Source of the DNA: Patescibacteria group bacterium
GTDB lineage: Bacteria > Patescibacteriota > Microgenomatia > JAMCZE01
Reading direction: 5' to 3'
DNA: 64,000 bases
NCBI GenBank assembly: GCA_023380635.1
Contig: JAMCRP010000001.1
Span: 405,200-469,199, forward strand
The translations under genes and the position numbers were made by a program. The notes under the pieces were generated by a model. The model was given only the letters and a program-made list of their open reading frames with translations. It was not told the origin of the DNA and made no database searches. Within the stretch, counting starts at the first letter, position 1. Each line of letters begins with the position of its first letter. This document shows, piece by piece, positions 1 to 64,000 of this stretch.

Positions 1-2823
1 ATTTTCGCAAAACAGAGAATGAGAACAGGCGAAATTTGAATTCTGGATCTCGTCACGAATCTTTAAAAGATCTTTCTTGGTTTGTTCCAGTTGGTCTTTA
101 GTCCGGATCGTGGTTACCTTGGTCGCGTTATCAAAAAAGTAGAAGGATAATTTTACTTTACTGATATCTTTACCTAAAACCCCCGGATCGGCGGCAGCCA
201 AAGCATAAATCGTTATCTGTAAATCTATGTCTATGTCCTTTTGTGATGGCACATTAGCTCCGGTTTTATAATCGATTATTTCAATTTCTCCATTTCCCAA
301 GTCGTCTACCCGGTCAATTTTTCCACCGACTTTTAATGTTGGGTCTACTCTTAAAGTGAATGGTTGTTCAAGAAATATCGGCTTAGCCTTTTTGTGAATT
401 TCCGTTTCCAGATAGCCAGTCAGGAATTTTTTGGCTTTTTCCAAAGTTTCCTGTTCGTGTTTCTTACTGGCATAACCTTCAACAATCCAATTTCGTTCCA
501 GACACTCTAAAATATTTCCGCCGTCGCGGTGATAATCCTTCAGGGCAAGATGGATTGAGTTTCCCATGGAAAGCGGCGCAGTTGTCGGGGTAGGAATTCG
601 TAAAATGTACCGGAGTTTGAAATGCAGAGGGCAATCTTTGAAAGCCTGAATGGCGGAATACGAAAGGTAATCAATCTTGACCGGTTCCGTGTTTTGGTGA
701 ACCGGTTCCAGAATCGGCTTTTCCCATTCAAACAGCGGTATCTGTCTTCCTTTTTCCTGTTTATTATTCCATATCTTTAATCCGTTATCTCCCAGCGCCT
801 CAATGACAAAAGGGGAAATTTTTCTTTCCCTTTTCCCCTCCCCATAATAGTTGGCCGCGGCCAAATACAGTCGCTCTTTTGTCCTTGTCATACCGACATA
901 AAACAATCGCCGCTCCTCCTCCAAGTGATAGTCGCCTTGGGGTAGAACTTCTTTGATAAGTTTATCCGGCACCGGAATTTGTTCCTTGCGTTCTCTAGTC
1001 GGAAATCTCCCTTCTACCAGGTTAGTCAAAAATACTACCGGAAATTCCAGACCCTTAGCCGAATGGACCGTTAAAATATTCACGGCATTATTACTGCTCC
1101 AATCGGTTTCGGCCGCTAACGGACTTTCGCCCATATCCATCGCTAAATCCAGATAATCAACAATTGCAAAAACACTGGCGTCAGCGTTAACCGATTCAAA
1201 AGTTTTCAGCCGGTCAAAAAATTTTGTGATGTTTAGCGCTTTGCGTTCTTCGGCCGCTGTTTTATAGTTGGCAACCATTTGCAACAGCCCCGAGTCCTGT
1301 AAAAAGTAATAAAGAATTTGTCCCCCGGTTTCTTTGGGAATTAATTTTTGGTGACGGTGGACCATGTCGACAAACTTTATTATTACCTCGTTGCGAGGCG
1401 CGAACGCAGTGAGCGCCGTGGCAATCTCACCTGATCCGGAAATTGCAGAAGCTACCGCACTTGCCGCTGCACTGGTCTGTAGTTCCAACTCTTCAAACAA
1501 GGAAACATTTTTCCTTTTGGCACTGTTTAAATAGTAAATCAGATCCCGTTGCGGGATATTCCAAACATCCATCGAAAGTACCCGGTATAAACTGACTGAA
1601 TCTGTAAAGTCCGCCAAGACCTTAAGATAGGCGATTAAATCTTTAACTTCCGGCTGTTTAAAAAGCGCCCCCGGCCCTAAAAACTGAAAAGGTATCCTGG
1701 CTCTTTCCAGAGCTTTCACAAACGGTTCGCTGTGATTATTTGCCCGGACAAGGATGGCAAAATCCTTCCATTCGTGTTTTTCTTTTTTCCCTATTTCTTT
1801 AATTTTCCCAATTACCATTTCCGCTTCTTCCTCCAGTCTGTCCGTATGAATCAACTCCGCCCCCGGCCCGTCTTTCACTTGCGAAACAAGATTTTTATTT
1901 ATTCCCAGTCTCGCTTCCAAAGTATCAGGATCGTTATTTTTTATTAACCTGTAAGCCGCGTCGAGTATCGTCTGGGTAGAACGGTAATTTTTAGTTAAAA
2001 CAATTTGTTTGGCTTTCGGGTAGTCTTTCATAAAAGAGAGGATATTGGAAATAGCCGCGCCGCGGAATTTATAAATGGACTGGCTGTCATCACCGACAAC
2101 TGTCAAATTGGGGTTACCCGCTGCCGGAGCCAGAAGTTTAATCAGGTCATATTGAGCAAAGTTGGTGTCCTGAAACTCATCAACCAGAATATATTTAAAC
2201 TGCTTCCGGTATCTTTCCAAAACATTTTTTCTTTCCCGGAAAAGTTTTAAAGTATTGCTGATTAAATCCGCAAAATCCATTACTCCTTCATCAACTTTCA
2301 GTTGTTCGTAGACCTTGTAAGCTTCTTCCAGTTCCGGATACTCCTCATTCTTGTATTCCGTTGGTTTTATGTCTTCATCTTTTAACCGGCTAAAATGGCT
2401 GACCATGCCATCGATAAATTTATAAGGGTTACCGCTGGGCCGAAAATTTTTCAAATTAAATTTCCAGAAATTTTTCTTAACCAGAAGGTAAGTTTCCGCC
2501 TCCGTGAGCAATTTATAGTGGGGGCTTAGGCCAATTTGCAACGCTTCGCTTTTGAGAATCCGGTCGCAAAAAGAGTGGAAGGTCATAATCCACATTCCGA
2601 AAGTCCCGTAGGGCAGCGCCTGATCTACCCGCTCTTCCATCTCCCGCGCCGCTTTTTCCGTAAAAGTGAGGGCTAAAATTTCTTCCGGGCGGGCCAGATT
2701 TTTTTCCAGAAGATGCTTAATTTTTTCGGTGACTACCGTGGTTTTCCCCGTCCCCGCTCCCGCCACTATCAACAGCGGCCCCGTTGTGTCCTCTACTGCC
2801 GCTAACTGCTCGGGGTTAAGCAT
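1..2823 (-). CDS. UvrD/PcrA-family ATP-dependent DNA helicase with a C-terminal RecB-type PD-(D/E)xK nuclease domain (AddA-like); 3' end runs off the window
   Basis: ATG at 2823 on the minus strand. N-terminus reads MLNPEQLAAVEDTTGPLLIVAGAGTGKTTVV (Walker A, helicase motif I). Reverse translation of about 1-1000 gives GKIDRVD...EIIDYKTG, a RecB-nuclease motif. No in-frame stop before position 1. Confidence 0.8.
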   Translation of the reverse strand, partial: MLNPEQLAAVEDTTGPLLIVAGAGTGKTTVVTEKIKHLLEKNLARPEEILALTFTEKAAREMEERVDQALPYGTFGMWIMTFHSFCDRILKSEALQIGLSPHYKLLTEAETYLLVKKNFWKFNLKNFRPSGNPYKFIDGMVSHFSRLKDEDIKPTEYKNEEYPELEEAYKVYEQLKVDEGVMDFADLISNTLKLFRERKNVLERYRKQFKYILVDEFQDTNFAQYDLIKLLAPAAGNPNLTVVGDDSQSIYKFRGAAISNILSFMKDYPKAKQIVLTKNYRSTQTILDAAYRLIKNNDPDTLEARLGINKNLVSQVKDGPGAELIHTDRLEEEAEMVIGKIKEIGKKEKHEWKDFAILVRANNHSEPFVKALERARIPFQFLGPGALFKQPEVKDLIAYLKVLADFTDSVSLYRVLSMDVWNIPQRDLIYYLNSAKRKNVSLFEELELQTSAAASAVASAISGSGEIATALTAFAPRNEVIIKFVDMVHRHQKLIPKETGGQILYYFLQDSGLLQMVANYKTAAEERKALNITKFFDRLKTFESVNADASVFAIVDYLDLAMDMGESPLAAETDWSSNNAVNILTVHSAKGLEFPVVFLTNLVEGRFPTRERKEQIPVPDKLIKEVLPQGDYHLEEERRLFYVGMTRTKERLYLAAANYYGEGKRERKISPFVIEALGDNGLKIWNNKQEKGRQIPLFEWEKPILEPVHQNTEPVKIDYLSYSAIQAFKDCPLHFKLRYILRIPTPTTAPLSMGNSIHLALKDYHRDGGNILECLERNWIVEGYASKKHEQETLEKAKKFLTGYLETEIHKKAKPIFLEQPFTLRVDPTLKVGGKIDRVDDLGNGEIEIIDYKTGANVPSQKDIDIDLQITIYALAAADPGVLGKDISKVKLSFYFFDNATKVTTIRTKDQLEQTKKDLLKIRDEIQNSNFACSHSLFCEN

Positions 2824-2885
2824 ATTTCCATATTAGGTTTTTAGTGCGAAAATACAATCTGTTATAAGGTTTCAAACTGGAACAA

Positions 2886-3566
2886 ATGAGGAAAATTGCC
2901 GGCTGGCTGTCAGATTACGAAGAACAACTTCTGGCCTATTTTGCCAAAAAAAGTCCCGGAACCATTGTTGAAATCGGCAGTTTTCAGGGGAAATCGACGG
3001 TGGCCATGGGACTGGCGACCAGAAATCTCATCTACGCCATCGATCCGCATCAAGGCCAAACTCAGGCTAATGGCAAAAAGGGCCTGCCGACTTACACCGT
3101 TTTTCTTAAAAACATTAAGAAATATCACTTGGATAAAGTTGTTCCCATCCGCAAAACTTCGGAAACCGCTAACAAGGGTTGGAAAAAGAAAATTTCCTTA
3201 CTGCACATTGACGGACTACATGAATACGAATTCGCCAAACAGGATTTAAAACTCTGGCTGCCCCATTTGGAAAATAATGGAGTTGTGATTTGCCACGACG
3301 CCTTTGCCCCTTTCCCTGAAGTCTGGCGTGCCGTGAGAGAAGAAATTTTTAACGGAAAATTTAGTTATATTGGTGTTTTGGATTCCCAGGTTTTTGCCGT
3401 TAAAGGCCGGGGGTGGAATTACCAGCAGCCGTTTATTATTCTGGCGTCAAATATCTGGCACAGCAATTTGCCGTATTCGGTTCGGGACTTTTTAGTAAAG
3501 CGAGTATTGAAGTCTTTCTATCTGAACAAATTTATTCTAAAAGAGATTTTTCGTCGGCCTCTTTAA
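2886..3566 (+). CDS. Class I SAM-dependent methyltransferase (TylF/CmcI-like O-methyltransferase type)
   Basis: Motifs EIGSFQGKST, HIDGLHEYE and VVICHDA typical of Methyltransf_24-type enzymes; 226 aa. Confidence 0.55.
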   Translation: MRKIAGWLSDYEEQLLAYFAKKSPGTIVEIGSFQGKSTVAMGLATRNLIYAIDPHQGQTQANGKKGLPTYTVFLKNIKKYHLDKVVPIRKTSETANKGWKKKISLLHIDGLHEYEFAKQDLKLWLPHLENNGVVICHDAFAPFPEVWRAVREEIFNGKFSYIGVLDSQVFAVKGRGWNYQQPFIILASNIWHSNLPYSVRDFLVKRVLKSFYLNKFILKEIFRRPL

Positions 3567-4452
3567 ATTTTTGCACGCTATCAACCTTTGTCGAAAGACT
3601 TAAAAATTGCGAGGAAACTTTAGACATGGTGGCGTAACTATTATTAATGTGAGTTTGTAAGGTAGAGAGCACTTCGGCAAACTTCGAAGTTTCGGTGTGA
3701 ATGGCCCGCAGTGCCTGCTGAATGGTTTTAATCTCAGAGGCAATTTTTTGGCCTTCAAAAGACAGAAGGACTGACCGCAAAAAGGCGTAAAAAGTTGACG
3801 GGCTAACGGGCATAACCCGCTGTTTGTAGGCATAATCCATGAGATTACTGTTGACGATTTCGTAGTACACCGCTTCTGAAGGAACATACATTAAGGCAAA
3901 ATCCACGGTTCCTTCGTCCGGCAAAATATATTTTTTAGAAATTTCATCAATGCGGTCTTTGACATCTCTTTGAAAGTCTTTTTCGTAGGTTTTGTCTTCG
4001 CACATGCGTTTGAAATTTTCCAGGGGAAATTTGGAATCGATGGGGATGATTCCGGAGGCGGTTTTAATGGCCGCGTCAACTTTGACCCCCGACCGAAAGC
4101 CATACTGTAGGTTAAAACTTTGCTTGGGCAGGCTCTCTTCTAGCAGTGTTTTTAACACCTGTTCCCCCAGCCCTCCTCGCAGCTTTGGCGACGCCAGGAA
4201 ACTTTGCAGATCCTTCATACTCCGGCCAATTTCTGAAAACTCCCCAATAGATTTAGCTGTCTGGGCCATCTGCCGGGTTTGTTCGTCCAGGCGGGTATTG
4301 GTGGACTTGAGCCATTCCACCAGAGCCTTGTCGTCAGCCGATTTAGTCTTTCGAAGAAGCAGAAAAACTATGATTATTGAGGATATAATGATAGCGGCAG
4401 TATTAATATCCATCGGCTTATGTTTTTTACCATATTTCTGCGCCGAATTCAA
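3532..4452 (-). CDS. rmuC: DNA recombination protein RmuC
   Basis: N-terminal TM helix, coiled-coil region, RGGLGEQVL motif and conserved RmuC C-terminal region (ILPDEGTVDFALMYVPSEAVYYE); 306 aa. Confidence 0.8.
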   Translation of the reverse strand: MNSAQKYGKKHKPMDINTAAIIISSIIIVFLLLRKTKSADDKALVEWLKSTNTRLDEQTRQMAQTAKSIGEFSEIGRSMKDLQSFLASPKLRGGLGEQVLKTLLEESLPKQSFNLQYGFRSGVKVDAAIKTASGIIPIDSKFPLENFKRMCEDKTYEKDFQRDVKDRIDEISKKYILPDEGTVDFALMYVPSEAVYYEIVNSNLMDYAYKQRVMPVSPSTFYAFLRSVLLSFEGQKIASEIKTIQQALRAIHTETSKFAEVLSTLQTHINNSYATMSKVSSQFLSLSTKVDSVQKFKEADEKSLLE

Positions 4453-4746
4453 AAATTCCTCCTTCCCCTTAAATTGTTTTTCCTCCTTATTCTGGTTTCT
4501 CTCATCGTTCTTATCGTTCTCAAGGCTCCGCCGGACATCGGCCTGATTACCCTGGTGGCCGTCTTGCTATTCTTGGTCCTGGCGATTATTGTCAGTTTTT
4601 TCCAAAGTAGCAAGACCTCCTTGTTTATTTCTCTAACCGCTTCCTTTCTTCTTTTTCTGCGGGCAGTCAGTCTGTTTAGTTTAATTAATATTGGCCTTTT
4701 TGCCGTTTTCCTGCTCCTTTTGGGTTTATATCTTCATAAAAAGTAG
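4420..4746 (+). CDS. Hypothetical small hydrophobic membrane protein (uncertain)
   Basis: 108-aa Leu/Phe-rich ORF with 3-4 predicted TM helices; overlaps the rmuC start divergently; could be a composition artefact of T-rich DNA. Confidence 0.25.
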   Translation: MFFTIFLRRIQKFLLPLKLFFLLILVSLIVLIVLKAPPDIGLITLVAVLLFLVLAIIVSFFQSSKTSLFISLTASFLLFLRAVSLFSLINIGLFAVFLLLLGLYLHKK

Positions 4747-4759
4747 TAAAATTAGCTTC

Positions 4760-6157
4760 ATGGAAAAGAAATTCTATGTCACGACCGCCATCGACTACAC
4801 CAATGACGTAATTCACATTGGCCACGCGTACCAAAAGATTCTGGCGGACGCCTTGGCCAGATATCACCGGCTCATTGGTAATCCGACCCGCCTACTGACG
4901 GGAACGGATGAACATGGGCAAAAAGTGCAAAAAAGCGCCGAGGCTAAAGGCATTTCGCCGAAAGAATACACCGACAAAATTGCCGCCGCGGATAAAAAAG
5001 AATGGGACAGCTTAAACATTTCTTACGACAGATTTATCAGAACTACCGACCAAGACCACATCGAATTCTCCCAGGAGTTTTACAAAAAATGTCAGGAGAA
5101 CGGAGATATTTATCTGGGAAAATACGAAGGTTTGTATTGTGAAGGCTGCGAAGCCTACTATGAAGAATCCGATTTAATTGAAGGTAAATGCCCGTTTCAC
5201 CCTAACAGAGAAATTCTGAAAATATCTGAAGAAAACTATTTCTTCAGGTTGTCAAAATACCAGGACTGGCTGGAAAAATACATCGAAAAACATCCGGAAT
5301 TTATCTGGCCGGAAAAGCACCGTAACGAAATTCTGAGTTTTATTAGAAGTGGCTTGCGGGATTTTTCCGTCAGTAGAAATAAAAAGAATTTATCCTGGGG
5401 CATTCCCGTCCCCGGCGACGACAATCAGGTGATCTATGTTTGGTTCGATGCCCTCATAAATTATCTAACTTATGGTGATGAAGAAGATTTCTGGCCGGCA
5501 AATGTTCATGTTCTTGGTAAAGACAACCAGAGATTTCATGCCATCTATTGGCCCGCCATGTTGAAATCGGCGGGCTACGCCTTGCCGAAAACAATTTTAG
5601 TCCATGAATTTATCAGTCTGAATGGCCAAAAAGTCAGTAAAAGCCTGGGGAACGTTATCCTTCCATCAGAGCTGGTAGAAAAATACGGAACCGATGCCGT
5701 TCGATATTACTTTTTGCGCTATGGTCCTTTGACCGCGGATATTGATATTACCGACGAAAAACTGACGGAAGTTTATAACGCCGATTTGGCTAATGGATTG
5801 GGAAATCTTATCTCCCGTATTGGCCGGCTGGGAGAAAAAGCCGCTTATGTTCCCAAAAGTGTTAATCACGAACTCTATCCGGAAGTGCAAAAAGCCCTGG
5901 AAAATTTTCGGGTCGATCAGGCCTTGGAATTTATCTGGACCAAAGTTAGAGAGTGTGATGTCGATCTGGATACTGCTAAACCTTGGGCCGTTCCCGGTAC
6001 TCAGTTACGCGCGTTTTTAGACAGTATCGTTCCGAAAATCCAAAACTTGAGTTATAACCTGACGCCATTTTTGCCCGAGGTTTCCAAAAAAATTGAGGAT
6101 CAGTTTTCCCAGCGGATTTACTATCAAGATCCCCTTTTCCCGAGGATTAGTATATGA
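4760..6157 (+). CDS. metG: Methionine--tRNA ligase (class I; short form without C-terminal tRNA-binding domain)
   Basis: HIGH motif (VIHIGHAY), KMSKS-type motif (KVSKSLGN) and CxxC zinc knuckles. Start chosen at MEKKFYVTTAIDY (ATG 4760) inside track ORF 4691-6157. Confidence 0.9.
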   Translation: MEKKFYVTTAIDYTNDVIHIGHAYQKILADALARYHRLIGNPTRLLTGTDEHGQKVQKSAEAKGISPKEYTDKIAAADKKEWDSLNISYDRFIRTTDQDHIEFSQEFYKKCQENGDIYLGKYEGLYCEGCEAYYEESDLIEGKCPFHPNREILKISEENYFFRLSKYQDWLEKYIEKHPEFIWPEKHRNEILSFIRSGLRDFSVSRNKKNLSWGIPVPGDDNQVIYVWFDALINYLTYGDEEDFWPANVHVLGKDNQRFHAIYWPAMLKSAGYALPKTILVHEFISLNGQKVSKSLGNVILPSELVEKYGTDAVRYYFLRYGPLTADIDITDEKLTEVYNADLANGLGNLISRIGRLGEKAAYVPKSVNHELYPEVQKALENFRVDQALEFIWTKVRECDVDLDTAKPWAVPGTQLRAFLDSIVPKIQNLSYNLTPFLPEVSKKIEDQFSQRIYYQDPLFPRISI

Positions 6158-6849
6158 CCACTGTAATCACTACTTCGTGGGTACTTCGCACAAAGAATGA
6201 AGAAAAACACATCGGAGAAGTTCTAGAGATGCTTAAAAACCAGACACGAAAGGATTTTGAAATAATTGTTATTGATTCGGGTTCAACAGATGGAACACTG
6301 GAAATAGTCAGGAAGTACCCTATCAGACTAATTAGTATTAAGCCTGAAGAGTTTAATTATAGTTACGCCTTGAATCGAGCCATCAAATTCGCCCGCGGGC
6401 AATATATTGGCATTCTTAGCGGTCACAGCATACCAATAACTGCTTCTTTCTATGAAGATGGTCTAAAGCTTTTCTCGGATTCTAAAGTTGCCGCTATCTC
6501 AGGACATTATGTCGATGAAAATTTTAAAATAGGAAAGAAACTTGTGTTGCGTAGAAAAGAACAACATTTTATTGCGGACATGACGAATACTAATAGTATG
6601 ATTAGAAAGAAACTTTGGAAAAGTTATCATTTTGACGAAAAACTAATGTTTGGGTGCGAAGATTATGATTGGGCCTTAGAAATGCTTGCCCGCGGCTATG
6701 ATGTTGTTAAAGTTCCTGCTTTCTCTACAATCTATTATCGAGTAAACGGCAAACCATCTTATTGGAAAATGAAACCTATCTGGAATCAGGTTTGTAAGGA
6801 ACTTCGCCAAAAACGCCGGCCATCAAAATCGTTTAGTATTCTTAACTAA
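6154..6849 (+). CDS. Family 2 glycosyltransferase
   Basis: VIDSGSTDGT, CEDYDW (DxD-like) and GT-A fold signature; 231 aa; start overlaps metG stop by 4 nt. Confidence 0.8.
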   Translation: MTTVITTSWVLRTKNEEKHIGEVLEMLKNQTRKDFEIIVIDSGSTDGTLEIVRKYPIRLISIKPEEFNYSYALNRAIKFARGQYIGILSGHSIPITASFYEDGLKLFSDSKVAAISGHYVDENFKIGKKLVLRRKEQHFIADMTNTNSMIRKKLWKSYHFDEKLMFGCEDYDWALEMLARGYDVVKVPAFSTIYYRVNGKPSYWKMKPIWNQVCKELRQKRRPSKSFSILN

Positions 6850-6850
6850 A

Positions 6851-7579
6851 ATGCTCGTCGATACTCATGCCCATATTAGCGGACCGGTTACGGGAGTAGA
6901 TAAGGTTATTAATGTCGGAACTTCCCTGGAAGACAGCGAAAAAGCTATCGAGTTGGCCAAAAAATATGACAATATTTTCGCGGCTGTCGGCATTCATCCG
7001 GTCGACAATCCGACCTTAACTATTAATAGTATTGACTGGCTAAAGTTTGAAGAGCTGGCCAAACAACCAAAAGTCGTCGCCATTGGTGAATGCGGTTTGG
7101 ACTATCACCAAAACCAGGACAAGGACAGACAGAGGGCAATATTTTCTAAACAAATCGAAATTGCCGCGAAGTTAAATCTGCCGTTATCTATACATATTCG
7201 TGATGCTCGGGCAGATTTAATGGAGAGATTTGGAGAGATTTTATCCGGTAATCAGGGTGTCTTTCACTGCTTTAGCGGCGATACGAATTACCTGAATTTT
7301 ATTCTGGAGAAATTACCGACTTTTTACATCTCTTTTGCCGGCAATCTAACTTTTAGGAATGCCAAGGAACTGCAGGAGTTGGCTAAAATAGTACCTTTTG
7401 AAAAAATACTGATAGAAACCGACTCGCCATATTTGGCCCCCGAACCCTACCGTGGTTCGCAAAACTCCCCGGCGAATGTTAAAATTGTGGCGTCAAAACT
7501 GGCTGAACTGAAAGGCGTTAGTTTGGAAGAAATTGAAACAATTACGGCCACTAATGCCGCTTTTTTGTTCGGAATATGA
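6851..7579 (+). CDS. TatD-family metal-dependent DNase/hydrolase
   Basis: MLVDTHAH, GECGLDY, FHCFSG and IETDSPYL motifs of TatD; 242 aa. Confidence 0.85.
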   Translation: MLVDTHAHISGPVTGVDKVINVGTSLEDSEKAIELAKKYDNIFAAVGIHPVDNPTLTINSIDWLKFEELAKQPKVVAIGECGLDYHQNQDKDRQRAIFSKQIEIAAKLNLPLSIHIRDARADLMERFGEILSGNQGVFHCFSGDTNYLNFILEKLPTFYISFAGNLTFRNAKELQELAKIVPFEKILIETDSPYLAPEPYRGSQNSPANVKIVASKLAELKGVSLEEIETITATNAAFLFGI

Positions 7580-9081
7580 ACGAAAGAATTATTAATTACA
7601 TTAACTACCACCCCGTCAAAACTCAGCGGGCCCTGGAAATTGCCACCGGCCTGGTTCCCTGGCTGATTATCGCCTGGGTCATCGGGGGCAGTTTTGTTAT
7701 TCCGGAAATTGTCGCCTATTTTGTCATCGCCTTTAATATCTACTGGCTTTACCGCTCAGCCCAGCTGGCCTGGCACGCCACTTTAGGATATCTCAACATC
7801 CGGGCTACCCAAAAAGTTGACTGGCGCCAAAAATTCGACGCTCTTCCCGATCATCAAAAAATCTGGAACATTGTTATTATTCCCAATGTCAAAGAACCAG
7901 TGGAACTTTTGGAACGGAATTTAAATTCTCTTTTAACCCAAAATTTTCCGGTTAAAAAATTAATAGTAGTTTTGGCAATGGAAGAACGGGCCGGCGAGGA
8001 AGCCCACCGGCGGGCGGATTATTTGCTGAAAAAATATCGCGGCAAATTTGGAGAGCTGATTGCTACCTTTCATTCCCTAAAACCCGGCGAAACTATCGGC
8101 AAACACAGTAATGAAGCTTACGCGGCCAAAGTGGCCAAGAAACTTTTGATTGATAAAGAGCGTGTCCCGATCGAAAATGTTTTAATTACAACGAGCGACA
8201 TCGATTGTGTTTTCCCGCCACAATATTTTTCCCTCTTAACCTACAAATTCCTGACTTCCAAACAGCCGTTTAACGAATTTTTCCAGGCCCCGCTTTTTAT
8301 GTACAACAACATTTCCCGCGTTCCGCTTTTGATCCGTTTCCCCGCTATTATCAGCGGCGTTTATTTTCTGTCAATTTTGCAAAAATACAGCAAACGCTTT
8401 TTGAATTTTTCGACTTATTCGCTTTCCCTCAAACTTTTGGACAGCGTCGGCTACTGGGATCTGGATGTTATTCCCGAAGACGCCCATTTGTATTACAAAT
8501 GCTACTTTGCTAACAAAGGTAACATCACTGTGGTCCCGATTTTTCTGCCCATTACCATTGACGCCGCCGAATCGTCATCCCGCTGGCAAACTTATAAAAA
8601 CAGTTATCAGCAAAACAAACGTTGGGCGTGGGGCGTGGTAGATATTCCCTATGTTGTTAAAAACTTTTTCCTCCATCCGGAAATTCCTTTGTGGGATAAA
8701 CTGGTGAAATTATCTTTGGCTTTGGAATGGCATTTTTCCTGGTCCACTTCTTGGTTTTTGATTACTCTCGGAGCCACTATTCCGACTGTTTTAAATCCCG
8801 CTTTCGCCCGGACCACTCTGGGCTACAATCTCTCCCGAACTAGCAGTTTGATTTTGACGATTTGCGTTATCGGAGCCATTGCTATTACCGTTTATGATAA
8901 TTTACTTAATCCGCAGAAGAAAAATAAAGTCCTCGTCTTTTTTCATCCCCTAACTTATTTGCAATGGTTGTTACTGCCGGTAACCGGCTTGATTTTTGGG
9001 TCACTGCCGGGTCTGGAATCCCAAACCAGGTTAATGCTTGGAAGATATCTCGGGTACCACGTAACTGAGAAGAAGGCCTAA
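7576..9081 (+). CDS. Membrane-embedded glycosyltransferase (GT2-like core with N- and C-terminal TM segments)
   Basis: 501 aa. TM helices flank a cytoplasmic region with a DxD-like motif (TSDIDC) and a QxxRW-like motif (QQNKRWAWG) reminiscent of processive GT2 synthases. Confidence 0.5.
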   Translation: MNERIINYINYHPVKTQRALEIATGLVPWLIIAWVIGGSFVIPEIVAYFVIAFNIYWLYRSAQLAWHATLGYLNIRATQKVDWRQKFDALPDHQKIWNIVIIPNVKEPVELLERNLNSLLTQNFPVKKLIVVLAMEERAGEEAHRRADYLLKKYRGKFGELIATFHSLKPGETIGKHSNEAYAAKVAKKLLIDKERVPIENVLITTSDIDCVFPPQYFSLLTYKFLTSKQPFNEFFQAPLFMYNNISRVPLLIRFPAIISGVYFLSILQKYSKRFLNFSTYSLSLKLLDSVGYWDLDVIPEDAHLYYKCYFANKGNITVVPIFLPITIDAAESSSRWQTYKNSYQQNKRWAWGVVDIPYVVKNFFLHPEIPLWDKLVKLSLALEWHFSWSTSWFLITLGATIPTVLNPAFARTTLGYNLSRTSSLILTICVIGAIAITVYDNLLNPQKKNKVLVFFHPLTYLQWLLLPVTGLIFGSLPGLESQTRLMLGRYLGYHVTEKKA

Positions 9082-10605
9082 AACAACGATACCAAAAACT
9101 CCAAGTGATAAAAGATCTACTGTTTTTCGTAGCGGTGTTTCTGTAAAGATTGTTTTTATCTGATGGGTTCCCGGCAAAACAAGGTAATTTATTTTGCCGT
9201 TATCATAGTTTATCGGCGTCTCCACTCCGTCAACAAAAACCTCCCAGCCGGGATAATACATGGTGTTTTCCGTTACTAAACCGGACTTACCGACGTTATT
9301 AATCACGTAATCATGTTCGTTGGTTTTCCAAAGAGTGATCTGATAGTTGGCGTTTTCAATTTTTTGCGCGGGGATACTATCTGGTTTAGGAACCAGCCAA
9401 CGGGTCGCCTGTTCGTGTGCCCAAGTGGTCGAGCCAGGAATGGCATCGCCGGGAAAAACTGGAGCATATTCCGTCTGGTTGCGCCACCAAGTGTAACTGA
9501 CGGACAGAATAGTTAGGACTACTAAAATAATAACGGCTTTTCTTGAAGCTTTAGCCGCCGCTACCCCCATTGCCCCCAAGACCGCCATGGCCGGTAGTGT
9601 CAGCATGGTAAACCGCCAGGGGAACTGGACAAACGGCAGGAGAGGCACATGATCCCAAAATATTTTAGAGATCGGAAGCATGAAGAAAATCGAAACCAAA
9701 AACATTAACAGGGAAAAGACCAGCAGAATGTTCCGGCGAATATACCTCAAGGCGACAACAACCAGCGCCAGTTGGATCCAACCAAGATTTAAAGGTACTG
9801 CTCCAAAACTCCAGCGCGGATCGATTAGCTGTAACGGACTGACGAAATAGTTGGGATAATCTTTGGCAATCGTTAAATCCAGAAAGGTCCATTTCTTCTC
9901 ATAAAGGGCTGGCACCAGGAAAAAGGCCGCCATTAAAATTCCCAGAGCAAAAGCGACCGCACCTTTAACCAAAGGAATAATTGATTTGTTAGCTACTCCC
10001 AAAATTGCCAGATAGCCAAAGAAAAAAGCGGCCAAAAGCATGGCCGAAATATTGTGAGAAACCCCCAAAGCTCCGACTATTAAAGCCACCCATAAAATAT
10101 TTCTTTTACCTTTCGTTGTTAATGTTTCCGCACTCCAAAGAAGAAGTGGCGGAAAAATAAATGCTATTGCTTCAGCCACTGACCCCCGGACATAAATATT
10201 ACTCATTCGGTAAGGGGCATACATATAAAGCACCGCTCCCAAAACCGCATACTCCCCCTTTATTTTGCGCCGCAGATACCAGTACATTAGAAGTCCTGAA
10301 AGAACAAAAGATCCGGCCGTTTCCAGTTTCATAGCGTCCGCGGCCGAAAGACCCGGAGCCATAAGAGCCGCGCCGAGGTAATAAATTGACGGATAATTAA
10401 AATTAAAGAAAGGATAACCATATCCGTAATAAAGCCTTTCCGACCAGCGCACCGGAATATTGCCATCTTTTAAGGAGCGATAAAACTCTTCCATCCGGAT
10501 TACATGGCCGATGCCGTCGTGGGAAGAGTAATAGCCGGGCAGGGCCAGATCCATAATTCCAAAGAGAGAAAGAAGGAGTACAATTATAATTGTGAGCCGC
10601 TTCAT
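9031..10605 (-). CDS. Polytopic GT-C-fold membrane protein (YfhO/ArnT-like putative glycosyltransferase)
   Basis: 524 aa with more than 10 predicted TM helices; N-terminal HDGIGH motif and a C-terminal soluble beta-rich domain. Confidence 0.5.
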   Translation of the reverse strand: MKRLTIIIVLLLSLFGIMDLALPGYYSSHDGIGHVIRMEEFYRSLKDGNIPVRWSERLYYGYGYPFFNFNYPSIYYLGAALMAPGLSAADAMKLETAGSFVLSGLLMYWYLRRKIKGEYAVLGAVLYMYAPYRMSNIYVRGSVAEAIAFIFPPLLLWSAETLTTKGKRNILWVALIVGALGVSHNISAMLLAAFFFGYLAILGVANKSIIPLVKGAVAFALGILMAAFFLVPALYEKKWTFLDLTIAKDYPNYFVSPLQLIDPRWSFGAVPLNLGWIQLALVVVALRYIRRNILLVFSLLMFLVSIFFMLPISKIFWDHVPLLPFVQFPWRFTMLTLPAMAVLGAMGVAAAKASRKAVIILVVLTILSVSYTWWRNQTEYAPVFPGDAIPGSTTWAHEQATRWLVPKPDSIPAQKIENANYQITLWKTNEHDYVINNVGKSGLVTENTMYYPGWEVFVDGVETPINYDNGKINYLVLPGTHQIKTIFTETPLRKTVDLLSLGVFGIVVLGLLLSYVVPEISSKH

Positions 10606-12094
10606 AAGACTACTAAAACCATTATACCCGCTTCTGGTTGTTCTTGGTATCGTCTTGCTCTTACGCCTCCCCTCTTTGTTTGAACCTTACTGGTATGGCG
10701 ATGAAGGAATTTATTTAGCTTTGGGGCAGGCCATGCGCCGGGGCGCCGTTTTATACCGTGATATCTGGGATAACAAGCCGCCGCTTTTGTACATGATTTA
10801 CGCCATTATTCCTACTCTCTTGTGGGCAAAGATTACTGCGACCGTCTTTGTCCTGGGAACCACCGCGGTTGTTTATAAAATTTCCCGAAACTTTTTAGCG
10901 GCCCTGCTAGCGGGAGTTCTGCTTTCGATACCATTATTAGAAGGCACCATTGCCAACGCCGAATTGTATTTTACTTTGCCGATTGCCCTGGCCGCTTATT
11001 TTTTTCTTATTAACCGGCTTAAACCGGGGTTCATCGGTATCTTGCTGGCAATCGCTTTTCTTTTAAAAGTTCCGGCCGCTTTTGATTTCCTCGGAATGTT
11101 TGCGGCCTATTTACTTATAGATTTTATTGAAGTTCACCCCCGAAACGGCCGGGCCTTCTTTAGTTTTATTTTAAAACAAGTTAAGTTTTTTCTGGCCGTG
11201 GCTCTGATCCCCTTACTTTCCCTTGTTATCCTAACGGTTTATTTTCAGCTCCATCACGCCCTCCCCGATTTTCTCCTGGCAGTGTTTTTCCAAAACGCTT
11301 CTTATGTCACCGTTGATTCCGGCCCCCTCTCGAAATTATCTAATCCTTTATTTATAAAAGGCTTATTGCTCCTGTTTTCCTTATTAATCTTATTGGTTCT
11401 TTTCCTCAAAAAGCGTGTTTCCAAAGAATTTCTGTTCCTTTCTTTCTGGTTTGGTTTTTCGCTCTACGGCGCCTTGCTGTCTAACCGTCCTTATTTGCAT
11501 TATCTCCTCCAGATTGTCCCCCCTGGAGTTATCCTGCTTTTTTACATGTTAAGAAATATCCGCCAATACCTAATCCTTAATACTCTATATTTAATACTTT
11601 TGCTCCTCCTCGCCCGAATGTTTACCGGTGCTTTTGCCTTGGATACCCGGTCCTATTATGCCAACTGGTTTGACTATCTTTCCGAAAGAAAATCCTGGAT
11701 GGATTATGTCAATTATTTTGACAGCCGGACTTCTAATAATTATGACCTGGCAAAGTATATTGATCAAAACACGGGTCCCAATGATCCGATTTTTTTCTGG
11801 GGTGACAACGCTTTTGTTTATGTTGTTTCCAACCGGCCGGCGGCTACCAAGTTTATTCAGGCCCACCATTTGACCACTATCCCCCCGAAAAATTATGATT
11901 TAATCATGCAGCGTTTGGAGAAATATCAGCCAAAATTAATTCTGGTTTCCCGCCCCGCCGGTTTTGCTTTCCCGACTCTGGAAGATTTCCTGAAAAAGAA
12001 TTATCGCCCGACCCAAACTTTTGAAAGTGTTTACGTCTACCGCAGTATCCTTCCCGCCAATCCACCAACTTTTAATCCCCAATATACGAACTAA
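10592..12094 (+). CDS. ArnT/PMT-family (GT39/GT83-like) GT-C glycosyltransferase
   Basis: YWYGDEGIY and DNKPPLLY motifs in the first periplasmic loop, polytopic; 500 aa; divergent from the preceding GT-C gene with overlapping starts. Confidence 0.7.
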   Translation: MSRFIRLLKPLYPLLVVLGIVLLLRLPSLFEPYWYGDEGIYLALGQAMRRGAVLYRDIWDNKPPLLYMIYAIIPTLLWAKITATVFVLGTTAVVYKISRNFLAALLAGVLLSIPLLEGTIANAELYFTLPIALAAYFFLINRLKPGFIGILLAIAFLLKVPAAFDFLGMFAAYLLIDFIEVHPRNGRAFFSFILKQVKFFLAVALIPLLSLVILTVYFQLHHALPDFLLAVFFQNASYVTVDSGPLSKLSNPLFIKGLLLLFSLLILLVLFLKKRVSKEFLFLSFWFGFSLYGALLSNRPYLHYLLQIVPPGVILLFYMLRNIRQYLILNTLYLILLLLLARMFTGAFALDTRSYYANWFDYLSERKSWMDYVNYFDSRTSNNYDLAKYIDQNTGPNDPIFFWGDNAFVYVVSNRPAATKFIQAHHLTTIPPKNYDLIMQRLEKYQPKLILVSRPAGFAFPTLEDFLKKNYRPTQTFESVYVYRSILPANPPTFNPQYTN

Positions 12095-13865
12095 ATTGTA
12101 CTTCCAACAAGTGTTCCGGAATGTCGGCAATAAAGCGGCTGATCATGTTTTCCGAGCGGGTACCAAAAAACAATCGCCGCCGCGCGTAGGTCAGGTATAA
12201 CTTTTGTTTAGCCCGGGTGATGCCCACATAGCAGAGTCGGCGTTCTTCTTCCATTTCCAGTCTATCCATTAACGCCCGGCTGTGGGGAAACAACCCCTCT
12301 TCCATTCCCACCATAAAGACCACCGGAAATTCCAGACCCTTAGCGCTGTGGAGAGTCATGAGAGTCACGGCGTTGTTACTGACCCGGCGGTTACTTTCTC
12401 TTTCTACCAGAGCGACATTTTCCAAAAATTCCTCAAGCTTCGGAAATTCCTGGGCCACTGATCGCAACTCTTTAATGTTTTCCAATCTTGCCAGATCTTC
12501 TTCGTTCTCTTGGTCAAACAGTTCCAGATAACCGGTAGCTTTCAAAACATCGTCGAGTAGTTCCAATGTTTGTTTCTTGCTGTAGTCGGTGGTCTGTAAT
12601 CGGTAGTCTTCAAATTTCTCCAGTCTTCCCTTACCAAGTTTCTCGATTCTTTTATAGGAAACCGCGTCTTTGGGATTATGAAAATAGCGAAGATAGGACA
12701 GGACATCTTTTATTTCTTTTCTTTCGTAAAATCGGGTACCTCCAACCAACAAATAAGGTATGCCCTCGTGTAAAAACGCTTCTTCCAGAACCCGTGATTG
12801 GGCGTTGGTCCTGTAAAGCACCGCGTAATTAGAGTAGTTTATTGGTTTACTGGGTGACTGCTTTATTGTTTTTATTATATAGAGCGCTTCATCTTGTTCG
12901 TTTCTCGCTTCGTATAAATGAATTTTTTCTCCTCCATTAGATTCAGTCCACAACTTGAGTATCGGGTGGGACTTATTTTTGGAAATCACATGGAAAGCAG
13001 CGTCGAGAATTTTTTGCGTGGACCGGTAGTTTTGTTCCAGATTAAAAGTTTGGACCCGGGGAAACTCCGCTTTAAATTTTAAGAGATTGCGGTAGTCGGC
13101 TCCCCGCCAGGAATAAATGCTTTGGGAAAAATCCCCGACAACGCAAATGTTTTGGTATTTTTTAGCCAACAGCCGCGTCAGTTCAAATTGGGCGTTATTG
13201 GTGTCCTGATATTCGTCAACCAGAACATATTTCCAGCGCTCCTGGTATTTTTCTAAAGTATTTTTAGAGGTACGAAACAGCCGCACTGTCTCCATTATCA
13301 GATCGTCAAAATCCAAGGCATCGGCTTCCTTTAGGGCTTTTTGATAACTAAGGTATATCTGAGCCACGGTTTCCTGCCAGAAACCCCGGGCGTATTGGGG
13401 ATAGTCCGTTGCGGATATCAGTTGGTTTTTGGCCCCGTTAATGGTTGCCAACACCGCGTTCGGATTGAAATTTTTTGTCGAGATGTCCATTTTCTTCATG
13501 ATATCTTTAATCAGGTCCGAAGAATCGTTGTCGTCATAAATAACATACTTGGAAGAAATGCCGATTTCTTTGCCGTCGACGCGCAAAATTTTGGCGCAAA
13601 TACTATGGAAAGTACCAGCTAACGGCGAGCGGCCGTCAACCAATTGCAGTAACCGCTCCTTCATTTCGTTGGCCGCTTTATTGGTGAAAGTTACCAGGAG
13701 AATTTCTTCCGGGGCCACCTTTTTCTCCGCCATCAGGTACGCAACTCGGTATGTTAAGACCCGGGTTTTACCTGACCCCGCCCCGGCCAAAACCAAGACC
13801 GGTCCCTCGGTTGCCCGCACCGCTTCCTGCTGTTTACTGTTTAGTTTAGATAAAAGCTCTTCCAT
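12072..13865 (-). CDS. uvrD: UvrD/PcrA-family DNA helicase (short form)
   Basis: LVLAGAGSGKTRVLTYRVAYL (Walker A), FTNKAANEM, VDEYQDTN, YRSTQKIL and TLHSAKGLEFPVVF motifs; 597 aa. Confidence 0.85.
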   Translation of the reverse strand: MEELLSKLNSKQQEAVRATEGPVLVLAGAGSGKTRVLTYRVAYLMAEKKVAPEEILLVTFTNKAANEMKERLLQLVDGRSPLAGTFHSICAKILRVDGKEIGISSKYVIYDDNDSSDLIKDIMKKMDISTKNFNPNAVLATINGAKNQLISATDYPQYARGFWQETVAQIYLSYQKALKEADALDFDDLIMETVRLFRTSKNTLEKYQERWKYVLVDEYQDTNNAQFELTRLLAKKYQNICVVGDFSQSIYSWRGADYRNLLKFKAEFPRVQTFNLEQNYRSTQKILDAAFHVISKNKSHPILKLWTESNGGEKIHLYEARNEQDEALYIIKTIKQSPSKPINYSNYAVLYRTNAQSRVLEEAFLHEGIPYLLVGGTRFYERKEIKDVLSYLRYFHNPKDAVSYKRIEKLGKGRLEKFEDYRLQTTDYSKKQTLELLDDVLKATGYLELFDQENEEDLARLENIKELRSVAQEFPKLEEFLENVALVERESNRRVSNNAVTLMTLHSAKGLEFPVVFMVGMEEGLFPHSRALMDRLEMEEERRLCYVGITRAKQKLYLTYARRRLFFGTRSENMISRFIADIPEHLLEVQFSSYIGD

Positions 13866-13888
13866 CGTGTTAGAATATTTTAGTCGTA

Positions 13889-14569
13889 ATGGAAAACAAT
13901 TTCTTAATCGTCGCCAATTGGAAAGCCTTCACACCTGAAACTAAAAAATGGTTTCAGGAATTTTCAATTCGAAATTTACAATTCGAAAACAAAATCGAAA
14001 TTGCGATCGCCCCCTCATTCCCATTAATTTCCAGTGTTTCTCAAGAAATTCAAATTTCAAATTTAAAATTTCAAATTGCTTCGCAGGATGTTTCCCGATT
14101 TCCCGAAGGGCCGTATACCGGTGAAGTCCCGGCCGCTATTTTAGCAAAAATTGGCGTGAAATATTGCCTCGTGGGCCACTCGGAACGACGCAAAAATTTT
14201 GGCGAAATGGCAGATATTGTAGCCGAAAAAGTTAAACAACTTTTGGCAAACGGAATTACTCCGATTGTCTGCGCCCGCAATCTGTCAGATATTCCCGATG
14301 TTCCTAATTTGCCCTATGTCATGTACGAACCCGAAGAAGCCATCAGCACCAACGGAATTTATCATCCGGAGTCGCCGGAAAACATTAATAAAGTCCTGTC
14401 TGAGTGGCAAACCATTCTTCCCGGGACGAAATTTTTATATGGCGGCAGTGTTAATCCTGATTTCAAATTTCAAATTTCAAATTTCAAATTAATCTCTGGT
14501 CTTGTTGTCGGTCACGCCTCTTTAGATTCGGCTTCGTTTTCTGCTATTATTAATTCTCTGCAATCATAA
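13889..14569 (+). CDS. tpiA: Triose-phosphate isomerase
   Basis: ANWK, GHSERR, YEPEEAI and YGGSVN motifs. Contains three stretches encoded by AATTTCA heptamer repeats. Confidence 0.85.
   Translation: MENNFLIVANWKAFTPETKKWFQEFSIRNLQFENKIEIAIAPSFPLISSVSQEIQISNLKFQIASQDVSRFPEGPYTGEVPAAILAKIGVKYCLVGHSERRKNFGEMADIVAEKVKQLLANGITPIVCARNLSDIPDVPNLPYVMYEPEEAISTNGIYHPESPENINKVLSEWQTILPGTKFLYGGSVNPDFKFQISNFKLISGLVVGHASLDSASFSAIINSLQS
13961..14003. repeat. AT-rich heptamer-type repeat (AATTTCA / AATTCGA variants) inside tpiA coding sequence
   Basis: ttttcaattcgaaatttacaattcgaaaacaaaatcgaaattg; encodes NLQFENKIEI. Confidence 0.6.
14046..14078. repeat. Heptamer repeat (CAAATTT)n inside tpiA
   Basis: aaattcaaatttcaaatttaaaatttcaaattg; encodes EIQISNLKFQIA. 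Confidence 0.6.
14458..14490. repeat. Heptamer repeat (TCAAATT)x4 inside tpiA
   Basis: tgatttcaaatttcaaatttcaaatttcaaatt; encodes DFKFQISNFKL. Confidence 0.65.
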
Positions 14570-14571
14570 AC

Positions 14572-15663
14572 ATGCCCTGGAAACGATTCAAGCGAAAAAT
14601 TTTTTCCCGGCCACGGCTAATCCGGTCAATTGGCATTGGAATTATTTGTTTCGCTTTCCTGGCTTTTATTTTTTATCTTTTATCCCCGTATTTGTCCCCC
14701 GTAGTAAAAACCGGCCAGAAAATTATTCTGCCGCAAAATAACTTTACTCTGAAAAATGATAACGGCCGAACCAATATCCTGGTTTTGGGCGTGGGCGGAG
14801 GAACTCACGACGGGCCGAATCTAACAGATACGATGATTGTCGTTTCGGCTGTAACTAAACTACCAAAAGATAACACTCCCGTACCGCCAATAACCTTAAT
14901 TTCTATTCCCAGAGATATCTACCTGGACTCTTTGCCGGGAAAAATCAACAGCGCTTATGACCTTGGAGGCTTAACCCAGGCGGAAACTGCCGTGGCTACG
15001 GTTACCGGTCTGCCAATCCATTATGCCGTGAGGATTGATTTTTCGGTCTTCGAAAAAATTATTGACACCATCGGCGGCATTGATGTGAATGTGACAAATA
15101 CTTTAGACGACTATCAGTATCCTATTGATGGTAAAGAAAATGATACCTGCGGTTTTTCTGAGGCGGAAGTGGCTTCCCGGGCAGCAACTATTATTGACGA
15201 CCAGACAGCCTTTGCCGCTTTCCCCTGCCGCTATGAACATTTGCATTTTGATCCCGGTCTGCAACACATGGACGGAACCACGGCTCTAAAATTTGTCCGC
15301 AGCCGCCATGCTCAGTGGCCGGAAGGCTCGGATTTTGCCCGTTCCCAGCGTCAGCAGCTGGTGATTAAAGCCATCCGGGACAAGGTTTTTACTTTACCGT
15401 CGCTTCTCAATGTCGGCCAGGATCTGGCCATTTATAACCAGCTGAAATCCCATATCGACACCGATTTTGATTTTTCCTCGCCGCAGGATCTTCTAAACTT
15501 GGCTCTAAAATACCGCAGCGCCTCGCTACGCAGCATCACTCTGGACGAAAATGTCTTAGTTAATCCTCCACAAGACCAAAGGGGTTGGATCCTAATACCC
15601 AAAAACGGCTCCTGGGATGAAATTCACCAGCTGATCGCTACAGAATCAGGCCAAGCCCAATAA
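14572..15663 (+). CDS. LytR-CpsA-Psr (LCP) family cell-envelope polymer transferase
   Basis: N-terminal TM anchor, ILVLGVGGG, DTMIVVS and ISIPRDIYL motifs of the LCP domain; 363 aa. Confidence 0.8.
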   Translation: MPWKRFKRKIFSRPRLIRSIGIGIICFAFLAFIFYLLSPYLSPVVKTGQKIILPQNNFTLKNDNGRTNILVLGVGGGTHDGPNLTDTMIVVSAVTKLPKDNTPVPPITLISIPRDIYLDSLPGKINSAYDLGGLTQAETAVATVTGLPIHYAVRIDFSVFEKIIDTIGGIDVNVTNTLDDYQYPIDGKENDTCGFSEAEVASRAATIIDDQTAFAAFPCRYEHLHFDPGLQHMDGTTALKFVRSRHAQWPEGSDFARSQRQQLVIKAIRDKVFTLPSLLNVGQDLAIYNQLKSHIDTDFDFSSPQDLLNLALKYRSASLRSITLDENVLVNPPQDQRGWILIPKNGSWDEIHQLIATESGQAQ

Positions 15664-16975
15664 CTATTGCCCCTATTCCACCGCCAAGAATCAACAGGGT
15701 GGTTTCCAAAGCTCCGGTCGTTGGCGTTTGCGGAGGTTGAGCCGGCGGCTGGTTTTCCGGGGTAGCGGTGGGCGTGGCCGGCGGTTCCTCAATTGGTTGC
15801 GGCGTCGGTGTGGGTGCCGGCGCACAATCAGCGTCAGCGGAGCAGGTGTCCTGGCCCAGGCCATTTACTTTAACACAGGCGTTATTTACGCAGGCAAAGT
15901 GCGAAGTCGTGGCCGAAGGTGTTCCTGAAGTCACCGGCAAGATGGAAGTGTCCGCGGAGACATAAAAAGTTCTGGTGATGGTTTGGGTTGTTCCGTCAGG
16001 ATTAACCACCGTGATTGTGGCCGTGTGCTGCCCGGGAGAAAGGGCGGCCGGCGGGGTCCAGGACCAGTTGCCGCTTGGATCAGCTTTTACCGTTCCTGAA
16101 TAAACCGTCGACGAATGCACGGTAATAGAGACCATCTGGTTGGGTCCGGCAGTGCCTTTAATTGTGGGTAGCGGCGTTGACACCGTTTCGTTATTTTTTA
16201 AAGTCACCTCTAAAGTTCCGCCGCTGGGAGAAGCAGAACCAGTATTAAGACTTACCTGAAAACCTGTCGCGCCGGAAGAAGTCGCTGTCGGTGCCTGAAC
16301 CTGGCCGTTTTGTCCACAACTGGTGCTGTCACCGATTTTAACCGTCGGCAGCGGTTTATCCTGGCCATTAGTACAACTTATGGTTGCCGCGGTTCCGTCA
16401 GCCGCATAAATCTTCACTGTTTCCGCCTGACCTGCCGTAGTTACTACCGGCAGAACATAACTTCCCGAGGCGTTCGTTAAAGCTGCTACTTTCTCTGTTG
16501 GTTTATCGGTCTGCCAGACCACAATCGCATCAGACAGCGGCACACCCGTCGTGTCCGTCACTTTGCCAAAAATCGGATCGGTTACCTGATTATCAGGAAC
16601 CATTTTGGTTGTCACCTGAAGCGGTTGCCCTGAAGGAGCGTCGCTGACTTTGACATAATAAGTCGTAGCCGCCGTAAGACCGGTTACCCGGATAAAATGG
16701 CTTGCTGACTGACCATTGTCGGTCGCCGTTTCATTTGTTGCCCCTTCACTAAGACCGTAGGAAACCACGCCCACTGTCTTGCTCTGGGCAACCCAAAAAA
16801 CCGTGAAGCTGGTGTCGGAAACATTGGCGATATCAGCTGGCACCAGCAAAATCTGGTCGGAACTGGCTTTGGAAAATAAACTGGTCACATTTTTAACCAG
16901 AGAGGTTGTCACGGCCATTACTCCCACCAGAGCGACAACCATTATTAATCCGACAGCCGTAGGAATTTTTCTCAT
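15638..16975 (-). CDS. Cell-surface protein with tandem Ig-like/beta-sandwich domains, Pro/Thr-rich stalk and C-terminal TM anchor
   Basis: Signal peptide MRKIPTAVGLIMVVALVGVMA, repetitive beta-rich domains, PTPTPQP linker and terminal LLILGGGIGAIVIGLGLIL helix; 445 aa. Confidence 0.5.
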   Translation of the reverse strand: MRKIPTAVGLIMVVALVGVMAVTTSLVKNVTSLFSKASSDQILLVPADIANVSDTSFTVFWVAQSKTVGVVSYGLSEGATNETATDNGQSASHFIRVTGLTAATTYYVKVSDAPSGQPLQVTTKMVPDNQVTDPIFGKVTDTTGVPLSDAIVVWQTDKPTEKVAALTNASGSYVLPVVTTAGQAETVKIYAADGTAATISCTNGQDKPLPTVKIGDSTSCGQNGQVQAPTATSSGATGFQVSLNTGSASPSGGTLEVTLKNNETVSTPLPTIKGTAGPNQMVSITVHSSTVYSGTVKADPSGNWSWTPPAALSPGQHTATITVVNPDGTTQTITRTFYVSADTSILPVTSGTPSATTSHFACVNNACVKVNGLGQDTCSADADCAPAPTPTPQPIEEPPATPTATPENQPPAQPPQTPTTGALETTLLILGGGIGAIVIGLGLIL

Positions 16976-17163
16976 GGCTCCTTTTTACTTAAAGTAGTAA
17001 AGATATCCTGATTAATTGTCGGCGAGAGTGGCGTCATAATTTTTTCCACATCTGCCGGGATAGTTGACCGGCGAATGTTTGCCGCGGCAGAAGTAATCGC
17101 CCAGGATGCCGCCAGAGCAAAAGCTAAAACCGCGATAATCAACCAGTTGCGATTCTTTTTCAT
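16972..17163 (-). CDS. Small membrane-anchored protein in the pilN/pilO operon (hypothetical)
   Basis: 63 aa with one TM helix; translationally coupled (overlapping stop/start) with the PilO-like gene and the surface protein. Confidence 0.3.
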   Translation of the reverse strand: MKKNRNWLIIAVLAFALAASWAITSAAANIRRSTIPADVEKIMTPLSPTINQDIFTTLSKKEP

Positions 17164-17807
17164 TGGCTTCTGTAATAATATCCCTGACCGGAAACATTAA
17201 TCGATAGCCCGCCTGCTTGGCTCTCTATCCAGGAAAAAGACAGCGACGAAAGTCGGATATAGCGCAGTTGGTTTTCCAGTCTTCCCAGGAAATCTCGGGT
17301 CTGAAGCTCAGTGCCGTTAACCGCCAGAGAAAAATTAACCGTCGGTAAGTTTGCCACTGTCACTGCTTTCTTCTCCGTTTTACCGGCGGTTTTGGCCGCT
17401 TCCGTTGACAAGGGAATATCCTCAAACTGTAAACCGGAAAGCGTGACTCCCGCGGCCGTGGCTGTTTTATGCAAATCAAAAATCAAATCCTGGGGTTGGG
17501 GTTCCGTTGGCAGTGCAGTCTCCAAAAGGGGCAGCTGCGGGCTAATGCGCTGATAGACATCCTCTGCCAAAACCAGCGCGTTAACTTTATCGTTAAGCGC
17601 TTTCAGGATCCGGTTCTGATCGTCAATCTTTTTGCGCAGCCCCAGAATAATATTGATTGTCGGCGACAGGGCAAACAAAATCAGGAAAGTGATTAAAATC
17701 AACGAGGCAATCAGGGCAAAATAACTGCGGACAACCGGATCCGTCAGGACAGGCTGGATGTAGGCAAAGTAGCGCCGGTATCGGGCTGAATTACTGCTTG
17801 TGGCCAT
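17160..17807 (-). CDS. PilO-like type IV pilus assembly protein
   Basis: Bitopic: short cytoplasmic N-terminus, TM helix, coiled coil, then periplasmic domain; gene order after the PilN-like gene. Confidence 0.45.
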   Translation of the reverse strand: MATSSNSARYRRYFAYIQPVLTDPVVRSYFALIASLILITFLILFALSPTINIILGLRKKIDDQNRILKALNDKVNALVLAEDVYQRISPQLPLLETALPTEPQPQDLIFDLHKTATAAGVTLSGLQFEDIPLSTEAAKTAGKTEKKAVTVANLPTVNFSLAVNGTELQTRDFLGRLENQLRYIRLSSLSFSWIESQAGGLSINVSGQGYYYRSQ

Positions 17808-18342
17808 AGTCTGCTTTCAAAGAAAAATCAACAACACCGTAAACATCCTTCTTAGCGATCCGCTCGACATTAATATTGGAAAAGTTCGGTGAGTTTTGAA
17901 ACCCGGTTACCATGGTTTCCAAAAGATTTTCGTCGGCGCTTCCGGCAAAGGCAATCATTTGCGGGTTAATGCTCAGCTGAACCAAAGTTACTCCATTGGG
18001 AATCAGTTTTTTAGTCTGATCGTAAACCGTCAGAGTAGAAGTTGCTTTTTCCAGCTGGCCGGCTTTGTCTACCTTGTCCGAAACTGTCCGAAATTCTTTC
18101 TCAAAATCCGCCAGGGCCAAAACAACCGCCTTTTGCCGGTCAATTTTGTCGTTTAAATCCGCCACCACCGTATCCAGCCAAAAGCGGGATAAAAAGGCCC
18201 CGATAACAATTAATTCTGTTAAAACTACAATCCGCCGGCCCCAGGTCAGCGCCCATTTAATAAATTTTCCTCCCGAGGTGTTTTCCAGTTCATCCCCAGA
18301 CAACAGATTTAATTCCGGTGTGGGAAATTTTTCCTCCGGCAT
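17791..18342 (-). CDS. PilN-like type IV pilus assembly protein
   Basis: N-terminal ELNLLSGDE (INLLP-like) motif followed by a TM helix and coiled coil, typical PilN architecture; 183 aa. Confidence 0.45.
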   Translation of the reverse strand: MPEEKFPTPELNLLSGDELENTSGGKFIKWALTWGRRIVVLTELIVIGAFLSRFWLDTVVADLNDKIDRQKAVVLALADFEKEFRTVSDKVDKAGQLEKATSTLTVYDQTKKLIPNGVTLVQLSINPQMIAFAGSADENLLETMVTGFQNSPNFSNINVERIAKKDVYGVVDFSLKADYGHKQ

Positions 18343-18405
18343 AACTTTAATCAGAATAGATTATCCGAGGCAAAGAATCAATGTAGCAGAAGAAAAAATC
18401 CGGAG

Positions 18406-18705
18406 CTATTTCTTGGCAGTTTTCGTCTTGGCAGCTTTTGGTTTAGCTTCGCCTTTGGCTTTAGTCTCAGTTTTGGGCAAACGCTTAGACAGCCGGCTCT
18501 TTAGACGGGCTGCTTTATTTTTGTGAATCACGTTATTTTTTGCCGCCTTATCCAAAGCGGATACCGCCTTTGAGTAGGCCGCTACCGTCGGGTTTTTTTT
18601 AAAGGCATCGATCAGTTCTTTGACCTGCTTTTTGACCCCACGGTTCTGGGCCTCGTGACTTCGGGCCTGTTTTAATTTCTTAATGGCTGACTGGATTACT
18701 GGCAT
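18406..18705 (-). CDS. rpsT: 30S ribosomal protein S20 with Lys-rich C-terminal extension
   Basis: MPVIQSAIKKLKQARSHEAQNRGVKKQVK aligns to the S20 N-terminus; 99 aa. Confidence 0.8.
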   Translation of the reverse strand: MPVIQSAIKKLKQARSHEAQNRGVKKQVKELIDAFKKNPTVAAYSKAVSALDKAAKNNVIHKNKAARLKSRLSKRLPKTETKAKGEAKPKAAKTKTAKK

Positions 18706-18746
18706 ATGTTAATTCTGATTTTAGCATAGTACAATGCTTCGTAGCA

Positions 18747-20459
18747 ATGGTTAACAACCTGATTAAAAACGGCCGGGATCTTCTCTTTAGGCGCCAAACA
18801 AATATCCTTTCTGCCGCCACGGTTATTGCCGCCGCCGTTTTGCTCTCCCGTCTCCTGGGTCTTTTTAAATACCGTCTCTTGACCGGCCGGTTTTCCGTTT
18901 CGGATATCGGAGTTTTCATTACTGCTTTCCGTTTGCCCAACACCGTCTTTGATCTGATTGTTATGGGCGCTTTGACGACTGCTTTTATCCCGGTTTTTAC
19001 TTCATACATTGCCAAAGATAAAACTGAAGATGCCAACCGCATCGCCTCAACTGTCTTAAATCTGAGTATCCTCATTTTTCTTCTTTTTTCTTTCCTGTTT
19101 TTCGTTTTTACCGACCCGCTGATGCATCTTATTGCCCCGGGCCTGTCGCCACGGGAAATGTCTTTAGCCATTCCTTTCACCCGGATCATGCTTTTGGGCC
19201 AAACCCTGCCGCTCATTTTAGGCAACTTCTTGACCGGAATCCTGCAATCACACAAGCGGTTTCTGGTTCCGGCTCTGGCTCCGGTGGTCTATAACATCGG
19301 CATAATTTTGGGCATTCTTTTCCTGTCGCCGAGTTTAGGGTTGTATGGTGCGGTTTGGGGCGTGGTTCTGGGTGCGTTTCTTTTCATGCTGATCCAGATT
19401 CCCCTGTGCGCCCATTTGGATTTTCATTATCAGCTTAAGTTTGACCTGAGACATCCCGGCGTAACCGAAATCGGCCGACTGATTGTCCCGCGCACTTTGG
19501 GCCTGGCCGTGACCCAGTTGAACTATTTTGCCAACCTGGCTATTTCTTCCTTAATTTCCACCCGGGCGATCACCATCTTTTCTTTTGCCCAGCAACTGGA
19601 ACAACTCCCTATCGGGGTTTTTGCTGCTACTATCGCTCAGGCCGCTTTGCCAACTTTATCTGAAGAACATGGCAAAGATGATAATTTTGCTAACTTTAAA
19701 AAAACTTTTCTTACCTCGCTCCACCAGATTCTGTTTCTGGTTTGCCCGGCCGCGGCCATTCTGATTGTTTTGCGCATTCCGATCGTTCGCCTGGTTTACG
19801 GAGCTTCCAAGTTTGACTGGCCGGCAACTGTCGAAACCGGCCGGACCCTGGCTTTTTTAAGCATTGGCTTAATTGCCGAAGCGGCCATCAATTTATTAGT
19901 CCGGGGATTTTATGCGTTGCATAACAGCAAAACCCCGGTGATTGTGGGCAGCCTGACTGTTTTACTTAATATTGCCCTGTCCTTTAGTTTTATTTTCCTA
20001 TTTCCCATCTGGGGAAAATCGGTTCTCGGTCTGGCTGCCGCTTCCGCCATCGCCGATAGTCTTTACGCCTTAATTTTAATTTACCTGCTTAACCGGGCCG
20101 TCCATTCCTTCGAGCCGCAAGCGTTGCTTTTGCCCGCCGGCAAAATTCTCTTTGCCGCCGCCTTGACCGGTTTTTCCCTCTATGTTCCCATGAAACTTTT
20201 AGACCAGCTGGTTTTTGACACCACCCGCACCGCGCCGTTAATTATGCTTTCCGCCACTGTCAGTCTGATCGGCTTAACCGTTTATCTCTTTTTAACCTGG
20301 GTTCTCCAAATCGAAGAACTGAAGTCTTTCCTGAGCCTGTTTGGCCAGCTCGGGCATGTCTTCTTTGCTGCCGAAGATCAGGTGGAACGGGCGGTTTCCG
20401 ATGTCGTCACCGAGACCGCTCCGGTGGAAATTCCCCCACAAACTCCCGAAGTAAGGTAA
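18747..20459 (+). CDS. murJ: Lipid II flippase MurJ (MviN)
   Basis: 14-TM MOP-superfamily protein with conserved MurJ N-terminus (LLSRLLGLFKYRLLTGRF...FIPVF); 570 aa. Confidence 0.85.
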   Translation: MVNNLIKNGRDLLFRRQTNILSAATVIAAAVLLSRLLGLFKYRLLTGRFSVSDIGVFITAFRLPNTVFDLIVMGALTTAFIPVFTSYIAKDKTEDANRIASTVLNLSILIFLLFSFLFFVFTDPLMHLIAPGLSPREMSLAIPFTRIMLLGQTLPLILGNFLTGILQSHKRFLVPALAPVVYNIGIILGILFLSPSLGLYGAVWGVVLGAFLFMLIQIPLCAHLDFHYQLKFDLRHPGVTEIGRLIVPRTLGLAVTQLNYFANLAISSLISTRAITIFSFAQQLEQLPIGVFAATIAQAALPTLSEEHGKDDNFANFKKTFLTSLHQILFLVCPAAAILIVLRIPIVRLVYGASKFDWPATVETGRTLAFLSIGLIAEAAINLLVRGFYALHNSKTPVIVGSLTVLLNIALSFSFIFLFPIWGKSVLGLAAASAIADSLYALILIYLLNRAVHSFEPQALLLPAGKILFAAALTGFSLYVPMKLLDQLVFDTTRTAPLIMLSATVSLIGLTVYLFLTWVLQIEELKSFLSLFGQLGHVFFAAEDQVERAVSDVVTETAPVEIPPQTPEVR

Positions 20460-20469
20460 AATTAGCCTC

Positions 20470-22230
20470 ATGGATCAAAAGCTCATCCGCAATTTTGCCA
20501 TTATTGCGCACATCGACCACGGAAAATCGACCCTGGCCGACCGATTTTTGGAACTGACCGGCACTGTTGACCGGCGAAATCTCGTGGAACAAACCCTCGA
20601 TACTCACCCGGTTTCCCGACAGCGCGGGATTACGATACGGCTTTCGCCTGTGACCATGAATTTCAAATTTCAAAATTCAAATTTCAAATTGAATTTGATT
20701 GACACTCCCGGCCATGTGGATTTTTCCTATGAAGTCGAGCGCAGTCTGGCTGCTTGCGAAGGGGCGATTTTATTAGTCGATGCCACTCAAGGCATTCAGG
20801 CTCAGACTCTTTCTCATTTTGATAAAGCCAAAAAATTAGGGTTAAAAATTATTCCGGCCATTAACAAAATCGACATGCCCAACACCCGGGTGGAAGAAAC
20901 TATTGCCGAGCTGGCTCAATTAGTCCAATTAGACAAATCCGCAATTTTTAAAATCTCTGCCAGAACCGGAGACGGAGTAAAAGCGTTATTGGAAGAAGTT
21001 ATCAAAAATGTTCCTCCGCCGGCCGGTAATCCTGATGGCCCTACCAAAACTCAGATCTTTTCTTCGCAATATAACCAACAGCGCGGCGTCGTGGCTTTCG
21101 TTAAAGTTCTGGAGGGAAAACTGACCGGCGAGGTCGGCCACTTCACTCCGTTCATGACCCCGGCCCCATATCTCTCTACAGGCGAAGTCGGTTACCTGTT
21201 AACCAACATTAAAGATCCGGAAAAAATCCACCTGTGGGAAGGCTACCAGCCGCCTAAACCCATGGTCTTCGTCAGTTTTTTTCCGGTTAATCAGGATGAA
21301 TTCAATTTACTTGAGGACGCTTTAAAAAAGCTGCGCCTCAACGACGCGGCCATTACTTTTTCCCCTACCAGTTCCAAAGCCTTGGGGCGAGGTTTTCGCT
21401 GCGGTTTCCTGGGTCATTTGCACGCTGAGGTCTCCCAGGAAAGATTAGAAACTGACTTTAATCTCTCAATTATTGCCACCGCTCCGACTGTAGAGTACAA
21501 GATTTTGGGTGACAGCGAGACGAATTCCTTAACTCCGAGCGGCCACCTCGGCGGAGCCGCGAGCCATGAGCCAGAAGCGAATAGCTCGTTTGCAGCGCAG
21601 GAAGTTAAGGATGGTCGAGCTGGCAGGACCCAAAATCTTTGGGCAGAGCCTTGGATCAAAGCAACAATTATTACGCCTCAGGCTTATGTCGGTGCAGTCA
21701 TTACCCTTTGTGAAGAACGCCGGGGAAAACTGATAAACATGGAGTACCACGGCACCGGGGTCACTTTATTTTACGAACTGCCCTTGGCGGAAATCATTAC
21801 CGATTTTTTTGACCAGTTAAAAAGCAAGTCATCAGGCTTTGCCAGTTTTGATTACGAATTCTGGGAATACCGGCCTTTTGACGCCGTACAACTGGTTATC
21901 CTGATTAATCATGAATCTATTGACGCTTTTTCTCAGATGATGGAAAAGACCCGGGCGGAAAAATTCGGAAAGAGAATCGTAGAAAAACTGGCGGAAATCA
22001 TTCCCCGCCAACAAATTCCTATTCCTATCCAGGCAAGTATTAATGGTCAGGTCGTCGCCCGGGCGGACATTAAGTCTTTCCGTAAAGATGTCACGGCGAA
22101 ATTATACGGCGGAGATGTTACCCGGCGGATGAAATTATTGGAAAAACAAAAAAAAGGCAAGGAAAAGATGAAGCAAATCGGTAAGGTCCAAATCCCGGGT
22201 GATACCTTCCTCAAGGTCTTCAAAACATGA
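20470..22230 (+). CDS. lepA: Elongation factor 4 (LepA)
   Basis: AIIAHIDHGKSTLADR (G1), DTPGHVDF (G3), NKID (G4) and LepA-specific C-terminal domain. Carries a heptamer-repeat stretch and a 141-bp GC-rich in-frame segment. Confidence 0.9.
   Translation: MDQKLIRNFAIIAHIDHGKSTLADRFLELTGTVDRRNLVEQTLDTHPVSRQRGITIRLSPVTMNFKFQNSNFKLNLIDTPGHVDFSYEVERSLAACEGAILLVDATQGIQAQTLSHFDKAKKLGLKIIPAINKIDMPNTRVEETIAELAQLVQLDKSAIFKISARTGDGVKALLEEVIKNVPPPAGNPDGPTKTQIFSSQYNQQRGVVAFVKVLEGKLTGEVGHFTPFMTPAPYLSTGEVGYLLTNIKDPEKIHLWEGYQPPKPMVFVSFFPVNQDEFNLLEDALKKLRLNDAAITFSPTSSKALGRGFRCGFLGHLHAEVSQERLETDFNLSIIATAPTVEYKILGDSETNSLTPSGHLGGAASHEPEANSSFAAQEVKDGRAGRTQNLWAEPWIKATIITPQAYVGAVITLCEERRGKLINMEYHGTGVTLFYELPLAEIITDFFDQLKSKSSGFASFDYEFWEYRPFDAVQLVILINHESIDAFSQMMEKTRAEKFGKRIVEKLAEIIPRQQIPIPIQASINGQVVARADIKSFRKDVTAKLYGGDVTRRMKLLEKQKKGKEKMKQIGKVQIPGDTFLKVFKT
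20658..20694. repeat. Heptamer repeat (AATTTCA-type) inside lepA
   Basis: gaatttcaaatttcaaaattcaaatttcaaattgaatttga; encodes MNFKFQNSNFKLNL between G-domain motifs. Confidence 0.65.
21499..21639. mobile_element. 141-bp GC-rich in-frame segment bounded by perfect 11-bp inverted repeats (MITE-like insertion within lepA)
   Basis: AAGATTTTGGG at 21499-21509 and CCCAAAATCTT at 21629-21639. Interior is about 60% GC against about 45% flanking. Length is 47 codons, and LepA here is about 20 aa longer than E. coli or B. subtilis LepA in this loop. Confidence 0.4.
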
Positions 22231-22240
22231 TATTCTGAAA
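22227..22240 (+). promoter_or_regulatory. Conserved upstream motif ATGATATTCTGAAA (copy 1)
   Basis: Identical 14-mer lies 3-4 nt before the start of the 22244 gene and overlaps the lepA stop; second copy at 24487. Confidence 0.4.
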
Positions 22241-22243
22241 GCG

Positions 22244-24484
22244 ATGAAGATCGGTCTGGCCGTTCTTATTTTGCTGTTATTTGTTCTTGTTCCTAAACCC
22301 GTGCTGGCTGATGCCGATTTTTGTCCCGGTCCGGGAAATAATCTCATTGACAATATCAGCCCGCAGGTTCTGGAAAATTTGCATACCAACGCCGGCAGTC
22401 CCAACTGTTGGCTCACGGCTACTTTTCTTCTGCGCACCAACGACCTTTCCAGCCCCAATTTGAAAATTTTTTTCCAGAAAGCGGCGGAAAATAAAATCTT
22501 TCCCATCATCAGAATCGGCACGGAAAATAGCGGTTCTAAATGGCCGGCTTTTACCACCCAACTCGCCCAAACTGACGCGACTTATTTAAATCAGGCCGTG
22601 GCCGCCTCCGGTTTTCCCAAAGAGATTTATGTGGAAATGGGCAATGAAGTAAATGCCGCTGACGAATGGGGCGGTAATCCGAGTCCGGAAAGTTATGCCG
22701 CCACTTTTATTCCGTTTGCCGAAAATCTTTCCGCCGTGAAAATAATGCTGCCCCCTTTAATTCTTAACCCGGCGGCAGCTATCGACTACAACACCTATTA
22801 TCTGAAGCTCAAACAAGCTCTCGACCAGCAACTGTCACAAAAATTCAGCTGCAGTTTGGATATTGATCCTCTCGACCGGTGCCGTCAAAAGATTGACGAC
22901 TGGCTGGATACCAATATTTCCGCTTACGCCTTAAATCTTTATCCACCCCCGGGTGTTGAAGACACGGGACAAAAGACCGGCTATATTTTGGCGGACAAAG
23001 ACAAAGTCCTGAAGGCCTTGCAGGACACAGGCTTTAAAATTGACAGTAAAAAATTTCTCATTACAGAAATTGGTCTGGCCAACGGTGTCTATCCTCCACC
23101 GGCCGGAGAGCAAGCCTGTCATTTTTATCAGGCCATTTTAAATTCCAGCCAGGGAAACAACTTCCTGGCGGCCACTATCTACTCGCGTGATGACCGACTG
23201 CGGGTTCACGCGTACTACTATCCCACCGGCGCTTGTTCTTCCAGTACCGAGTATGACAAAGGCAACGAAAAAAGCGTCATTAATCTTGGCGGCTCAGTTA
23301 CTTATGGTTCCGGTAGTGGCTACCCACAGGATACCAGCATTGTTTATCCTCCTTTGGGTTCTTTAGAGCAATGTCCGGATGCTACCAAGGCCCAAACCAC
23401 TCAAACCTGTTCGCCGACCAACCAACCGGGCAACATTTGTAATTCCGAATGCAGTCCGCCGCTGGAAATTGACCAGAATCTGCAACTTTCCGATACCGGC
23501 AGTTGTTTGACTAACGGCTCAGGCACCTGCTACGCCCAAATTAAAATCCAGGACAATAAGATTCCGGTGCCGGGACAAATCCAGCAGTTGGGCGATTATT
23601 TTGAAAGATTGGTGCCCTATTTTACTTCTCCGACCCAGCAAAACGACTTGCGCTGTAAATTCATTAAATATGTCAAGGACAATCCCAATTCCAAATATAA
23701 AGATCTGAAAATCGACGGGAAACTGGTTTCATCTCTGCCTTGCGATCCGACCCTTGCCGGCTGGTCCCAAATCCCGCTTGTCCCCAATGACGATTCTCTG
23801 GGCAAGATCGAATTTGTCAGTCCCAGTCTGGCCACTGTTCAGCCCGTCACCGTTTCCCTGCCGGAAATCCAACGACTGAACCTCTCCACTAAAATTTTGC
23901 AGCAAGCTCTGGTGCCAACCCAAACCTATCAACCTAAAACCTACGGCAAAGCTATTACTTTAAATTTGGAAAACAACGCCTGTAATCCGACGCCGACCTG
24001 GGAAAATCTTTACGGCGCCGATCTGGATCGGGGCGTCAGCTGTAACTTCGGCAATTTAAAACCGCTGGCCGGGCAAGATAATCTTTCCGGTTGCGTTCTT
24101 TTGCCAGACGGCACTTTGGAATGTCAGCGCAACGAAGCCGGAGGGACTCCGGGTTATCGTCAGGTGGCCGGAGCCCAAGCCACCGTTCAGATCCGCACCG
24201 TTTTCCCCCATCTTTTTGAAGCTTCTGAACAGTCTATTTCCTTCATGCAGGGCTTTTTGCAGCTCTTCCGCCCCGAAGAAGTGGAAAAGTTTAAAGAAGC
24301 CTACACTCCGATTCCGGCTGCGGTCGACGGCGTCAAGTATGAATTAACAGGAAGCTCCGGCCTGGCGATTAATGACGCCGGCCACAAACAAAATGGCTGG
24401 CAGCTGTTTTTCTATAACCTTGGCGGCATCTGGAACGCCCGCAATTTTGTCTTCCAAACTCTCGGTCTGCCGGTTAGCAAGTAG
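22244..24484 (+). CDS. Secreted Cys-rich protein with a possible N-terminal glycoside-hydrolase-like (GH5-like TIM barrel) domain
   Basis: Signal peptide MKIGLAVLILLLFVLVPKPVLA. EMGNEVN and ITEIGL resemble the GH5 acid/base and nucleophile motifs (weak). Many Cys in the C-terminal 400 aa. Start moved to ATG 22244 within track ORF 22199-24484. Confidence 0.45.
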   Translation: MKIGLAVLILLLFVLVPKPVLADADFCPGPGNNLIDNISPQVLENLHTNAGSPNCWLTATFLLRTNDLSSPNLKIFFQKAAENKIFPIIRIGTENSGSKWPAFTTQLAQTDATYLNQAVAASGFPKEIYVEMGNEVNAADEWGGNPSPESYAATFIPFAENLSAVKIMLPPLILNPAAAIDYNTYYLKLKQALDQQLSQKFSCSLDIDPLDRCRQKIDDWLDTNISAYALNLYPPPGVEDTGQKTGYILADKDKVLKALQDTGFKIDSKKFLITEIGLANGVYPPPAGEQACHFYQAILNSSQGNNFLAATIYSRDDRLRVHAYYYPTGACSSSTEYDKGNEKSVINLGGSVTYGSGSGYPQDTSIVYPPLGSLEQCPDATKAQTTQTCSPTNQPGNICNSECSPPLEIDQNLQLSDTGSCLTNGSGTCYAQIKIQDNKIPVPGQIQQLGDYFERLVPYFTSPTQQNDLRCKFIKYVKDNPNSKYKDLKIDGKLVSSLPCDPTLAGWSQIPLVPNDDSLGKIEFVSPSLATVQPVTVSLPEIQRLNLSTKILQQALVPTQTYQPKTYGKAITLNLENNACNPTPTWENLYGADLDRGVSCNFGNLKPLAGQDNLSGCVLLPDGTLECQRNEAGGTPGYRQVAGAQATVQIRTVFPHLFEASEQSISFMQGFLQLFRPEEVEKFKEAYTPIPAAVDGVKYELTGSSGLAINDAGHKQNGWQLFFYNLGGIWNARNFVFQTLGLPVSK

Positions 24485-24486
24485 AT

Positions 24487-24500
24487 ATGATATTCTGAAA
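24487..24500 (+). promoter_or_regulatory. Conserved upstream motif ATGATATTCTGAAA (copy 2)
   Basis: Same 14-mer 3 nt upstream of the pilin P1 start (ATG 24504). Confidence 0.4.
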
Positions 24501-24503
24501 ATA

Positions 24504-25283
24504 ATGAAGAAAATTGTCGGGCTTTTAATTTTTTTCTTAATCATCTTCGCCAAACCGGCCTTGGCTGTTGATACCTGCGACGCAACCCAATACAATAAGA
24601 GCGCAAGCCATCTTGTAGAATGGTTCAAAACCGAAACTCCAAAAAGCTGCCCGTCTGATGAGTGTCTAAACAGCCGTTCAGACCAATTAACCAAAGTGGT
24701 TTTAGAATGCTGGCCAAAAGGGTCGACAACCCAATCACCAGAGTGTTGGCCAGGATGTACAATATTAAATCCCGCAATTCACGCTTCACTTCTGCTTCCA
24801 GGAGTAGGAGGACAAGCATGGCATTGTTACCAAAGTGCAGCAATCCCCGGCTCCATTAATCTGCCGCTGGCAGAGTGTCCCAAGACTAATTGTGGTAGCG
24901 ATGGGCTTTACCAGTATGATAAAAAAAGCGATACCTGCGTTCGAAGGGTAAATACCCCCTGGGACTTGAATACCACTACTTGCCCCGGCGGCGATGTCGG
25001 TGTTGCCACCGCCATTGGCTGCATTCCCACTGGAAACATGGTCGGACCGAGTGGTTTCTTAAGCTTCATTTTGAAATTTGCCCTGGGCATTTCCGGGGCG
25101 GTCATTTTGTTTATGATTATTATGTCCGGCTACACTCTTCTCACTTCCGGCGGCAATCCGGAAAAACTCCAGGTGGTCAAAGAAAACCTGGTCGCGATTT
25201 TTACCGGGCTTCTTATGATTGCTTTCTCCCTGATTTTATTGCAAACTATTGGCGCAGACATTTTGCGCCTGCCGACTTTCTAA
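24504..25283 (+). CDS. VirB2/TrbC-like T4SS pilin paralog P1 with a 190-aa Cys-rich N-terminal ectodomain
   Basis: Signal peptide MKKIVGLLIFFLIIFAKPALA. C-terminal hairpin of two hydrophobic helices joined by TSGGNPEK with a Lys-rich turn, paralogous to the next three genes. Start at ATG 24504 inside track ORF 24372-25283. Confidence 0.55.
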   Translation: MKKIVGLLIFFLIIFAKPALAVDTCDATQYNKSASHLVEWFKTETPKSCPSDECLNSRSDQLTKVVLECWPKGSTTQSPECWPGCTILNPAIHASLLLPGVGGQAWHCYQSAAIPGSINLPLAECPKTNCGSDGLYQYDKKSDTCVRRVNTPWDLNTTTCPGGDVGVATAIGCIPTGNMVGPSGFLSFILKFALGISGAVILFMIIMSGYTLLTSGGNPEKLQVVKENLVAIFTGLLMIAFSLILLQTIGADILRLPTF

Positions 25284-25285
25284 AC

Positions 25286-25690
25286 ATGACCGGAAAAATT
25301 TTGGCTGCGATACCAGAAGACACCGGAGGGGTGCCTTTTACTAATCCTCGGGGCTGGCTGGGCACCCTCGACCCGGGCAACGGCTGGCCCAAAGCCCAGG
25401 GTATTGATTTTTTTACCAAGCAACTCATTCCTTTTCTCATTTCCGGCGCTCTGTTTATTGTTTTTGTTCTGTCACTGATATTTTTAGTCTGGGGCGGTAT
25501 TATGTGGATTACCTCTGGGGGGAACAAGGAGGGCGCCGCCAAAGCCAAAGCCACAATCACTTACGCTTTAGTGGGGTTAATCATTGCTATTTTGGCTTTT
25601 CTCGCCCTGAACATTATTGGGCAATTTTTTGGAGTTAATTTATTAGGTGACCAACCGCCAAGATGTGTTGGGAGCTATTGTAATCTTTAA
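25286..25690 (+). CDS. VirB2/TrbC-like T4SS pilin paralog P2
   Basis: FLVWGGIMWITSGGNKEGAAKAKATITYALVGLIIAIL; start at ATG 25286 inside track ORF 24980-25690. Confidence 0.6.
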   Translation: MTGKILAAIPEDTGGVPFTNPRGWLGTLDPGNGWPKAQGIDFFTKQLIPFLISGALFIVFVLSLIFLVWGGIMWITSGGNKEGAAKAKATITYALVGLIIAILAFLALNIIGQFFGVNLLGDQPPRCVGSYCNL

Positions 25691-25756
25691 CCCTGACTCT
25701 TGACTTGTCCGTGAAAAAGCCTGTATTCTTAATCTATAAACGGGGGAGGTGAAAAC

Positions 25757-26200
25757 ATGAAGAAAAATTTAGTTAAATTTGGAGTTGGAGCAGGAGCCGC
25801 TCTGACCACCCTTTATTGGGGGGTTTTACCGGCGTTGGCCGACACAGTGGGCCTTTGCCCGACTCAAGCTCCCTTTCCGCCCGGATGTGACAACGGAAAA
25901 GCCACTGCAATTAGCGTCGGATCGATTATTTCGTCAGTTTTAAATCTTTTGCTGTTTGTCGCTTTCGTGGCCGCTTTGATTTTCCTGATTATCGGCGGTA
26001 TTAAATGGATCCTAAGCGGCGGCGATAAAGAAGGTACCAGCAAAGCCAAGGAAACAGTCACTTCTGCTTTAATTGGTTTGGCTGTGGTTCTCGCTGCCTG
26101 GATTTTGATTAACATTTTGCTAAGTTTCTTTGGGGTGAGCAGCGGATTAACTGGCCTGACTGTACCAACACTGAATGTTGGCACGGGCACAACTCACTAA
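25757..26200 (+). CDS. VirB2/TrbC-like T4SS pilin paralog P3
   Basis: SD-like GGGGGAGGTG upstream, signal peptide, IGGIKWILSGGDKEGTSKAKETVTSALIGLAVVL. Confidence 0.6.
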   Translation: MKKNLVKFGVGAGAALTTLYWGVLPALADTVGLCPTQAPFPPGCDNGKATAISVGSIISSVLNLLLFVAFVAALIFLIIGGIKWILSGGDKEGTSKAKETVTSALIGLAVVLAAWILINILLSFFGVSSGLTGLTVPTLNVGTGTTH

Positions 26201-26272
26201 TTTTGATTATGGGAATATCTAACCCGCCCGATTAAGGGCGGGTTTTGCGTGGAAATATGCTAGAATAAATTC

Positions 26273-26611
26273 ATGAAAGAGGATTTGAGTCAAGGTTGTA
26301 TATTTACCGGCCAGAGTGTAGGTTCGAACGATATCCCCTCACTTGGTTGTCTGGCTCAAGTCATTGTCAGTGTCATTAACTGGGCTTTCGTTTTTCTCGG
26401 CGCCGTGACCTTACTCATGCTCCTTTGGGGTGCCATCCGTTTTGTCACTTCCGGCGGTGATCCAAAAGCCGTCCAAGGAGCCCAAAAAACCATTACCTAC
26501 GCAATCGTCGGTATTATCGTTGTTCTGGGCGCTTATGTGATCGTCAGCGTGATCACTACCGCCCTCGGTCTTCCTAACCCGCTTCAAAATTTCCGTCTCT
26601 ACCAGCCTTGA
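26273..26611 (+). CDS. VirB2/TrbC-like T4SS pilin paralog P4
   Basis: LWGAIRFVTSGGDPKAVQGAQKTITYAIVGIIVVL; 112 aa. Confidence 0.6.
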   Translation: MKEDLSQGCIFTGQSVGSNDIPSLGCLAQVIVSVINWAFVFLGAVTLLMLLWGAIRFVTSGGDPKAVQGAQKTITYAIVGIIVVLGAYVIVSVITTALGLPNPLQNFRLYQP

Positions 26612-26643
26612 CTTAATCCTTCAAAAATGCCATTCTGAATGTA

Positions 26644-28275
26644 ATGAAAAAGGCCGTTTTTTTTGGCCTGGCTTTAGCAGTTTTATTTTTGACCCCAAAA
26701 CCAGCCCTAGCCAAGACTGCGCCCAGGTCGGGCAGCTGTTCCACAACTTCATATAATTGTATTGCCGGTACCACTGTAGGAAGCAGCACTTGCAACTGCG
26801 ACGCCACCGGTTCCAATTGTTCTTGGTCCAGTGGAACACCTACAGATACTGATGCTCAAAACAATTCGGGTTGTACCGCCACATCAAATTTATATCCAGG
26901 GAGTTACACCTTTTTTAATCCCACTCCCCAGTCTTTTTCTAACGACCTCTATGGTCAAGCCGGAGCCGATGCCGGAACGGAAATAAACAGCTCAAGATGG
27001 GTAAAGATGGTGGCGTCGGATATTGGCCTTTCTATTGCTGCCGATGCCATTGGCTTGCCCGGCCAACCGAACTCCGTTCAAGCTAGTGCTGTAGGTTTTT
27101 TAGCCCGGGGCATTGATACTTTGGCTTTTAATCCGCCGGCTTCATCGATCCAGTATCTGGCGTACATGGGACGGGAGTTCCATGTACCCGGCACCCCGGA
27201 AACCGCTTACGCCGCGGATAATATCGGCGGCGTGGGTTTCAGCCAACTTAGTCCCATTCTCCAGCTTTGGACTATCGCCCGTAATCTTGCCTATCTGGTC
27301 TTTGCCATCATTTTCGTAATTATCGGTTTAATGATTATGCTGCGGGTTAAAATTGATCCCAAAACCGCTGCTACCATTCAAAATTCCCTGCCAAAAATTG
27401 TCATTGCTCTGGTTTTGGTGACTTTCTCCTACGCCATTGCCGGATTTTTGATCGATATCATGTATGTGTTCCTGGCCTTAATTGTAACTTTAATGAGTCC
27501 GGTTGCCGGCGGTAAGGATATTTTGGAAAACCTTCTTAGCGGTAGCATTTTCAACTATGTAGCCAATGGCCAATTCATGGATGTTTCTACCAGTGCCGCA
27601 GCAGCAGTCGGAAACATTGTTAACGGAATCGTTACTGGCATAAGAGGGGGTAATTCCGTACAAGGCTCTGTTTTAGGACTAGTAACCTCAGGACTTGCCT
27701 TCTTAGTTGTTGCTATTGCCATTTTGGTCGCCCTTTTCCGCACCTGGCTATCCTTGATCGGGGCTTATGCCAATATTATTCTGGCCATTATTGGTTCGCC
27801 CTTAATGCTTATGATGGACGCTATTCCCGGTCAAAACCAGTTTAGTGCGTGGCTTCGGAATATGCTCTCCAACCTCCTGGCTTTTCCAGTAGTTTTTGTC
27901 ATGCTAACCATCGGCTCAGCAATCACGACTAATTTAGGGAGCGGCACGGGTAACGTCGGCACCTCAGGAGGCTTTGTTCCGCCCCTTCTCGGCGCCGGGA
28001 ATATGGAAGCAGCTTCCAGTCTTATCGGATTAGGCATCCTTTTAACTATTCCCAAAGCTGTCAATATTGTCCAGGAAATGCTTAAAACCCCGCCGTTTAA
28101 GTATGGCAACGCCTGGCAAGAGTCTCTGACTGCAGGAGCTACCGGTGCTCAGTTTGCTGGCCGAGGAGCCTTGGAACTTGGTAATGCCGAAATTTTGCCT
28201 GGAGCAAGAGAAGGAGCCAGGAGAAGAGGAATTGTACCGGTAGCTACAGGTTGGATAAGGTCTCAGTTTAGTTAG
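26644..28275 (+). CDS. VirB6/TrbL-like polytopic membrane protein with Cys-rich N-terminal ectodomain
   Basis: Signal peptide, Cys/Ser/Thr-rich region, then at least six TM helices in a TrbL/VirB6-like arrangement with a Gly-rich C-terminus; immediately follows the pilin array; 543 aa. Confidence 0.5.
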   Translation: MKKAVFFGLALAVLFLTPKPALAKTAPRSGSCSTTSYNCIAGTTVGSSTCNCDATGSNCSWSSGTPTDTDAQNNSGCTATSNLYPGSYTFFNPTPQSFSNDLYGQAGADAGTEINSSRWVKMVASDIGLSIAADAIGLPGQPNSVQASAVGFLARGIDTLAFNPPASSIQYLAYMGREFHVPGTPETAYAADNIGGVGFSQLSPILQLWTIARNLAYLVFAIIFVIIGLMIMLRVKIDPKTAATIQNSLPKIVIALVLVTFSYAIAGFLIDIMYVFLALIVTLMSPVAGGKDILENLLSGSIFNYVANGQFMDVSTSAAAAVGNIVNGIVTGIRGGNSVQGSVLGLVTSGLAFLVVAIAILVALFRTWLSLIGAYANIILAIIGSPLMLMMDAIPGQNQFSAWLRNMLSNLLAFPVVFVMLTIGSAITTNLGSGTGNVGTSGGFVPPLLGAGNMEAASSLIGLGILLTIPKAVNIVQEMLKTPPFKYGNAWQESLTAGATGAQFAGRGALELGNAEILPGAREGARRRGIVPVATGWIRSQFS

Positions 28276-28277
28276 CC

Positions 28278-29879
28278 TTACCTTTTTCCGCCGCCAAATT
28301 TGATGCCGGTAATCGTGCCGGCTACACCCAAGACATCTTGAAGGGCTCTACTGCCCCAGCCTTTTGCAGCATTCTGGGCAAAATACGAGATAACATCGCC
28401 TCGTATATTCTTTGGTATTTCGATTCCATACATATTTCTGATTTCCTGGAAAAATGCCCTGGAATCGCCGGGTTTGAGAAGTTTTCCAGCCGGCCGCATA
28501 TACTCAGCCATGGTCGATTCCAAAAGAACTATTCCTCCCAGAGTGCTTCTCTTGGCGTTTTCTTTAAGTCGGCCGGTATATTGTAGAGTTACCCGGGCAT
28601 AGTTATCCACCGATTTGAGAGCGGCACCAACCTTGCCAAAATCGCCCAAAGCAGCAATGAAACCCTCCGTCGCTGCCTGGCCCCGCTCTAAGGCTTTAAA
28701 ATAACTTTTTAAACCAATCTTTCGCCCCTCATTGTCGCGCATTTCCTCATCCCGAGCTCCAGCATCAACCAGAGACCAGAGCGCAGGCGGCGCTCCGGCA
28801 GGACGGGATACTGGTACTGCTGAACGGGAGTCAATTTCCTTTTTTGCATAAGACGGTAGATCAAACGCCTCAGAATAGCGCCGCAGCGCTGGCATCATCG
28901 CCTCAGTAATCATTTCTCCACGAACATAGAGAGCATATCGATGGGGGTACATTATGTTCGCCACGGGATCATTTGTTGTCCAGGCGCCAAATTCAATTGT
29001 GTTTTCATCCCAATGTCCGGTCCTCGTATTTATCCGGTTCCAATAGCCCACATAACCTAAGATCTGAGCCAGTTGTAGCGTCATCGCAAATTGATATTCC
29101 GGAATAATCGTGTCCCAGCTGTTGACCCAAGCTGTTCTGGCTGGTCGCCCGGCAAACATCGCTTTCGAAGTCGCCAGCCATCTGGCCTCAATCTCAAAGC
29201 GGTCATCGGGGGCACCGCCATTGGCAATCATAGCAGCGAAAGCTTCTTCTTGCCATTGTTTCGCGTTAGTATCCAAAAAACGGAAAGATTGCTGAACTCC
29301 TCTGGAAAAATAAATTATTTGCGCCAGCTCATCCTCCTTGAACCAGTCTTTGTCCTCCGAACCGGCAGTTACTGCCTTAATGAATTCTCCGGCGTTACCG
29401 TTTGACTGCAGAAAAGCATTATCCAGATTATGTAATTTATGCAAACCTCGGGCTAACCCCAAAATATCCAGATAATCTTGTTCTGACAAGGTCCAAGGCC
29501 GCACTCCGGTTCGAGCCAACTGAGCCCTTTTCTCTAGTTCCTGTGACACTCGAGTGCCGATTCCCTCTGTCAATTTTCCCCGGTTCTCATAAACCGAGCC
29601 GTAAATCATCAAGACCCAGTTAGAAATATCGCGTAAATTGTTTCCTACGGCTTCGGCAGAAAAAATCTTTTCTCCAGTTAAGCCGGTGTCTCGGGGAGGA
29701 AAACCCGCTGCAGTAATCATAGAAGGCATATTTTTAGCCGGTATATCCGGCGGCGTTGCTACACCAATGTAGCTCATCCAATCCGGAGTTTTAGCAGCTA
29801 GGGCATTAAAAACATCTTCTTCCGTTTGTGGTACCGAAGCCCCGAGTCCTGATAAAATTTCGCCAGAAATGCTTGGCAT
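28278..29879 (-). CDS. Hypothetical soluble protein (533 aa) with no recognisable domain
   Basis: No TM helix, signal peptide or Walker motif; last gene of the minus-strand operon converging on the VirB6-like gene. Confidence 0.45.
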   Translation of the reverse strand: MPSISGEILSGLGASVPQTEEDVFNALAAKTPDWMSYIGVATPPDIPAKNMPSMITAAGFPPRDTGLTGEKIFSAEAVGNNLRDISNWVLMIYGSVYENRGKLTEGIGTRVSQELEKRAQLARTGVRPWTLSEQDYLDILGLARGLHKLHNLDNAFLQSNGNAGEFIKAVTAGSEDKDWFKEDELAQIIYFSRGVQQSFRFLDTNAKQWQEEAFAAMIANGGAPDDRFEIEARWLATSKAMFAGRPARTAWVNSWDTIIPEYQFAMTLQLAQILGYVGYWNRINTRTGHWDENTIEFGAWTTNDPVANIMYPHRYALYVRGEMITEAMMPALRRYSEAFDLPSYAKKEIDSRSAVPVSRPAGAPPALWSLVDAGARDEEMRDNEGRKIGLKSYFKALERGQAATEGFIAALGDFGKVGAALKSVDNYARVTLQYTGRLKENAKRSTLGGIVLLESTMAEYMRPAGKLLKPGDSRAFFQEIRNMYGIEIPKNIRGDVISYFAQNAAKGWGSRALQDVLGVAGTITGIKFGGGKR

Positions 29880-29888
29880 AAGAGCATT

Positions 29889-30620
29889 TTAACACACGCC
29901 TAGATAAATCTCTCCACAGTGTTTACACCGGTAGCCTTTGGTAATCCAATCATTAATTTCTTTTCCGCAGATTCCACAGGCGCGGGCAAAAACTTGGATT
30001 TTTCCATCGGGTCCGATCCGCTTCTGGGTAACTTCGACTGCCTTTGGGCAAGCTTTATCAATGTCTACCCCCTCTTTTTTCAAAAAATAAGCCTTTGGGT
30101 CATTTTGATGCTGAATCTCTTCAACTTCCTGATTAAACTTTATTTCCGCCTGGTCGTTTCGGATACTTTCCCAGATAACCGACATGGGAATAACCTCTTC
30201 AAGTATCTTCGGGTCCGGCAAAAAATAATAGCCCTCACGGGAAAATCCGGCTAAGGAAGTTATAAACGAGGCAAAATCCCGGCCGGAAAAGGTCTGGCCA
30301 GTAATGTCATATTCTACAATCTGATTTCCTTCTCTTATCGCCACCAAAATTTTTCCCCGGTTATAAAAACTATCCGGAGGGCTCAGCCAAACCCCGGTCC
30401 CCGAATTTTTTTGCAATTCGTTAAGCATGGCCAAATTAACTTGGGTTTCCCGCTCTTCCCGATGGTTGTGGGCCGCAAAAGTTTGTTCAATCCTTTTTCC
30501 GGAAAGCGGGTCAACAATTCCCAAATTGGTGAGATTTAGTCTAATAACCGAGGTGTTTAAACCGGGAAGAAGCTCATTTTTAGCAGAGACGGCGTTAACG
30601 GCTTCAAGACGGGAAATCAT
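29889..30620 (-). CDS. Hypothetical protein with C-terminal zinc ribbon
   Basis: CGICGKEIN...CKHCGEIY CxxC-x-CxxC at the C-terminus; 243 aa. Confidence 0.45.
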   Translation of the reverse strand: MISRLEAVNAVSAKNELLPGLNTSVIRLNLTNLGIVDPLSGKRIEQTFAAHNHREERETQVNLAMLNELQKNSGTGVWLSPPDSFYNRGKILVAIREGNQIVEYDITGQTFSGRDFASFITSLAGFSREGYYFLPDPKILEEVIPMSVIWESIRNDQAEIKFNQEVEEIQHQNDPKAYFLKKEGVDIDKACPKAVEVTQKRIGPDGKIQVFARACGICGKEINDWITKGYRCKHCGEIYLGVC

Positions 30621-30730
30621 ATCTTGCTCGAGACGGGCAGATTGCTAGTTTTCCGGCTTTAACGGTTGCGGCACAGCGTCGGAGTTACACCGACTTCCTT
30701 AAACACAATCCAGGGTTAATATGCCAAATC

Positions 30731-33520
30731 CTAGGGGATATTGCAATACTGAGGTTTGGCAGTTGACCAAGCCTTCCATGTCTGACCGTTATTTGAAAGC
30801 CTGGCTGCAGCAGCAGCATTGTGATCGTCTTGCCTCCAATAGTCCGCACATTGCTTTAAAAGATTCTCATCTCTATCACAAGCATCGCCGCAATCTTTGC
30901 CACAGTAAGGTTTTAAGAACGGATTTTTGCCACCAGGAATTTCTTTACATAAATAATCATGGGCGAATAAATTAATTTGGAAAATGCCGACGCTGTATTC
31001 GTTGTGACGATTAGTTCCATCGTTGCAGCCGTCGTTCGTTTTGGTACTCTTACCACCGGATTCCCTATAACAAATTCTCGAAGCATTTTCGACCTGATCA
31101 CTAGTAAAAGTTGATGAGAGATTAGCTACAGAACAGGCGTTGCCAATTGGCGCTACTGGACAGCGACTGGCCGTGTAGTTCGGACTGCCGACCGCTACCG
31201 TTGCTTCAGCGGTCAGGGTTTCTTCTTTGTCGCCCGCTTTGACCGTTACGGTAGCTATATTTACCAAATTGCTGTTATTGTCCGCAGCCGTTGTCGTGTA
31301 GGAAGTCATCACCGTTGTGGAATCGCCCTTTAGGACGGTTGGCGGAAAAACCGGATTGGCTGACAATTTCAACGGCGTGCTGGCATTATTTTCCCGGGTA
31401 AACTTATCGTCAACCTTAACAATGCTGATATCGTTATCTTTTCCGGCAGTAATTTTAAGGGAAAAGGTTACGGTAGCACTCGTCCCCCCGGCAACCGAAG
31501 TTTGATCAACGGTTTTTTCCAGCGTAAATAAAGTGCCTTCCTCTTTGCTTAAATCCGCCTGCTGAGAAGTCGCGGCCACGGTGCCAAAAGCCGTCCAGGT
31601 CGAAATAACCACTACCAATGAACCGACAGCGGTTGCCGCCACCGAAGCGATTACCGGAAGAGCTCCGCCACCTAACAAAGATGTGAGCGACAGCCCGCTA
31701 ATGCCCAAAAAGCCGCCGGACGCCGCTGCTCCAACCGCGCCCGTCCCCGTTCCCAAAGCTCCCGCGCCACCAATTGTCGCCGCGCTGGCCACTGGAGCCG
31801 TAGCTACGGCCGACCCGAAACCCGCCCCGAAACCAAAAGAACTGCTCACAACATAACCAATGGCTGCTCCCGAAACTCCTCCCAAACCAAAACCGATTAG
31901 GCTGCCGATTGGTCCGCCTGCCAGAGCTCCCAGAGCCATTCCGGTCAGCGCCCCGGCCGCGCTGAAGCCGATCACTATGGCGTTTGAAAGCAAAGCTTGG
32001 ATAAAAACATAGACGGCTAGACCGGTCCCGACACCAGCATTAAGCATTAAGTCCCGCATTTCTTTGCTGGAGAGCAGTTTTTTGACCAGTTTGGCTCCTT
32101 CCCAAATTAAGCCAATGGCGGCTATGACCTGGCCCGCGCCGGGAATTGCTCCCAAAGCACCTTTAATCAGCATTCCCCACGACTTCTTTTTGATTTCGCC
32201 GGTAACAACCTTGCCGGTTTCTTTCCCGGCTTTTTTTAAACTCTCCCCGCCCACTTTACCGGCCAACTTCAGGTCTTTTTTAGAAACAAACCGCCCGGTC
32301 AGTCTTTGCCATATATTTTGCGGTTTAGCCGGCGGGGGGGTAAGCGTTTCCGGCGGAGTAGTAACCGGCTGTTCAGTCTTACTTTTACTAAATGTTCGTT
32401 CCCAGGAACCGACAAAAAAATCTCTAAACCAGGGCACCAGAAGTGATGGACTGTGCACTACGGCCCGCCAACTAAGCTGCCTGGCGCCAATTTCTTCCAG
32501 GGTGCGACGTTCCTGAGCTTGGACCACCGATCCCGGCTTTGTCTGTTCAACTGACTTTTTCTCCGGCACCGGAGTTTGAACAATGCGCTCGCCGGACGCT
32601 ACTCCAATTGGCTGCTCTTCCTGCTTTTTTTTGGCTTCTTCCTCCTCCAGTTCTACAGCCCTTTGAGCGTCGCGGGCCGCGTTTTTCTCAGCCTCAGCAG
32701 TTGCCAGGCCGGGTTTGTCCAGCCAACGCTCCAAATAAACCGCGTATAGCGCCTGGAAACGATCCATTCGGTGCTTAGCTTCACTCTGCTGGTTATCCAA
32801 TCTTGCTTTTTGGGCTTTTAGTGACTCCAGAAGGGTTTTATCCGGCTGTTTAAGAAAAATAACATCACTCAGGTTGACACCAACTAAATTCCGCAGTCCT
32901 GCTTCATACTTAGCTAATAACTCCTCTAGGGCTAAATATTCCTCCCGAAAAATGTTGATAATAACCGGCCAGTTCTGAGTTTCAAAAGCTGGTTTATACT
33001 CCGGCGCCTTGCCAATTTTTGGCGGCTTTCTTTTAATGACATGATCAAATAAAAATTCTTCGAAATTAGCCTGAGATTGCTGTTGGGAAGTTTGGCTTTG
33101 ATTTGTTCCGACCCTTAGTGCATTTACCCAGTCGACAATAGCATTGTCTAAATTAACTGTTTCTATATATGACGCCCTAGAATCCATTAGAAGTGCGGTC
33201 GTGCCATATATGGCATCTGGCGAATGGTCTTTTGCCAGAATATAGGCTTTTTCCAATTCGGCTAATTGTTCACGAAGTGCCTCGATGCCGGAAATCAAAC
33301 CTTCCCCAATCGCCGCCCCAAAAGTAGCTTGCAGCAAAGCCTTCTCATGATCGGCCCGTTCCTTGTCAAAGTATGCCTGTTGCCCACTAACCTTTTTTTC
33401 TTCAGCGGCCAATAGAACATTAACCCCGGTATTCGAATCATTCAGGTCATGTTCCAACCTATCAATATCCTTTTGCAATTGCGCTTCATACGAACCCAAA
33501 ACAGGTTCAACATCGGCCAT
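30731..33520 (-). CDS. Large multidomain membrane protein: N-terminal coiled coil, Gly-rich multi-TM block, Ig-like/DUF11-like beta domain, C-terminal lysozyme-like (C-type lysozyme/SLT fold) peptidoglycan hydrolase domain
   Basis: 929 aa. The C-terminus (CYRESGG...EYSVGIFQIN...CADYWRQ...TWKAWSTAKPQYC) parallels the hen lysozyme pattern (DYGILQINSRWWC...AWVAWRNRC). The middle is GxxxG-rich and hydrophobic; the N-terminal 350 aa is a charged coiled coil. Confidence 0.55.
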   Translation of the reverse strand: MADVEPVLGSYEAQLQKDIDRLEHDLNDSNTGVNVLLAAEEKKVSGQQAYFDKERADHEKALLQATFGAAIGEGLISGIEALREQLAELEKAYILAKDHSPDAIYGTTALLMDSRASYIETVNLDNAIVDWVNALRVGTNQSQTSQQQSQANFEEFLFDHVIKRKPPKIGKAPEYKPAFETQNWPVIINIFREEYLALEELLAKYEAGLRNLVGVNLSDVIFLKQPDKTLLESLKAQKARLDNQQSEAKHRMDRFQALYAVYLERWLDKPGLATAEAEKNAARDAQRAVELEEEEAKKKQEEQPIGVASGERIVQTPVPEKKSVEQTKPGSVVQAQERRTLEEIGARQLSWRAVVHSPSLLVPWFRDFFVGSWERTFSKSKTEQPVTTPPETLTPPPAKPQNIWQRLTGRFVSKKDLKLAGKVGGESLKKAGKETGKVVTGEIKKKSWGMLIKGALGAIPGAGQVIAAIGLIWEGAKLVKKLLSSKEMRDLMLNAGVGTGLAVYVFIQALLSNAIVIGFSAAGALTGMALGALAGGPIGSLIGFGLGGVSGAAIGYVVSSSFGFGAGFGSAVATAPVASAATIGGAGALGTGTGAVGAAASGGFLGISGLSLTSLLGGGALPVIASVAATAVGSLVVVISTWTAFGTVAATSQQADLSKEEGTLFTLEKTVDQTSVAGGTSATVTFSLKITAGKDNDISIVKVDDKFTRENNASTPLKLSANPVFPPTVLKGDSTTVMTSYTTTAADNNSNLVNIATVTVKAGDKEETLTAEATVAVGSPNYTASRCPVAPIGNACSVANLSSTFTSDQVENASRICYRESGGKSTKTNDGCNDGTNRHNEYSVGIFQINLFAHDYLCKEIPGGKNPFLKPYCGKDCGDACDRDENLLKQCADYWRQDDHNAAAAARLSNNGQTWKAWSTAKPQYCNIP

Positions 33521-33555
33521 ACAACCATCTTAGCAAAAATTCTCTTCTTAAGATA

Positions 33556-35241
33556 ATGTATACTAGACGTATGCCCGAGCATGCCACTTTTTTTGGTCAT
33601 GCCGCCAGTTTCGACTCGTTTCAGGTGGTCGCGCCGGATTTTAACGCGCTGCACAAAATCGAAAAAACCATTGAACAGTCGCCCCAAAGCGCTCCGACAG
33701 AATTGATTGATTCCGTTCCGAACACTCATTTACTAATTGCCAAAATTGACGGCGATGTTTTGGAAGTAGCCGCAACGAACGGCATGAGAGCCAAACTCTT
33801 CCGCGGCGGAAAGATTATTAATCTTCTCCTGACTCCGGGAAAAATTGCCGGCCATATTAAAAACGGGGACATTCTGGTTTTGGGAACTGAAGATTTTTTT
33901 AATAAGATTTTTAGTTCCGAGAATGTCCATAATCCTGAAGAATTATCTCTAAAACTGGAAGGCCTGGAAGATAAAGACAATGTTGCCGGTTTAATTCTGA
34001 AACTGGACAATGTTTCTTTGGATACTAGTCTCCGACCCCCATTATCCAGCCCTACCAGTTCTCCTCGCCGCCCGCTGTTCCCCTCCAGTTTTGACCGGCC
34101 AAAAATCTTAACTCAAACCCCTTCCAAGCGCACGCTTTACGGTGCCGGGGTCATTCTGGTTTTTCTGATTTCGCTTATCGCCTTTCAGCTGCGCGGCCGT
34201 AATCTGGAACAGCGCACTCAAAACGCCGCGGTGATCGAAAAACAGGCCCGGGACAGTTTGAATCAAGCCTCTAACTTTGCCGGGCTGAACGACAACATGG
34301 CCAGAAACACTCTCATTACCGCCAAAAATAATTTCCTGACCCAGGCCCAAACGGATTTTGGCCCCAACTGGCAAAAAGACCCAAGCCCGGAAACTAAAAA
34401 GTTGCAGGCGGTTTTAGCCGATTTGGATAATCAGCTGGCCCAGGTTTCGCATATTTATAATTTATCCGCCCTGGATCTTTTTTCTGATTTCAGTCTACTG
34501 CGGGCCGATGCTAACATTACTGCTGCTTCTCTAGACAAAAACGAAATTGTTGCCCTGGATTCCAATAACGGCGCCGTTTATTCTCTCGGCACCAAATCAA
34601 AAACGGCAGCCATTGTCGGCGGCGCTGCGGATTTTAAGAGTAACAATTATATTGATGCGACGGCCGACACCGTTTATGTATATACACCATCCGGAATTGA
34701 AAGTATTAACCGGACCACCAATTCCGTCAAAGTTTTATTGCCTTTATCAAGTGATTTTGTCAAAATCCGGGGCCTCAAGACTTTCGGGGGAAACTTATAT
34801 CTTCTGGACACCGACGGTTCGCAAATTTGGAAATATCAGGGGACGGATTTTGGTTTTTCGGCCTCGCCCTCGGCGTATCTTCGCGCCGGTTCCGCTGACT
34901 TTACCAATGTGAATTCTTTTGCCATTGACGGCACCATTTTTGTTTTAAGTAATAGCGGCAATGTGGCCAATTTTTCCGGCGGCTACGCGCAGGATTTTAG
35001 CGTTTCCGGTTTAGACAAACCCCTGAACAACCCTACTAGCATTTTTACTTCCGACGAAACCAATAATTTGTATATTCTCGATTCCGGCAACAACCGGGTC
35101 GTCGTTTTAGATAAAAAAGGCAATTATCAGGCCCAGTATGTTTCGCCGGATATTAAGGGCAGCCTCATTCTTGCCGACGAAACCGTAAAGAAGGTATTTT
35201 TGCTTTCTGGGGCAAAAGTCTATTCCTTTGATCTCAAATAG
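33556..35241 (+). CDS. Membrane protein with N-terminal degenerate PP2C-like domain, one TM helix and a C-terminal beta-propeller (NHL/YVTN-like repeats)
   Basis: VAATNGMRAKLFRGGKI and NGDILVLGTEDFF resemble late PP2C motifs. TM helix LYGAGVILVFLISLIAF. Repeated beta-strand-rich C-terminus ends in YILDSGNNRVVVLD (NHL-like). Confidence 0.4.
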   Translation: MYTRRMPEHATFFGHAASFDSFQVVAPDFNALHKIEKTIEQSPQSAPTELIDSVPNTHLLIAKIDGDVLEVAATNGMRAKLFRGGKIINLLLTPGKIAGHIKNGDILVLGTEDFFNKIFSSENVHNPEELSLKLEGLEDKDNVAGLILKLDNVSLDTSLRPPLSSPTSSPRRPLFPSSFDRPKILTQTPSKRTLYGAGVILVFLISLIAFQLRGRNLEQRTQNAAVIEKQARDSLNQASNFAGLNDNMARNTLITAKNNFLTQAQTDFGPNWQKDPSPETKKLQAVLADLDNQLAQVSHIYNLSALDLFSDFSLLRADANITAASLDKNEIVALDSNNGAVYSLGTKSKTAAIVGGAADFKSNNYIDATADTVYVYTPSGIESINRTTNSVKVLLPLSSDFVKIRGLKTFGGNLYLLDTDGSQIWKYQGTDFGFSASPSAYLRAGSADFTNVNSFAIDGTIFVLSNSGNVANFSGGYAQDFSVSGLDKPLNNPTSIFTSDETNNLYILDSGNNRVVVLDKKGNYQAQYVSPDIKGSLILADETVKKVFLLSGAKVYSFDLK

Positions 35242-35622
35242 TGGAGATGGAGGGTGTGACCCCTCGTGTGAAAAAGTGACTTTTAAACATCTACAAGCTT
35301 AGTTAGTTCTGACTCTTGGTACTGCCGGTCAAACTAACAAGAAAGCAGTACCGTGGTTGTTCGTCTTAGGATTACTAAGAAAACCAAACTTAATAACCAG
35401 CATTCCGGCTGTGTTTATGCTCCAGAAACCCCACCGGGAGAAGGTTTAAGAAACAGCTTTAACCCTTTTAGCTATAGATGGGATACCCATCTTGATCCAA
35501 TTGGGCGTAGGCAAATGCTAGTTTTTGATTAGCACTTATCTTTTGAAACCGTCTTTTACGAAGTAGATTTCTTCTTCGGCTTGCCGTTGTCAAAGTGCTT
35601 TTTCGTCGATTCGTACATCCCC
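35241..35622 (-). ncRNA. ssrA: tmRNA (SsrA)
   Basis: Reverse complement begins GGGGATGTACGAATCGACG (tmRNA 5' consensus GGGG...GATTCGACG). The 3' end ...GAGGGGTCACACCCTCCATCTCCAC forms a T-arm plus acceptor pairing with GGGGATG. Lies immediately downstream of smpB on the same strand. Ends are accurate to +/- a few nt. Confidence 0.6.
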
Positions 35623-35690
35623 AAGAACAATTTTCAATTTACAATTTTAAATTTTCAATGAATTCTTAATTTTCAATTTTCAAACTTCTC
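35623..35690. repeat. AATTTTC heptamer repeat block spanning the smpB stop and the tmRNA promoter
   Basis: caattttcaatttacaattttaaattttcaatgaattcttaattttcaattttcaaac; contains three TTGAAAAT units on the minus strand. Confidence 0.6.
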
Positions 35691-36091
35691 TCAAGATCGC
35701 GCTTTTTGATCGCTTCTCTTTTATCCCATTGTTTTTTGCCTCGGGCCAGGGCGATTTCCACCTTAAAGATATTGCCTTTATTATACAGCGCGACAGGCAC
35801 CAAAGTCAAGCCCATAGTTTGCATTTTTGAGGCTAAACCGAGCAATTCTTTCTTATGCAAAAGCAAGCGGCGCGAGCGAGTGGGACTAATCGTCTCGATA
35901 GAATTTTGGTACGGGTGAATGTGGGCATTAACCAGATATGCTTGCCCATCACGAATGTGGACAAAAGCCTCGTTTAAAGAAACCTGTCCTTCGCGCACAG
36001 ATTTGACCTCGGGACCTAAAAGATCTATCCCGGCTTCAAATTTTTCGAGTAAATTATAGTTATACCGTGCCGCGCGGTTTTCAATCCTCAT
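35666..36091 (-). CDS. smpB: SsrA-binding protein SmpB
   Basis: RAARYNYNLLEKFEAGIDLLGPEVKSVREGQVSLNEAF matches the SmpB core. Start at M29 of track ORF 35666-36175 (ATG 36091). Confidence 0.8.
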   Translation of the reverse strand: MRIENRAARYNYNLLEKFEAGIDLLGPEVKSVREGQVSLNEAFVHIRDGQAYLVNAHIHPYQNSIETISPTRSRRLLLHKKELLGLASKMQTMGLTLVPVALYNKGNIFKVEIALARGKKQWDKREAIKKRDLERSLKIEN

Positions 36092-36214
36092 ATTTCTATT
36101 ATCCCACAATAGGAGCAGCGTGGCGAAGTTTTGCAGCGCGAGGGTAAGCTGCGCAGGCACTTGGTACCTCGCCATAGCGGCCGAGCGCGAAAAACTTTGC
36201 GGGCCGCTCCACCT

Positions 36215-36913
36215 TCATCCTCCTCTCGCCACACAAATTGCAAAGACTTTAGAAGCGCCCGCTTTTTTTAAAATCTTGGCACACTCAAAAATTGTGGAGC
36301 CGGTAGTACTCACATCATCAACCAGACAAAAACTGGTTTGCTGGACACTGGAGACTGGATACTGGTTAGAAAGAGTAAACGCTTCGTGAACATTTTTCTG
36401 CCGCTCGCTGTATTTCAAATCAAACTGCGGCTTTGTTTCCCTGGTTCTTTTCAACAAATTTACTACAGTCAGTCGTCGGTGGTCAGTAGTCCGTAGACAT
36501 TTCACCAATTCTCCCGCTAATTTTTCCGCCTGATTAAACCCTCTTTTCCTTTCCCTTTTGGGAGCCAGGGGTACCGGCACCAGATAGTCGAAATTATATT
36601 TATCGTGATAATTTTTCCCGATCAGTTCCGCCAGCTCCTGACAGATTGCCCAGGAGTTGCGATATTTTATTAATTGGATTGCTTTTTGAATCGGCCCGCG
36701 ATAATGGGCTAAGGTGTACATTCCATCAATACCAAAGGCTTTTTGACAGCGAGGATGAGTTAAACCGTAGGGACTGGGCCGTTCGCAGTACGGACAAACC
36801 TGATCGGTGAAGTAATCTATTTTAGTGACGCATTTGTCGCAAAAATATTTCCCCCACTTCCCGCACCCGACACAAGTCCGGGGAAAAATTAAATCCAGAA
36901 GAAAGTTAAGCAC
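36215..36913 (-). CDS. comFC: ComF-family phosphoribosyltransferase (ComFC)
   Basis: N-terminal 4-Cys zinc finger (CVGCG...CPYCE) and PRTase motif LVDDVSTTGST; 232 aa. Confidence 0.75.
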   Translation of the reverse strand: MLNFLLDLIFPRTCVGCGKWGKYFCDKCVTKIDYFTDQVCPYCERPSPYGLTHPRCQKAFGIDGMYTLAHYRGPIQKAIQLIKYRNSWAICQELAELIGKNYHDKYNFDYLVPVPLAPKRERKRGFNQAEKLAGELVKCLRTTDHRRLTVVNLLKRTRETKPQFDLKYSERQKNVHEAFTLSNQYPVSSVQQTSFCLVDDVSTTGSTIFECAKILKKAGASKVFAICVARGG

Positions 36914-36920
36914 TATTCAA

Positions 36921-36930
36921 GTATAATATG
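36921..36930 (+). promoter_or_regulatory. -10 promoter element GTATAATATG driving tRNA-Ser(GCT)
   Basis: TATAAT at 36923-36928; the mature tRNA 5' end is 9 nt downstream. Confidence 0.45.
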
Positions 36931-36937
36931 GAAAACT

Positions 36938-37025
36938 GGAGAGTGGGCAGGACGGTAATGCGGCGGCTTGCTAAGCCGCTGAGTTGTATAAACTCTAACA
37001 GGTTCAACTCCTGTACTCTCCGCCA
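36938..37025 (+). tRNA. tRNA-Ser (anticodon GCT), type II with long variable arm, CCA encoded
   Basis: GGAGAGT/ACTCTCC acceptor, anticodon loop TTGCTAA, T-arm GGTTCAACTCC, 3' GCCA. Confidence 0.8.
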
Positions 37026-37026
37026 A

Positions 37027-37650
37027 CTATACTCCTCCCGGTTCGTAGACCGGGCGAAGTTCCTGAAGACCTTGGGTTTGGGGTTTTTCTTCTTTTTCTT
37101 TTACCTTCTTCCCAAAAACAATAATATCGATTTGCAGGGTTTGCCTCGTCCGTCTGATCGCTTCGCAGGACTCCTTGTTCATCCAAGTCGCCAGGCTTTC
37201 ATCCAAGAGAATCCCCGGTTTCCCCACTTCGTATTCAATTCCGGTTTTATTTCTTTTAAGAACCCGTTTGCTTAGCGTCATTTTGTCCGGACCCAAGAGC
37301 TGATAGATTGGGGAAGTGTGAAAGTAGTGCCCTGGCGGATTACCAGTAAAAGGAGTTGAATCGCATAAGACCGTTTCCACACTTTCGTTATTTTTTTGTG
37401 TCCTCCCGACAAAATACCAGATATACACCGGTTCGCTCAGATCGTTATCTTCATATTTCTCCCGCAGGATTGTCCCGGAACGCAGCTCTGACAAAATTAG
37501 GGTTGTCCCCGCCCCATAACTGGCCATCGGCTCCTGACCCCCAGCTCCAGCCGCCGACAGCAGGCAAAATGCCTCGTGAGCTTGAGCAAGGGTTTCATCG
37601 TCTGAAGTTTCTTTCTGACGGAACCGACCGAGAAAATCTTTAAATTCCAT
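37027..37650 (-). CDS. Hypothetical protein (207 aa)
   Basis: ORF between the two Ser tRNAs; no recognisable motif. Confidence 0.35.
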   Translation of the reverse strand: MEFKDFLGRFRQKETSDDETLAQAHEAFCLLSAAGAGGQEPMASYGAGTTLILSELRSGTILREKYEDNDLSEPVYIWYFVGRTQKNNESVETVLCDSTPFTGNPPGHYFHTSPIYQLLGPDKMTLSKRVLKRNKTGIEYEVGKPGILLDESLATWMNKESCEAIRRTRQTLQIDIIVFGKKVKEKEEKPQTQGLQELRPVYEPGGV

Positions 37651-37691
37651 TAAGCTAATGATATCAAAAGGACCGCAAGCGTACCAATAAA

Positions 37692-37701
37692 GTATAATAT
37701 G
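37692..37701 (+). promoter_or_regulatory. -10 promoter element GTATAATATG driving tRNA-Ser(TGA)
   Basis: TATAAT at 37694-37699; the tRNA starts 8 nt downstream. Confidence 0.45.
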
Positions 37702-37707
37702 CCTTAC

Positions 37708-37789
37708 GGAGGGTTGGCCGAACGGTAAGGCGTCAGTCTTGAAAACTGATACTCGTAAGGGTTAACAGGTTCGACTCCTGTACCCTCCG
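37708..37789 (+). tRNA. tRNA-Ser (anticodon TGA), type II, no encoded CCA
   Basis: GGAGGGT/ACCCTCC acceptor, anticodon loop CTTGAAA, T-arm GGTTCGACTCC. Confidence 0.8.
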
Positions 37790-38021
37790 CCCTCGCCCCT
37801 TTACTTTCTGTAAAAAATCTTCTTATACTAGTTATATGAAGACAAAGTCCCACAAGAGGACTAGCCACGCGTCTGCCCGGTCGCGCCGGTTTTTCGGCAC
37901 CCAGGAGTTAGCCCTTCTGGCCGCGGTAGTTGTCGCCCTGCTGGTTTTCTTTGCCTGGCAAACAAACTCTTTGCCGACATTCCTAAAACCATAAATTTCC
38001 CTTCTCCGATCGCTAAAGGTA

Positions 38022-38031
38022 TAATATGCCT
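38022..38031 (+). promoter_or_regulatory. -10 promoter element GTATAATATG upstream of the 867-aa gene
   Basis: Same 10-mer as the two tRNA promoters; 73-nt leader before ATG 38105. Confidence 0.4.
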
Positions 38032-38104
38032 GCAACGCATAAATTTTTCGTGGCTCAGCACTTGTTGAATGTCAGTAAAGTTTATAAACTGATAAAGGAA
38101 CAAT

Positions 38105-40708
38105 ATGCCGGAAAGGGATGAGTTAGGTTCAATTCTTCACGAGACTCAGGATAATATGGGCAAGGAAAACTTGCCGAAAGCTCCCGGACCAAAAATAGGG
38201 ACGCCCATTCCTTCTGAACCTCAAGCCCGAGCCAGCAACCCACTCTCAGAAAATATTATGAGAAAAAACAATCAAGAGAAAACTCCTCCTTCGCCGGAAC
38301 CAAGGTATTCCTCAGAAGAGTTGGAACTGATTAGAGAAACTGAAATTGCCGACAAAACGAATGATTTCTTCGATGAAATTGCAACAATAACGACCGATGA
38401 CAAAGGCCGGGAAACTTGCACTATTACAGACAGTGAAACCGGAGACAAATTCAGCTTCGCAGTTGAGGCTAATTCCGAGGAAGAATACTACAAGAATGTA
38501 GCGGCAATCCGCTTTGCCGCCGGGGTCGCCGAGCACCAAAACAAAGAGGATATTGCTAACAATTTACAACAGGAAGCTGATAAGCTGGAGGAAAAAATTA
38601 AATCTACCGTCCAAAAACCGCCGGCTGAAGTTGTTCCGCCGATCCCTGAACCGGCGGTTACCCCGCCGCCAGTCCCTCCTGTGCCCAATGAACCCCAAGG
38701 ACCGGAGAATCCCCCAGCCCCGGAACCGGAAAAAAGTCTGCCGGAAAATCCCGAAGACGACAAACAAAATGCTTTGGAAGACTTGGCTCGTCTTCAGCAA
38801 ATGGGAGCCAACCGAAACACCACTTTGGATAACCAACAAATGGATATTCAAGACCGCTTAAGAGAAAGGCGCCAGAAAAACAAAGGCAAAGGAAGCCGGA
38901 CCCTGAAAAGAACCGTTGCGATGACCAAAGAGGCGCTCGCGGCAACCCGGGAAACCAGTGACCGGAATTTCCATTTGCGCCAAGAACTTAATCTCTGGGA
39001 CTATTACATCCGCAATGCAGACCGGATTGAGCAGGAACGAGCCACGATTACCGATCCGGAAAAACGCGCGACTTTTGATAAGAAGAACATTCCCCCGGAA
39101 TTACGCGGGGAAAAAACCGTCACTAGTGAAAACCCCAATACTATCGAGCGTGAAGCCTTGGCGGTTATTCCGCGATTGATCAAAGTAGCCCACCGGGAAC
39201 AAATCCTAGCCGGGTCAAAAATTTTGGAAACCAATACACCGGAAGCGGTTAAAGACGCGCTGGACCTGGAGGTTCGGCTGCGCGAAACTCAGGCTCAAGC
39301 CAAAGCGGCTGAAGAGCAACTTGCCCAACTGCGGGAACAAGCAGCCAGCGGACAATTGCCGGAAATTAAAGCCGCCCAAGAACAGGCCAAGAAAGCGACC
39401 GAAACTGCCGGCGAAGCAACCAGAAAGGTTTTGGAAGCTCAGCAAGAACGCAACCGGGAAAAAGCCCGGGCCGACGCCCTGGCCGCCGAACGACAGGCTA
39501 ATATCGCCCAGACTGCCGCTGCGGCCAAAGCCGATCAAAAGGCTCGGGATCAAGAAACTATCGATCATCTTCAAGAAGAATTGGAACGAACCAAAAGAGA
39601 AGCTCAGCGTAAGGAAGATGAGTTTCTAGACCGCATGACTCTGATTATCCGAAGGGAAAAAGGGGAACCCCTCACTGTCGACCAGCTGGATGAATTGATT
39701 AATCGGGGACTTATTAACCCCGATCATCTAACCTACCGGGAGCGAGTGCTTTTGGTGGATTCCTATCCGGACAAATACCAATTAATAACCAGAGAACGAA
39801 TCCGGGCCAATGCGGAAAAATTTCTGGAAAACTTGCCAAAAAATTTAAGCGACTTCGCTAAAAACAACGGAGAATTGCTTGCTCTCTTTGTTGGCGGCGC
39901 AGGACTGCGGATGATCCTATCTCATGCCGGAGCTGATCTTTATAACCCCGATATACTTAATATGTCCCTTGCGTTCCTTGGTTTCTCGACTAATGTCGCC
40001 ATTAGGGCAGCTGAGCAAAATCCTGAAACCCTGGCGCTAGAAGCAAAACACCCGATAGCTACCAGGCGGATTAAGCGTTTTGCCGCTGGCGCCACCGCTG
40101 TCCTTATGGGCTGGAGCGCCGAAAGCATTGGTGAGCACGCTTTGTCCGGCTTGGCCAGCCATTTAACAGCCGAAACTCAGCCGGCAGAAACCACTACCCC
40201 CACTCATAGCCCAACCGCCGAACCAACACCACCACCCGGAAAACCGTCAACAGCTGGAACGGCAGTTCCAACTCCCCCAAAAGCGGAAACACCTCCCGTC
40301 TCTCCCACCCCCGGTGCCACACCCCCTGTCGGTCCGGAAGTAACCGGGGTCCCGCCGGTTGTTCCACCGGGCATCGAGCACCTGATTGCCCCCAATGGCG
40401 CCGTCATTAACGGTTCGGTAGTTAATAACACATTAACTTACAATGGTGAGCCTTGGCACCTTTTAGATAACGGCTCCCTTCACCTGCACCAACTGGCCGG
40501 CGGCGAAATGATTAACGAAACCGTTTTGGCCGAAAAGCTTCAGGAAGCAGTTAATCTATGGAGTCGTGGCGAACTAAGCGCCGCCGATCACCCCGATCTC
40601 TGGGCAATTTTCCAAATCAGTAACGGCACCCAAAGTGTCTTTAACAATCTCATGAACCATGGTTCGGCTGTTGCTCAGGCTATGCAACATCTGAGTATAA
40701 TTAAATAA
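38105..40708 (+). CDS. Large hypothetical protein: acidic N-terminus, Pro-rich linkers, long coiled coil, one hydrophobic segment, C-terminal globular region
   Basis: 867 aa. PPxPEP repeats at about 180-210 and 700-760. Long coiled coil (AQAKAAEEQLAQLREQ...). Hydrophobic stretch GELLALFVGGAGLRMIL. No catalytic motif recognised. Confidence 0.5.
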   Translation: MPERDELGSILHETQDNMGKENLPKAPGPKIGTPIPSEPQARASNPLSENIMRKNNQEKTPPSPEPRYSSEELELIRETEIADKTNDFFDEIATITTDDKGRETCTITDSETGDKFSFAVEANSEEEYYKNVAAIRFAAGVAEHQNKEDIANNLQQEADKLEEKIKSTVQKPPAEVVPPIPEPAVTPPPVPPVPNEPQGPENPPAPEPEKSLPENPEDDKQNALEDLARLQQMGANRNTTLDNQQMDIQDRLRERRQKNKGKGSRTLKRTVAMTKEALAATRETSDRNFHLRQELNLWDYYIRNADRIEQERATITDPEKRATFDKKNIPPELRGEKTVTSENPNTIEREALAVIPRLIKVAHREQILAGSKILETNTPEAVKDALDLEVRLRETQAQAKAAEEQLAQLREQAASGQLPEIKAAQEQAKKATETAGEATRKVLEAQQERNREKARADALAAERQANIAQTAAAAKADQKARDQETIDHLQEELERTKREAQRKEDEFLDRMTLIIRREKGEPLTVDQLDELINRGLINPDHLTYRERVLLVDSYPDKYQLITRERIRANAEKFLENLPKNLSDFAKNNGELLALFVGGAGLRMILSHAGADLYNPDILNMSLAFLGFSTNVAIRAAEQNPETLALEAKHPIATRRIKRFAAGATAVLMGWSAESIGEHALSGLASHLTAETQPAETTTPTHSPTAEPTPPPGKPSTAGTAVPTPPKAETPPVSPTPGATPPVGPEVTGVPPVVPPGIEHLIAPNGAVINGSVVNNTLTYNGEPWHLLDNGSLHLHQLAGGEMINETVLAEKLQEAVNLWSRGELSAADHPDLWAIFQISNGTQSVFNNLMNHGSAVAQAMQHLSIIK

Positions 40709-40709
40709 A

Positions 40710-41009
40710 ATGCAGGACGATATTTTTCAAAAATTCATTGATAAGGTCAAGGCTGACAAAAATCCTGAGGAAGCCGAAAAGTTTTTTCAAGATTTTCTTA
40801 ACTTTAGCGCGGCAGAACTCTATGTTGTTATCATGAGCCAAATGACGGAAGAGGATATGCAAGCTATCGAAAAAATCAGCGACGACGCCCTGGCCGAAGA
40901 AGAAATCAAAAAACGCTTTAAAGACCACACACAAATGACCCCGGAAGAGTTTTTAATTAAGCTTCGCGACCGGGTGTCCCAGCAATATTTAACTCCCGGC
41001 AAAAACTAA
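40710..41009 (+). CDS. Small acidic hypothetical protein (99 aa)
   Basis: Start 2 nt after the stop of the 867-aa gene; likely co-transcribed. Confidence 0.4.
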   Translation: MQDDIFQKFIDKVKADKNPEEAEKFFQDFLNFSAAELYVVIMSQMTEEDMQAIEKISDDALAEEEIKKRFKDHTQMTPEEFLIKLRDRVSQQYLTPGKN

Positions 41010-41051
41010 AACGGCTTTACTTCCCCGGCCTCAAAAAGTATAGTTATATTA

Positions 41052-41576
41052 ATGGAAGAAACTCCTCTGCCCAATAGCCAAGAGTCACCGAAACCACCGC
41101 GGGTTCGGGATCTTTTTACTTGGCAATCTCTCTCCCGGCCGACCCTAAATTATCCCAAAGGCACTTTTCTCACTCTGGGCAGTTTAGTCTTTTTAGTTAC
41201 TGTTATTTTTACTTTCTTTCAGGAATGGCTGGCCATAGCCGTAACCTGGGCTGCCTATTTCCTCTTTTTTGCTTTGACCAAGATTCCTCAGGAATCCGTG
41301 GAACATAAAATTACCACCGAAGGAATAATTTCTATGAACCACGCCTATCTTTGGGGCGAACTTGGACCGTTCTGGTTTATGCCCCGAAATAACGAATTAA
41401 TCCTCCATATTGCCAACCGGAATGTTTTTGGCCATCTGACGATTCTTATAAACTCGGCAGACAAAGAAAAAATCCGGGATATTCTGGCCCAATATCTGCC
41501 TTTTATCGAAGTCCCGGAAAAATCCGTCGTCGACAAGATCTCCGACTGGTTTAGTCAGAAGGTTCTTCGCGCCTAA
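41052..41576 (+). CDS. Hypothetical membrane protein (2 TM helices)
   Basis: 174 aa; hydrophobic hairpin LTLGSLVFLVTVIFTFF...WAAYFLFFAL. Confidence 0.4.
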   Translation: MEETPLPNSQESPKPPRVRDLFTWQSLSRPTLNYPKGTFLTLGSLVFLVTVIFTFFQEWLAIAVTWAAYFLFFALTKIPQESVEHKITTEGIISMNHAYLWGELGPFWFMPRNNELILHIANRNVFGHLTILINSADKEKIRDILAQYLPFIEVPEKSVVDKISDWFSQKVLRA

Positions 41577-41578
41577 CT

Positions 41579-41653
41579 TGGTACGCCCGAGTGGAATTGA
41601 ACCACCATCACTTCCTTCGGAGGGAAGTACTCTATCCGTTGAGCTACGGGCGC
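41579..41653 (-). tRNA. tRNA-Arg (anticodon CCG), CCA encoded
   Basis: Revcomp GCGCCCGTAGCTCAACGGATAGAGTACTTCCCTCCGAAGGAAGTGATGGTGGTTCAATTCCACTCGGGCGTACCA. Confidence 0.8.
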
Positions 41654-41666
41654 ATAAATAATCTTG

Positions 41667-41748
41667 CGGAGGATAGAGGAGTTGAACCTCTTAGTCCTTG
41701 CGAACACTGGTTTTCGAAACCAGCGCATTACCGTCCTGCCCATCCTCC
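41667..41748 (-). tRNA. tRNA-Ser (anticodon CGA), type II
   Basis: Revcomp GGAGGAT...CTGGTTTCGAAAACCAG...GGTTCAACTCC...ATCCTCCG. Confidence 0.8.
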
Positions 41749-41754
41749 ATCCAG

Positions 41755-41828
41755 CGCGCCTGGTGAGACTTGAACTCACAGTCTCTTGGTCCGCAACCAA
41801 GTGCTCGATCCAGTTAAGCTACAGGCGC
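41755..41828 (-). tRNA. tRNA-Arg (anticodon GCG)
   Basis: Revcomp GCGCCTGTAGCTTAACTGGATCGAGCACTTGGTTGCGGACCAAGAGACTGTGAGTTCAAGTCTCACCAGGCGCG. Arg-type D-loop (CTGGAT); the GCG anticodon is unusual for bacteria. Confidence 0.7.
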
Positions 41829-41832
41829 CCGG

Positions 41833-41916
41833 CGGAGGAGGCGAGATTCGAACTCGCGCGAGCTTACGCTCACTTGCTTTCCAAGCAAGCGGAATGGGCC
41901 ACTATCCGACTCCTCC
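41833..41916 (-). tRNA. tRNA-Ser (anticodon GGA), type II
   Basis: Revcomp GGAGGAGTCGGATAGTGGCCCATTCCGCTTGCTTGGAAAGCAAG...GAGTTCGAATCTCGCCTCCTCCG. Confidence 0.8.
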
Positions 41917-42023
41917 AATTATAGCGCTATTATACCTTTTTCTGTTAATATATGGACTTCTAACTAATTTATAGTTTTTCACTCATATCTAGCCTATAGA
42001 ATCTGCTCCGCTAAACAGTTTCC

Positions 42024-42569
42024 ATGTCATTTACCCTTTCCAGAACGATCCCTGCTTATTTCTGGCTCGCGGCAGCCGGGGTGCTATTACTATTGGCGCC
42101 GAAGATTTCCGTCAGTTTGCCAACAACTGATGAAGATTATTCCTACACTATTGTTCACGATCACATTTCCTCCACCCTGGACTGGGAAGAAAAAATTGCC
42201 ACTTTTTCGGTTAAACCTAGACCAAAACCCGCTCCGGTAGCAGTGAAACCAGTCGTGGTCGTAAATTATCCCGCTCCCACCGATCTGGAGGCGATTTTTA
42301 GCGAGGCCGCTAAAATCTATAATGTCGATAAGGACTTACTCACCAAAATTGCCAAATGCGAGTCTAATTTCCACTCCGATTCTATTAATCCCGGCGGCCC
42401 TTATTTGGGTATGTTTCAGTACCTGGAGAGTACCTGGATATCTACCCGTAAGGCCATGGGTGCTGATCCCAACCCTTCTTTAGTTTTTAACGCCGAAGAA
42501 GCCATTAAAACCTCTGCCTGGAAAATTGCCCACGGCGGCCTGGACGCCTGGCCCGTTTGCGGAAAGTAG
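42024..42569 (+). CDS. Secreted Rpf-like (transglycosylase-like domain) cell-wall hydrolase
   Basis: N-terminal TM/signal, then KCESNFHSDSINPGGPYLGMFQYLESTW matching the Rpf/Transglycosylase-like CESGG...GLYQFSQSTW signature. Confidence 0.6.
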   Translation: MSFTLSRTIPAYFWLAAAGVLLLLAPKISVSLPTTDEDYSYTIVHDHISSTLDWEEKIATFSVKPRPKPAPVAVKPVVVVNYPAPTDLEAIFSEAAKIYNVDKDLLTKIAKCESNFHSDSINPGGPYLGMFQYLESTWISTRKAMGADPNPSLVFNAEEAIKTSAWKIAHGGLDAWPVCGK

Positions 42570-42585
42570 TGTATACTCCGGCCAA

Positions 42586-44406
42586 ATGACCGACCTCGAT
42601 CAGATTAAGCAAAAGATTGATATTGTCACTCTGATCGGCGAATATGTCCAGTTAAAAAAGACCGGGGCCAACTTCAAGGGTCTTTGTCCTTTCCACTCCG
42701 AAAAAACCCCCAGCTTTATTGTTTCCCCGGAGCGGCAAATTTGGCACTGTTTCGGCGGCTGCCAGGACGGCGGCGACATCTTTAAGTTTTTAATGCGGGC
42801 CGAAAATCTGGAGTTTCCCGAAGCCTTAAAAATACTGGCCAAACGGGCCGGAGTCACTTTAACTTCATACCAGCCGTCAAAGGCTACGGAACTAAAAGAA
42901 AGAATTTATGCCGCCAATCACCTGGCGTCGGAGTTTTACAATTACCTTTTAACGAAACATCCCTTGGGCAAGAACGGTCTTGATTATGTGCAAAACCGTA
43001 AAATCAGCCCCAACTCGATTAACCTTTTTAAAATCGGCTACGCTCCCAATTCCTGGGACTCCCTCATGAAGTTTTTGCTTAAAAAAGGCTACTCGGGCGC
43101 GGAAATGGAAGCTGCCGGGTTAGTCTCGAAGTCCGGCATCGGCAAGTACTTTGACCGCTTCCGCGGCCGGGTAATGTTTACACTCTGCGACCACCGGGGT
43201 AATGTCGTCGGCTTTGCCGGCAGACTTTTGGATCCGGAGGCTAAAGAGGCGAAGTATATCAACACGGCGGAAACGGCCGCTTACACCAAAGGCAATGTGC
43301 TGTACGGTTTGGACATCACTCATGACGAAATTAAAAAAGCCGGATTTGCCGTAGTGGTTGAGGGAGAAATTGACGCGATCTCATCGTATCAGGCCGGGGT
43401 GCGCAATGTCGTGGCCATTAAAGGATCGGCTCTAACGGCCGGGCATATCAGCCTACTTAAAAGGTACACGGAAAATGTGTATTTATCTTTAGACTCTGAC
43501 TTTGCCGGCGACGCCGCCGCCCACCGCGGAATCGAGATGGCCGACCAGGCCGGACTGAATATTAAAGTGGTAACTTTCTCCCAGGCTAAAGACCCGGACG
43601 AACTGGTTAAAATTGATCCCAAACTTTGGCGTGAAGCTGTAGAGAAAGCCGTGCCGTTTTATGACTATGTGATTGATAACGCCGCGACAAAATACGCAGC
43701 AGACTCCGCCGACGGCGGCAAGAAAATTCTTAGCGAGGTTACAAAGTTTATTGAACCGATCGATAATTTAATTGTCAAAAATCACTACCTGAAAAAACTG
43801 GCCAGGGTTTTGGGCGTCAGCCAAGAAGTCGTTCAGGCCCAACTGGCCAAGGAATACAAGAAGCTTACCCTCCCCCATTCCTCCAGTTCCCCCAATGTCC
43901 CTAGTTCTCCAAGTCCCAAATCCCGCAGTGAACTTCTGGAAGAGTATCTGCTTTCCCTGCTTCTCCAGTCTTCCCGACCGTCAGACTATCTGCTACTGAT
44001 TTCTCCCAGGCTAAAACCTGAAGATTTCACTAACCAGGCGTTGGGAAAGATTTATCAGCTGATGGTTTCCCTGGTCGATAACCCCAAATCGGACATTGCC
44101 ATGCCCGGCAAAAAGTTTGACATTAAGGATTTTGTGAATGTCGTTCCGCCGGAAGCTCTTGATCTGGTCGATCGGCTCTATTTACAGGAAAATAAAATCG
44201 ATTTAACTGCCGACGCCGCAACTTTAGAAGAAATTCAGCGGACAGTCTGGGAAATTAAGGAGCTGACTCTACGGGAAAAATTAAAAAAAGCCGGTGAAGC
44301 GATCAAGAAGCACCCCGACGACACCGTCTTGGAAGAGACTTTTACCGAAACCACTGCTGTCCTGCAACAACTCCGGCAGGAGCGCCAACTCTTGACAAAA
44401 AATTAA
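42586..44406 (+). CDS. dnaG: DNA primase DnaG
   Basis: Zinc-binding [30 protein letters not shown], TOPRIM motifs EGEIDAIS and SLDSDFAGD. Start ATG 42586 inside the TTG-initiated track ORF 42526-44406. Confidence 0.85.
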   Translation: [606 protein letters not shown]

Positions 44407-44430
44407 TAAGAGCCTAAAATAGGCTCCAAT

Positions 44431-45573
44431 ATGCCCAAAAAATCTCCCGCCAAGGTATTGACACCGGTAAAAAAATCCCCCGTCGGGGCAAAAATTGAAT
44501 TGCCCGATAAGGCCACGGATCTGCTTAAGAAGGGCAAGTCTTCCGGCTTTGTCACTCAGGAAGAAATCCTCCAAATTTTTCCTAAAGCCGAAGAGCACCT
44601 GGAAGAACTCGACGAACTCTATGACCGCCTCATTAACGCCAATGTCGACATATTTGAAACCACGGCCGACGACATCGAAAACGAAACCAAAACCGCCTCT
44701 GATTTGGAAAAAGAACTGGAATCCATTGCCGCTTTAGAATCCGGCGGAGTCACCGATCCGGTCCGAATGTACCTTAAAGAAATCGGCCGCATTCCGCTTC
44801 TTAACGCCAAAGAGGAAGTCGACTTGGCCAAAAGATCGGAAAAGGGCGAAAAACGGGCCAAAGACAAACTGATTTCTTCTAATTTAAGGCTGGTCGTGTC
44901 CATTGCCAAAAAATATCTCGGCCGGGGCATGACCATGCTTGACCTTATTCAGGAGGGCAATCAGGGCTTAATCCGGGCCACCGAAAAATATGACTGGCGC
45001 CGGGGCTACAAGTTTTCCACTTACGCTACCTGGTGGATTAGACAGGCTATTACCCGGGCGATTGCTGACCAGGCCAGGACCATTCGTATCCCCGTGCATA
45101 TGGTCGAGACAATCAATCGGTACGTTCGGACTCGCAACCGCCTTACTTCAGAACTTGGAAGAGATCCTCTGCCTCAAGAAGTAGCCAAGGAAATGGAAAT
45201 TGATGTGTCGAAAATTTTAGAGATACAGAAAATCTCCCAGGAGCCTACTTCCCTGCAGACTAAAATCGGCGACGAGGAAGATTCCCAGCTGGGCGATTTT
45301 ATTGCTGACGAAAGAGCTCCGTCTCCTGAGGACCAAACCAGCAAAGCTTTACTAAAAGAGCATTTGGAAGAAGCTTTGGGTACCTTAAATGATAGAGAGC
45401 GCAAGGTACTCATCATGCGTTTTGGTCTGGAAGATGGCCGGCCCCGAACCCTGGAAGAAGTCGGCAAGGCCTTCGGTGTCACCCGTGAACGCATTCGCCA
45501 AATCGAGGCCAAAGCCATTAGAAAGCTTAAACACCCCAGCCGTTCTAAAAAACTCAAAGACTATCTGGAATAA
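44431..45573 (+). CDS. rpoD: RNA polymerase sigma factor RpoD (sigma-70)
   Basis: Region 2 [49 protein letters not shown], region 4 [27 protein letters not shown]; dnaG-rpoD operon order. Confidence 0.9.
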
Positions 45574-46865
45574 GTCCGAATCTGTCTTCGCTGGTTGCGC
45601 AGGTATCTCTGAAGAATTTTATAAGTATCTAAATCAAAATCTTCCCCGACGAGACACCAGTTATCGACCAGATATTTATTTTCCAAAAGTCTGGGGCCTT
45701 TGAAGGGCCAGTGCTTAATGCGGGAGTTCATAAAAGCCAACGCAAACCGGGCGTTATAAAGGGCCGGTTTTTCTTTTTTGACACAGGCGCCTTTACATCG
45801 ACCGAGACGGTAGCCAAAACAGGCGCGATTGGTAGTTTCTACACCAAGTAGCCGCTCACACAGTTTTTGCTCTTTGGCCAAATTTACTAAGGTATCTTTG
45901 GCCTGTTTAACACTGCGGAACACCCCCAAGATTTCTTCGACTTCGCCGGGCATTATTTTATTAACCGTGTCGATCTTGACCGTGTTGTAGTCCCCGCTTT
46001 TATCTTGTTTTAAGACCACAAGCTTTTGGGTTTTTCTTAGCATCCGGTTATGGAGCGGCTGCAGTTCTTTAATTTTTTTGGATTCTAAAAGCAACGCTTC
46101 AAGCTCTGTTTTCGTCTCAATCGTTTCGATACTGGCTACCTGGCCGGAAAGTTTTATCTCATTATCAGAAGCGAAGTGGGACAGGACCCTATCATTAATA
46201 TTGACACTTTTACCGACATACAAAGGCGCGCCGTCTTGATCATAAAAAATATAAACCCCCGGTCCTTCCGGTAAATTATCCAGTATTTTTTCAGAAACAT
46301 TTATCGGCCGGTTAGGTTTACGCAAAACCTGATTAATAATTATTTCAAATTTTTCTTCAGGGATTTCTTTTAAAAGTTTCTTATAAAAATCCCAAAGAAC
46401 GGCCGCGTCATCAAAAGCCCGGTGACGCCGCTCACAGTTTAAACTAAATTGTTCGATTAGATTGTCAAGTTTGTGATGCCGGTTTTGAGGAAACAAAAGC
46501 CGGGAGAGTTTAACGGTACACAAATTTTTTGCCCGATACTTAATGCCATATCCCGCCAGTTGCTGTCTGATAAATCCATAATCAAACCGGGCGTTATGAG
46601 CCGCGAAAACGCAGCCATCTAGGATTTCTGTCAAATTACGGGCCACTTCGGAAAAAGTCGGGGCGTTTTCCAAATCCGAAGTTTTAATACCGGTCAACAG
46701 GGTTATCTCTGGGGGTAAATAGGTTTCGGGGTTAACTAAAGTTTGATAGGTGTCTGTCAGTTTATTTTTTTCAACGCGTAAAACCCCGATTTCGATAATG
46801 CGGTCTCGTCTTAAACTAGTCCCGGTAGTTTCAATATCGACGAAGGCAATTTTGGGTGGGAGCAT
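45561..46865 (-). CDS. DnaQ-like 3'-5' exonuclease (DEDDh) fused to a UvrC/Cho-like GIY-YIG nuclease domain
   Basis: [10 protein letters not shown] (Exo I), [16 protein letters not shown] (Exo III), then [31 protein letters not shown] (GIY-YIG); 434 aa. Confidence 0.7.
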
Positions 46866-46891
46866 GGATCGTATACTAACACAGGGGTCAA

Positions 46892-47434
46892 CTATTGTTC
46901 GCAGATTTCGTCGATGAGGCCGTGTTTACCAAAATGCAGCGCTTCTTCGGGGGTAAGGTATTTTCGGGGCGCGTAAATTTTTTCAAACTCTTCCCGGCTC
47001 ATTCCCGACCGTTCAATTGATAAATTAACAAAAAGATCGTGGTTCTTTTTAAACTGGTCGACAATGGAAATAAATTCCGGATAGGTTTTTTCTTCCAGAG
47101 AAGTGATGGTCGGATGGACCATGAAGACAGTATGGGGTCGGGCAATCCGGCGTCTTCCGGCCTGGAGAACCATGACGGCCGAGGACATGCACATGCCTTC
47201 AACGATAATGTCTACGGGTTTAACAGAGGCTTTGATATGATCATAAAGCGCAAAAGAATAAAGGAGATCCCCGCCATAGCTAACCAGTGTAAAAGATATT
47301 TGAGTGACATAACTTTTAGCGTTGGCGATATTTAATTCTTCCACCGTTTCTTTGACGGTGTCGTCTTCGATGTTGCCGACCAGGCGCGCAAAAAAAATCG
47401 AAGGCTCCGCTTGTTTTAGGCTTTTCTCATCCAT
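46892..47434 (-). CDS. ClpP-family serine protease subunit (divergent)
   Basis: ClpP-like fold signature GGDLLYSFALYDHI and VEGMCMSSAVMVLQAG (catalytic Ser region), with RIARPHTVFMVHP (His region); 180 aa. Confidence 0.65.
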   Translation of the reverse strand: MDEKSLKQAEPSIFFARLVGNIEDDTVKETVEELNIANAKSYVTQISFTLVSYGGDLLYSFALYDHIKASVKPVDIIVEGMCMSSAVMVLQAGRRRIARPHTVFMVHPTITSLEEKTYPEFISIVDQFKKNHDLFVNLSIERSGMSREEFEKIYAPRKYLTPEEALHFGKHGLIDEICEQ

Positions 47435-47505
47435 AAGTTTTACTTCCTAAAACAGCGCTCTTGCCAAGCTGAAAGGCAAGGCTGCGGTTTGCCTTCCAGC
47501 GTTAC

Positions 47506-47691
47506 TCATGATTTTTGGCTAGCGGTGTTGTCTGCCCGATCCGATTGGATCGGATCCCGCTGGCTGCTGACAGGTTTCTGGCGTCGGTTTTCCTCCCTGG
47601 CCAGATCATCCTGTTCTTCCCGGGTCAGTCCCGACGAATCCGGTTCCAGTCCCCAGGTACTCTCTCTTCCCCGCCGCTTGTACCTCTTCAT
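47506..47691 (-). CDS. Possible small basic/acidic protein (61 aa) with a strong Shine-Dalgarno sequence; uncertain
   Basis: AAAGGAGGAAACGAAAGT precedes ATG 47691. Lies in a GC-rich 470-bp intergenic region with overlapping ORFs in other frames. Confidence 0.25.
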   Translation of the reverse strand: MKRYKRRGRESTWGLEPDSSGLTREEQDDLAREENRRQKPVSSQRDPIQSDRADNTASQKS

Positions 47692-47905
47692 ACTTTCGTT
47701 TCCTCCTTTCAGACATCAGTGTAATTTGAGGCTAAAAGAAACCAAAAAGAGCTTTGTAAGCAAAATATAAGAGAGCAGGCTAAAATTATTGGCCATTTTT
47801 AACTACACGATTGTTCACTTTTAACAGAACCAGCACCAGAATTTCTGATATCTAGGGCTTTTCCGCTTTCCAAACTGGCTGGTTTTAAGATATATTGTTG
47901 AGGTT

Positions 47906-48883
47906 ATGTTCACCTATACCCCAATTCTGATTGAGAAACGACGGCGGGAGCGGGCCAGGAAAAAATACTTGCTTCTGCTGCTGCCGGCGTTTATTGCCTT
48001 TCTGGGAATTATCAGCTATAAACATTTCCGCAAATTGCCGGCGGATCTCTCCTTGACCAACCAGGTCGTCCTCTCGGCGCAAACGGCACCTCCTTCTTCT
48101 CCCGGATTAACGACGGTTATTGATAGCACCCTTGAGGGCACTTCCGGAACCTACGGTATCGTCATTAAAAATCTGAAGGCCGGCGAGGCCTACTTCCAAA
48201 ACGAACACCGGGTCTTTGAGCCCGCCAGTTTATACAAGCTCTGGGTAATGGGCGCGGTTTTTCAGCAGGTGGAAAAAGGACAATTAAACCAAGATGAAGT
48301 TTTAACCGCTGACGCCGCGGATTTAAACAAAGAGTTTGCAATCGCCCCTGAAGATGCCGAACAAGCGTCCGGTCCGGTTTCCTACTCTGTCCGCGACGCT
48401 CTTAATCAAATGATTACTATCTCTAATAACTACGCTGCTCTGCTTTTAACACACAGGGTAGGTCTTTCTGCCATTAGCAGCTTTTTAGCCACCAAGGGTC
48501 TAACTGAATCTAAAGTCGGAGTCGGCCAAGCCTCACCCCTGACTACTCCCGCTGACACCGCTTTATTTTTGGAAAAACTGTATCTCGGCCAGCTGGCCAA
48601 TCCCCAAAATACTTCGGAAATGCTTAGTCTTTTGCGCTGGCAGAAGCTAAACGACGGATTGCCCAAATACCTGCCTGATGATATTACCGTCGCCCACAAA
48701 ACCGGAGAAATGGAACCGTTCACTCATGATGCCGGCATAGTTTATGCCGATAGCGGCGATTACCTCATCGTTGTTTTTTCCGAAACTGATTCCCGCCCCC
48801 TGGCCAAAGAACGCATCGCCCTGATTTCTAAAGGGGTCTACGATTACTTCACGGCAACTCCTTCGGGCAGTTTAACAAATTAA
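47906..48883 (+). CDS. Membrane-anchored class A beta-lactamase-like serine hydrolase (PBP/beta-lactamase fold)
   Basis: N-terminal TM; SLYK (SxxK), SNN (SxN) and KTG motifs at appropriate spacing; 325 aa. Confidence 0.65.
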   Translation: MFTYTPILIEKRRRERARKKYLLLLLPAFIAFLGIISYKHFRKLPADLSLTNQVVLSAQTAPPSSPGLTTVIDSTLEGTSGTYGIVIKNLKAGEAYFQNEHRVFEPASLYKLWVMGAVFQQVEKGQLNQDEVLTADAADLNKEFAIAPEDAEQASGPVSYSVRDALNQMITISNNYAALLLTHRVGLSAISSFLATKGLTESKVGVGQASPLTTPADTALFLEKLYLGQLANPQNTSEMLSLLRWQKLNDGLPKYLPDDITVAHKTGEMEPFTHDAGIVYADSGDYLIVVFSETDSRPLAKERIALISKGVYDYFTATPSGSLTN

Positions 48884-48967
48884 TTTTAAAGGACGGGTAA
48901 ACAACCGGTCCGATTAGTCCGGTAGTTTTAAGAAAAAGAGGGTCCAACGGTGGTACCGGGCGTTTCC

Positions 48968-49050
48968 GCCAAACTTTTAAATATGAAACTTCCGGCCTGA
49001 CAAAAATCCTTAATAGTGTTATCCTCGGAATGACCGAAAACCACTGTCTG
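48968..49050 (+). promoter_or_regulatory. Conserved ~80-nt leader element, copy A (upstream of the 49030 ORF)
   Basis: aaacttttaaatatgaaacttccggcctgacaaaaatcc... is about 75% identical to copy B. Confidence 0.4.
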
Positions 49051-49431
49051 CCCAGTTTGATTCATATGACCGACAACGAAGAAAATCCTGCCTGGGCCAA
49101 TGCCCGGAATTTATATTATGTAACCTTTGATCATGATGGGCGGCCTCTTCAGGAAATCGCTCTCTCTTTTCCGCGCGAGAGGTCTTTGATCTGTGAAGGC
49201 TGCTCTGTCCGGGTTAACGACCACAAAAACTATGTTCCTCTTCCCAATGGATTAATGGGTTTTTGTGAGCCTGTAGAAACTAACGAACGCCAATGTAAGA
49301 GAAGGCTTATTCTGACCGTAAATCCCCGTGCCGACGAACAACCCTGTCTGATCCCTTGCGTTAAACCAACCGCTGTCTTCGACTGGAGAGAATACCATGA
49401 CTGGTTCAATTCTTACTCTAAGAAACAATGA
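49030..49431 (+). CDS. Hypothetical Cys-rich protein
   Basis: 133-aa ORF; a start at M13 (MTDNEENPAW) is possible; CEGCSV...C...C pattern. Confidence 0.35.
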   Translation: MTENHCLPSLIHMTDNEENPAWANARNLYYVTFDHDGRPLQEIALSFPRERSLICEGCSVRVNDHKNYVPLPNGLMGFCEPVETNERQCKRRLILTVNPRADEQPCLIPCVKPTAVFDWREYHDWFNSYSKKQ

Positions 49432-49477
49432 CTTCGAATCCCACGCTTCCACACCGGTTTCGCCTAGGAGAACGCCG

Positions 49478-49555
49478 TAAATTTTCAAATATGAAACGCC
49501 GGTCTGCCAAAAATCCCCGGCAGTGTGGTTCTGGAAATGACAAAAAAAGCAATCT
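49478..49555 (+). promoter_or_regulatory. Conserved ~80-nt leader element, copy B (upstream of the 49607 gene)
   Basis: aaattttcaaatatgaaacgccggtctgccaaaaatcc... Confidence 0.4.
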
Positions 49556-49606
49556 ATGTGATTAGCGGGTATTGACAAAGAGAAAAATGGCGGTTAACCT
49601 TAATAA

Positions 49607-50242
49607 ATGCTCGAGAAAAATGGTTTCGCCCATATCTTAATCTTAATCGCCGCTGTCGCTCTGCTTTTAGTCGCCTTGGCTGTGCCGCGAGTTTTAGCCA
49701 AAGATCAATTGGCCGAGTACCAACAAAATCAAAATCAGAATCAAATCCAAAACCAAGAACAGGAGCAGAAACAAGAACAAGAACAAGAGCAAGAGCAAAA
49801 CCAAGAACAGGAGCAGAAACAAAAACCAGAAAGTAACGAAGTAGAAAAAGATGGCAGCGAACCAGCCCGGCCACATTTTCCGCTTTCTGTTAATTCTACG
49901 ACCAATCAACTAATCGTAACTACTCCGGCCGGAACAAAAATTGTGGCCACCCTGCCGCAAAAAGCCATTGATAACATGCTTTCTCAGGGAATCGTTCCCG
50001 TCGCCACTCTATCAAACTCTGCTTCGCCGTCGGGAATAGCATCCTCGTCAGCCGTAACCATGACTACACTGGACAATAAATGGGTTTATAAAATTGCCGG
50101 CGAAAAGAAGTTTAATGTGTTGGGGTTTATTCCCGTCTCTTTGCCTGTGACAGCTTATGTGGCCACCGATTCTGGCCAGATCCTTTCCCAGAGCCAGTCG
50201 CTGCTCTCCCGGTTCTTGGACCTCCTCTCCTTCAGGTTCTAA
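49607..50242 (+). CDS. Secreted/membrane-anchored protein with Q/N/E-rich low-complexity repeat
   Basis: Signal-anchor ILILIAAVALLLVALAVP; QNQNQNQIQNQEQEQKQEQEQEQEQNQEQEQKQ repeat; 211 aa. Confidence 0.5.
   Translation: MLEKNGFAHILILIAAVALLLVALAVPRVLAKDQLAEYQQNQNQNQIQNQEQEQKQEQEQEQEQNQEQEQKQKPESNEVEKDGSEPARPHFPLSVNSTTNQLIVTTPAGTKIVATLPQKAIDNMLSQGIVPVATLSNSASPSGIASSSAVTMTTLDNKWVYKIAGEKKFNVLGFIPVSLPVTAYVATDSGQILSQSQSLLSRFLDLLSFRF
49730..49830 (+). repeat. Trinucleotide/hexanucleotide simple-sequence repeat (CAA/GAA/CAG) within the coding sequence
   Basis: caaaatcaaaatcagaatcaaatccaaaaccaagaacaggagcagaaacaagaacaagaacaagagcaagagcaaaaccaagaacaggagcag. Confidence 0.6.
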
Positions 50243-50260
50243 GAAGCTAGAACTTCTACC

Positions 50261-50515
50261 TTAGCGATGAGTACACCCTGGCCAGCAGCAAGGGCGGCGC
50301 ATTCCCTCTTTGAGTTCACTAATCACTCTTTTAATATGATTGCGTCTAGTCTCTGCCTTTTTAACCAATGTTGTCCAGCAAATCCATTCATTTCGAGCCA
50401 AAGGTGTAAGACTTTCCCAAAGGGTAAGCGCTTTAGGGTCAGAAATCAAAGCCTCCCTTAAATCGGTTGGAAGCGTGTGTACTACACCCCCTGAAATATT
50501 TTTAGCCTTAGCCAT
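50261..50515 (-). CDS. YdeI/OmpD-associated family protein
   Basis: DLREALISDPKALTLWESLTPLARNEWICWTTLVKKAETRRNHIKRVISELKEG matches the YdeI-family pattern; 84 aa. Confidence 0.55.
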   Translation of the reverse strand: MAKAKNISGGVVHTLPTDLREALISDPKALTLWESLTPLARNEWICWTTLVKKAETRRNHIKRVISELKEGMRRPCCWPGCTHR

Positions 50516-50547
50516 GGAGTAATTATATCAAATTGAGGCTAGGAACC

Positions 50548-50593
50548 TTGGCTCCGAGCGGTTGACTCTATTCGGAATTTTTACGCACAAACC
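50548..50593 (-). promoter_or_regulatory. Repeated ~45-nt upstream motif, copy 1 (upstream of the YdeI-like gene)
   Basis: ggctccgagcggttgactctattcggaatttttacgcacaaa; overlaps the stop of the upstream THUMP gene. Confidence 0.45.
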
Positions 50594-51468
50594 AATTTAT
50601 AAATTGCTGCCTTTTTCCCTGAAACTAAAACATCATATTTCTTTAGAAGTTTAAACAAACTTGCCTTGTTTAATGCTTCTTCAAAAACAGTTTTGTTTCC
50701 CATTAATACCACCACTAATCCATTTGGTTTTAAAACCCGTTTAAATTCTTTTAGCGTTGCCTCGTAAAACTTTGGCAAGTCCAATTCCTTTCCTACTTCA
50801 ATTCCCCAGGGTGGATCGGTGATGATTTTATTGACGCTATTATCGGCAACCTCAGTCATATGAAGAGCATCCGTTCCGGTTTTAATATCCCCGGAGATGA
50901 TTTTCAGGTGGGGAAAGTTGGCTCTTTCGGCAGGAATCGCACCGGATCCGGCAAAAGGGTCAAGGACGACATCATCCGGCCTAGGGTCAGAAATTAAACA
51001 AAGCAGATTAGCCAATTCTGGTCTTAACTGGCCTTTTTGGAGAACATCTTTGTAGTCGGGGTGTTTGGTGATTCTTACACCGGCAAATTTATACCCCTCG
51101 CTTCGTTCTAAGAACCAAAATTCAAAATCAGGGTTAGACCGATCAACAGTAAGGTGATTGGCCTCGGCAATTTTCTTTTCAATTCTTGCAAGCCGTTCTC
51201 TATTGATGGCGATAATTTCATTCTCTCTAGAAAAGATTACCCGGAATGTATTTCCCAGCTTTATTCCTGTCTTTTCCTCCGGCTTTGCTTCCAAGAAGGA
51301 GTTATTAAGAAACCGCAGTTTTTTAATTTCTTCCGGGCTGGATTCCGACTGATAGACAATTAAGCCGTCAAGAAGTAGCTGACATATAAACCCTCTCAGC
51401 GATTTTTCCAGCTGGTTTTTAACTTCCTCTCCCAACCCAGGAATAAACGTTGAAAAGTATCTATTCAC
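50581..51468 (-). CDS. THUMP-domain class I SAM-dependent RNA methyltransferase (RlmL/Trm14-like, DPPW motif)
   Basis: VLDPFAGSGAI (motif I) and ITDPPWG (motif IV, N6-A/m2G type); N-terminal THUMP-like region; 295 aa. Confidence 0.7.
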   Translation of the reverse strand: MNRYFSTFIPGLGEEVKNQLEKSLRGFICQLLLDGLIVYQSESSPEEIKKLRFLNNSFLEAKPEEKTGIKLGNTFRVIFSRENEIIAINRERLARIEKKIAEANHLTVDRSNPDFEFWFLERSEGYKFAGVRITKHPDYKDVLQKGQLRPELANLLCLISDPRPDDVVLDPFAGSGAIPAERANFPHLKIISGDIKTGTDALHMTEVADNSVNKIITDPPWGIEVGKELDLPKFYEATLKEFKRVLKPNGLVVVLMGNKTVFEEALNKASLFKLLKKYDVLVSGKKAAIYKLVCA

Positions 51469-51606
51469 AAAGGAAGTATATCAACTGAAAAGATCAAACA
51501 AAATATAGGGCCTTATTACAACCTATTCCTTTCCCATTTCGGAGTTTGTGTCGTCACAAAAAGTCCGAACATCTACTGAAGGTACTCAAATTTCGAGCTT
51601 AAAAAG

Positions 51607-51653
51607 ACCGGCTCCGGGCAGTAGATTTAATTCGGAACTTTTACACTCAAAAC
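51607..51653 (-). promoter_or_regulatory. Repeated ~45-nt upstream motif, copy 2 (upstream of the THUMP methyltransferase gene)
   Basis: accggctccgggcagtagatttaattcggaacttttacactcaaaa. Confidence 0.45.
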
Positions 51654-51878
51654 TGTAATTAATAGGGAATTTCTCAGGAATGACTCACTTTTCGTACCGC
51701 AACTGGGCTGTGCTAATCAACGACCCAGAAACTTATTTTCGCCAAGCACAACGACTTACGATGCCAACCCAATAAATACACATGCTTTCACGATTGCCTC
51801 TGCATCTATAAAGTGAAACAAGGAGAGAAAAAGGTAATTAACGTACCGAATCGGCAGACGTCTCTTTAAACAAATTTC

Positions 51879-53168
51879 TTATCGGTCGTATCTTTGTGCG
51901 TTTTCAGTAAATCCCGCTATTTGAGACCCCGTCTTTCCTTCAAAAAATTCTACCTTTATCTCTCTTTCTCCCAACATCTGCACCAAAAAGGTTCCTTCAG
52001 TTTTAAAATTGGAGGTCTTTCTACTGTCGTTTGTTGATCTTTCATTCATTACTTCATATTTAACTAGGCCGGAGTTTACATTAATCGCTGCCGGATCCGG
52101 CCTGTTATTCTTAACAATGTAAACCATGTTGGTGGGGATATAACCTATCTGGATAACGGAAGGGTCGTAATTGAAATAAAAAAACGATAAAGTCGGCATC
52201 CCTATTTTTTTAATATTTTTATCAGTCTCCGGAAACCAGTTCCCAACAAGCCTGCCGTCAATGTCATAAGCAAACTCGCCCCCTCTGGGTTCCGGCCTCT
52301 GTGGCAGTTTGGTATAAAGCTGCCTCCTTAAAGGCTCAGCGAAGTAATTAAGCGGGTTAACAGAATTACCTGATTTAGTACCATATCTTTTAGAGTGAAT
52401 GAAATGGGCGGGTTTATTTAGATCAACGGCCCAGAGATCTATACCGTCAATGGTTGGACCCCCGCCTCCACGGCCGATGATTTGTCCGGCTTTAATGGGA
52501 ATTTCATAAAAGTTCTGGTCGCTTTCTTTAAGATTTCCAATTTTATCTTTCAGATCTTGTGATAAGTCGGTCAAATGGCAGATCATTAGAAATAAATTTT
52601 TTGAGTATTGAAAAGTGAGGGTATAATCATCCATTCTGCTGATATGATCATTTGCCTCCCAACGGGCTTTCTCATATTCAACCTGAACCAGATACCCATC
52701 TGCAACAGCGCTGACATCGTAAGCTTGAGTTTGGCCACTTTTTTTATCTCCTTCATGAACATAAATATGGTCTACGGGAATATTGTGGGATCCACCCCCT
52801 GTCGAGTCTCGATCTCCTGAATCAGCACCGCCTAAAGGATCAATCGATGTAATTTTATCGACAGGCATAGGGGGAACGGTAAACTCTACCTCGGCGTCTT
52901 TTTGATAAACAGTGCTGGTAAGGAAAATGTCCCGGTAGCCATTTGTCTCTTGTTTATTCTTTTGCTGATTAATGTCTTTTCCCAGCTCATTATTGTTATT
53001 GGGTTCTGTATTTTTAGAACCAAAAAACGCAACTATTACCCCAAAAACCACTATGGCAACTAAAATAAGCCCTACCCACCAAAAACGCTTGAGAAGATTT
53101 TTCATCTGCTCTTTTACATCTTTAATTTCTTTTGCCTGATCAACAGAAGTGTCGGTATTCTCTTCCAT
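51879..53168 (-). CDS. Membrane-anchored extracytoplasmic hypothetical protein (429 aa)
   Basis: N-terminal acidic region then TM helix FWWVGLILVAIVVFGVIVAFF, then a large beta-rich domain (HIYVHEGD, GRGGGG...GIDLWAVD); no confident family. Confidence 0.45.
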   Translation of the reverse strand: MEENTDTSVDQAKEIKDVKEQMKNLLKRFWWVGLILVAIVVFGVIVAFFGSKNTEPNNNNELGKDINQQKNKQETNGYRDIFLTSTVYQKDAEVEFTVPPMPVDKITSIDPLGGADSGDRDSTGGGSHNIPVDHIYVHEGDKKSGQTQAYDVSAVADGYLVQVEYEKARWEANDHISRMDDYTLTFQYSKNLFLMICHLTDLSQDLKDKIGNLKESDQNFYEIPIKAGQIIGRGGGGPTIDGIDLWAVDLNKPAHFIHSKRYGTKSGNSVNPLNYFAEPLRRQLYTKLPQRPEPRGGEFAYDIDGRLVGNWFPETDKNIKKIGMPTLSFFYFNYDPSVIQIGYIPTNMVYIVKNNRPDPAAINVNSGLVKYEVMNERSTNDSRKTSNFKTEGTFLVQMLGEREIKVEFFEGKTGSQIAGFTENAQRYDR

Positions 53169-53248
53169 AAATTCCTTACCTTAAATCAGTATAGCAAAAG
53201 AAGCTAAAAGTACTATTTTTTAGTAGAAGAAAAACCGAGACTAAAAAT

Positions 53249-53297
53249 AACCGGCTCCGTGCCGTTGACGACATTTGGAACTTTTACGCTCAAATCT
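53249..53297 (-). promoter_or_regulatory. Repeated ~45-nt upstream motif, copy 3 (upstream of the 429-aa gene)
   Basis: aaccggctccgtgccgttgacgacatttggaacttttacgctcaaat. Confidence 0.45.
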
Positions 53298-53316
53298 AAA
53301 CTGATTTATTCTTTTA

Positions 53317-54204
53317 TCAGAAGGCCAGATTAAACAAATAACCGGTAAAGGCAATTCCAAGAGCAAGAATAGCAATATAGATAGCTAAAAGTTTTGGTTT
53401 CAGCACTTTGCGCAGGATAATCATCTCCGGCAAAGATAACGCCGTGACTGACATCATAAAAGCCAGGGCAGTCCCCAACGGCAAGCCTTTCTCAATAAGC
53501 GAACTTACAACAGGAACTGTCCCGGCAGCGTTGGAATAAAGAGGAACTCCAATGGCCACGGCAATAAGCACAGCAAAAGGATTATTCCTACCGGCAATTT
53601 TGGCCAGAAAATCAGCCGGAGCATAACCGTGAATTAAAGCCCCAAGACCCACCCCCAACAAAACGTACGGGAATACTTTTTTAATTAAATCAACCGTGTA
53701 AATCTTTGCTTCAATTAAGCGGTCTTTAATTGTGGTTTGAGCCGACAGATTTGTTGTGTTCGCTTTTATTTTCCAGATATAATCCTCAACTAAGGGTTCC
53801 AGATGTAATTTACCAAGAATAAAGCCAACAACTATGGCGATTACCACACCGGAAGCAATATACAAAGCAGCAATCTGCCAGCCAAAAAGCCCCAGAAGTA
53901 ATACCGCCGCGACTTCATTCACCATGGGAGCAGAAATAAGGTAGGAAAAAGTCACGCCGAGAGGCACTCCGCTTTCAACGAACCCGATAAATAACGGCAC
54001 TGCTGAACAGGAACAGAAAGGAGTAACTATTCCGATTAAGGCCGCCAGAACATTGCCGATTATTGAAAATTTTCTGGTTAACAACTTTCTGGTTTTTTCC
54101 GGAGCAATAAACGACCGGAGAAAAGTGACGAAGAAAATAATTACGCAAAGAAGAATGAAGATCTTGACGCTGTCGTAAATGAAAAAGTTCAGCGCTTCAA
54201 TCAT
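53317..54204 (-). CDS. DUF318/ArsP-like permease (TPFCSCS motif)
   Basis: Polytopic; VTPFCSCSAVPLF Cys-rich motif characteristic of ArsP/two-component permease family proteins; 295 aa. Confidence 0.65.
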   Translation of the reverse strand: MIEALNFFIYDSVKIFILLCVIIFFVTFLRSFIAPEKTRKLLTRKFSIIGNVLAALIGIVTPFCSCSAVPLFIGFVESGVPLGVTFSYLISAPMVNEVAAVLLLGLFGWQIAALYIASGVVIAIVVGFILGKLHLEPLVEDYIWKIKANTTNLSAQTTIKDRLIEAKIYTVDLIKKVFPYVLLGVGLGALIHGYAPADFLAKIAGRNNPFAVLIAVAIGVPLYSNAAGTVPVVSSLIEKGLPLGTALAFMMSVTALSLPEMIILRKVLKPKLLAIYIAILALGIAFTGYLFNLAF

Positions 54205-54452
54205 TCCAAATTTTTAGAAAAAATATCTTTAAGTTTTAAAATATCCGGCGTAAACCCCACCATCACCGGTTTGTCATTAATTACCAACACTGGCGAACTC
54301 ATAATTCCCAGCTCCACAATCCTGGTTGTTCCCTCATTTCCGGTAAGGTATTCCACTTTTGTATCCAGCCCCATCTCTTTAACGGTTTTATCAACCAATT
54401 CGTAAAGTTTTTGACAAGTCGGACAACCGGAACCAAGAACCTGAATTTTCAT
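54201..54452 (-). CDS. Thioredoxin-fold redox-active disulfide protein (Thioredoxin_3 type)
   Basis: MKIQVLGSGCPTCQ with a CxxC motif; 83 aa; overlaps the permease start by 4 nt. Confidence 0.7.
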   Translation of the reverse strand: MKIQVLGSGCPTCQKLYELVDKTVKEMGLDTKVEYLTGNEGTTRIVELGIMSSPVLVINDKPVMVGFTPDILKLKDIFSKNLE

Positions 54453-54766
54453 AAATCAACTAAATTAAATAACGCGGCGGTAACTTTTTTGCCTTTGGTG
54501 GTAAGAGAGTAATAGACCTTCAGCCCTTCCTTTTTGTCAGTAACAATTTCTGAATCTTTGAGGTCTTTGAGATGATGCGATAATAGACTTTGGGAAACAA
54601 AAAGGTGTTCCTGAAGTTCACAGACGCAATGCTGGCCCTGACGCAAAATACAAAGAATCTTTAACCGGCTTTCCTCGCCAACAATTTTAAGCAGGGGAAT
54701 TAGTTGATCAAGTTCCTTGTTATTTTTACTCCCTTTCTGACAGCAATTATATGAACTCATATTCAT
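54449..54766 (-). CDS. ArsR/SmtB-family metalloregulatory transcriptional repressor
   Basis: HCVCELQ metal-binding motif in a winged-HTH (LKILCILRQGQHCVCELQEHL); 105 aa. Confidence 0.75.
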   Translation of the reverse strand: MNMSSYNCCQKGSKNNKELDQLIPLLKIVGEESRLKILCILRQGQHCVCELQEHLFVSQSLLSHHLKDLKDSEIVTDKKEGLKVYYSLTTKGKKVTAALFNLVDL

Positions 54767-54854
54767 ATATTAACTCCAAATTAACTTAGGAAGCAATACC
54801 CGTCTGGAGTTTCCGCCACCATTAGTTCCGGGATGACGATATTATTCAAATCGG

Positions 54855-54926
54855 CTCCCCCGCTAGGACTCGAACCTAGAACATCTTCGTTAACAGCGAA
54901 GCGCTCTACCATTGAGCTACAGGGGA
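54855..54926 (-). tRNA. tRNA-Asn (anticodon GTT), U1-A72 acceptor pair as in E. coli tRNA-Asn
   Basis: Revcomp TCCCCTGTAGCTCAATGGTAGAGCGCTTCGCTGTTAACGAAGATGTTCTAGGTTCGAGTCCTAGCGGGGGAG. Confidence 0.8.
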
Positions 54927-55174
54927 TTGGCTATTAACTTTTTGATAAACAATCTTCCTTGACAACTCTTTAATTGTTTTTCTCTCTTTAGGGCTTCCGT
55001 CTTTGATTCCAAATACTCTTTATAAATTACCTTCCATTCTCCTCTCGCCTGGGCGGTGTAATGTTTTCCAACTTTCAAATTGTGTTCTTTCAGTCTTCTG
55101 TCAATATCAGATGTCTGTCCAATATAGATCTTATTCCCCTCTGCATTATATAAAGCGTAAACAAAATAGTTCAC
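54917..55174 (-). CDS. Small GIY-YIG nuclease-family protein (GTG start)
   Basis: YFVYALYNAEGNKIYIGQTSDIDRRLKEHN GIY-YIG core; 85 aa; the last three codons overlap the tRNA-Asn 5' end. Confidence 0.7.
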   Translation of the reverse strand: MNYFVYALYNAEGNKIYIGQTSDIDRRLKEHNLKVGKHYTAQARGEWKVIYKEYLESKTEALKREKQLKSCQGRLFIKKLIANPL

Positions 55175-55185
55175 ACTAATATTTT

Positions 55186-55224
55186 ACAGCGAAGCGTCCG
55201 CCAATTGGCGGACTACAGGGGATT
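55186..55224 (-). pseudogene. Partial duplicate of the tRNA-Asn 5' half (pseudo-tRNA fragment) with the D-arm replaced by a 16-bp palindrome
   Basis: acagcgaagcg-TCCGCCAATTGGCGGA-ctacaggggatt versus tRNA acagcgaagcg-ctctaccattgag-ctacaggggatt. Confidence 0.45.
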
Positions 55225-55409
55225 ATTAAATTGTGAATGTTCGGTCTCCAGGCTGAATTTTATCACAAAAAGTGGCTTCGGATATAGTCAAACAGCCGAC
55301 TGTCTGATTCTGGCACAGATATCTGTATGGCAATTCGCGCAGACAAGAACACTCGAAATGAATTTATTCTTTGTCCCCTTGCAAACTTTTTTAAACCATG
55401 TTGTACTGA

Positions 55410-56006
55410 ATGCGTATGAAAAAACTTACTCATAACAAATTTTCTCTTCCCCAGGTGGTCATTTTCGTTCTGATAGCCCTGATTATCGGCGGGGTTGGCG
55501 GTTACAAAGTCGGCAAAAAACTGACCAGCCTGGCTTACTACGCCCTGACGGAAAAAGTGGTCGCGGATAACACGGACAAAATGATCCGTTACGAAACCCA
55601 GACTGCCGTCAGCATGCTTTCCGCCATTAATAAAAAGGCGGCTACCGGGGAACTGACGCCCGCCTACGCCAATAAACTGGCCGCCGACCTTCTTCGCGAC
55701 CTGCGCTACGGTGACGACCAGCAAGGTTATTTCTGGGCAGACACGACCAACGGAGTCAATGTCGTTTTGTACGGCCGGACCGATGTCGAAGGAAAAAACC
55801 GGTACAACGACCAGATCGACGGGATTAATTACATCCAGGAAATTATCGCCCAGGGTCAGAAACCAAGCGGCGGTTATACCGACTATTTCTACCCGAAATT
55901 ACAGGGCAGCACCCCCGAGGCCAAACGGGCCTACAGCTTGCTGTCTCAGCCCTATCAGTGGGTTGTCGGCACCGGTTACTATCTTAATGACATTAAGCTG
56001 AAATAA
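55410..56006 (+). CDS. Membrane-anchored single Cache (sCache-like) extracytoplasmic sensor domain protein
   Basis: N-terminal TM then DDQQGYFWADTTNGVNVVLYG...GGYTDYFYPK...YQWVVGTGYY, typical Cache ligand-binding domain motifs; no output domain. Confidence 0.5.
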   Translation: MRMKKLTHNKFSLPQVVIFVLIALIIGGVGGYKVGKKLTSLAYYALTEKVVADNTDKMIRYETQTAVSMLSAINKKAATGELTPAYANKLAADLLRDLRYGDDQQGYFWADTTNGVNVVLYGRTDVEGKNRYNDQIDGINYIQEIIAQGQKPSGGYTDYFYPKLQGSTPEAKRAYSLLSQPYQWVVGTGYYLNDIKLK

Positions 56007-56026
56007 AAGCGGGGCTTCCAAAGCTT

Positions 56027-56833
56027 GTGAAAGAAAAAAGAGGCAACATCCTGGTTATTATCCCGATTCTTGTAATTCTTCTTACTATTGCTGCCGGATA
56101 TCTTTATTTCCAAAAACAGGAAACAAAACCTGCTTCACAAGTTGTTCAGAAAACAGCTAAGAATACACCTGGCGAAACCGCTAGCAATTCTGCTAAATTC
56201 CCACCATCGCCCGTTCCGCCTGTTAATCCCAATAAAGACCCGTTGTCGCTTTACACCACTGATTATCTGAAAAGACAATTTCCCCCAAACAAGTTTATGG
56301 GGTTGGAAAATTATCCGCAGGAAATCACTTCCGTTAAGGAATCGGATTTAGTTGGTCTGAAATGTTCGCCTTACTATAATAAAGACTGGAACGGAATCTG
56401 GTATCGCAGCGGCGACGGAAAAAAACTGGCCGACGGTTCCCAGGAAACCTCAGCCTTCTTCCAGAAACTGCAGTCTTTCTCGGAAATTCTTATTAAAAAA
56501 CCCATTGAGTCCAACTTCCAGCTTTGTGAAACCGAAGACGGGCGGCAATTGGTTTTACACGATAACCACCTCGGTCTGGTTAAGGCTGATATCACTTTTG
56601 TTCCCGTTACTACTCTTTCTGATCCCGGTGATCCTTATTTCGTCTGCCCCAACCCGATCCAGCTGACCAAGAGTGATCTTTTCTATTATGAATGCGGCTC
56701 CGGTGACGGTGGGGCAGCTTATGGTTTTCTGTTTCGAATTGACTTAAACCAAAAAACCAGCCAATTAATTCGTAAATGCCAAACCCTTGATGCCCAACTA
56801 ACCGGAAGTGAAAGAGAAACTAAATGTGAATAA
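56027..56833 (+). CDS. Membrane-anchored hypothetical protein (268 aa)
   Basis: Signal-anchor ILVIIPILVILLTIAAGYLYF; Cys-containing extracytoplasmic domain. Confidence 0.45.
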   Translation: MKEKRGNILVIIPILVILLTIAAGYLYFQKQETKPASQVVQKTAKNTPGETASNSAKFPPSPVPPVNPNKDPLSLYTTDYLKRQFPPNKFMGLENYPQEITSVKESDLVGLKCSPYYNKDWNGIWYRSGDGKKLADGSQETSAFFQKLQSFSEILIKKPIESNFQLCETEDGRQLVLHDNHLGLVKADITFVPVTTLSDPGDPYFVCPNPIQLTKSDLFYYECGSGDGGAAYGFLFRIDLNQKTSQLIRKCQTLDAQLTGSERETKCE

Positions 56834-56850
56834 TCTGATATACTAATTTC

Positions 56851-57249
56851 ATGAAAGGTTTTTCCGTCAACATTGAACAGGCCACTTTGGAAAACACCAA
56901 TTTCCGCAAGGTGTTGTATACCGCCAAACATTCTCAGTTGGTCTTAATGACTCTCCAGCCCAAAGAAGAAATTGGGATGGAAGTGCATCCGGATAATGAC
57001 CAGTTTTTCCGCTTTGAAAAAGGCACCGGTAAGGCAATCATTGACGGCAATGAGTATCCGATTAGTAATGGCACAGTCGTGATTGTCCCGGCCGGAGCGC
57101 AGCATAATATTATTAATCTCTCGGAAACGGAAACCTTAAATCTTTACACCCTGTATTGCCCTCCACATCATCAGGACGGCGTTTTGCGGGCCACAAAAGC
57201 GGAAGCGGTGGCCTCGGCCCCGGAATTTGACGGCAAAACTTCCGAATAA
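56851..57249 (+). CDS. Cupin-domain protein
   Basis: GMEVHPDNDQFFRFEKGTG...VVIVPAGAQHNIIN, the two cupin motifs; 132 aa. Confidence 0.65.
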   Translation: MKGFSVNIEQATLENTNFRKVLYTAKHSQLVLMTLQPKEEIGMEVHPDNDQFFRFEKGTGKAIIDGNEYPISNGTVVIVPAGAQHNIINLSETETLNLYTLYCPPHHQDGVLRATKAEAVASAPEFDGKTSE

Positions 57250-57291
57250 GCTTCTTACCGCGTTTTTATATGAAAAGTTAATAGTGGCGGC

Positions 57292-57597
57292 GTGTTAGCT
57301 TTTCTCCTTATCCTCTTGTTGGCCCTGTGGATTTTGGGCTATGTCACTATTCCCGGTTTGGCGGTGCCCGCCTTTCCCTTGTTTTACATCGGCGCCCACC
57401 CGGTGACCATTTGGGACCTTCTGGTTTTTGCCGTCATTATCTGGGCCGCCAGCGTTTTACCCTCGCCGATCCGGCAAATTGTTTGGGTGATTGTGGTTTT
57501 GTGGTTATTGTCGATACTTGGAGTCCTGGTTTTTGCCGGCTTACCCAGTCTTCTGATTATTGCCGTAATTTTGGGCCTGTTAATCGCTATTTTTTAG
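57292..57597 (+). CDS. Small hydrophobic membrane protein (hypothetical)
   Basis: 101 aa with 3 TM helices; LTG-type start. Confidence 0.3.
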   Translation: MLAFLLILLLALWILGYVTIPGLAVPAFPLFYIGAHPVTIWDLLVFAVIIWAASVLPSPIRQIVWVIVVLWLLSILGVLVFAGLPSLLIIAVILGLLIAIF

Positions 57598-58360
57598 CCA
57601 CCGCCACCAGTTGGTCTCCCAGGCCCGTTACTTTAGCCTTGATTAGTAAGAGAGCAAACACTGCGCCTTTTATTCCTGGGACCTGATAGTCCATGTTTAT
57701 TACCGAGATATTAACGTTATTAAAAACGTTATTCTCTAATAATTGATGCAAAGTGGCGGGAGAAAATTGCCAGAGGTGTTGGCTGGGCTGTAAACCATAC
57801 CATCGCTGTCGAAAAATAAAATACATGAGGGACCGGATATTCGGACAGGAAATTAAAATTATGCCGCCGGGTTTTAAGAGCTTTTGGCATTTACCCAGAA
57901 AAGTATTCAAATCCGGCACATGTTCAATGACATGTTTTAAGATAATCGCGTCATATTTTTTTCTGGCCTTAAATTTTTCCAAAGAAGTTGCCTGAATTTT
58001 TACACCCAATTTTTTAGCACCTACTGCCACAAATACTTTAGCCGGTTCAACGCCTTCCGCTTTAAAGCCTCTTTTGTTGGCTTCTTTGACTAAAAACCCC
58101 GTCCCCGCCCCGATATCCAGAAGACTGCCTTTACTAATAGGTAAGTAGTCGAGTAGTTCTTTGGCATATTTCTCGTGTTTACTCCTGTCTTCGCCAAACT
58201 GGCTCAACGCCTCTTTTCTGCTCTCGTATATCCGGTTCTTTTTCTTGGTGACCGTTTTTATCAACCCACACTTTTGACACCTTTCTAAAACAAATCCTTT
58301 CCCCACCAGATATTTCTCCCAGCGATTACCTTCACAAACCGGACATTTCGTTTTTTCCAT
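57587..58360 (-). CDS. Class I SAM-dependent methyltransferase with N-terminal zinc ribbon
   Basis: CPVCEG...CQKCG zinc ribbon; LLDIGAGTGFL (motif I), ILKHVIEHV, GGIILIS; 257 aa. Confidence 0.7.
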   Translation of the reverse strand: MEKTKCPVCEGNRWEKYLVGKGFVLERCQKCGLIKTVTKKKNRIYESRKEALSQFGEDRSKHEKYAKELLDYLPISKGSLLDIGAGTGFLVKEANKRGFKAEGVEPAKVFVAVGAKKLGVKIQATSLEKFKARKKYDAIILKHVIEHVPDLNTFLGKCQKLLKPGGIILISCPNIRSLMYFIFRQRWYGLQPSQHLWQFSPATLHQLLENNVFNNVNISVINMDYQVPGIKGAVFALLLIKAKVTGLGDQLVAVAKK

Positions 58361-58374
58361 AGTCTGATATTACA

Positions 58375-58767
58375 TCAGACTACCATGTTGGGCGTGTAGG
58401 CCACCTCCAAAATCATCCCGTCGGGGTCATAAAAATCACAAGTGTAGTAACCGGCAGAATAATTTTCCATGGAAATCGGCCCGGCAAAAACCCGGTGATG
58501 TTGAGAAATCAGCCAGCGGCAAACCTCATCCACGACCTCCCGGCTAGTAGCCTGCAAACAAAGATGGTGCACGCCCAGCGACAGGACCCGCGAGGTTGAC
58601 GATTCTTCGCGAAGATAAATCTCCGTTTGGCCGTTGGACCAGCCGCCTTCCCGGATTTCTTTCCAGCCTGTCAGGGCAAAAATTCTGTTATAAAACTCCT
58701 GTGACCTTTTAAAATCGGAGACCCAGATTTCCAGATGGTTTATTCCCGGCGCTAATTGGACTGGCAT
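58375..58767 (-). CDS. VOC-family (glyoxalase/bleomycin-resistance/dioxygenase fold) protein
   Basis: INHLEIWVSD...HHLCLQA...YFYDPDGMILEV; 130 aa. Confidence 0.6.
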   Translation of the reverse strand: MPVQLAPGINHLEIWVSDFKRSQEFYNRIFALTGWKEIREGGWSNGQTEIYLREESSTSRVLSLGVHHLCLQATSREVVDEVCRWLISQHHRVFAGPISMENYSAGYYTCDFYDPDGMILEVAYTPNMVV

Positions 58768-58862
58768 AACCGACCTTCTAACATATAAATAAAAGAAACC
58801 GGTAAAAGCCTTGATTTCGAAGCTAAATTCGCTTAAAATCGCCCGGTCTGCCCGAAAAACTT

Positions 58863-59405
58863 TTGGCTGCTATCAAAAATTGGGGGCTGCTCTTGCTTGC
58901 GGCTTATCTGCTGTTTTCGCTTCATCCAAACGGCATCCTGGCTTCCGACACTAAAGAAGTATTGGCTCTCCGGCCAAAACCCACCCCGGCCGTTATCTCT
59001 CCGGTTAACACTAGTAACAGTGACAATCGCCTGATTATTCCGGCCATCGGTCTGGATACGAAAATTGTTCCCACCGGTTTAGGACCAGACGGTTTACAAG
59101 TCGTGCCGGACAAAATTCCCGGCTGGTACGCTTTGGATTCCAAACCAGGGGAGAGAGGTAACGCCGTTCTGGTCGGCCATACCCCCGGCATCTTCTCCAA
59201 AATTATCAATTTAAAACCCGGCGATAAGATTTATGCTGACGGAGCAACTTACGAAGTGACTAAAAATGTTTTATATACTGTCAGTAACTTCCCCACTTCA
59301 GACATTTATGGTCCCTCGAATGACTTTAATTTAATTATGATTACCTGCACCGGAATTTCCGGCCGAACGGTCGTTTTCTCTAACAGGATCCTTACCCCCC
59401 GTTAA
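58863..59405 (+). CDS. Sortase (class E/F-like)
   Basis: Signal-anchor; NAVLVGH (catalytic His), LIMITCTG (TLxTC Cys motif), terminal Arg region; 180 aa. Confidence 0.7.
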   Translation: MAAIKNWGLLLLAAYLLFSLHPNGILASDTKEVLALRPKPTPAVISPVNTSNSDNRLIIPAIGLDTKIVPTGLGPDGLQVVPDKIPGWYALDSKPGERGNAVLVGHTPGIFSKIINLKPGDKIYADGATYEVTKNVLYTVSNFPTSDIYGPSNDFNLIMITCTGISGRTVVFSNRILTPR

Positions 59406-59460
59406 CCCCAAAATTTCCTGCACGTTTTAGCATGCCCTTCTGAAAGGAGGTGGAAAAGAT

Positions 59461-59679
59461 ATGACCAGAACCCTCATTACCGCCGTTCTCGCTTTTGCCC
59501 TGGCGTTCTTTGCTGTCGTGGGAATTGCTCGTGCCCAGACAGCTACTGACCAAAGCACTACTAATCCCAGTGGCACAACCCAAAACACTACCCAGCAGGG
59601 AACTTCCGGCACCAGCGGAACCAGCAGCTCAACCAGTACCACGACCACACCCAGCGGTGCTCCGTCAACCGGGTTCTAA
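59461..59679 (+). CDS. Small secreted Ser/Thr-rich protein between two sortase genes (candidate sortase substrate or pilin-like subunit)
   Basis: SD GAAAGGAGGTG 8 nt upstream. Signal peptide MTRTLITAVLAFALAFFAVVGIARA, then a 47-aa S/T/G/Q-rich tail ending PSGAPSTGF; no LPXTG, TM or basic tail. Confidence 0.45.
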   Translation: MTRTLITAVLAFALAFFAVVGIARAQTATDQSTTNPSGTTQNTTQQGTSGTSGTSSSTSTTTTPSGAPSTGF

Positions 59680-59689
59680 TTTAATCTAA

Positions 59690-60256
59690 ATGAAAAGGGC
59701 GATAGTTACTTTGATCGCTATTGCCCTGGGCGCTCTAGCCGCAGTATTTGTTGTCAGGCCGAGGTTGCCTCCGATTCCGGCATTCATTAATAGTCAGGCA
59801 AAAACCCCAGTGGCCGATCCGGCCCGGTTGGTTATTTCCAAAATCGGGGTAAACGCAGCCATCGAACCGGTCGGCTTAGACAAAAACGGTAATATGGGCG
59901 TTCCGACAAATATTTATAACGCCGGCTGGTATGCCTTAGGTCCTAAACCCGGGCAGATCGGTCAGGCAGTCATCGACGGCCACCTGAACACTCCGGAGTT
60001 GCAACCAAACATTTTTTGGAATCTGAAAAAGCTGCAACCGGGGGATATTGTCACTATCTTGGATACCTCAGGGCAACAATACAATTTTATTGTTCAGAAA
60101 GTGGTCAGCGAAAATACAGTCGACTTTCCGATCCAAAAAATTTTCGGCCCGGCTAGCCGGCCGCAGTTAAATCTGATTACCTGCGACGGGGTCTGGAGCA
60201 ACCAGAAGGGAACATACTCTCAAAGAGTGGTCGTTTATACTGATTTGGGGCGGTAA
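59690..60256 (+). CDS. Sortase (class E/F-like), second copy
   Basis: AVIDGH, LNLITCDG and terminal R motifs; 188 aa. Confidence 0.7.
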   Translation: MKRAIVTLIAIALGALAAVFVVRPRLPPIPAFINSQAKTPVADPARLVISKIGVNAAIEPVGLDKNGNMGVPTNIYNAGWYALGPKPGQIGQAVIDGHLNTPELQPNIFWNLKKLQPGDIVTILDTSGQQYNFIVQKVVSENTVDFPIQKIFGPASRPQLNLITCDGVWSNQKGTYSQRVVVYTDLGR

Positions 60257-60711
60257 ACATAAACCCCTTCCCGCTGCAAAACCGGGAGCCAGTGGGGAAA
60301 CACGAAGACATTGGAAATAATTAGCGTTCCCGGTTTAGCTTCGCTCTCAATTTTTTTCTCCAGTTTTTCCATGATAGAAGTAATGCCGTAAAGCGTAATT
60401 ACATCGGCCTCGCTTAAGTCCGTCTCCCAAAAACTTTGAGCAAGAATGTTAGCCTTATTATTTAGCCTGGTATTGGCAATATTTCGCCGGGCCAGCGCTA
60501 CCCGCTCCGGACTGATTTCTACTCCCGTCGCTTCAGCCCCGTTTTGGGCAAAGGCGATCACCACCCGCCCATCGCCAGCCCCCAAATCGATAGTTTTTTT
60601 ACCCTGAAGCGGCCCGGCCAGCTCTACCATTATTCGTACTTTTTCTTCCAGGCTGGGAACAAACGGAATGTCATATTTTTGAGAACTAAGGTCAGGAAAA
60701 GTAGGAGTCAT
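60235..60711 (-). CDS. Small class I SAM-dependent methyltransferase
   Basis: TIDLGAGDGRVVIAFAQNGAEATGVEISPERV (motif I, post I); 158 aa. Confidence 0.6.
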   Translation of the reverse strand: MTPTFPDLSSQKYDIPFVPSLEEKVRIMVELAGPLQGKKTIDLGAGDGRVVIAFAQNGAEATGVEISPERVALARRNIANTRLNNKANILAQSFWETDLSEADVITLYGITSIMEKLEKKIESEAKPGTLIISNVFVFPHWLPVLQREGVYVYRPKSV

Positions 60712-60758
60712 GAGCGCAAATAGTAACCAAAGACTGTAAGAAATCGTTAAATCAGAAG

Positions 60759-61265
60759 TTAGGTTTTTAAATCCCCCGGAAAATCCTGAATCAGTTTTTG
60801 AATTTTCGGATCAATAATGACCCGACAGTAGGGATAGTCCGGATTGTTTTCATAAAAGTTCCGGTGATACTCTTCCGCCGGATAAAACCTGGTCAAGGGT
60901 CTGATTTCCGTCACGTATCCCGGCTTTAACATTTCTTCCGCAATTTTTTTCTGCTTATCGTTACGATAAAAAATGGCCGAGCGGTACTGGGTTCCTTCGT
61001 CATAACCCTGTTTATTCATAGTAGTAGGATCATGCAGGGCAAAAAACACTTCCAGGAGTTTTTGGAAAGAAAGAACCCTGGGATCAAATTTAACCTGAAC
61101 CGCTTCGACGTGGCCGGTGCCGCTCCTTAATACTTCTTCGTAGGAGGGGTCGTCCAAAACTCCGCCGGTATAGCCGGGAATAACAGAGGTGACTCCTTTT
61201 AGCCGTTTAAAAATTGCTTCGGTACACCAAAAACACCCGCCTGCCAAGGTCGCCGTTTCTTCCAT
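60759..61265 (-). CDS. msrA: Peptide-methionine (S)-S-oxide reductase MsrA
   Basis: GGCFWC catalytic motif; conserved GHVEAVQVKFDP and YHRNFY. Confidence 0.85.
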   Translation of the reverse strand: MEETATLAGGCFWCTEAIFKRLKGVTSVIPGYTGGVLDDPSYEEVLRSGTGHVEAVQVKFDPRVLSFQKLLEVFFALHDPTTMNKQGYDEGTQYRSAIFYRNDKQKKIAEEMLKPGYVTEIRPLTRFYPAEEYHRNFYENNPDYPYCRVIIDPKIQKLIQDFPGDLKT

Positions 61266-61534
61266 TGTAGTATCGTACTGAAAGAGCGTAAAAAATTAAT
61301 AAGAGTTCATAGTAATTTTTCCTCTTGACGCAAAATTACCCGGAATGGTCTACTGGTATAAGAGACAGAAAGCGAGGTGAAAATATGGTTAAACACTTAA
61401 AAAAAGCCTTGTGCAAGCTGGGCTGCCACCATTACTGCGACAGCTCCTGCTGTAAAAAGACCGGCAAAAAGAAAAAGTAACTTTTTAGCCGTCTCTCAGC
61501 TAAATTTCAGCTCTGCGGTATAATAACTGCTCGT

Positions 61535-62215
61535 ATGAGAGTTTTGGTCGTGGAAGACGAGCACAAGATTGCTTCCTCCATTAAAAAAGGCCTGGAACAG
61601 GAGTCTTTTGCTGTGGACTTAGCCTTTGATGGCAATACCGGTTATGATCTGGCCGCCTCGGAAGATTATGACATTATCCTTCTCGATCTGCTTTTGCCGG
61701 AAATGTCCGGCATGGAAATTTGTAAAAGGCTTCGGGGCGGAGGAATCCACACCCCCATTCTTATCCTGACAGCCAAAGGCCAACTGGAAGACAAGGTTAA
61801 CGGCCTCAACGCCGGGGCCGACGATTATCTAACCAAACCTTTTGCTTTTGAAGAACTTTTGGCTCGGGTCAAAGCTCTGGGCCGCCGGCCTAAAAATTCT
61901 TTAGGAACCAGCCTTTCTGTTGAAGACTTAACATTGGATACCGTGTCCTACGAAGTCATGCGAAGTGGTAAGAAAATCCCGCTATCCAGTCGGGAATACG
62001 CTCTCCTGGAATATCTGATACGACACCATGACCAAACCCTGTCTAAAGAACAAATTATCAGCCATATTTGGGATTACGACGCCGATGTTTTGCCCAATAC
62101 CGTCGAAGTTTATATTGGTTATTTGCGTAACAAAATTGATAAACCTTTTCCCCAAAGTCCGGCTTTAATTCACACTGTCCGGGGTTTTGGCTACCGGCTG
62201 GGCAAGGCTAGCTAA
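61535..62215 (+). CDS. OmpR-family two-component response regulator
   Basis: Receiver domain (VLVVEDE...ILLDLLLP...LILTAK) and winged-helix DNA-binding domain (VRGFGYRL). Confidence 0.85.
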   Translation: MRVLVVEDEHKIASSIKKGLEQESFAVDLAFDGNTGYDLAASEDYDIILLDLLLPEMSGMEICKRLRGGGIHTPILILTAKGQLEDKVNGLNAGADDYLTKPFAFEELLARVKALGRRPKNSLGTSLSVEDLTLDTVSYEVMRSGKKIPLSSREYALLEYLIRHHDQTLSKEQIISHIWDYDADVLPNTVEVYIGYLRNKIDKPFPQSPALIHTVRGFGYRLGKAS

Positions 62216-63245
62216 GAATATGTTTCATTCCGCCAGATTAAAACTGACCGCCTGGTATCTTCTTATTATCATGCTGATTACCGTGTCGTTTAGCGTGGCC
62301 ATGTACAGGGTCAGCACCTCAGAACTGGACCGGATCGAACAGACTCTGCGCAGCCGCTCGGAGCGGCGGATTATTTTACGGCCGGGCACGCCGACACCGC
62401 TTTATATTATCGATCCGGACATTCTGGAAGAAACCCGCCGGCGACTGATTGCGGTCTTAGCCATTATCGATTTGGGGATTCTGGTAATTTCCGCCGGGGC
62501 CGGCTATTTTCTGGCCGGCCGGACGCTGGGCCCGATTAAAGAAATGGTTGACGAACAAAACCGGTTCATTACTGACGCTTCCCACGAACTACGCACTCCC
62601 TTAACTTCGCTCAAAACGGCCACGGAAGTTTATCTGCGGGACAAACAGCCTAAGATTGCCGACACCCGGGAACTGATTGCCAGTAATCTCGAAGAGATTA
62701 ACCGGTTGCAATACCTTTCTGATAACCTGATTAAACTGACCCAGTACGGAAAAACCGAGAATGGCATCACTTTTGAGCCCGTCCGCCTGGCTAAAATTAT
62801 TGACGAAGCCGTTTCTAAAGTGGCTGCTCTTTCCAAAGCAAAAAAGATTACCATTGATAACCGAACGGCCGATTACCGACTGGAAGGCAACGCGGCCTCT
62901 CTTTGCGAATTGTTTGTAATTCTTTTGGATAACGCGATTAAATATAGTCCCGAGCACTCCAAAATTTCCCTGACTTCGAAAGGCAACAACCAGTCCGTTA
63001 CCATTGAGGTTGCAGATCAAGGTATGGGTATTGACCCTTCCGATTTGCCCCATATCTTTGACCGTTTCTACCGGGCAGACAAATCCCGCCACATTACTCA
63101 AACCGCCGGCTACGGTTTGGGCCTGTCGATTGCCGCTCAAATTATCAAAAAACACAACGGCTCAATTCAGGCTCAAAGCTGGCCGGGGGACGGCAGCGTT
63201 TTCTTTGTTAACCTTCCCCGCACCCAATCCTCACGGTTAATTTAA
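62187..63245 (+). CDS. Sensor histidine kinase (HisKA + HATPase_c) with two TM helices
   Basis: H-box SHELRTPL; N, G1 and G2 boxes (DNAIKYS, DQGMGI, GYGLGLSI). Confidence 0.8.
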   Translation: MATGWARLAKNMFHSARLKLTAWYLLIIMLITVSFSVAMYRVSTSELDRIEQTLRSRSERRIILRPGTPTPLYIIDPDILEETRRRLIAVLAIIDLGILVISAGAGYFLAGRTLGPIKEMVDEQNRFITDASHELRTPLTSLKTATEVYLRDKQPKIADTRELIASNLEEINRLQYLSDNLIKLTQYGKTENGITFEPVRLAKIIDEAVSKVAALSKAKKITIDNRTADYRLEGNAASLCELFVILLDNAIKYSPEHSKISLTSKGNNQSVTIEVADQGMGIDPSDLPHIFDRFYRADKSRHITQTAGYGLGLSIAAQIIKKHNGSIQAQSWPGDGSVFFVNLPRTQSSRLI

Positions 63246-63309
63246 CTGCCGTGTGATAGAATCCGTTTTCTAAGCAATTTCTCAGTTTGCCATCATAAAG
63301 TTCGGCCCG

Positions 63310-64000
63310 AATGAAAAAGATTATTAACTGGTTTAGGGATCACAAAATTTTAGCCGCGGTTATCGTGGTCATTGTTGTCGCTACCGGTCTCTTTGTCCGC
63401 CAAAAACTTTCGGCTAAACCCCAAACCACTACCCTCCAGACCGCAACCGTGGAACGCGGCACCCTGGTTGTTTCCGTTGCGGAATCTGGAAACATGGCCT
63501 CTGCAAACCGGTTGCCGGTCACCACCCAGGCTTCCGGCCAAATTAAACAGGTCTTCGTCAAAAACGGGCAGCAGGTTTCCGCGGGGCAAAATATTTTGGA
63601 ATTAGCCCTGGACCAGACCGGTCAGCAAAGAAACGCTTCCGCCTGGGCTTCCTATCTTTCGGCTCAAAATAATCTGACTACCGCCCAAAATAATTTGTAT
63701 TCTCTGCAATCAACAATGTATACCGACTGGCAAAAATACATGGACATTGCCCAAAACTCCACTTATCAAAATAGTGACGGGACCCCTAATGACGCCAATC
63801 GGGTCCTGACTCCCTTTACCATTGCTCAGGATAATTGGCTCTCCGCTGAGGCCACTTACAAAAATCAGCAAAATGTAATTACCCAAAATCAGGCAGCCCT
63901 CTCCAGTGCCTGGTTAAATTATCAGGGAACTTCGGCCATGGTTACCGCCCCGACGAGCGGTATCGTCTCGGATTTAGTCTTAACGCCGGGAATGGCAATT
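63310..64000 (+). CDS. HlyD/MacA-family periplasmic adaptor (membrane fusion protein), 3' end off the window
   Basis: ATG at 63310; signal-anchor ILAAVIVVIVVATGLF, then ATVERGTLVVSVAESGNMA...QVSAGQNILELA (biotinyl-lipoyl-like) and coiled coil; no stop before 64000. Confidence 0.55.

Follow-up and report, generated by a model that had tools for sequence, protein, structure and literature searches.

A Microgenomatia chromosomal locus resembling the envelope and pilus half of a split type IV secretion system carries a positionally conserved cobalamin-class riboswitch

[quoted passage not shown] VirB4 is encoded in 2,417 of 3,035 Patescibacteria genomes and is abundant near dnaA/dnaN in Microgenomatia (PMC12102498). 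Pilin arrays are common in Microgenomatia and VirB6 has been reported as "scarce" there; only 1,135 of 1,948 assemblies have pilin genes close to virB4, and the identity among Patescibacteria T4SS pilin paralogs has a mean of 25% and a maximum of 54% (PMC12102498). The role of these systems was "completely unknown" as of 2024 (PMC11665869). In the single species tested, the T4SS is essential for epibiotic growth. Among better described systems, the TrwI/VirB6 pentamer forms the base for VirB2 pilus assembly in R388 Trw and Agrobacterium VirB (PMC9259494). T4SS genes are scattered in chromosomal islands in Rickettsia, and tandem, variable virB2 paralogs are found in Anaplasma and Bartonella.

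Here, we describe an envelope and pilus locus at 22.2-33.5 kb of the window, by which we mean the whole 64-kb stretch of DNA that was analyzed. The contig, 559 kb long and the source of GenBank proteins MCL4397868-71 (locus tags M1403_02445-02460), is chromosomal and comes from a member of the Patescibacteria, apparently of the Microgenomatia. The ORFs were found at the positions given in an initial annotation of this DNA. We consider it likely that this locus accounts for the envelope and pilus parts of a Patescibacteria-type (monoderm, MPF-FATA-derived) T4SS with its motor encoded elsewhere. Its features are as follows.

22244..24484, plus strand: secreted Cys-rich protein, 746 aa from the ATG, 18 Cys, signal-peptide-like N-terminus
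24504..25283, plus strand: pilin 1, PF18895 27.5 bits
25286..25690, plus strand: pilin 2, 134 aa, PF18895 26.7 bits
25757..26200, plus strand: pilin 3, 147 aa, PF18895 38.3 bits
26273..26611, plus strand: pilin 4, 112 aa, PF18895 35.8 bits
26644..28275, plus strand: divergent VirB6-like platform protein, 543 aa, by predicted structure
28278..29879, minus strand: hypervariable slot protein, 533 aa, without family
29889..30620, minus strand: Zn-ribbon protein, 243 aa, without family
30639..30711, minus strand: cobalamin-class riboswitch aptamer, AdoCbl-II type, RF01689 38.8 bits
30731..33520, minus strand: envelope scaffold and predicted peptidoglycan hydrolase, 929 aa, PF18896 SLT_3 30.1 bits
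33556..35241, plus strand: NHL-repeat neighbor, 561 aa, PF01436

The gene lepA (20470-22230) lies immediately 5′ of the secreted-protein gene. At the other end, the conserved gene for the 561-aa NHL protein is transcribed divergently from the 929-aa gene. This neighbor has a cytoplasmic N-domain, one TM helix (aa 194-212), and an extracellular NHL-repeat β-propeller (PF01436). Its homologs occupy the same divergent site in related loci L001, L003 (assembly GCA_016204245), L008, L010, and L013, and lie nearby in L007. We counted 25 promoter-like sites, compared to 14.9 ± 3.3 expected from shuffles, and a terminator scan found terminator-like sites to be rarer than expected by chance. Since a PHROGs search with ten locus proteins returned no matches, a phage origin is unsupported. 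Integrative conjugative elements (ICEs) typically carry T4SS genes, and weak NCBIfam matches to Mycoplasma ICE proteins were present. However, the ORFs scanned included no relaxase, coupling protein, or integrase, a repeat scan found no repeats bounding the locus, and its GC content matches that of its flanks. In addition, divergent genomes share the same housekeeping flanks, with pilN, S20, murJ, and lepA on one side and smpB on the other, joined on the smpB side by tmRNA and comF where visible. An ICE or other mobile element is hence hardly plausible. Chromosomal housekeeping flanks, together with scanned ORFs free of relaxase and T4CP domains, are instead what is seen for a Patescibacteria-type T4SS.

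The initial annotation had proposed four tandem VirB2/TrbC-like pilin paralogs on the plus strand. In agreement with this, all four score above the Pfam threshold for PF18895 T4SS_pilin (26.6 bits), and all four are two-TM hairpin proteins that share 23-50% identity with one another. Pilin 1 is an "extended" VirB2-like protein with a signal peptide, a Cys-rich ectodomain of ∼170 aa, and a C-terminal two-TM pilin hairpin. Among the relatives whose array start is covered, pilin-1 orthologs of 269-368 aa come first in the array in L004, L005, L007, L008, L009, and L010. Pilin 2 carries an SGGN loop motif in its hairpin, which is 50% identical to that of pilin 3. Pilin 3, consisting of a signal peptide and the hairpin, weakly matches TrbC/VirB2 (PF04956, E 0.02) and the Mycoplasma ICE pilin-like family NF045849. 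Lastly, pilin 4 is 63% identical to the pilin adjoining the VirB6-like gene in L001. The arrays of relatives also contain inserted toxin-antitoxin, AAA_14, and Fic genes.

Upstream of the array, the 746-aa protein was confirmed as a secreted Cys-rich protein by its signal peptide and its 18 Cys residues. Its label as a putative glycosidase fared less well. The N-terminal half contains GNE and TEIG motifs reminiscent of clan GH-A glycosidases, and both GNE and (T/V/S)E(I/M/L)G are conserved in three homologs; on the other hand, the protein has no Pfam, NCBIfam, PHROG, or PDB match. A conserved Cys-rich domain makes up the C-terminal ∼350 aa. Homologs hold the same position in L004, L008, L009, and L010.

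The polytopic protein encoded 3′ of the pilins had been described as VirB6/TrbL-like, a likeness that we recovered by structure comparison. Neither the 543-aa protein nor five homologs matched the VirB6/TrbL HMM (PF04610), a profile of 104 homologs found no VirB6 by sequence in the PDB, and the protein matched no unrelated family either. It comprises a signal peptide, an ectodomain of ∼180 aa, and then long hydrophobic helices with at least six TM segments. The best structural matches of its AlphaFold model were TrwI/VirB6 and DotA. The residues that are invariant across the VirB6-like family are kept, and in the relatives compared, the gene always lies 3′ of the pilin array. The predicted fold suggests a highly diverged VirB6-like platform. 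Its family has at least 470 members and may represent the VirB6 that has been called "scarce" in Microgenomatia.

On the minus strand, the 929-aa membrane protein was expected to end in a lysozyme-like domain. We found an SLT_3 domain at aa 804-920 (nt 30761-31111) that exceeds the PF18896 threshold (30.1 versus 27 bits), with the SLT catalytic Glu-Ser motif YRESGG intact at aa 818. The domain follows a cytoplasmic coiled-coil (aa 1-450), a Gly-rich TM region (aa 454-640, nt 31601-32161), and an Ig-like region. The cluster thus encodes a predicted cell-wall hydrolase analogous to VirB1, as had been proposed. Orthologous scaffolds in L001, L003, L008, L010, and L013 carry Peptidase_M23 in place of SLT_3, implying a swap of the hydrolase domain that forms the tip.

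As the initial annotation had stated, no Walker-A T4SS ATPase is encoded in the window. A six-frame Walker-A scan for the 22-35 kb stretch returned LepA only (motif at 20506), and Walker-A motifs elsewhere in the 64 kb belong only to helicases and an exonuclease. Of the 54 ORFs with 150 aa or more, 40 were scanned with Pfam, including all those of at least 400 aa, and gave no match to VirB4, VirD4, or VirB11. Similarly, tblastn with the VirB3, TrsD, and VirB4 of a relative gave no match in the 64 kb, and neither Pfam nor tblastn detected VirB3/PrgI or TrsD-like components in the window.

Comparison with related genomes showed that the gene order is kept, and that it occurs in two forms. In the split form, lepA-[secreted protein]-pilins-VirB6-like converges on slot-[243-aa family]-[hydrolase scaffold], which diverges from NHL protein-smpB. 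This lepA to smpB order recurs in at least seven related loci (L001, L003, L004, L005, L008, L009, L010, and L013 are listed). In the contiguous form, dnaA-dnaN-...-virB4-trsD-prgI diverges from riboswitch-243-aa family-slot, which converges on VirB6-like-pilins. The contiguous form was found in L007, L011, and L012 (Daviesbacteria and other Microgenomatia) and in 18 of 33 metagenome loci, and VirB4 adjoins the homologous genes in L007, L011, L012, and 16 metagenome loci. Because homologous genes adjoin prgI(virB3)-trsD-virB4 near dnaA in other Microgenomatia, our locus is best read as part of a split T4SS with the motor probably elsewhere, which was one of the two alternatives offered by the initial annotation.

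The other was a stand-alone, ATPase-independent adhesion or pilus module in which the pilins, VirB6-like protein, and hydrolase work without a VirB4-type motor. Consistent with such a module, there is no T4SS ATPase within the 64 kb here or within 10 kb in L005, L008, and L010, and the arrangement is stably inherited across several genomes. Yet in most other loci from Microgenomatia, prgI-trsD-virB4 directly adjoins the homologous genes, and dispersed T4SS islands are already documented in Rickettsia, making this module improbable. The missing ATPase, along with the insertions in the arrays of relatives, could also mean that the locus is the remnant of a T4SS cluster, decaying since virB4 was lost or moved elsewhere. 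This is more improbable still, given that all ten genes are intact and in conserved order, with 25-59% identity to L008, the closest full-length locus (32-59% if the 243-aa protein is left out), and that the SLT catalytic motif, the invariant VirB6-like residues, and the riboswitch are all kept. We accordingly rank the stand-alone, remnant, and mobile-element readings low, in descending order, and retain the split T4SS.

The account of the minus-strand operon in the initial annotation missed a cobalamin riboswitch in front of the two genes without family. The 73-nt aptamer sits in the 110-nt gap between the 929-aa and 243-aa genes and ends 18 nt before the ATG of the 243-aa Zn-ribbon gene, the first gene downstream. 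It matches RF01689 (AdoCbl-II) over model positions 1-81 with 38.8 bits (E 1.1e-5 over the whole window), a score only 2.3 bits over the Rfam threshold of 36.5. To this we can add comparative evidence. An aptamer of the same clan (CL00101) occurs at the same place and on the same strand in 22 of 40 loci of the 243-aa family at the Rfam threshold and in 7 more just below it, and no cobalamin aptamers were found elsewhere in the scanned DNA. Longer leaders of the RF00174 type occur as well, for instance at 2800-2941 in L023. Four of the eight predicted pairs show compensatory changes across four sequences. Taken together, the family match, the covariation, and the shared location indicate that a cobalamin-class riboswitch is present and that its position is conserved. 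With cobalamin in ample supply, it would repress the genes for the Zn-ribbon and variable proteins; as 18 nt separate the aptamer from the ATG, control would most likely act on translation.

Both genes behind the aptamer were said to lack a recognizable family, and our searches agree. The 243-aa protein, which is cytoplasmic and has an invariant WxSPP motif and a C-terminal CxxC...CxxC zinc ribbon, gave no match in Pfam, NCBIfam, or PHROG, and a profile of its family gave no meaningful match in the PDB. This family has 122 members in Daviesbacteria and Microgenomates, and its gene diverges from prgI-trsD-virB4 in 18 of the 33 metagenome loci. The 533-aa protein, likewise without a family match, is fast-evolving, soluble, and all-α, with a disordered N-terminus and a basic C-terminal tail; its gene ends 2 bp from the convergent VirB6-like gene. 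Its slot is hypervariable, in that unrelated proteins replace one another between loci. Indeed, jackhmmer and hhalign comparisons of the 533-aa family with same-slot proteins elsewhere detected no homology except a weak collinear hint in L008 (E 0.0045). Neither the 243-aa nor the 533-aa protein has a signal peptide or TM segment. Both the 243-aa gene and the slot gene are conserved members of these T4SS clusters, which suggests that their products are linked to the T4SS. As candidate roles, the variable protein could be a substrate or determine host specificity, with the Zn-ribbon protein as its adaptor or chaperone.

The classical targets of cobalamin riboswitches are genes for B12 uptake, B12 biosynthesis, or B12-independent isozymes. 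On that precedent, the pair behind the aptamer could be an operon for cobalamin salvage, binding, or trafficking that is merely lodged among T4SS operons and is mechanistically unrelated to secretion, and the 243-aa and 533-aa sequences do not resemble any T4SS component. We nevertheless regard this explanation as rather unlikely. The pair lies between the prgI-virB4 and VirB6-like/pilin operons in both architectures, with proteins that are 23-52% identical. Replacement by unrelated proteins from locus to locus is unexpected for a metabolic enzyme or a B12-binding protein, and a transporter would need the signal peptide or TM segment that both proteins lack. Also rather unlikely is the idea that the Microgenomatia T4SS is wired to vitamin B12 status, such that scarcity would lead to production of the Zn-ribbon adaptor and of a rapidly diversifying, signal-less T4SS substrate with a basic C-terminal tail, delivered to the host. 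Cobalamin might be scarce in an unattached or starving epibiont, and the delivered substrate might then establish or exploit the host association, possibly to obtain corrinoids. This idea, if true, would give the Patescibacteria T4SS its first candidate effectors and its first regulatory input. We found no link between cobalamin riboswitches and CPR T4SSs in the literature searched, and PMC12102498 and PMC12857230 are both silent on a hypervariable gene slot, the Zn-ribbon family, and any cobalamin riboswitch.

Returning to the split T4SS, we propose the following working model. The plus-strand operon, probably read through from murJ-lepA, would supply the secreted protein, the four divergent pilins, and the VirB6-like platform. 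From the minus-strand operon, the extracellular SLT_3 tip of the scaffold would open the peptidoglycan locally. A PrgI/VirB3-TrsD-VirB4 operon, which in sister lineages lies immediately upstream of the riboswitch and Zn-ribbon gene, would be encoded elsewhere in the genome, most likely near dnaA. This motor would provide the energy for pilin extraction and for assembly on the VirB6-like base.

These results bear on the substrate, function, and regulation of Patescibacteria T4SSs. They suggest that such a system can come in two parts, its motor genes at a distance from those for the pilus and envelope. They also offer two leads for experiments: the conserved riboswitch within the cluster is a concrete, testable regulatory input, and the hypervariable slot with its conserved Zn-ribbon protein provides testable candidate substrates or host-specificity factors.

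When set against known systems, the riboswitch resembles those of cobalamin regulons (RF00174/RF01689, CL00101) in its family-model match, its covariation, and its location in a 5′ leader, close ahead of a start codon. It differs in that the genes here are not recognizable as B12 transport, B12 synthesis, or B12-independent enzymes; the putative targets are two uncharacterized proteins inside a secretion-system cluster. The 543-aa protein shares long, mostly hydrophobic helices and pilin-gene adjacency with the R388 Trw/Agrobacterium VirB stalk and Legionella DotA. Unlike these, it has an extra N-terminal Cys-rich ectodomain and no sequence similarity to them, and it belongs to a monoderm envelope without VirB5, VirB7, VirB9, or VirB10. 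Similarly, the 929-aa protein is like PrgK (pCF10), TraG (pIP501), and TcpG in its membrane anchor, its extracellular domain for peptidoglycan degradation, and the place of its gene in a T4SS cluster, whereas its cytoplasmic coiled-coil of ∼450 aa, multi-TM Gly-rich segment, and single SLT_3 domain set it apart. Dispersed islands recall Rickettsia and arrays of pilin paralogs recall Anaplasma and Bartonella, although those systems are diderm MPF-T machines of intracellular pathogens, and we know of no riboswitch control for them. The Patescibacteria T4SS (Southlakia epibionticum ML1, Wang et al. 2023; PMC12102498) differs in that the pilin, VirB6-like, and hydrolase genes here stand apart from virB3, trsD, and virB4, and in that the VirB6-like family here escapes existing profiles. 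In common with our locus, it is monoderm and chromosomal, lacks a relaxase, and combines divergent PF18895 pilin arrays with a VirB6-like protein and VirB1-like or M23/lysozyme hydrolases.

Upon analysis of the window, we found two convergent gene sets at 22.2-35.2 kb in a chromosomal background, with pilN, murJ and lepA upstream and tmRNA, smpB, comF, dnaG and rpoD downstream. Three products have identical GenBank counterparts annotated as hypothetical (533 aa, M1403_02450; 543 aa, M1403_02445; 929 aa, M1403_02460), and those homologues that bear an organism name belong to Microgenomates, Gottesman-, Levy-, Shapiro- and Daviesbacteria, which makes the source organism a probable Microgenomatia member.

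Features of the locus and its borders (window coordinates)
17160-18342, minus: type IV pilus assembly genes
17791-18342, minus: PilN (PF05137), adjoining an ORF of 215 aa
18747-20459: murJ, upstream of the locus
20470-22230: lepA, upstream of the locus
22244-24484, plus: secreted protein, 746 aa, 18 Cys
26644-28275, plus: VirB6-like protein, 543 aa
28278-29879, minus: slot protein, 533 aa
29889-30620, minus: zinc-ribbon protein, 243 aa
30639-30711, minus: AdoCbl-II cobalamin riboswitch aptamer
30731-33520, minus: hydrolase scaffold, 929 aa
33556-35241, plus: NHL protein, 561 aa
35239-35622, minus: tmRNA (RF00023, 97 bits)
35666-36175: smpB

The type IV pilus genes closely precede murJ-lepA and the T4SS module. 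Since the pilO-pilN-S20-murJ-lepA context is kept in the related locus L010 (L010 1-832), type IV pilus and T4SS envelope genes are neighbors in this lineage. The tmRNA, detected by Rfam and not reported by ARAGORN, directly follows the NHL-protein gene and neighbors smpB. An 867-aa Pro/Glu/Ala-rich ORF (38105-40708, plus) matched no family except for a weak TolA-like hit, and in the composition profile the AT skew peaks sharply at the same place (+0.27). Four tightly clustered tRNA genes, alternating tRNA-Arg and tRNA-Ser (41579-41916, minus), are followed by a 181-aa SLT/Transglycosylase-like protein (42024-42569, plus) just upstream of dnaG.

The 746-aa protein, initially annotated as a secreted Cys-rich putative glycosidase, is indeed secreted and Cys-rich; it matches no family in Pfam, NCBIfam, PHROGs or PDB. 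The four two-TM hairpin proteins that follow it had been called tandem pilin paralogs, and all four exceed the PF18895 T4SS_pilin threshold of 26.6 bits (27.5, 26.7, 38.3, and 35.8). Their hairpins share 23-50% pairwise identity, within the range published for Patescibacteria pilin arrays (PMC12102498). From its true start at 24504, pilin 1 comprises a signal peptide, a Cys-rich ectodomain of ∼170 aa and a C-terminal hairpin. Beside the large first pilin of the Daviesbacteria locus L011, a bAvd/23S_rRNA_IVP gene (19839-20195, minus) lies between pilin genes; bAvd is an accessory protein of diversity-generating retroelements, one of which might diversify a pilin ectodomain. The proposed VirB6/TrbL likeness of the polytopic protein stands at the level of fold and fails by profile, as this family is invisible to profiles. 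Its TM helices 1-2 (aa 201-279; 27244-27480, plus) score 17.5 bits against PF18895 and can be aligned to the hairpins of the pilins over 57-68 residues at 23-24% identity, which suggests that the platform protein starts with a pilin-like hairpin.

In the 929-aa scaffold, a coiled-coil half in the cytoplasm is followed by a Gly-rich segment with several TM helices and then by an Ig-like region. The protein ends in an SLT_3 domain (30.1 bits, threshold 27) with an intact YRESGG Glu-Ser motif, in agreement with the lysozyme-like domain first assigned to it. In all split-form relatives (defined below) in which the scaffold gene is present (L001, L003, L008, L010, and L013), the C terminus is instead Peptidase_M23; thus, the hydrolase domain has been swapped on a conserved scaffold. 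A protein with a SpoIID domain, a lytic transglycosylase acting on peptidoglycan, borders the pilin array in the contiguous-form loci L007 (4764-6551, minus) and L012 (19251-20930, plus), so three hydrolase types, differing by lineage, are tied to the module.

The initial annotation reported no Walker-A T4SS ATPase at 22-35 kb, and this absence extends to the whole window. Walker-A motifs occur only in LepA, two UvrD-type helicases, one exonuclease and a few short ORFs; Pfam found no VirB4-, VirD4- or VirB11-type domain among 40 ORFs scanned; and tblastn with PrgI, TrsD and VirB4 of a relative found no match in the 64 kb. Synteny separates two architectures. The split form of the window reads (pilN-S20-)murJ-lepA-secreted protein-pilins-VirB6-like, convergent with slot protein-243-aa family-scaffold, which is divergent from NHL protein-smpB. 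It recurs, whole or in part, in L001, L003, L004, L005, L008, L009, L010, and L013, with no VirB4 within 10 kb in the loci reaching that far. In the contiguous form, which occurs in Microgenomates, Daviesbacteria among them (L007, L011, and L012), dnaA-dnaN-...-virB4-trsD(TraC-like)-prgI is divergent from 243-aa family-slot protein, which converges on VirB6-like-pilins. Among 33 further metagenome loci found through the 243-aa family and viewed with 3-kb flanks, prgI is directly upstream of and divergent from the 243-aa-family gene in 18, accompanied by trsD and virB4 in 16, and the VirB6-like gene is convergent downstream inside the flank in four. On the evidence of both architectures and the metagenome loci, the 243-aa and slot genes belong regularly to the T4SS clusters of Microgenomatia, even though these two minus-strand proteins, as first noted, match no family in Pfam, NCBIfam or PHROGs. 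Microgenomatia virB4 is abundant near dnaA/dnaN, and pilin genes often lie away from it (PMC12102498). As relatives carry the same genes beside prgI-trsD-virB4, gene order indicates that the window is a rearranged version with the motor operon separated off, in line with the earlier alternative that motor genes lie elsewhere. Both the original observation and its core interpretation hold.

Relatives repeatedly carry selfish or defense-type inserts, either inside or next to the pilin arrays or separating the 243-aa gene from the slot gene (Fic+MerR, AAA_14/DUF4143, HepT, a nucleotidyltransferase-domain (NTP_transf_2/Polbeta) region, NYN, ParE, PhdYeFM+PIN, and AbiEii); the window has no inserts of this kind. 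The two small ORFs inserted in L007, one PIN-like and one HTH-like, were recognized by inspection only.

Inserts in related loci (coordinates of each locus)
L004: 3536-4558
L007: 16042-16752
L008: 5269-6441 and 8844-9980
L009: 2271-6489 and 13870-14384
L011: 11107-11763
L013: 8704-9453

An Rfam scan of the window revealed a full-model AdoCbl-II aptamer (38.8 bits, threshold 36.5, E 1.1e-5). It lies within the 110 nt that separate the 929-aa gene from the 243-aa gene and stops 18 nt ahead of the ATG. Taken alone this score is borderline. Many other loci, however, have a cobalamin-clan aptamer (RF00174 or RF01689) on the same strand, ∼10-120 nt from where the 243-aa-family gene is inferred to begin: at Rfam threshold in L007, L011, L012, L013 and 17 of the 33 metagenome loci (up to 71 bits), and just below it in L003, L008, L022, L037, L038, L041, and L043, giving 22 of 40 loci at threshold plus seven just below. 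No other cobalamin match reached the gathering threshold in ∼360 kb scanned, and two hairpins carry compensatory changes among the four AdoCbl-II-type copies. The literature searched, including the T4SS papers PMC12102498 and PMC12857230, held no mention of a cobalamin riboswitch in these clusters. Of all our results, this association surprised us most, and it lends itself most readily to an experimental test. The main rival reading of the 243-aa and slot genes, a B12-related operon merely co-located with T4SS genes, would account for the aptamer; weighed with the recurrent prgI-trsD-virB4 neighborhood, we consider it rather unlikely.

The 243-aa protein is cytoplasmic with a C-terminal CxxC...CxxC zinc ribbon, and the gene after it always encodes a large soluble protein (505-1456 aa) lacking TM segments and a signal peptide. 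A search of 1.84 billion representative sequences yielded only four true homologues of the window slot protein; the AF2 model of this protein is all-alpha at moderate confidence, with uninformative fold matches. The VirB6-like protein of L008 is 59% identical to that of the window and that of L001 47%, whereas the slot protein is unrelated in L008 and 41% identical in L001. Similarly, in L013 the 243-aa protein shares 52% identity with its window counterpart but the slot protein is of the L010 family, and in two Daviesbacteria loci VirB4 is 86% identical while the slot proteins can hardly be aligned (19% identity, E 0.006). The slot therefore changes much faster than its neighbors. Net charge averages +1.7 over the last 12 residues of the slot proteins but -0.15 ± 0.38 over random 12-mers of the same proteins, a weak hint of a common C-terminal signal; a few non-slot ORFs are in the set, and C termini tend in general to be somewhat basic. 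A role for the slot protein as substrate or host-specificity factor, assisted by the zinc-ribbon protein as adaptor, is speculative and unlikely.

In a T4SS with a separated motor, pilins would be pulled out of the membrane by a VirB4 hexamer that is encoded elsewhere and acts with PrgI/VirB3 and TrsD; the same components would build them up on the VirB6-like base, while the scaffold would open a local passage in the peptidoglycan. The role of tip or adhesin may fall to the extended first pilin or to the secreted Cys-rich protein, and abundant corrinoids would turn off the zinc-ribbon and slot genes through the riboswitch. We place the window system in the recently described Patescibacteria T4SS group, from which it differs in its split from the motor, its profile-invisible VirB6-like family and its swappable hydrolase domain, and further in its cobalamin riboswitch and hypervariable gene.

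Follow-up and report, generated by a model that had tools for sequence, protein, structure and literature searches.

A hairpin-forming in-frame insertion in a Patescibacteria lepA gene as a candidate analogue of Rickettsia palindromic elements

The lepA gene (translation elongation factor 4; LepA/EF4) in the 64-kb stretch of DNA analysed here (64,000 nucleotides, in the following called the window) carries a GC-rich segment that is read in frame and bracketed by inverted repeats, which raises the question of what this segment is and how it came to lie in a conserved gene. The encoded LepA is identical to the NCBI protein MCL4397862.1 (from a Patescibacteria group bacterium MAG, 559 kb contig), and the same exact protein is also on record from an independent Logan assembly. 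By Pfam scan, it comprises the domains GTP_EFTU, EFG_III (weak), EFG_C, and LepA_C. The features discussed below are collected in Table 1.

Table 1. Coordinates of the host gene and of the parts of the insertion (positions in the window)
Feature	Position	Strand	Basis or remark
lepA, host gene of the insertion	20470..22230	+	ORF, 586 aa
Hairpin-forming in-frame insertion, 141 nt, codons K344-L390 (344-390)	21499..21639	+	Fold, absence from closest LepAs
Outer stem, left arm AAGATTTTGGGT	21499..21510	+	First 8 nt not kept in P0005 copy
Outer stem, right arm ACCCAAAATCTT	21628..21639	+	Perfect complement of AAGATTTTGGGT
5' core block GGGTGACA	21507..21514	+	Identical in P0005 element
3' core block GGATGGTCGAGCTGGCAGGACCC	21609..21631	+	21/23 positions match P0005; both differences within stem 2
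Inner stem TCCTTAACTCCGAGCG / CGCAGGAAGTTAAGGA and variable apical region	21526..21611	+	Inverted-repeat search, fold
Three tandem heptamers at the apex, GAGCCGC GAGCCAT GAGCCAG	21554..21574	+	Read from sequence
Separate (AATTTCA)n heptamer array in lepA, coding NFKFQNSNFK	20659..20690	+	Same in-frame simple-sequence class

The original prediction described perfect 11-bp terminal inverted repeats that bracket exactly 47 in-frame codons in a domain IV loop of an essential protein, with an interior richer in GC than the rest of the gene and a LepA that is about 20 residues longer at this position. The repeat is indeed perfect but extends over 12 bp. The 47 codons were confirmed, the frame is kept without a single stop and every LepA domain downstream is intact, and the GC content of the interior is 0.61 (61%) versus 0.46 (46%) in the remainder of lepA. 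The excess in length also holds locally, with query residues 346–391 standing opposite about 27 unaligned residues in the Aquifex LepA 2ywe, but the protein with its 586 residues is not long for a LepA. The assignment to domain IV had to be abandoned, as the segment lies between EFG_III (match 262–335) and EFG_C (match 393–473) and thus where domain III meets domain V; in EF-G, this is the place of domain IV, which LepA does not have. Essentiality of LepA is not established either; in E. coli, the protein is dispensable. A programmed translational bypass of the T4 gene 60 type was considered and dropped, as the segment is open in frame and has no stop codon.

In an alignment of 29 LepAs, the segment is missing from 27. 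Between TVEY(K/H/Q) and EPW, 49 residues are found in the window protein versus 3–4 in the closest LepAs (79–82% identity over gap-free columns), and at the DNA level, the lepA designated P0003 has an empty site at this position (TAT CAC GGC AAT GAA GAA CCC). Thus, the alignment with close relatives that had been proposed as a check found the segment absent, and the equivalent native loop in orthologues that had been named as the counter-case does not exist in the close ones. The native segment of about 27 residues in solved LepAs is unrelated in sequence to the insertion, as judged from the comparison with 2ywe. As the closest relatives have only 3–4 residues where others have about 27, the native segment has been lost in the clade, and the lineage of the window later gained another one. 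From these sequence comparisons, the 141-nt segment is evidently an insertion, the foreign and disordered part of which spans approximately G347–Q388; the putative peptide contains GDSETNSLTPSGHLGGAASHEPEANSSFAAQEVK.

A structure predicted by AlphaFold from the 29-sequence alignment gave pLDDT values of about 31–33 and no secondary structure for residues 348–387, bordered by strands at 344–346 and 390–403. A Pfam scan of the insert peptides of both the window and the homologue described below returned zero families at E<=10. The peptide encoded by the insertion is predicted to be a disordered loop that fits the LepA fold at an exposed site. This is in line with the earlier suggestion of an in-frame insertion tolerated in a surface loop, for which the empty sites, the predicted disorder, and the flat codon-position pattern reported below all speak; exposure of the loop is taken from the model.

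The 12-bp terminal repeat by itself is not significant. Simulated 64-kb sequences contain, on average, about 1.5 perfect inverted repeats of 12 bp inside 200 nt by chance, and 64% of them hold at least one. The whole 141-nt object, unlike the terminal repeat alone, exceeds chance, as it has a nested stem, a hairpin over its full length, a strong outlier rank, and the same fold in an independent homologue. The nested second stem has its arms at 21526–21541 and 21596–21611, and the insertion is the sole nested inverted repeat within the 64-kb window. The proposed check of the RNA fold bore out a single long hairpin: the plus strand folds into one rod-like structure over the entire 141 nt (-61.6 kcal/mol, z -4.8), the minus strand reaches -62.3 (z -5.8), and folding as DNA gives a z of -4.7. 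In a GC-corrected sliding scan, the insertion was the number two folding outlier of the entire window.

A second member of the family was found in an unrelated sample (Logan SRR22387777), where the LepA designated P0005 carries a homologous insert of 41 residues at the identical lepA site, likewise in frame and free of stops. At the DNA level, GGGTGACA in the 5' part and GGATGGTCG.G.TGGCAGGACCC in the 3' part are common to it and the window element, and the P0005 element, which is 118 nt long, folds in the same way (-59.7 kcal/mol, z -4.1). Across both members and both strands, z values of the hairpin range from -4.1 to -5.8. The P0005 element folds somewhat better on the plus strand than on the minus strand (-59.7 vs -53.4), whereas the window copy has no strand preference. 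G-U wobbles were examined as a sign of an RNA structure on the sense strand and were unconvincing, because the weak pairs belong to the outer stem of P0005, which is itself doubtful.

All 35 of the 35 predicted pairs form in both elements, 12 of them with changes on both sides and none broken; when partners were slid by 1–3 columns as a control, 0–1 double changes were obtained, in what is an alignment of two sequences only. Conservation is distributed unevenly: the basal core has 33/40 identical positions, the apical part 13/37, and the outer stem 4/16. The core, about 40 nt long and GC-rich, is thus 83% identical, compared to 48% for the third codon positions of lepA, whereas the overall identity of the element is 54% and about as low as that of synonymous sites. 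The two core blocks form an asymmetric internal loop with GA opposite GCAGG, which is completely conserved between the window and P0005. A reading of this loop as a kink-turn fails: a C-stem (CAGC/GCUG), a bulge (GCA), and a G.A at 1b.1n are in place, but 2b.2n is G.G.

Identity between the window and P0005 at the three codon positions is 0.55/0.45/0.52 in the insert and 0.77/0.87/0.48 in the rest of lepA, and the two insert peptides have no 5-residue word in common. The flat pattern inside the insert indicates that the hairpin is conserved and not the peptide. Judged from this pair of sequences, the peptide is not under selection, and it is the pairing and the basal core that are conserved. 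Conservation of the pairing could reflect selection or a copy correction from arm to arm, the latter being a known behaviour of quasi-palindromes. Selfishness offers no obvious explanation for long-term conservation of a hairpin in a single-copy insertion. A covariance model built for the element (R1) scores the window element at 160 bits, and an Rfam scan of the region yielded noise only and no family match. A role of the element as a terminator or promoter was also considered, and no signal was found.

The insertion site in lepA was read in ten lineages, the window included. Hairpins or heptamer arrays occupy it in about 8–9 of these, and it is empty in one (P0003). Hairpins are found in six lineages (window, P0005, P0058, P0024, P0018, and P0022) and tandem heptamers in three, namely (CAAATTT)n in P0014 and further arrays in P0017 and P0009 (GAGCCAC-like units). 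The arms of the hairpins are frequently built of heptamers, and apart from the pair of window and P0005, the hairpins are unrelated in sequence among lineages. In P0058, one hairpin element of about 75 nt occupies two positions in lepA, each read in a different frame, and in P0014, the nearest relative of the window, an identical GC-rich insert of 27 nt occurs in two copies in lepA. These duplications imply that small hairpin inserts get copied around in the clade. A 9-nt match between the apex of the window element and the 27-nt mini-insert of P0014 was dropped as marginal (p ~0.04). In the window genome itself, (AATTTCA)n arrays lie inside TIM, inside lepA (columns 85–125 of the 29-LepA alignment), and beside smpB. 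The three apex heptamers of the window element fall within a 21-nt gap relative to P0005 (window ~21551–21571), with an offset of about 3 nt.

In a neighbour-joining tree of LepAs (519 gap-free columns, 100 bootstraps), the two hosts are not sisters. The partner of the window LepA was P0014 or P0003 in 77 bootstraps and P0005 in none, and P0005 sits with P0015, P0018, and P0020. On this tree, one ancient gain would require about eight clean losses, and two gains at one site, or a transfer, would be more parsimonious. Age cannot discriminate between these scenarios, because synonymous sites are near saturation and the identity of the element (54%) is no higher.

No evidence was found that the window element is mobile. 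The original prediction proposed a miniature inverted-repeat transposable element, and this did not stand up: no target-site duplication surrounds the element, the terminal repeat is not its conserved part, the window contains no transposase, and no further copy in the window or elsewhere at a different site came to light. The lack of a target-site duplication, which had already been noted, was confirmed for the window and for P0005. Instead, the conserved core is immediately flanked by inverted and not by direct repeats in both (AAGATTTT/AAAATCTT in the window, CGC/GCG in P0005), and the sole direct repeat, TTTGGG, is spaced by 134 nt and is incompatible with the frame. Inverted flanks fit an insertion into, or growth of, a palindrome and not a cut-and-paste MITE. 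The outer 8 bp of the terminal repeat differ entirely in P0005, so that the conserved part is subterminal, and Pfam domains of transposases, integrases, or HUH proteins were absent from window ORFs of at least 130 aa (64 of at least 559 kb).

The search for further copies that had been called for led only to the P0005 lepA, at the same site, and to none elsewhere in the searched collections. In the 64-kb window, blastn, nhmmer, and the covariance model R1 with filters off detected no second copy. Six-frame peptides of both elements, compared with 5.8 billion protein clusters (a set that includes the NCBI proteome of the source MAG), retrieved the two source LepAs only, and a profile search of 1.84 billion representatives placed spurious repeat proteins on top and gave no new insert-bearing LepA. 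The pattern GGATGGTCNNNNTGGCAGGACCC had five matches in genome contigs and eight in metagenome contigs, which is about the chance count and came from collections that did not yield even the window's own element; all matches lay in GC-rich non-CPR genomes, and none was accompanied by a hairpin that matches or by a genuine GGGTGACA on its 5' side. A looser gapped pattern gave 99 chance matches in viral contigs, none of which scored with the covariance model, and blastn of the element against phage genomes gave no match. These searches are weak for diverged copies, and of the 559-kb source contig, they covered 64 kb at the DNA level. A simple, randomly inserting MITE would not be expected to have its one other known copy at the identical lepA position of a lineage that is not a sister. 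That both known copies occupy one site of one gene is unusual for a dispersing element.

Taken together, the segment is on balance probably an in-frame palindromic insertion in lepA resembling the Rickettsia palindromic elements (RPEs), with the nucleic-acid hairpin as the conserved entity. Palindromic DNA would have entered lepA at the III/V junction after the split from the closest sampled relatives, at a permissive site from which the native segment of about 27 residues was already gone in the clade. The insert would have survived because it keeps the frame, has no stop, and presumably gives rise to some 45 residues that form a disordered, hydrophilic loop on the surface. Conservation is especially strong in the basal core GGGTGACA ... 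GGATGGTCG.G.TGGCAGGACCC, which includes the asymmetric internal loop. The element would be analogous in kind to the elements of Rickettsia, as selfish or once-selfish DNA within a coding gene. Its arrival may have involved a transposition-like copying, and the flanks outside the core, inverted and not direct in both members, suggest that the target was the tip of a small AT-rich palindrome already in place.

An origin on the spot has to be weighed against this. Heptamer slippage at a permissive loop, followed by template switching between the arms, could have built the palindrome locally, and the apparently compensatory changes would then be copy corrections. The heptamer arrays that P0014, P0017, and P0009 carry at this lepA position, the (AATTTCA)n arrays in several window genes with lepA among them, and the position of the three apex heptamers in the 21-nt length difference to P0005 are in keeping with such growth, as are the inverted instead of direct flanking repeats and the failure of the searches to find another copy. 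However, convergence is not expected to yield a core of about 40 nt that is 83% identical across non-sister lineages when third positions of lepA are at 48%, and close lineages have a clean empty site with no intermediates seen. Local growth is thus possible but unlikely. Similarly improbable, if slightly more so, is a nucleic-acid structure selected by the host, such as a hairpin in the mRNA at which translation pauses between domains III and V or a site for binding or processing by a protein, with the peptide as a by-product. The 12 double-sided pair changes with none broken despite 54% identity, the wholly conserved internal loop, the flat codon-position pattern, and the occurrence of some hairpin, unrelated in sequence, at the exact site in 6/10 lineages would suit such a function. 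On the other hand, most orthologues, the closest included, do without the insert, the Rfam scan gave no match, the window copy folds equally well on either strand, promoter and terminator signals are lacking, and relatives bear hairpin inserts at other lepA sites too.

The two remaining explanations carry far less weight. A diverged native LepA loop, i.e., a remnant of the segment of about 27 residues, is largely refuted and very improbable: ordinary LepAs do carry a segment at this position, and the ends of the insert (KI... and ...NLWA-EPW) look like those of relatives (e.g., xIYE-EPW), but the insert does not resemble that native segment, no more than 3–4 residues are present in the closest relatives, and the GC jump, the hairpin over the full length, the predicted disorder, and the lack of a codon-position pattern are all at odds with it. 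An assembly artefact or chimera might be suspected, as the source is a MAG and assembly errors can generate palindromes. Yet the exact protein is known from NCBI and from the independent Logan assembly, a homologous but diverged insert occurs in the unrelated sample SRR22387777, and the frame is stop-free and preserved in both copies, so that an artefact is extremely unlikely.

Beyond the RPE-like insertion itself, it is conceivable, though quite speculative, that the clade harbours an undescribed class of small, structure-dependent hairpins, GC-rich or with heptamer arms, that copy into palindrome tips in conserved genes, recur at permissive junctions (LepA III/V, at least six lineages), and are kept as translated disordered loops. 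The window family would then be marked by a kink-turn-like core recognised by some enzyme or RNA-binding protein. In the full-text literature, no account was found of in-frame palindromic or heptamer inserts in proteins of the candidate phyla radiation (CPR). So far, in-frame palindromic 'selfish DNA' in housekeeping genes has been viewed mainly as a curiosity of Rickettsia. If the same logic holds in Patescibacteria, which are likewise host-dependent and have reduced genomes, it might be a recurrent outcome of small-genome biology; the compensatory conservation of the hairpin, the recurrence at one LepA junction, and the tandem heptamers in conserved enzymes are signs in support of this. It would also account in part for the odd length variation and the low-complexity segments of CPR proteins, of which the length variation has consequences for annotation, alignment-based phylogeny, and structure prediction. 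The lepA insertion offers a testable case for the birth of new disordered loops in conserved proteins.

Several known systems resemble the element in part. Fungal mitochondrial genes contain GC-rich palindromic clusters and double-hairpin elements. These are GC-rich hairpins in AT-richer protein genes and sometimes lie in frame, but they are organellar and eukaryotic, and their sequence is unrelated. Elhai and co-workers reportedly described short tandemly repeated (STRR) heptamers in cyanobacteria together with small dispersed repeats nested in hairpins. Shared features would be the association of tandem heptamers with small hairpin inserts and an apparently nested build in which a core lies between inverted flanks; however, the cyanobacterial repeats are reportedly 21–27 nt long, highly repeated, and mostly intergenic, whereas the lepA element has 141 nt, is intragenic and presumably translated, and is apparently single-copy.

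REP/REPIN sequences, which RAYT transposases mobilise (PMC3116915; PMC3733652), likewise consist of hairpin-forming DNA in which structure is conserved rather than coding content. REPINs, however, are extragenic, have GTAG/CGTC tags, and go along with a RAYT gene, whereas the lepA element is intragenic, no tag adjoins its stem, and no Y1 transposase was found in the window. Bacterial MITEs that give rise to in-frame fusions, including intragenic ERIC, BOX, and Correia-type elements (PMC10969869), are also short and non-coding, have terminal inverted repeats, and can sit in ORFs. The lepA element differs from them, as it has no target-site duplication, no parent IS or transposase in the window, and no multi-copy family, and the terminal repeat is not its conserved part.

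The closest parallel in kind are the RPEs, elements of about 150 bp that lie in frame within many genes of Rickettsia (PMC10969869) and comprise RPE-1 to RPE-10 (Ogata et al. 2000, as summarised in PMC10969869). They are multi-copy over unrelated genes, whereas two copies at one lepA site in different genomes are known here, and the lepA element has no sequence or Pfam similarity to them and belongs to a different phylum (Patescibacteria). In view of this copy number and the lack of sequence similarity, the element is not classed as an RPE, but it works like one. Both are hairpin-forming palindromes of about 100–150 bp (141 nt in the window, 118 nt in P0005), both lie in frame and free of stops within a conserved housekeeping gene that is left intact, both add a peptide at an exposed and structurally tolerant position (as predicted by AlphaFold in the case of LepA), and both occur in bacterial lineages with small genomes and a host-dependent life.

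The stretch of the window from 12072 to 26200 shares a common gene order with L017, the locus carrying the lepA of P0058, and with L002, a further Patescibacteria locus: UvrD, TIM, LytR, an Ig-like protein, PilO/PilN, S20, MurJ, LepA, a large unknown protein and T4SS-type pilins. This shared order indicates that the compared lepA loci are orthologous.

Much of domain II is missing from LepA of this clade (window 20470-22230, residues about 215-260), two alignment blocks of P0022 and more distant LepAs are absent from it, and PF03144 gave no match in LepA of the window's clade. LepA of this clade is both reduced and expanded.

Additional inserts were found in the lepA genes of relatives. In P0058 (L017 10001-11968), a single hairpin element of ~75 nt is present at two sites of the gene, with AATTCGC heptamer arms flanking the core CTCGACAAGCTCGGGATTATCCCGAGCGAAGCCGAAGG; its copies are read in two frames (RQARDYPERSRR and LDKLGIILSETEG), and no third copy was found within the 22-kb locus. 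The lepA of P0014 (L016 393-2225), which is nearest to the window gene, carries a 27-nt GC-rich insert (GGCTCGCCTCGATCCGGCGGAGCAGGC) twice in identical copies at separate sites. P0024 lepA (L018 1501-3414) contains a 41-residue in-frame insert (residues 67-107) 3' of the switch region, which folds into a long hairpin (z -5.5) with arms of CAGTTCT-type heptamers, and another hairpin at the III/V junction.

The lepA element of the window, the 141-nt in-frame insertion, has a conserved internal loop, GGGU-GA-CAGC / GCUG-GCAGG-ACCC (window 21507-21516 with 21617-21631). Its layout of C-stem, 3-nt bulge, G.A pair and NC-stem is kink-turn-like; a kink-turn was rejected because the motif definition failed, position 2b being G, not A.

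Elsewhere in the window, Rfam detected a tmRNA adjoining smpB, which ARAGORN did not report, and an AdoCbl-II riboswitch upstream of a 243-aa ORF (29889-30620). An unannotated 543-aa ORF (26644-28275) contains the window's top GC-corrected folding outlier, and the C-terminal linker of a Big_13 protein (15638-16975, minus strand) includes a foldable stretch of 69% GC. Neither of these two showed likeness to the lepA element.

Positions of heptamer arrays, lepA inserts and folding features
Feature	Sequence	Position	Location or product
AATTTCA array	window	13959-13988	TIM gene
AATTTCA array	window	14046-14080	TIM gene
AATTTCA array	window	14459-14490	TIM gene
AATTTCA array	window	20659-20693	lepA
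AATTTCA array	window	35628-35683	smpB end / tmRNA spacer
~75-nt element cores	L017	10971-10987 and 11321-11337	P0058 lepA
27-nt insert	P0014 LepA	residues 436-443 and 542-549	GSPRSGGA
tmRNA	window	35239-35622 (-)	
AdoCbl-II riboswitch	window	30639-30711 (-)	
Folding outlier	window	27101-27240	
69%-GC stretch	window	15711-15850	

Tandem heptamer arrays with the unit AATTTCA were located within conserved genes of the window, and the AATTTCA 14-mer was observed 19 times where 2.7 matches were expected. In TIM, the arrays encode the peptides EIQISNLKFQIA and NPDFKFQISNFKLISG, which match up in register with stretches of native sequence in a solved TIM, and the heptamer arrays of this gene seem to replace native sequence with the length unchanged.
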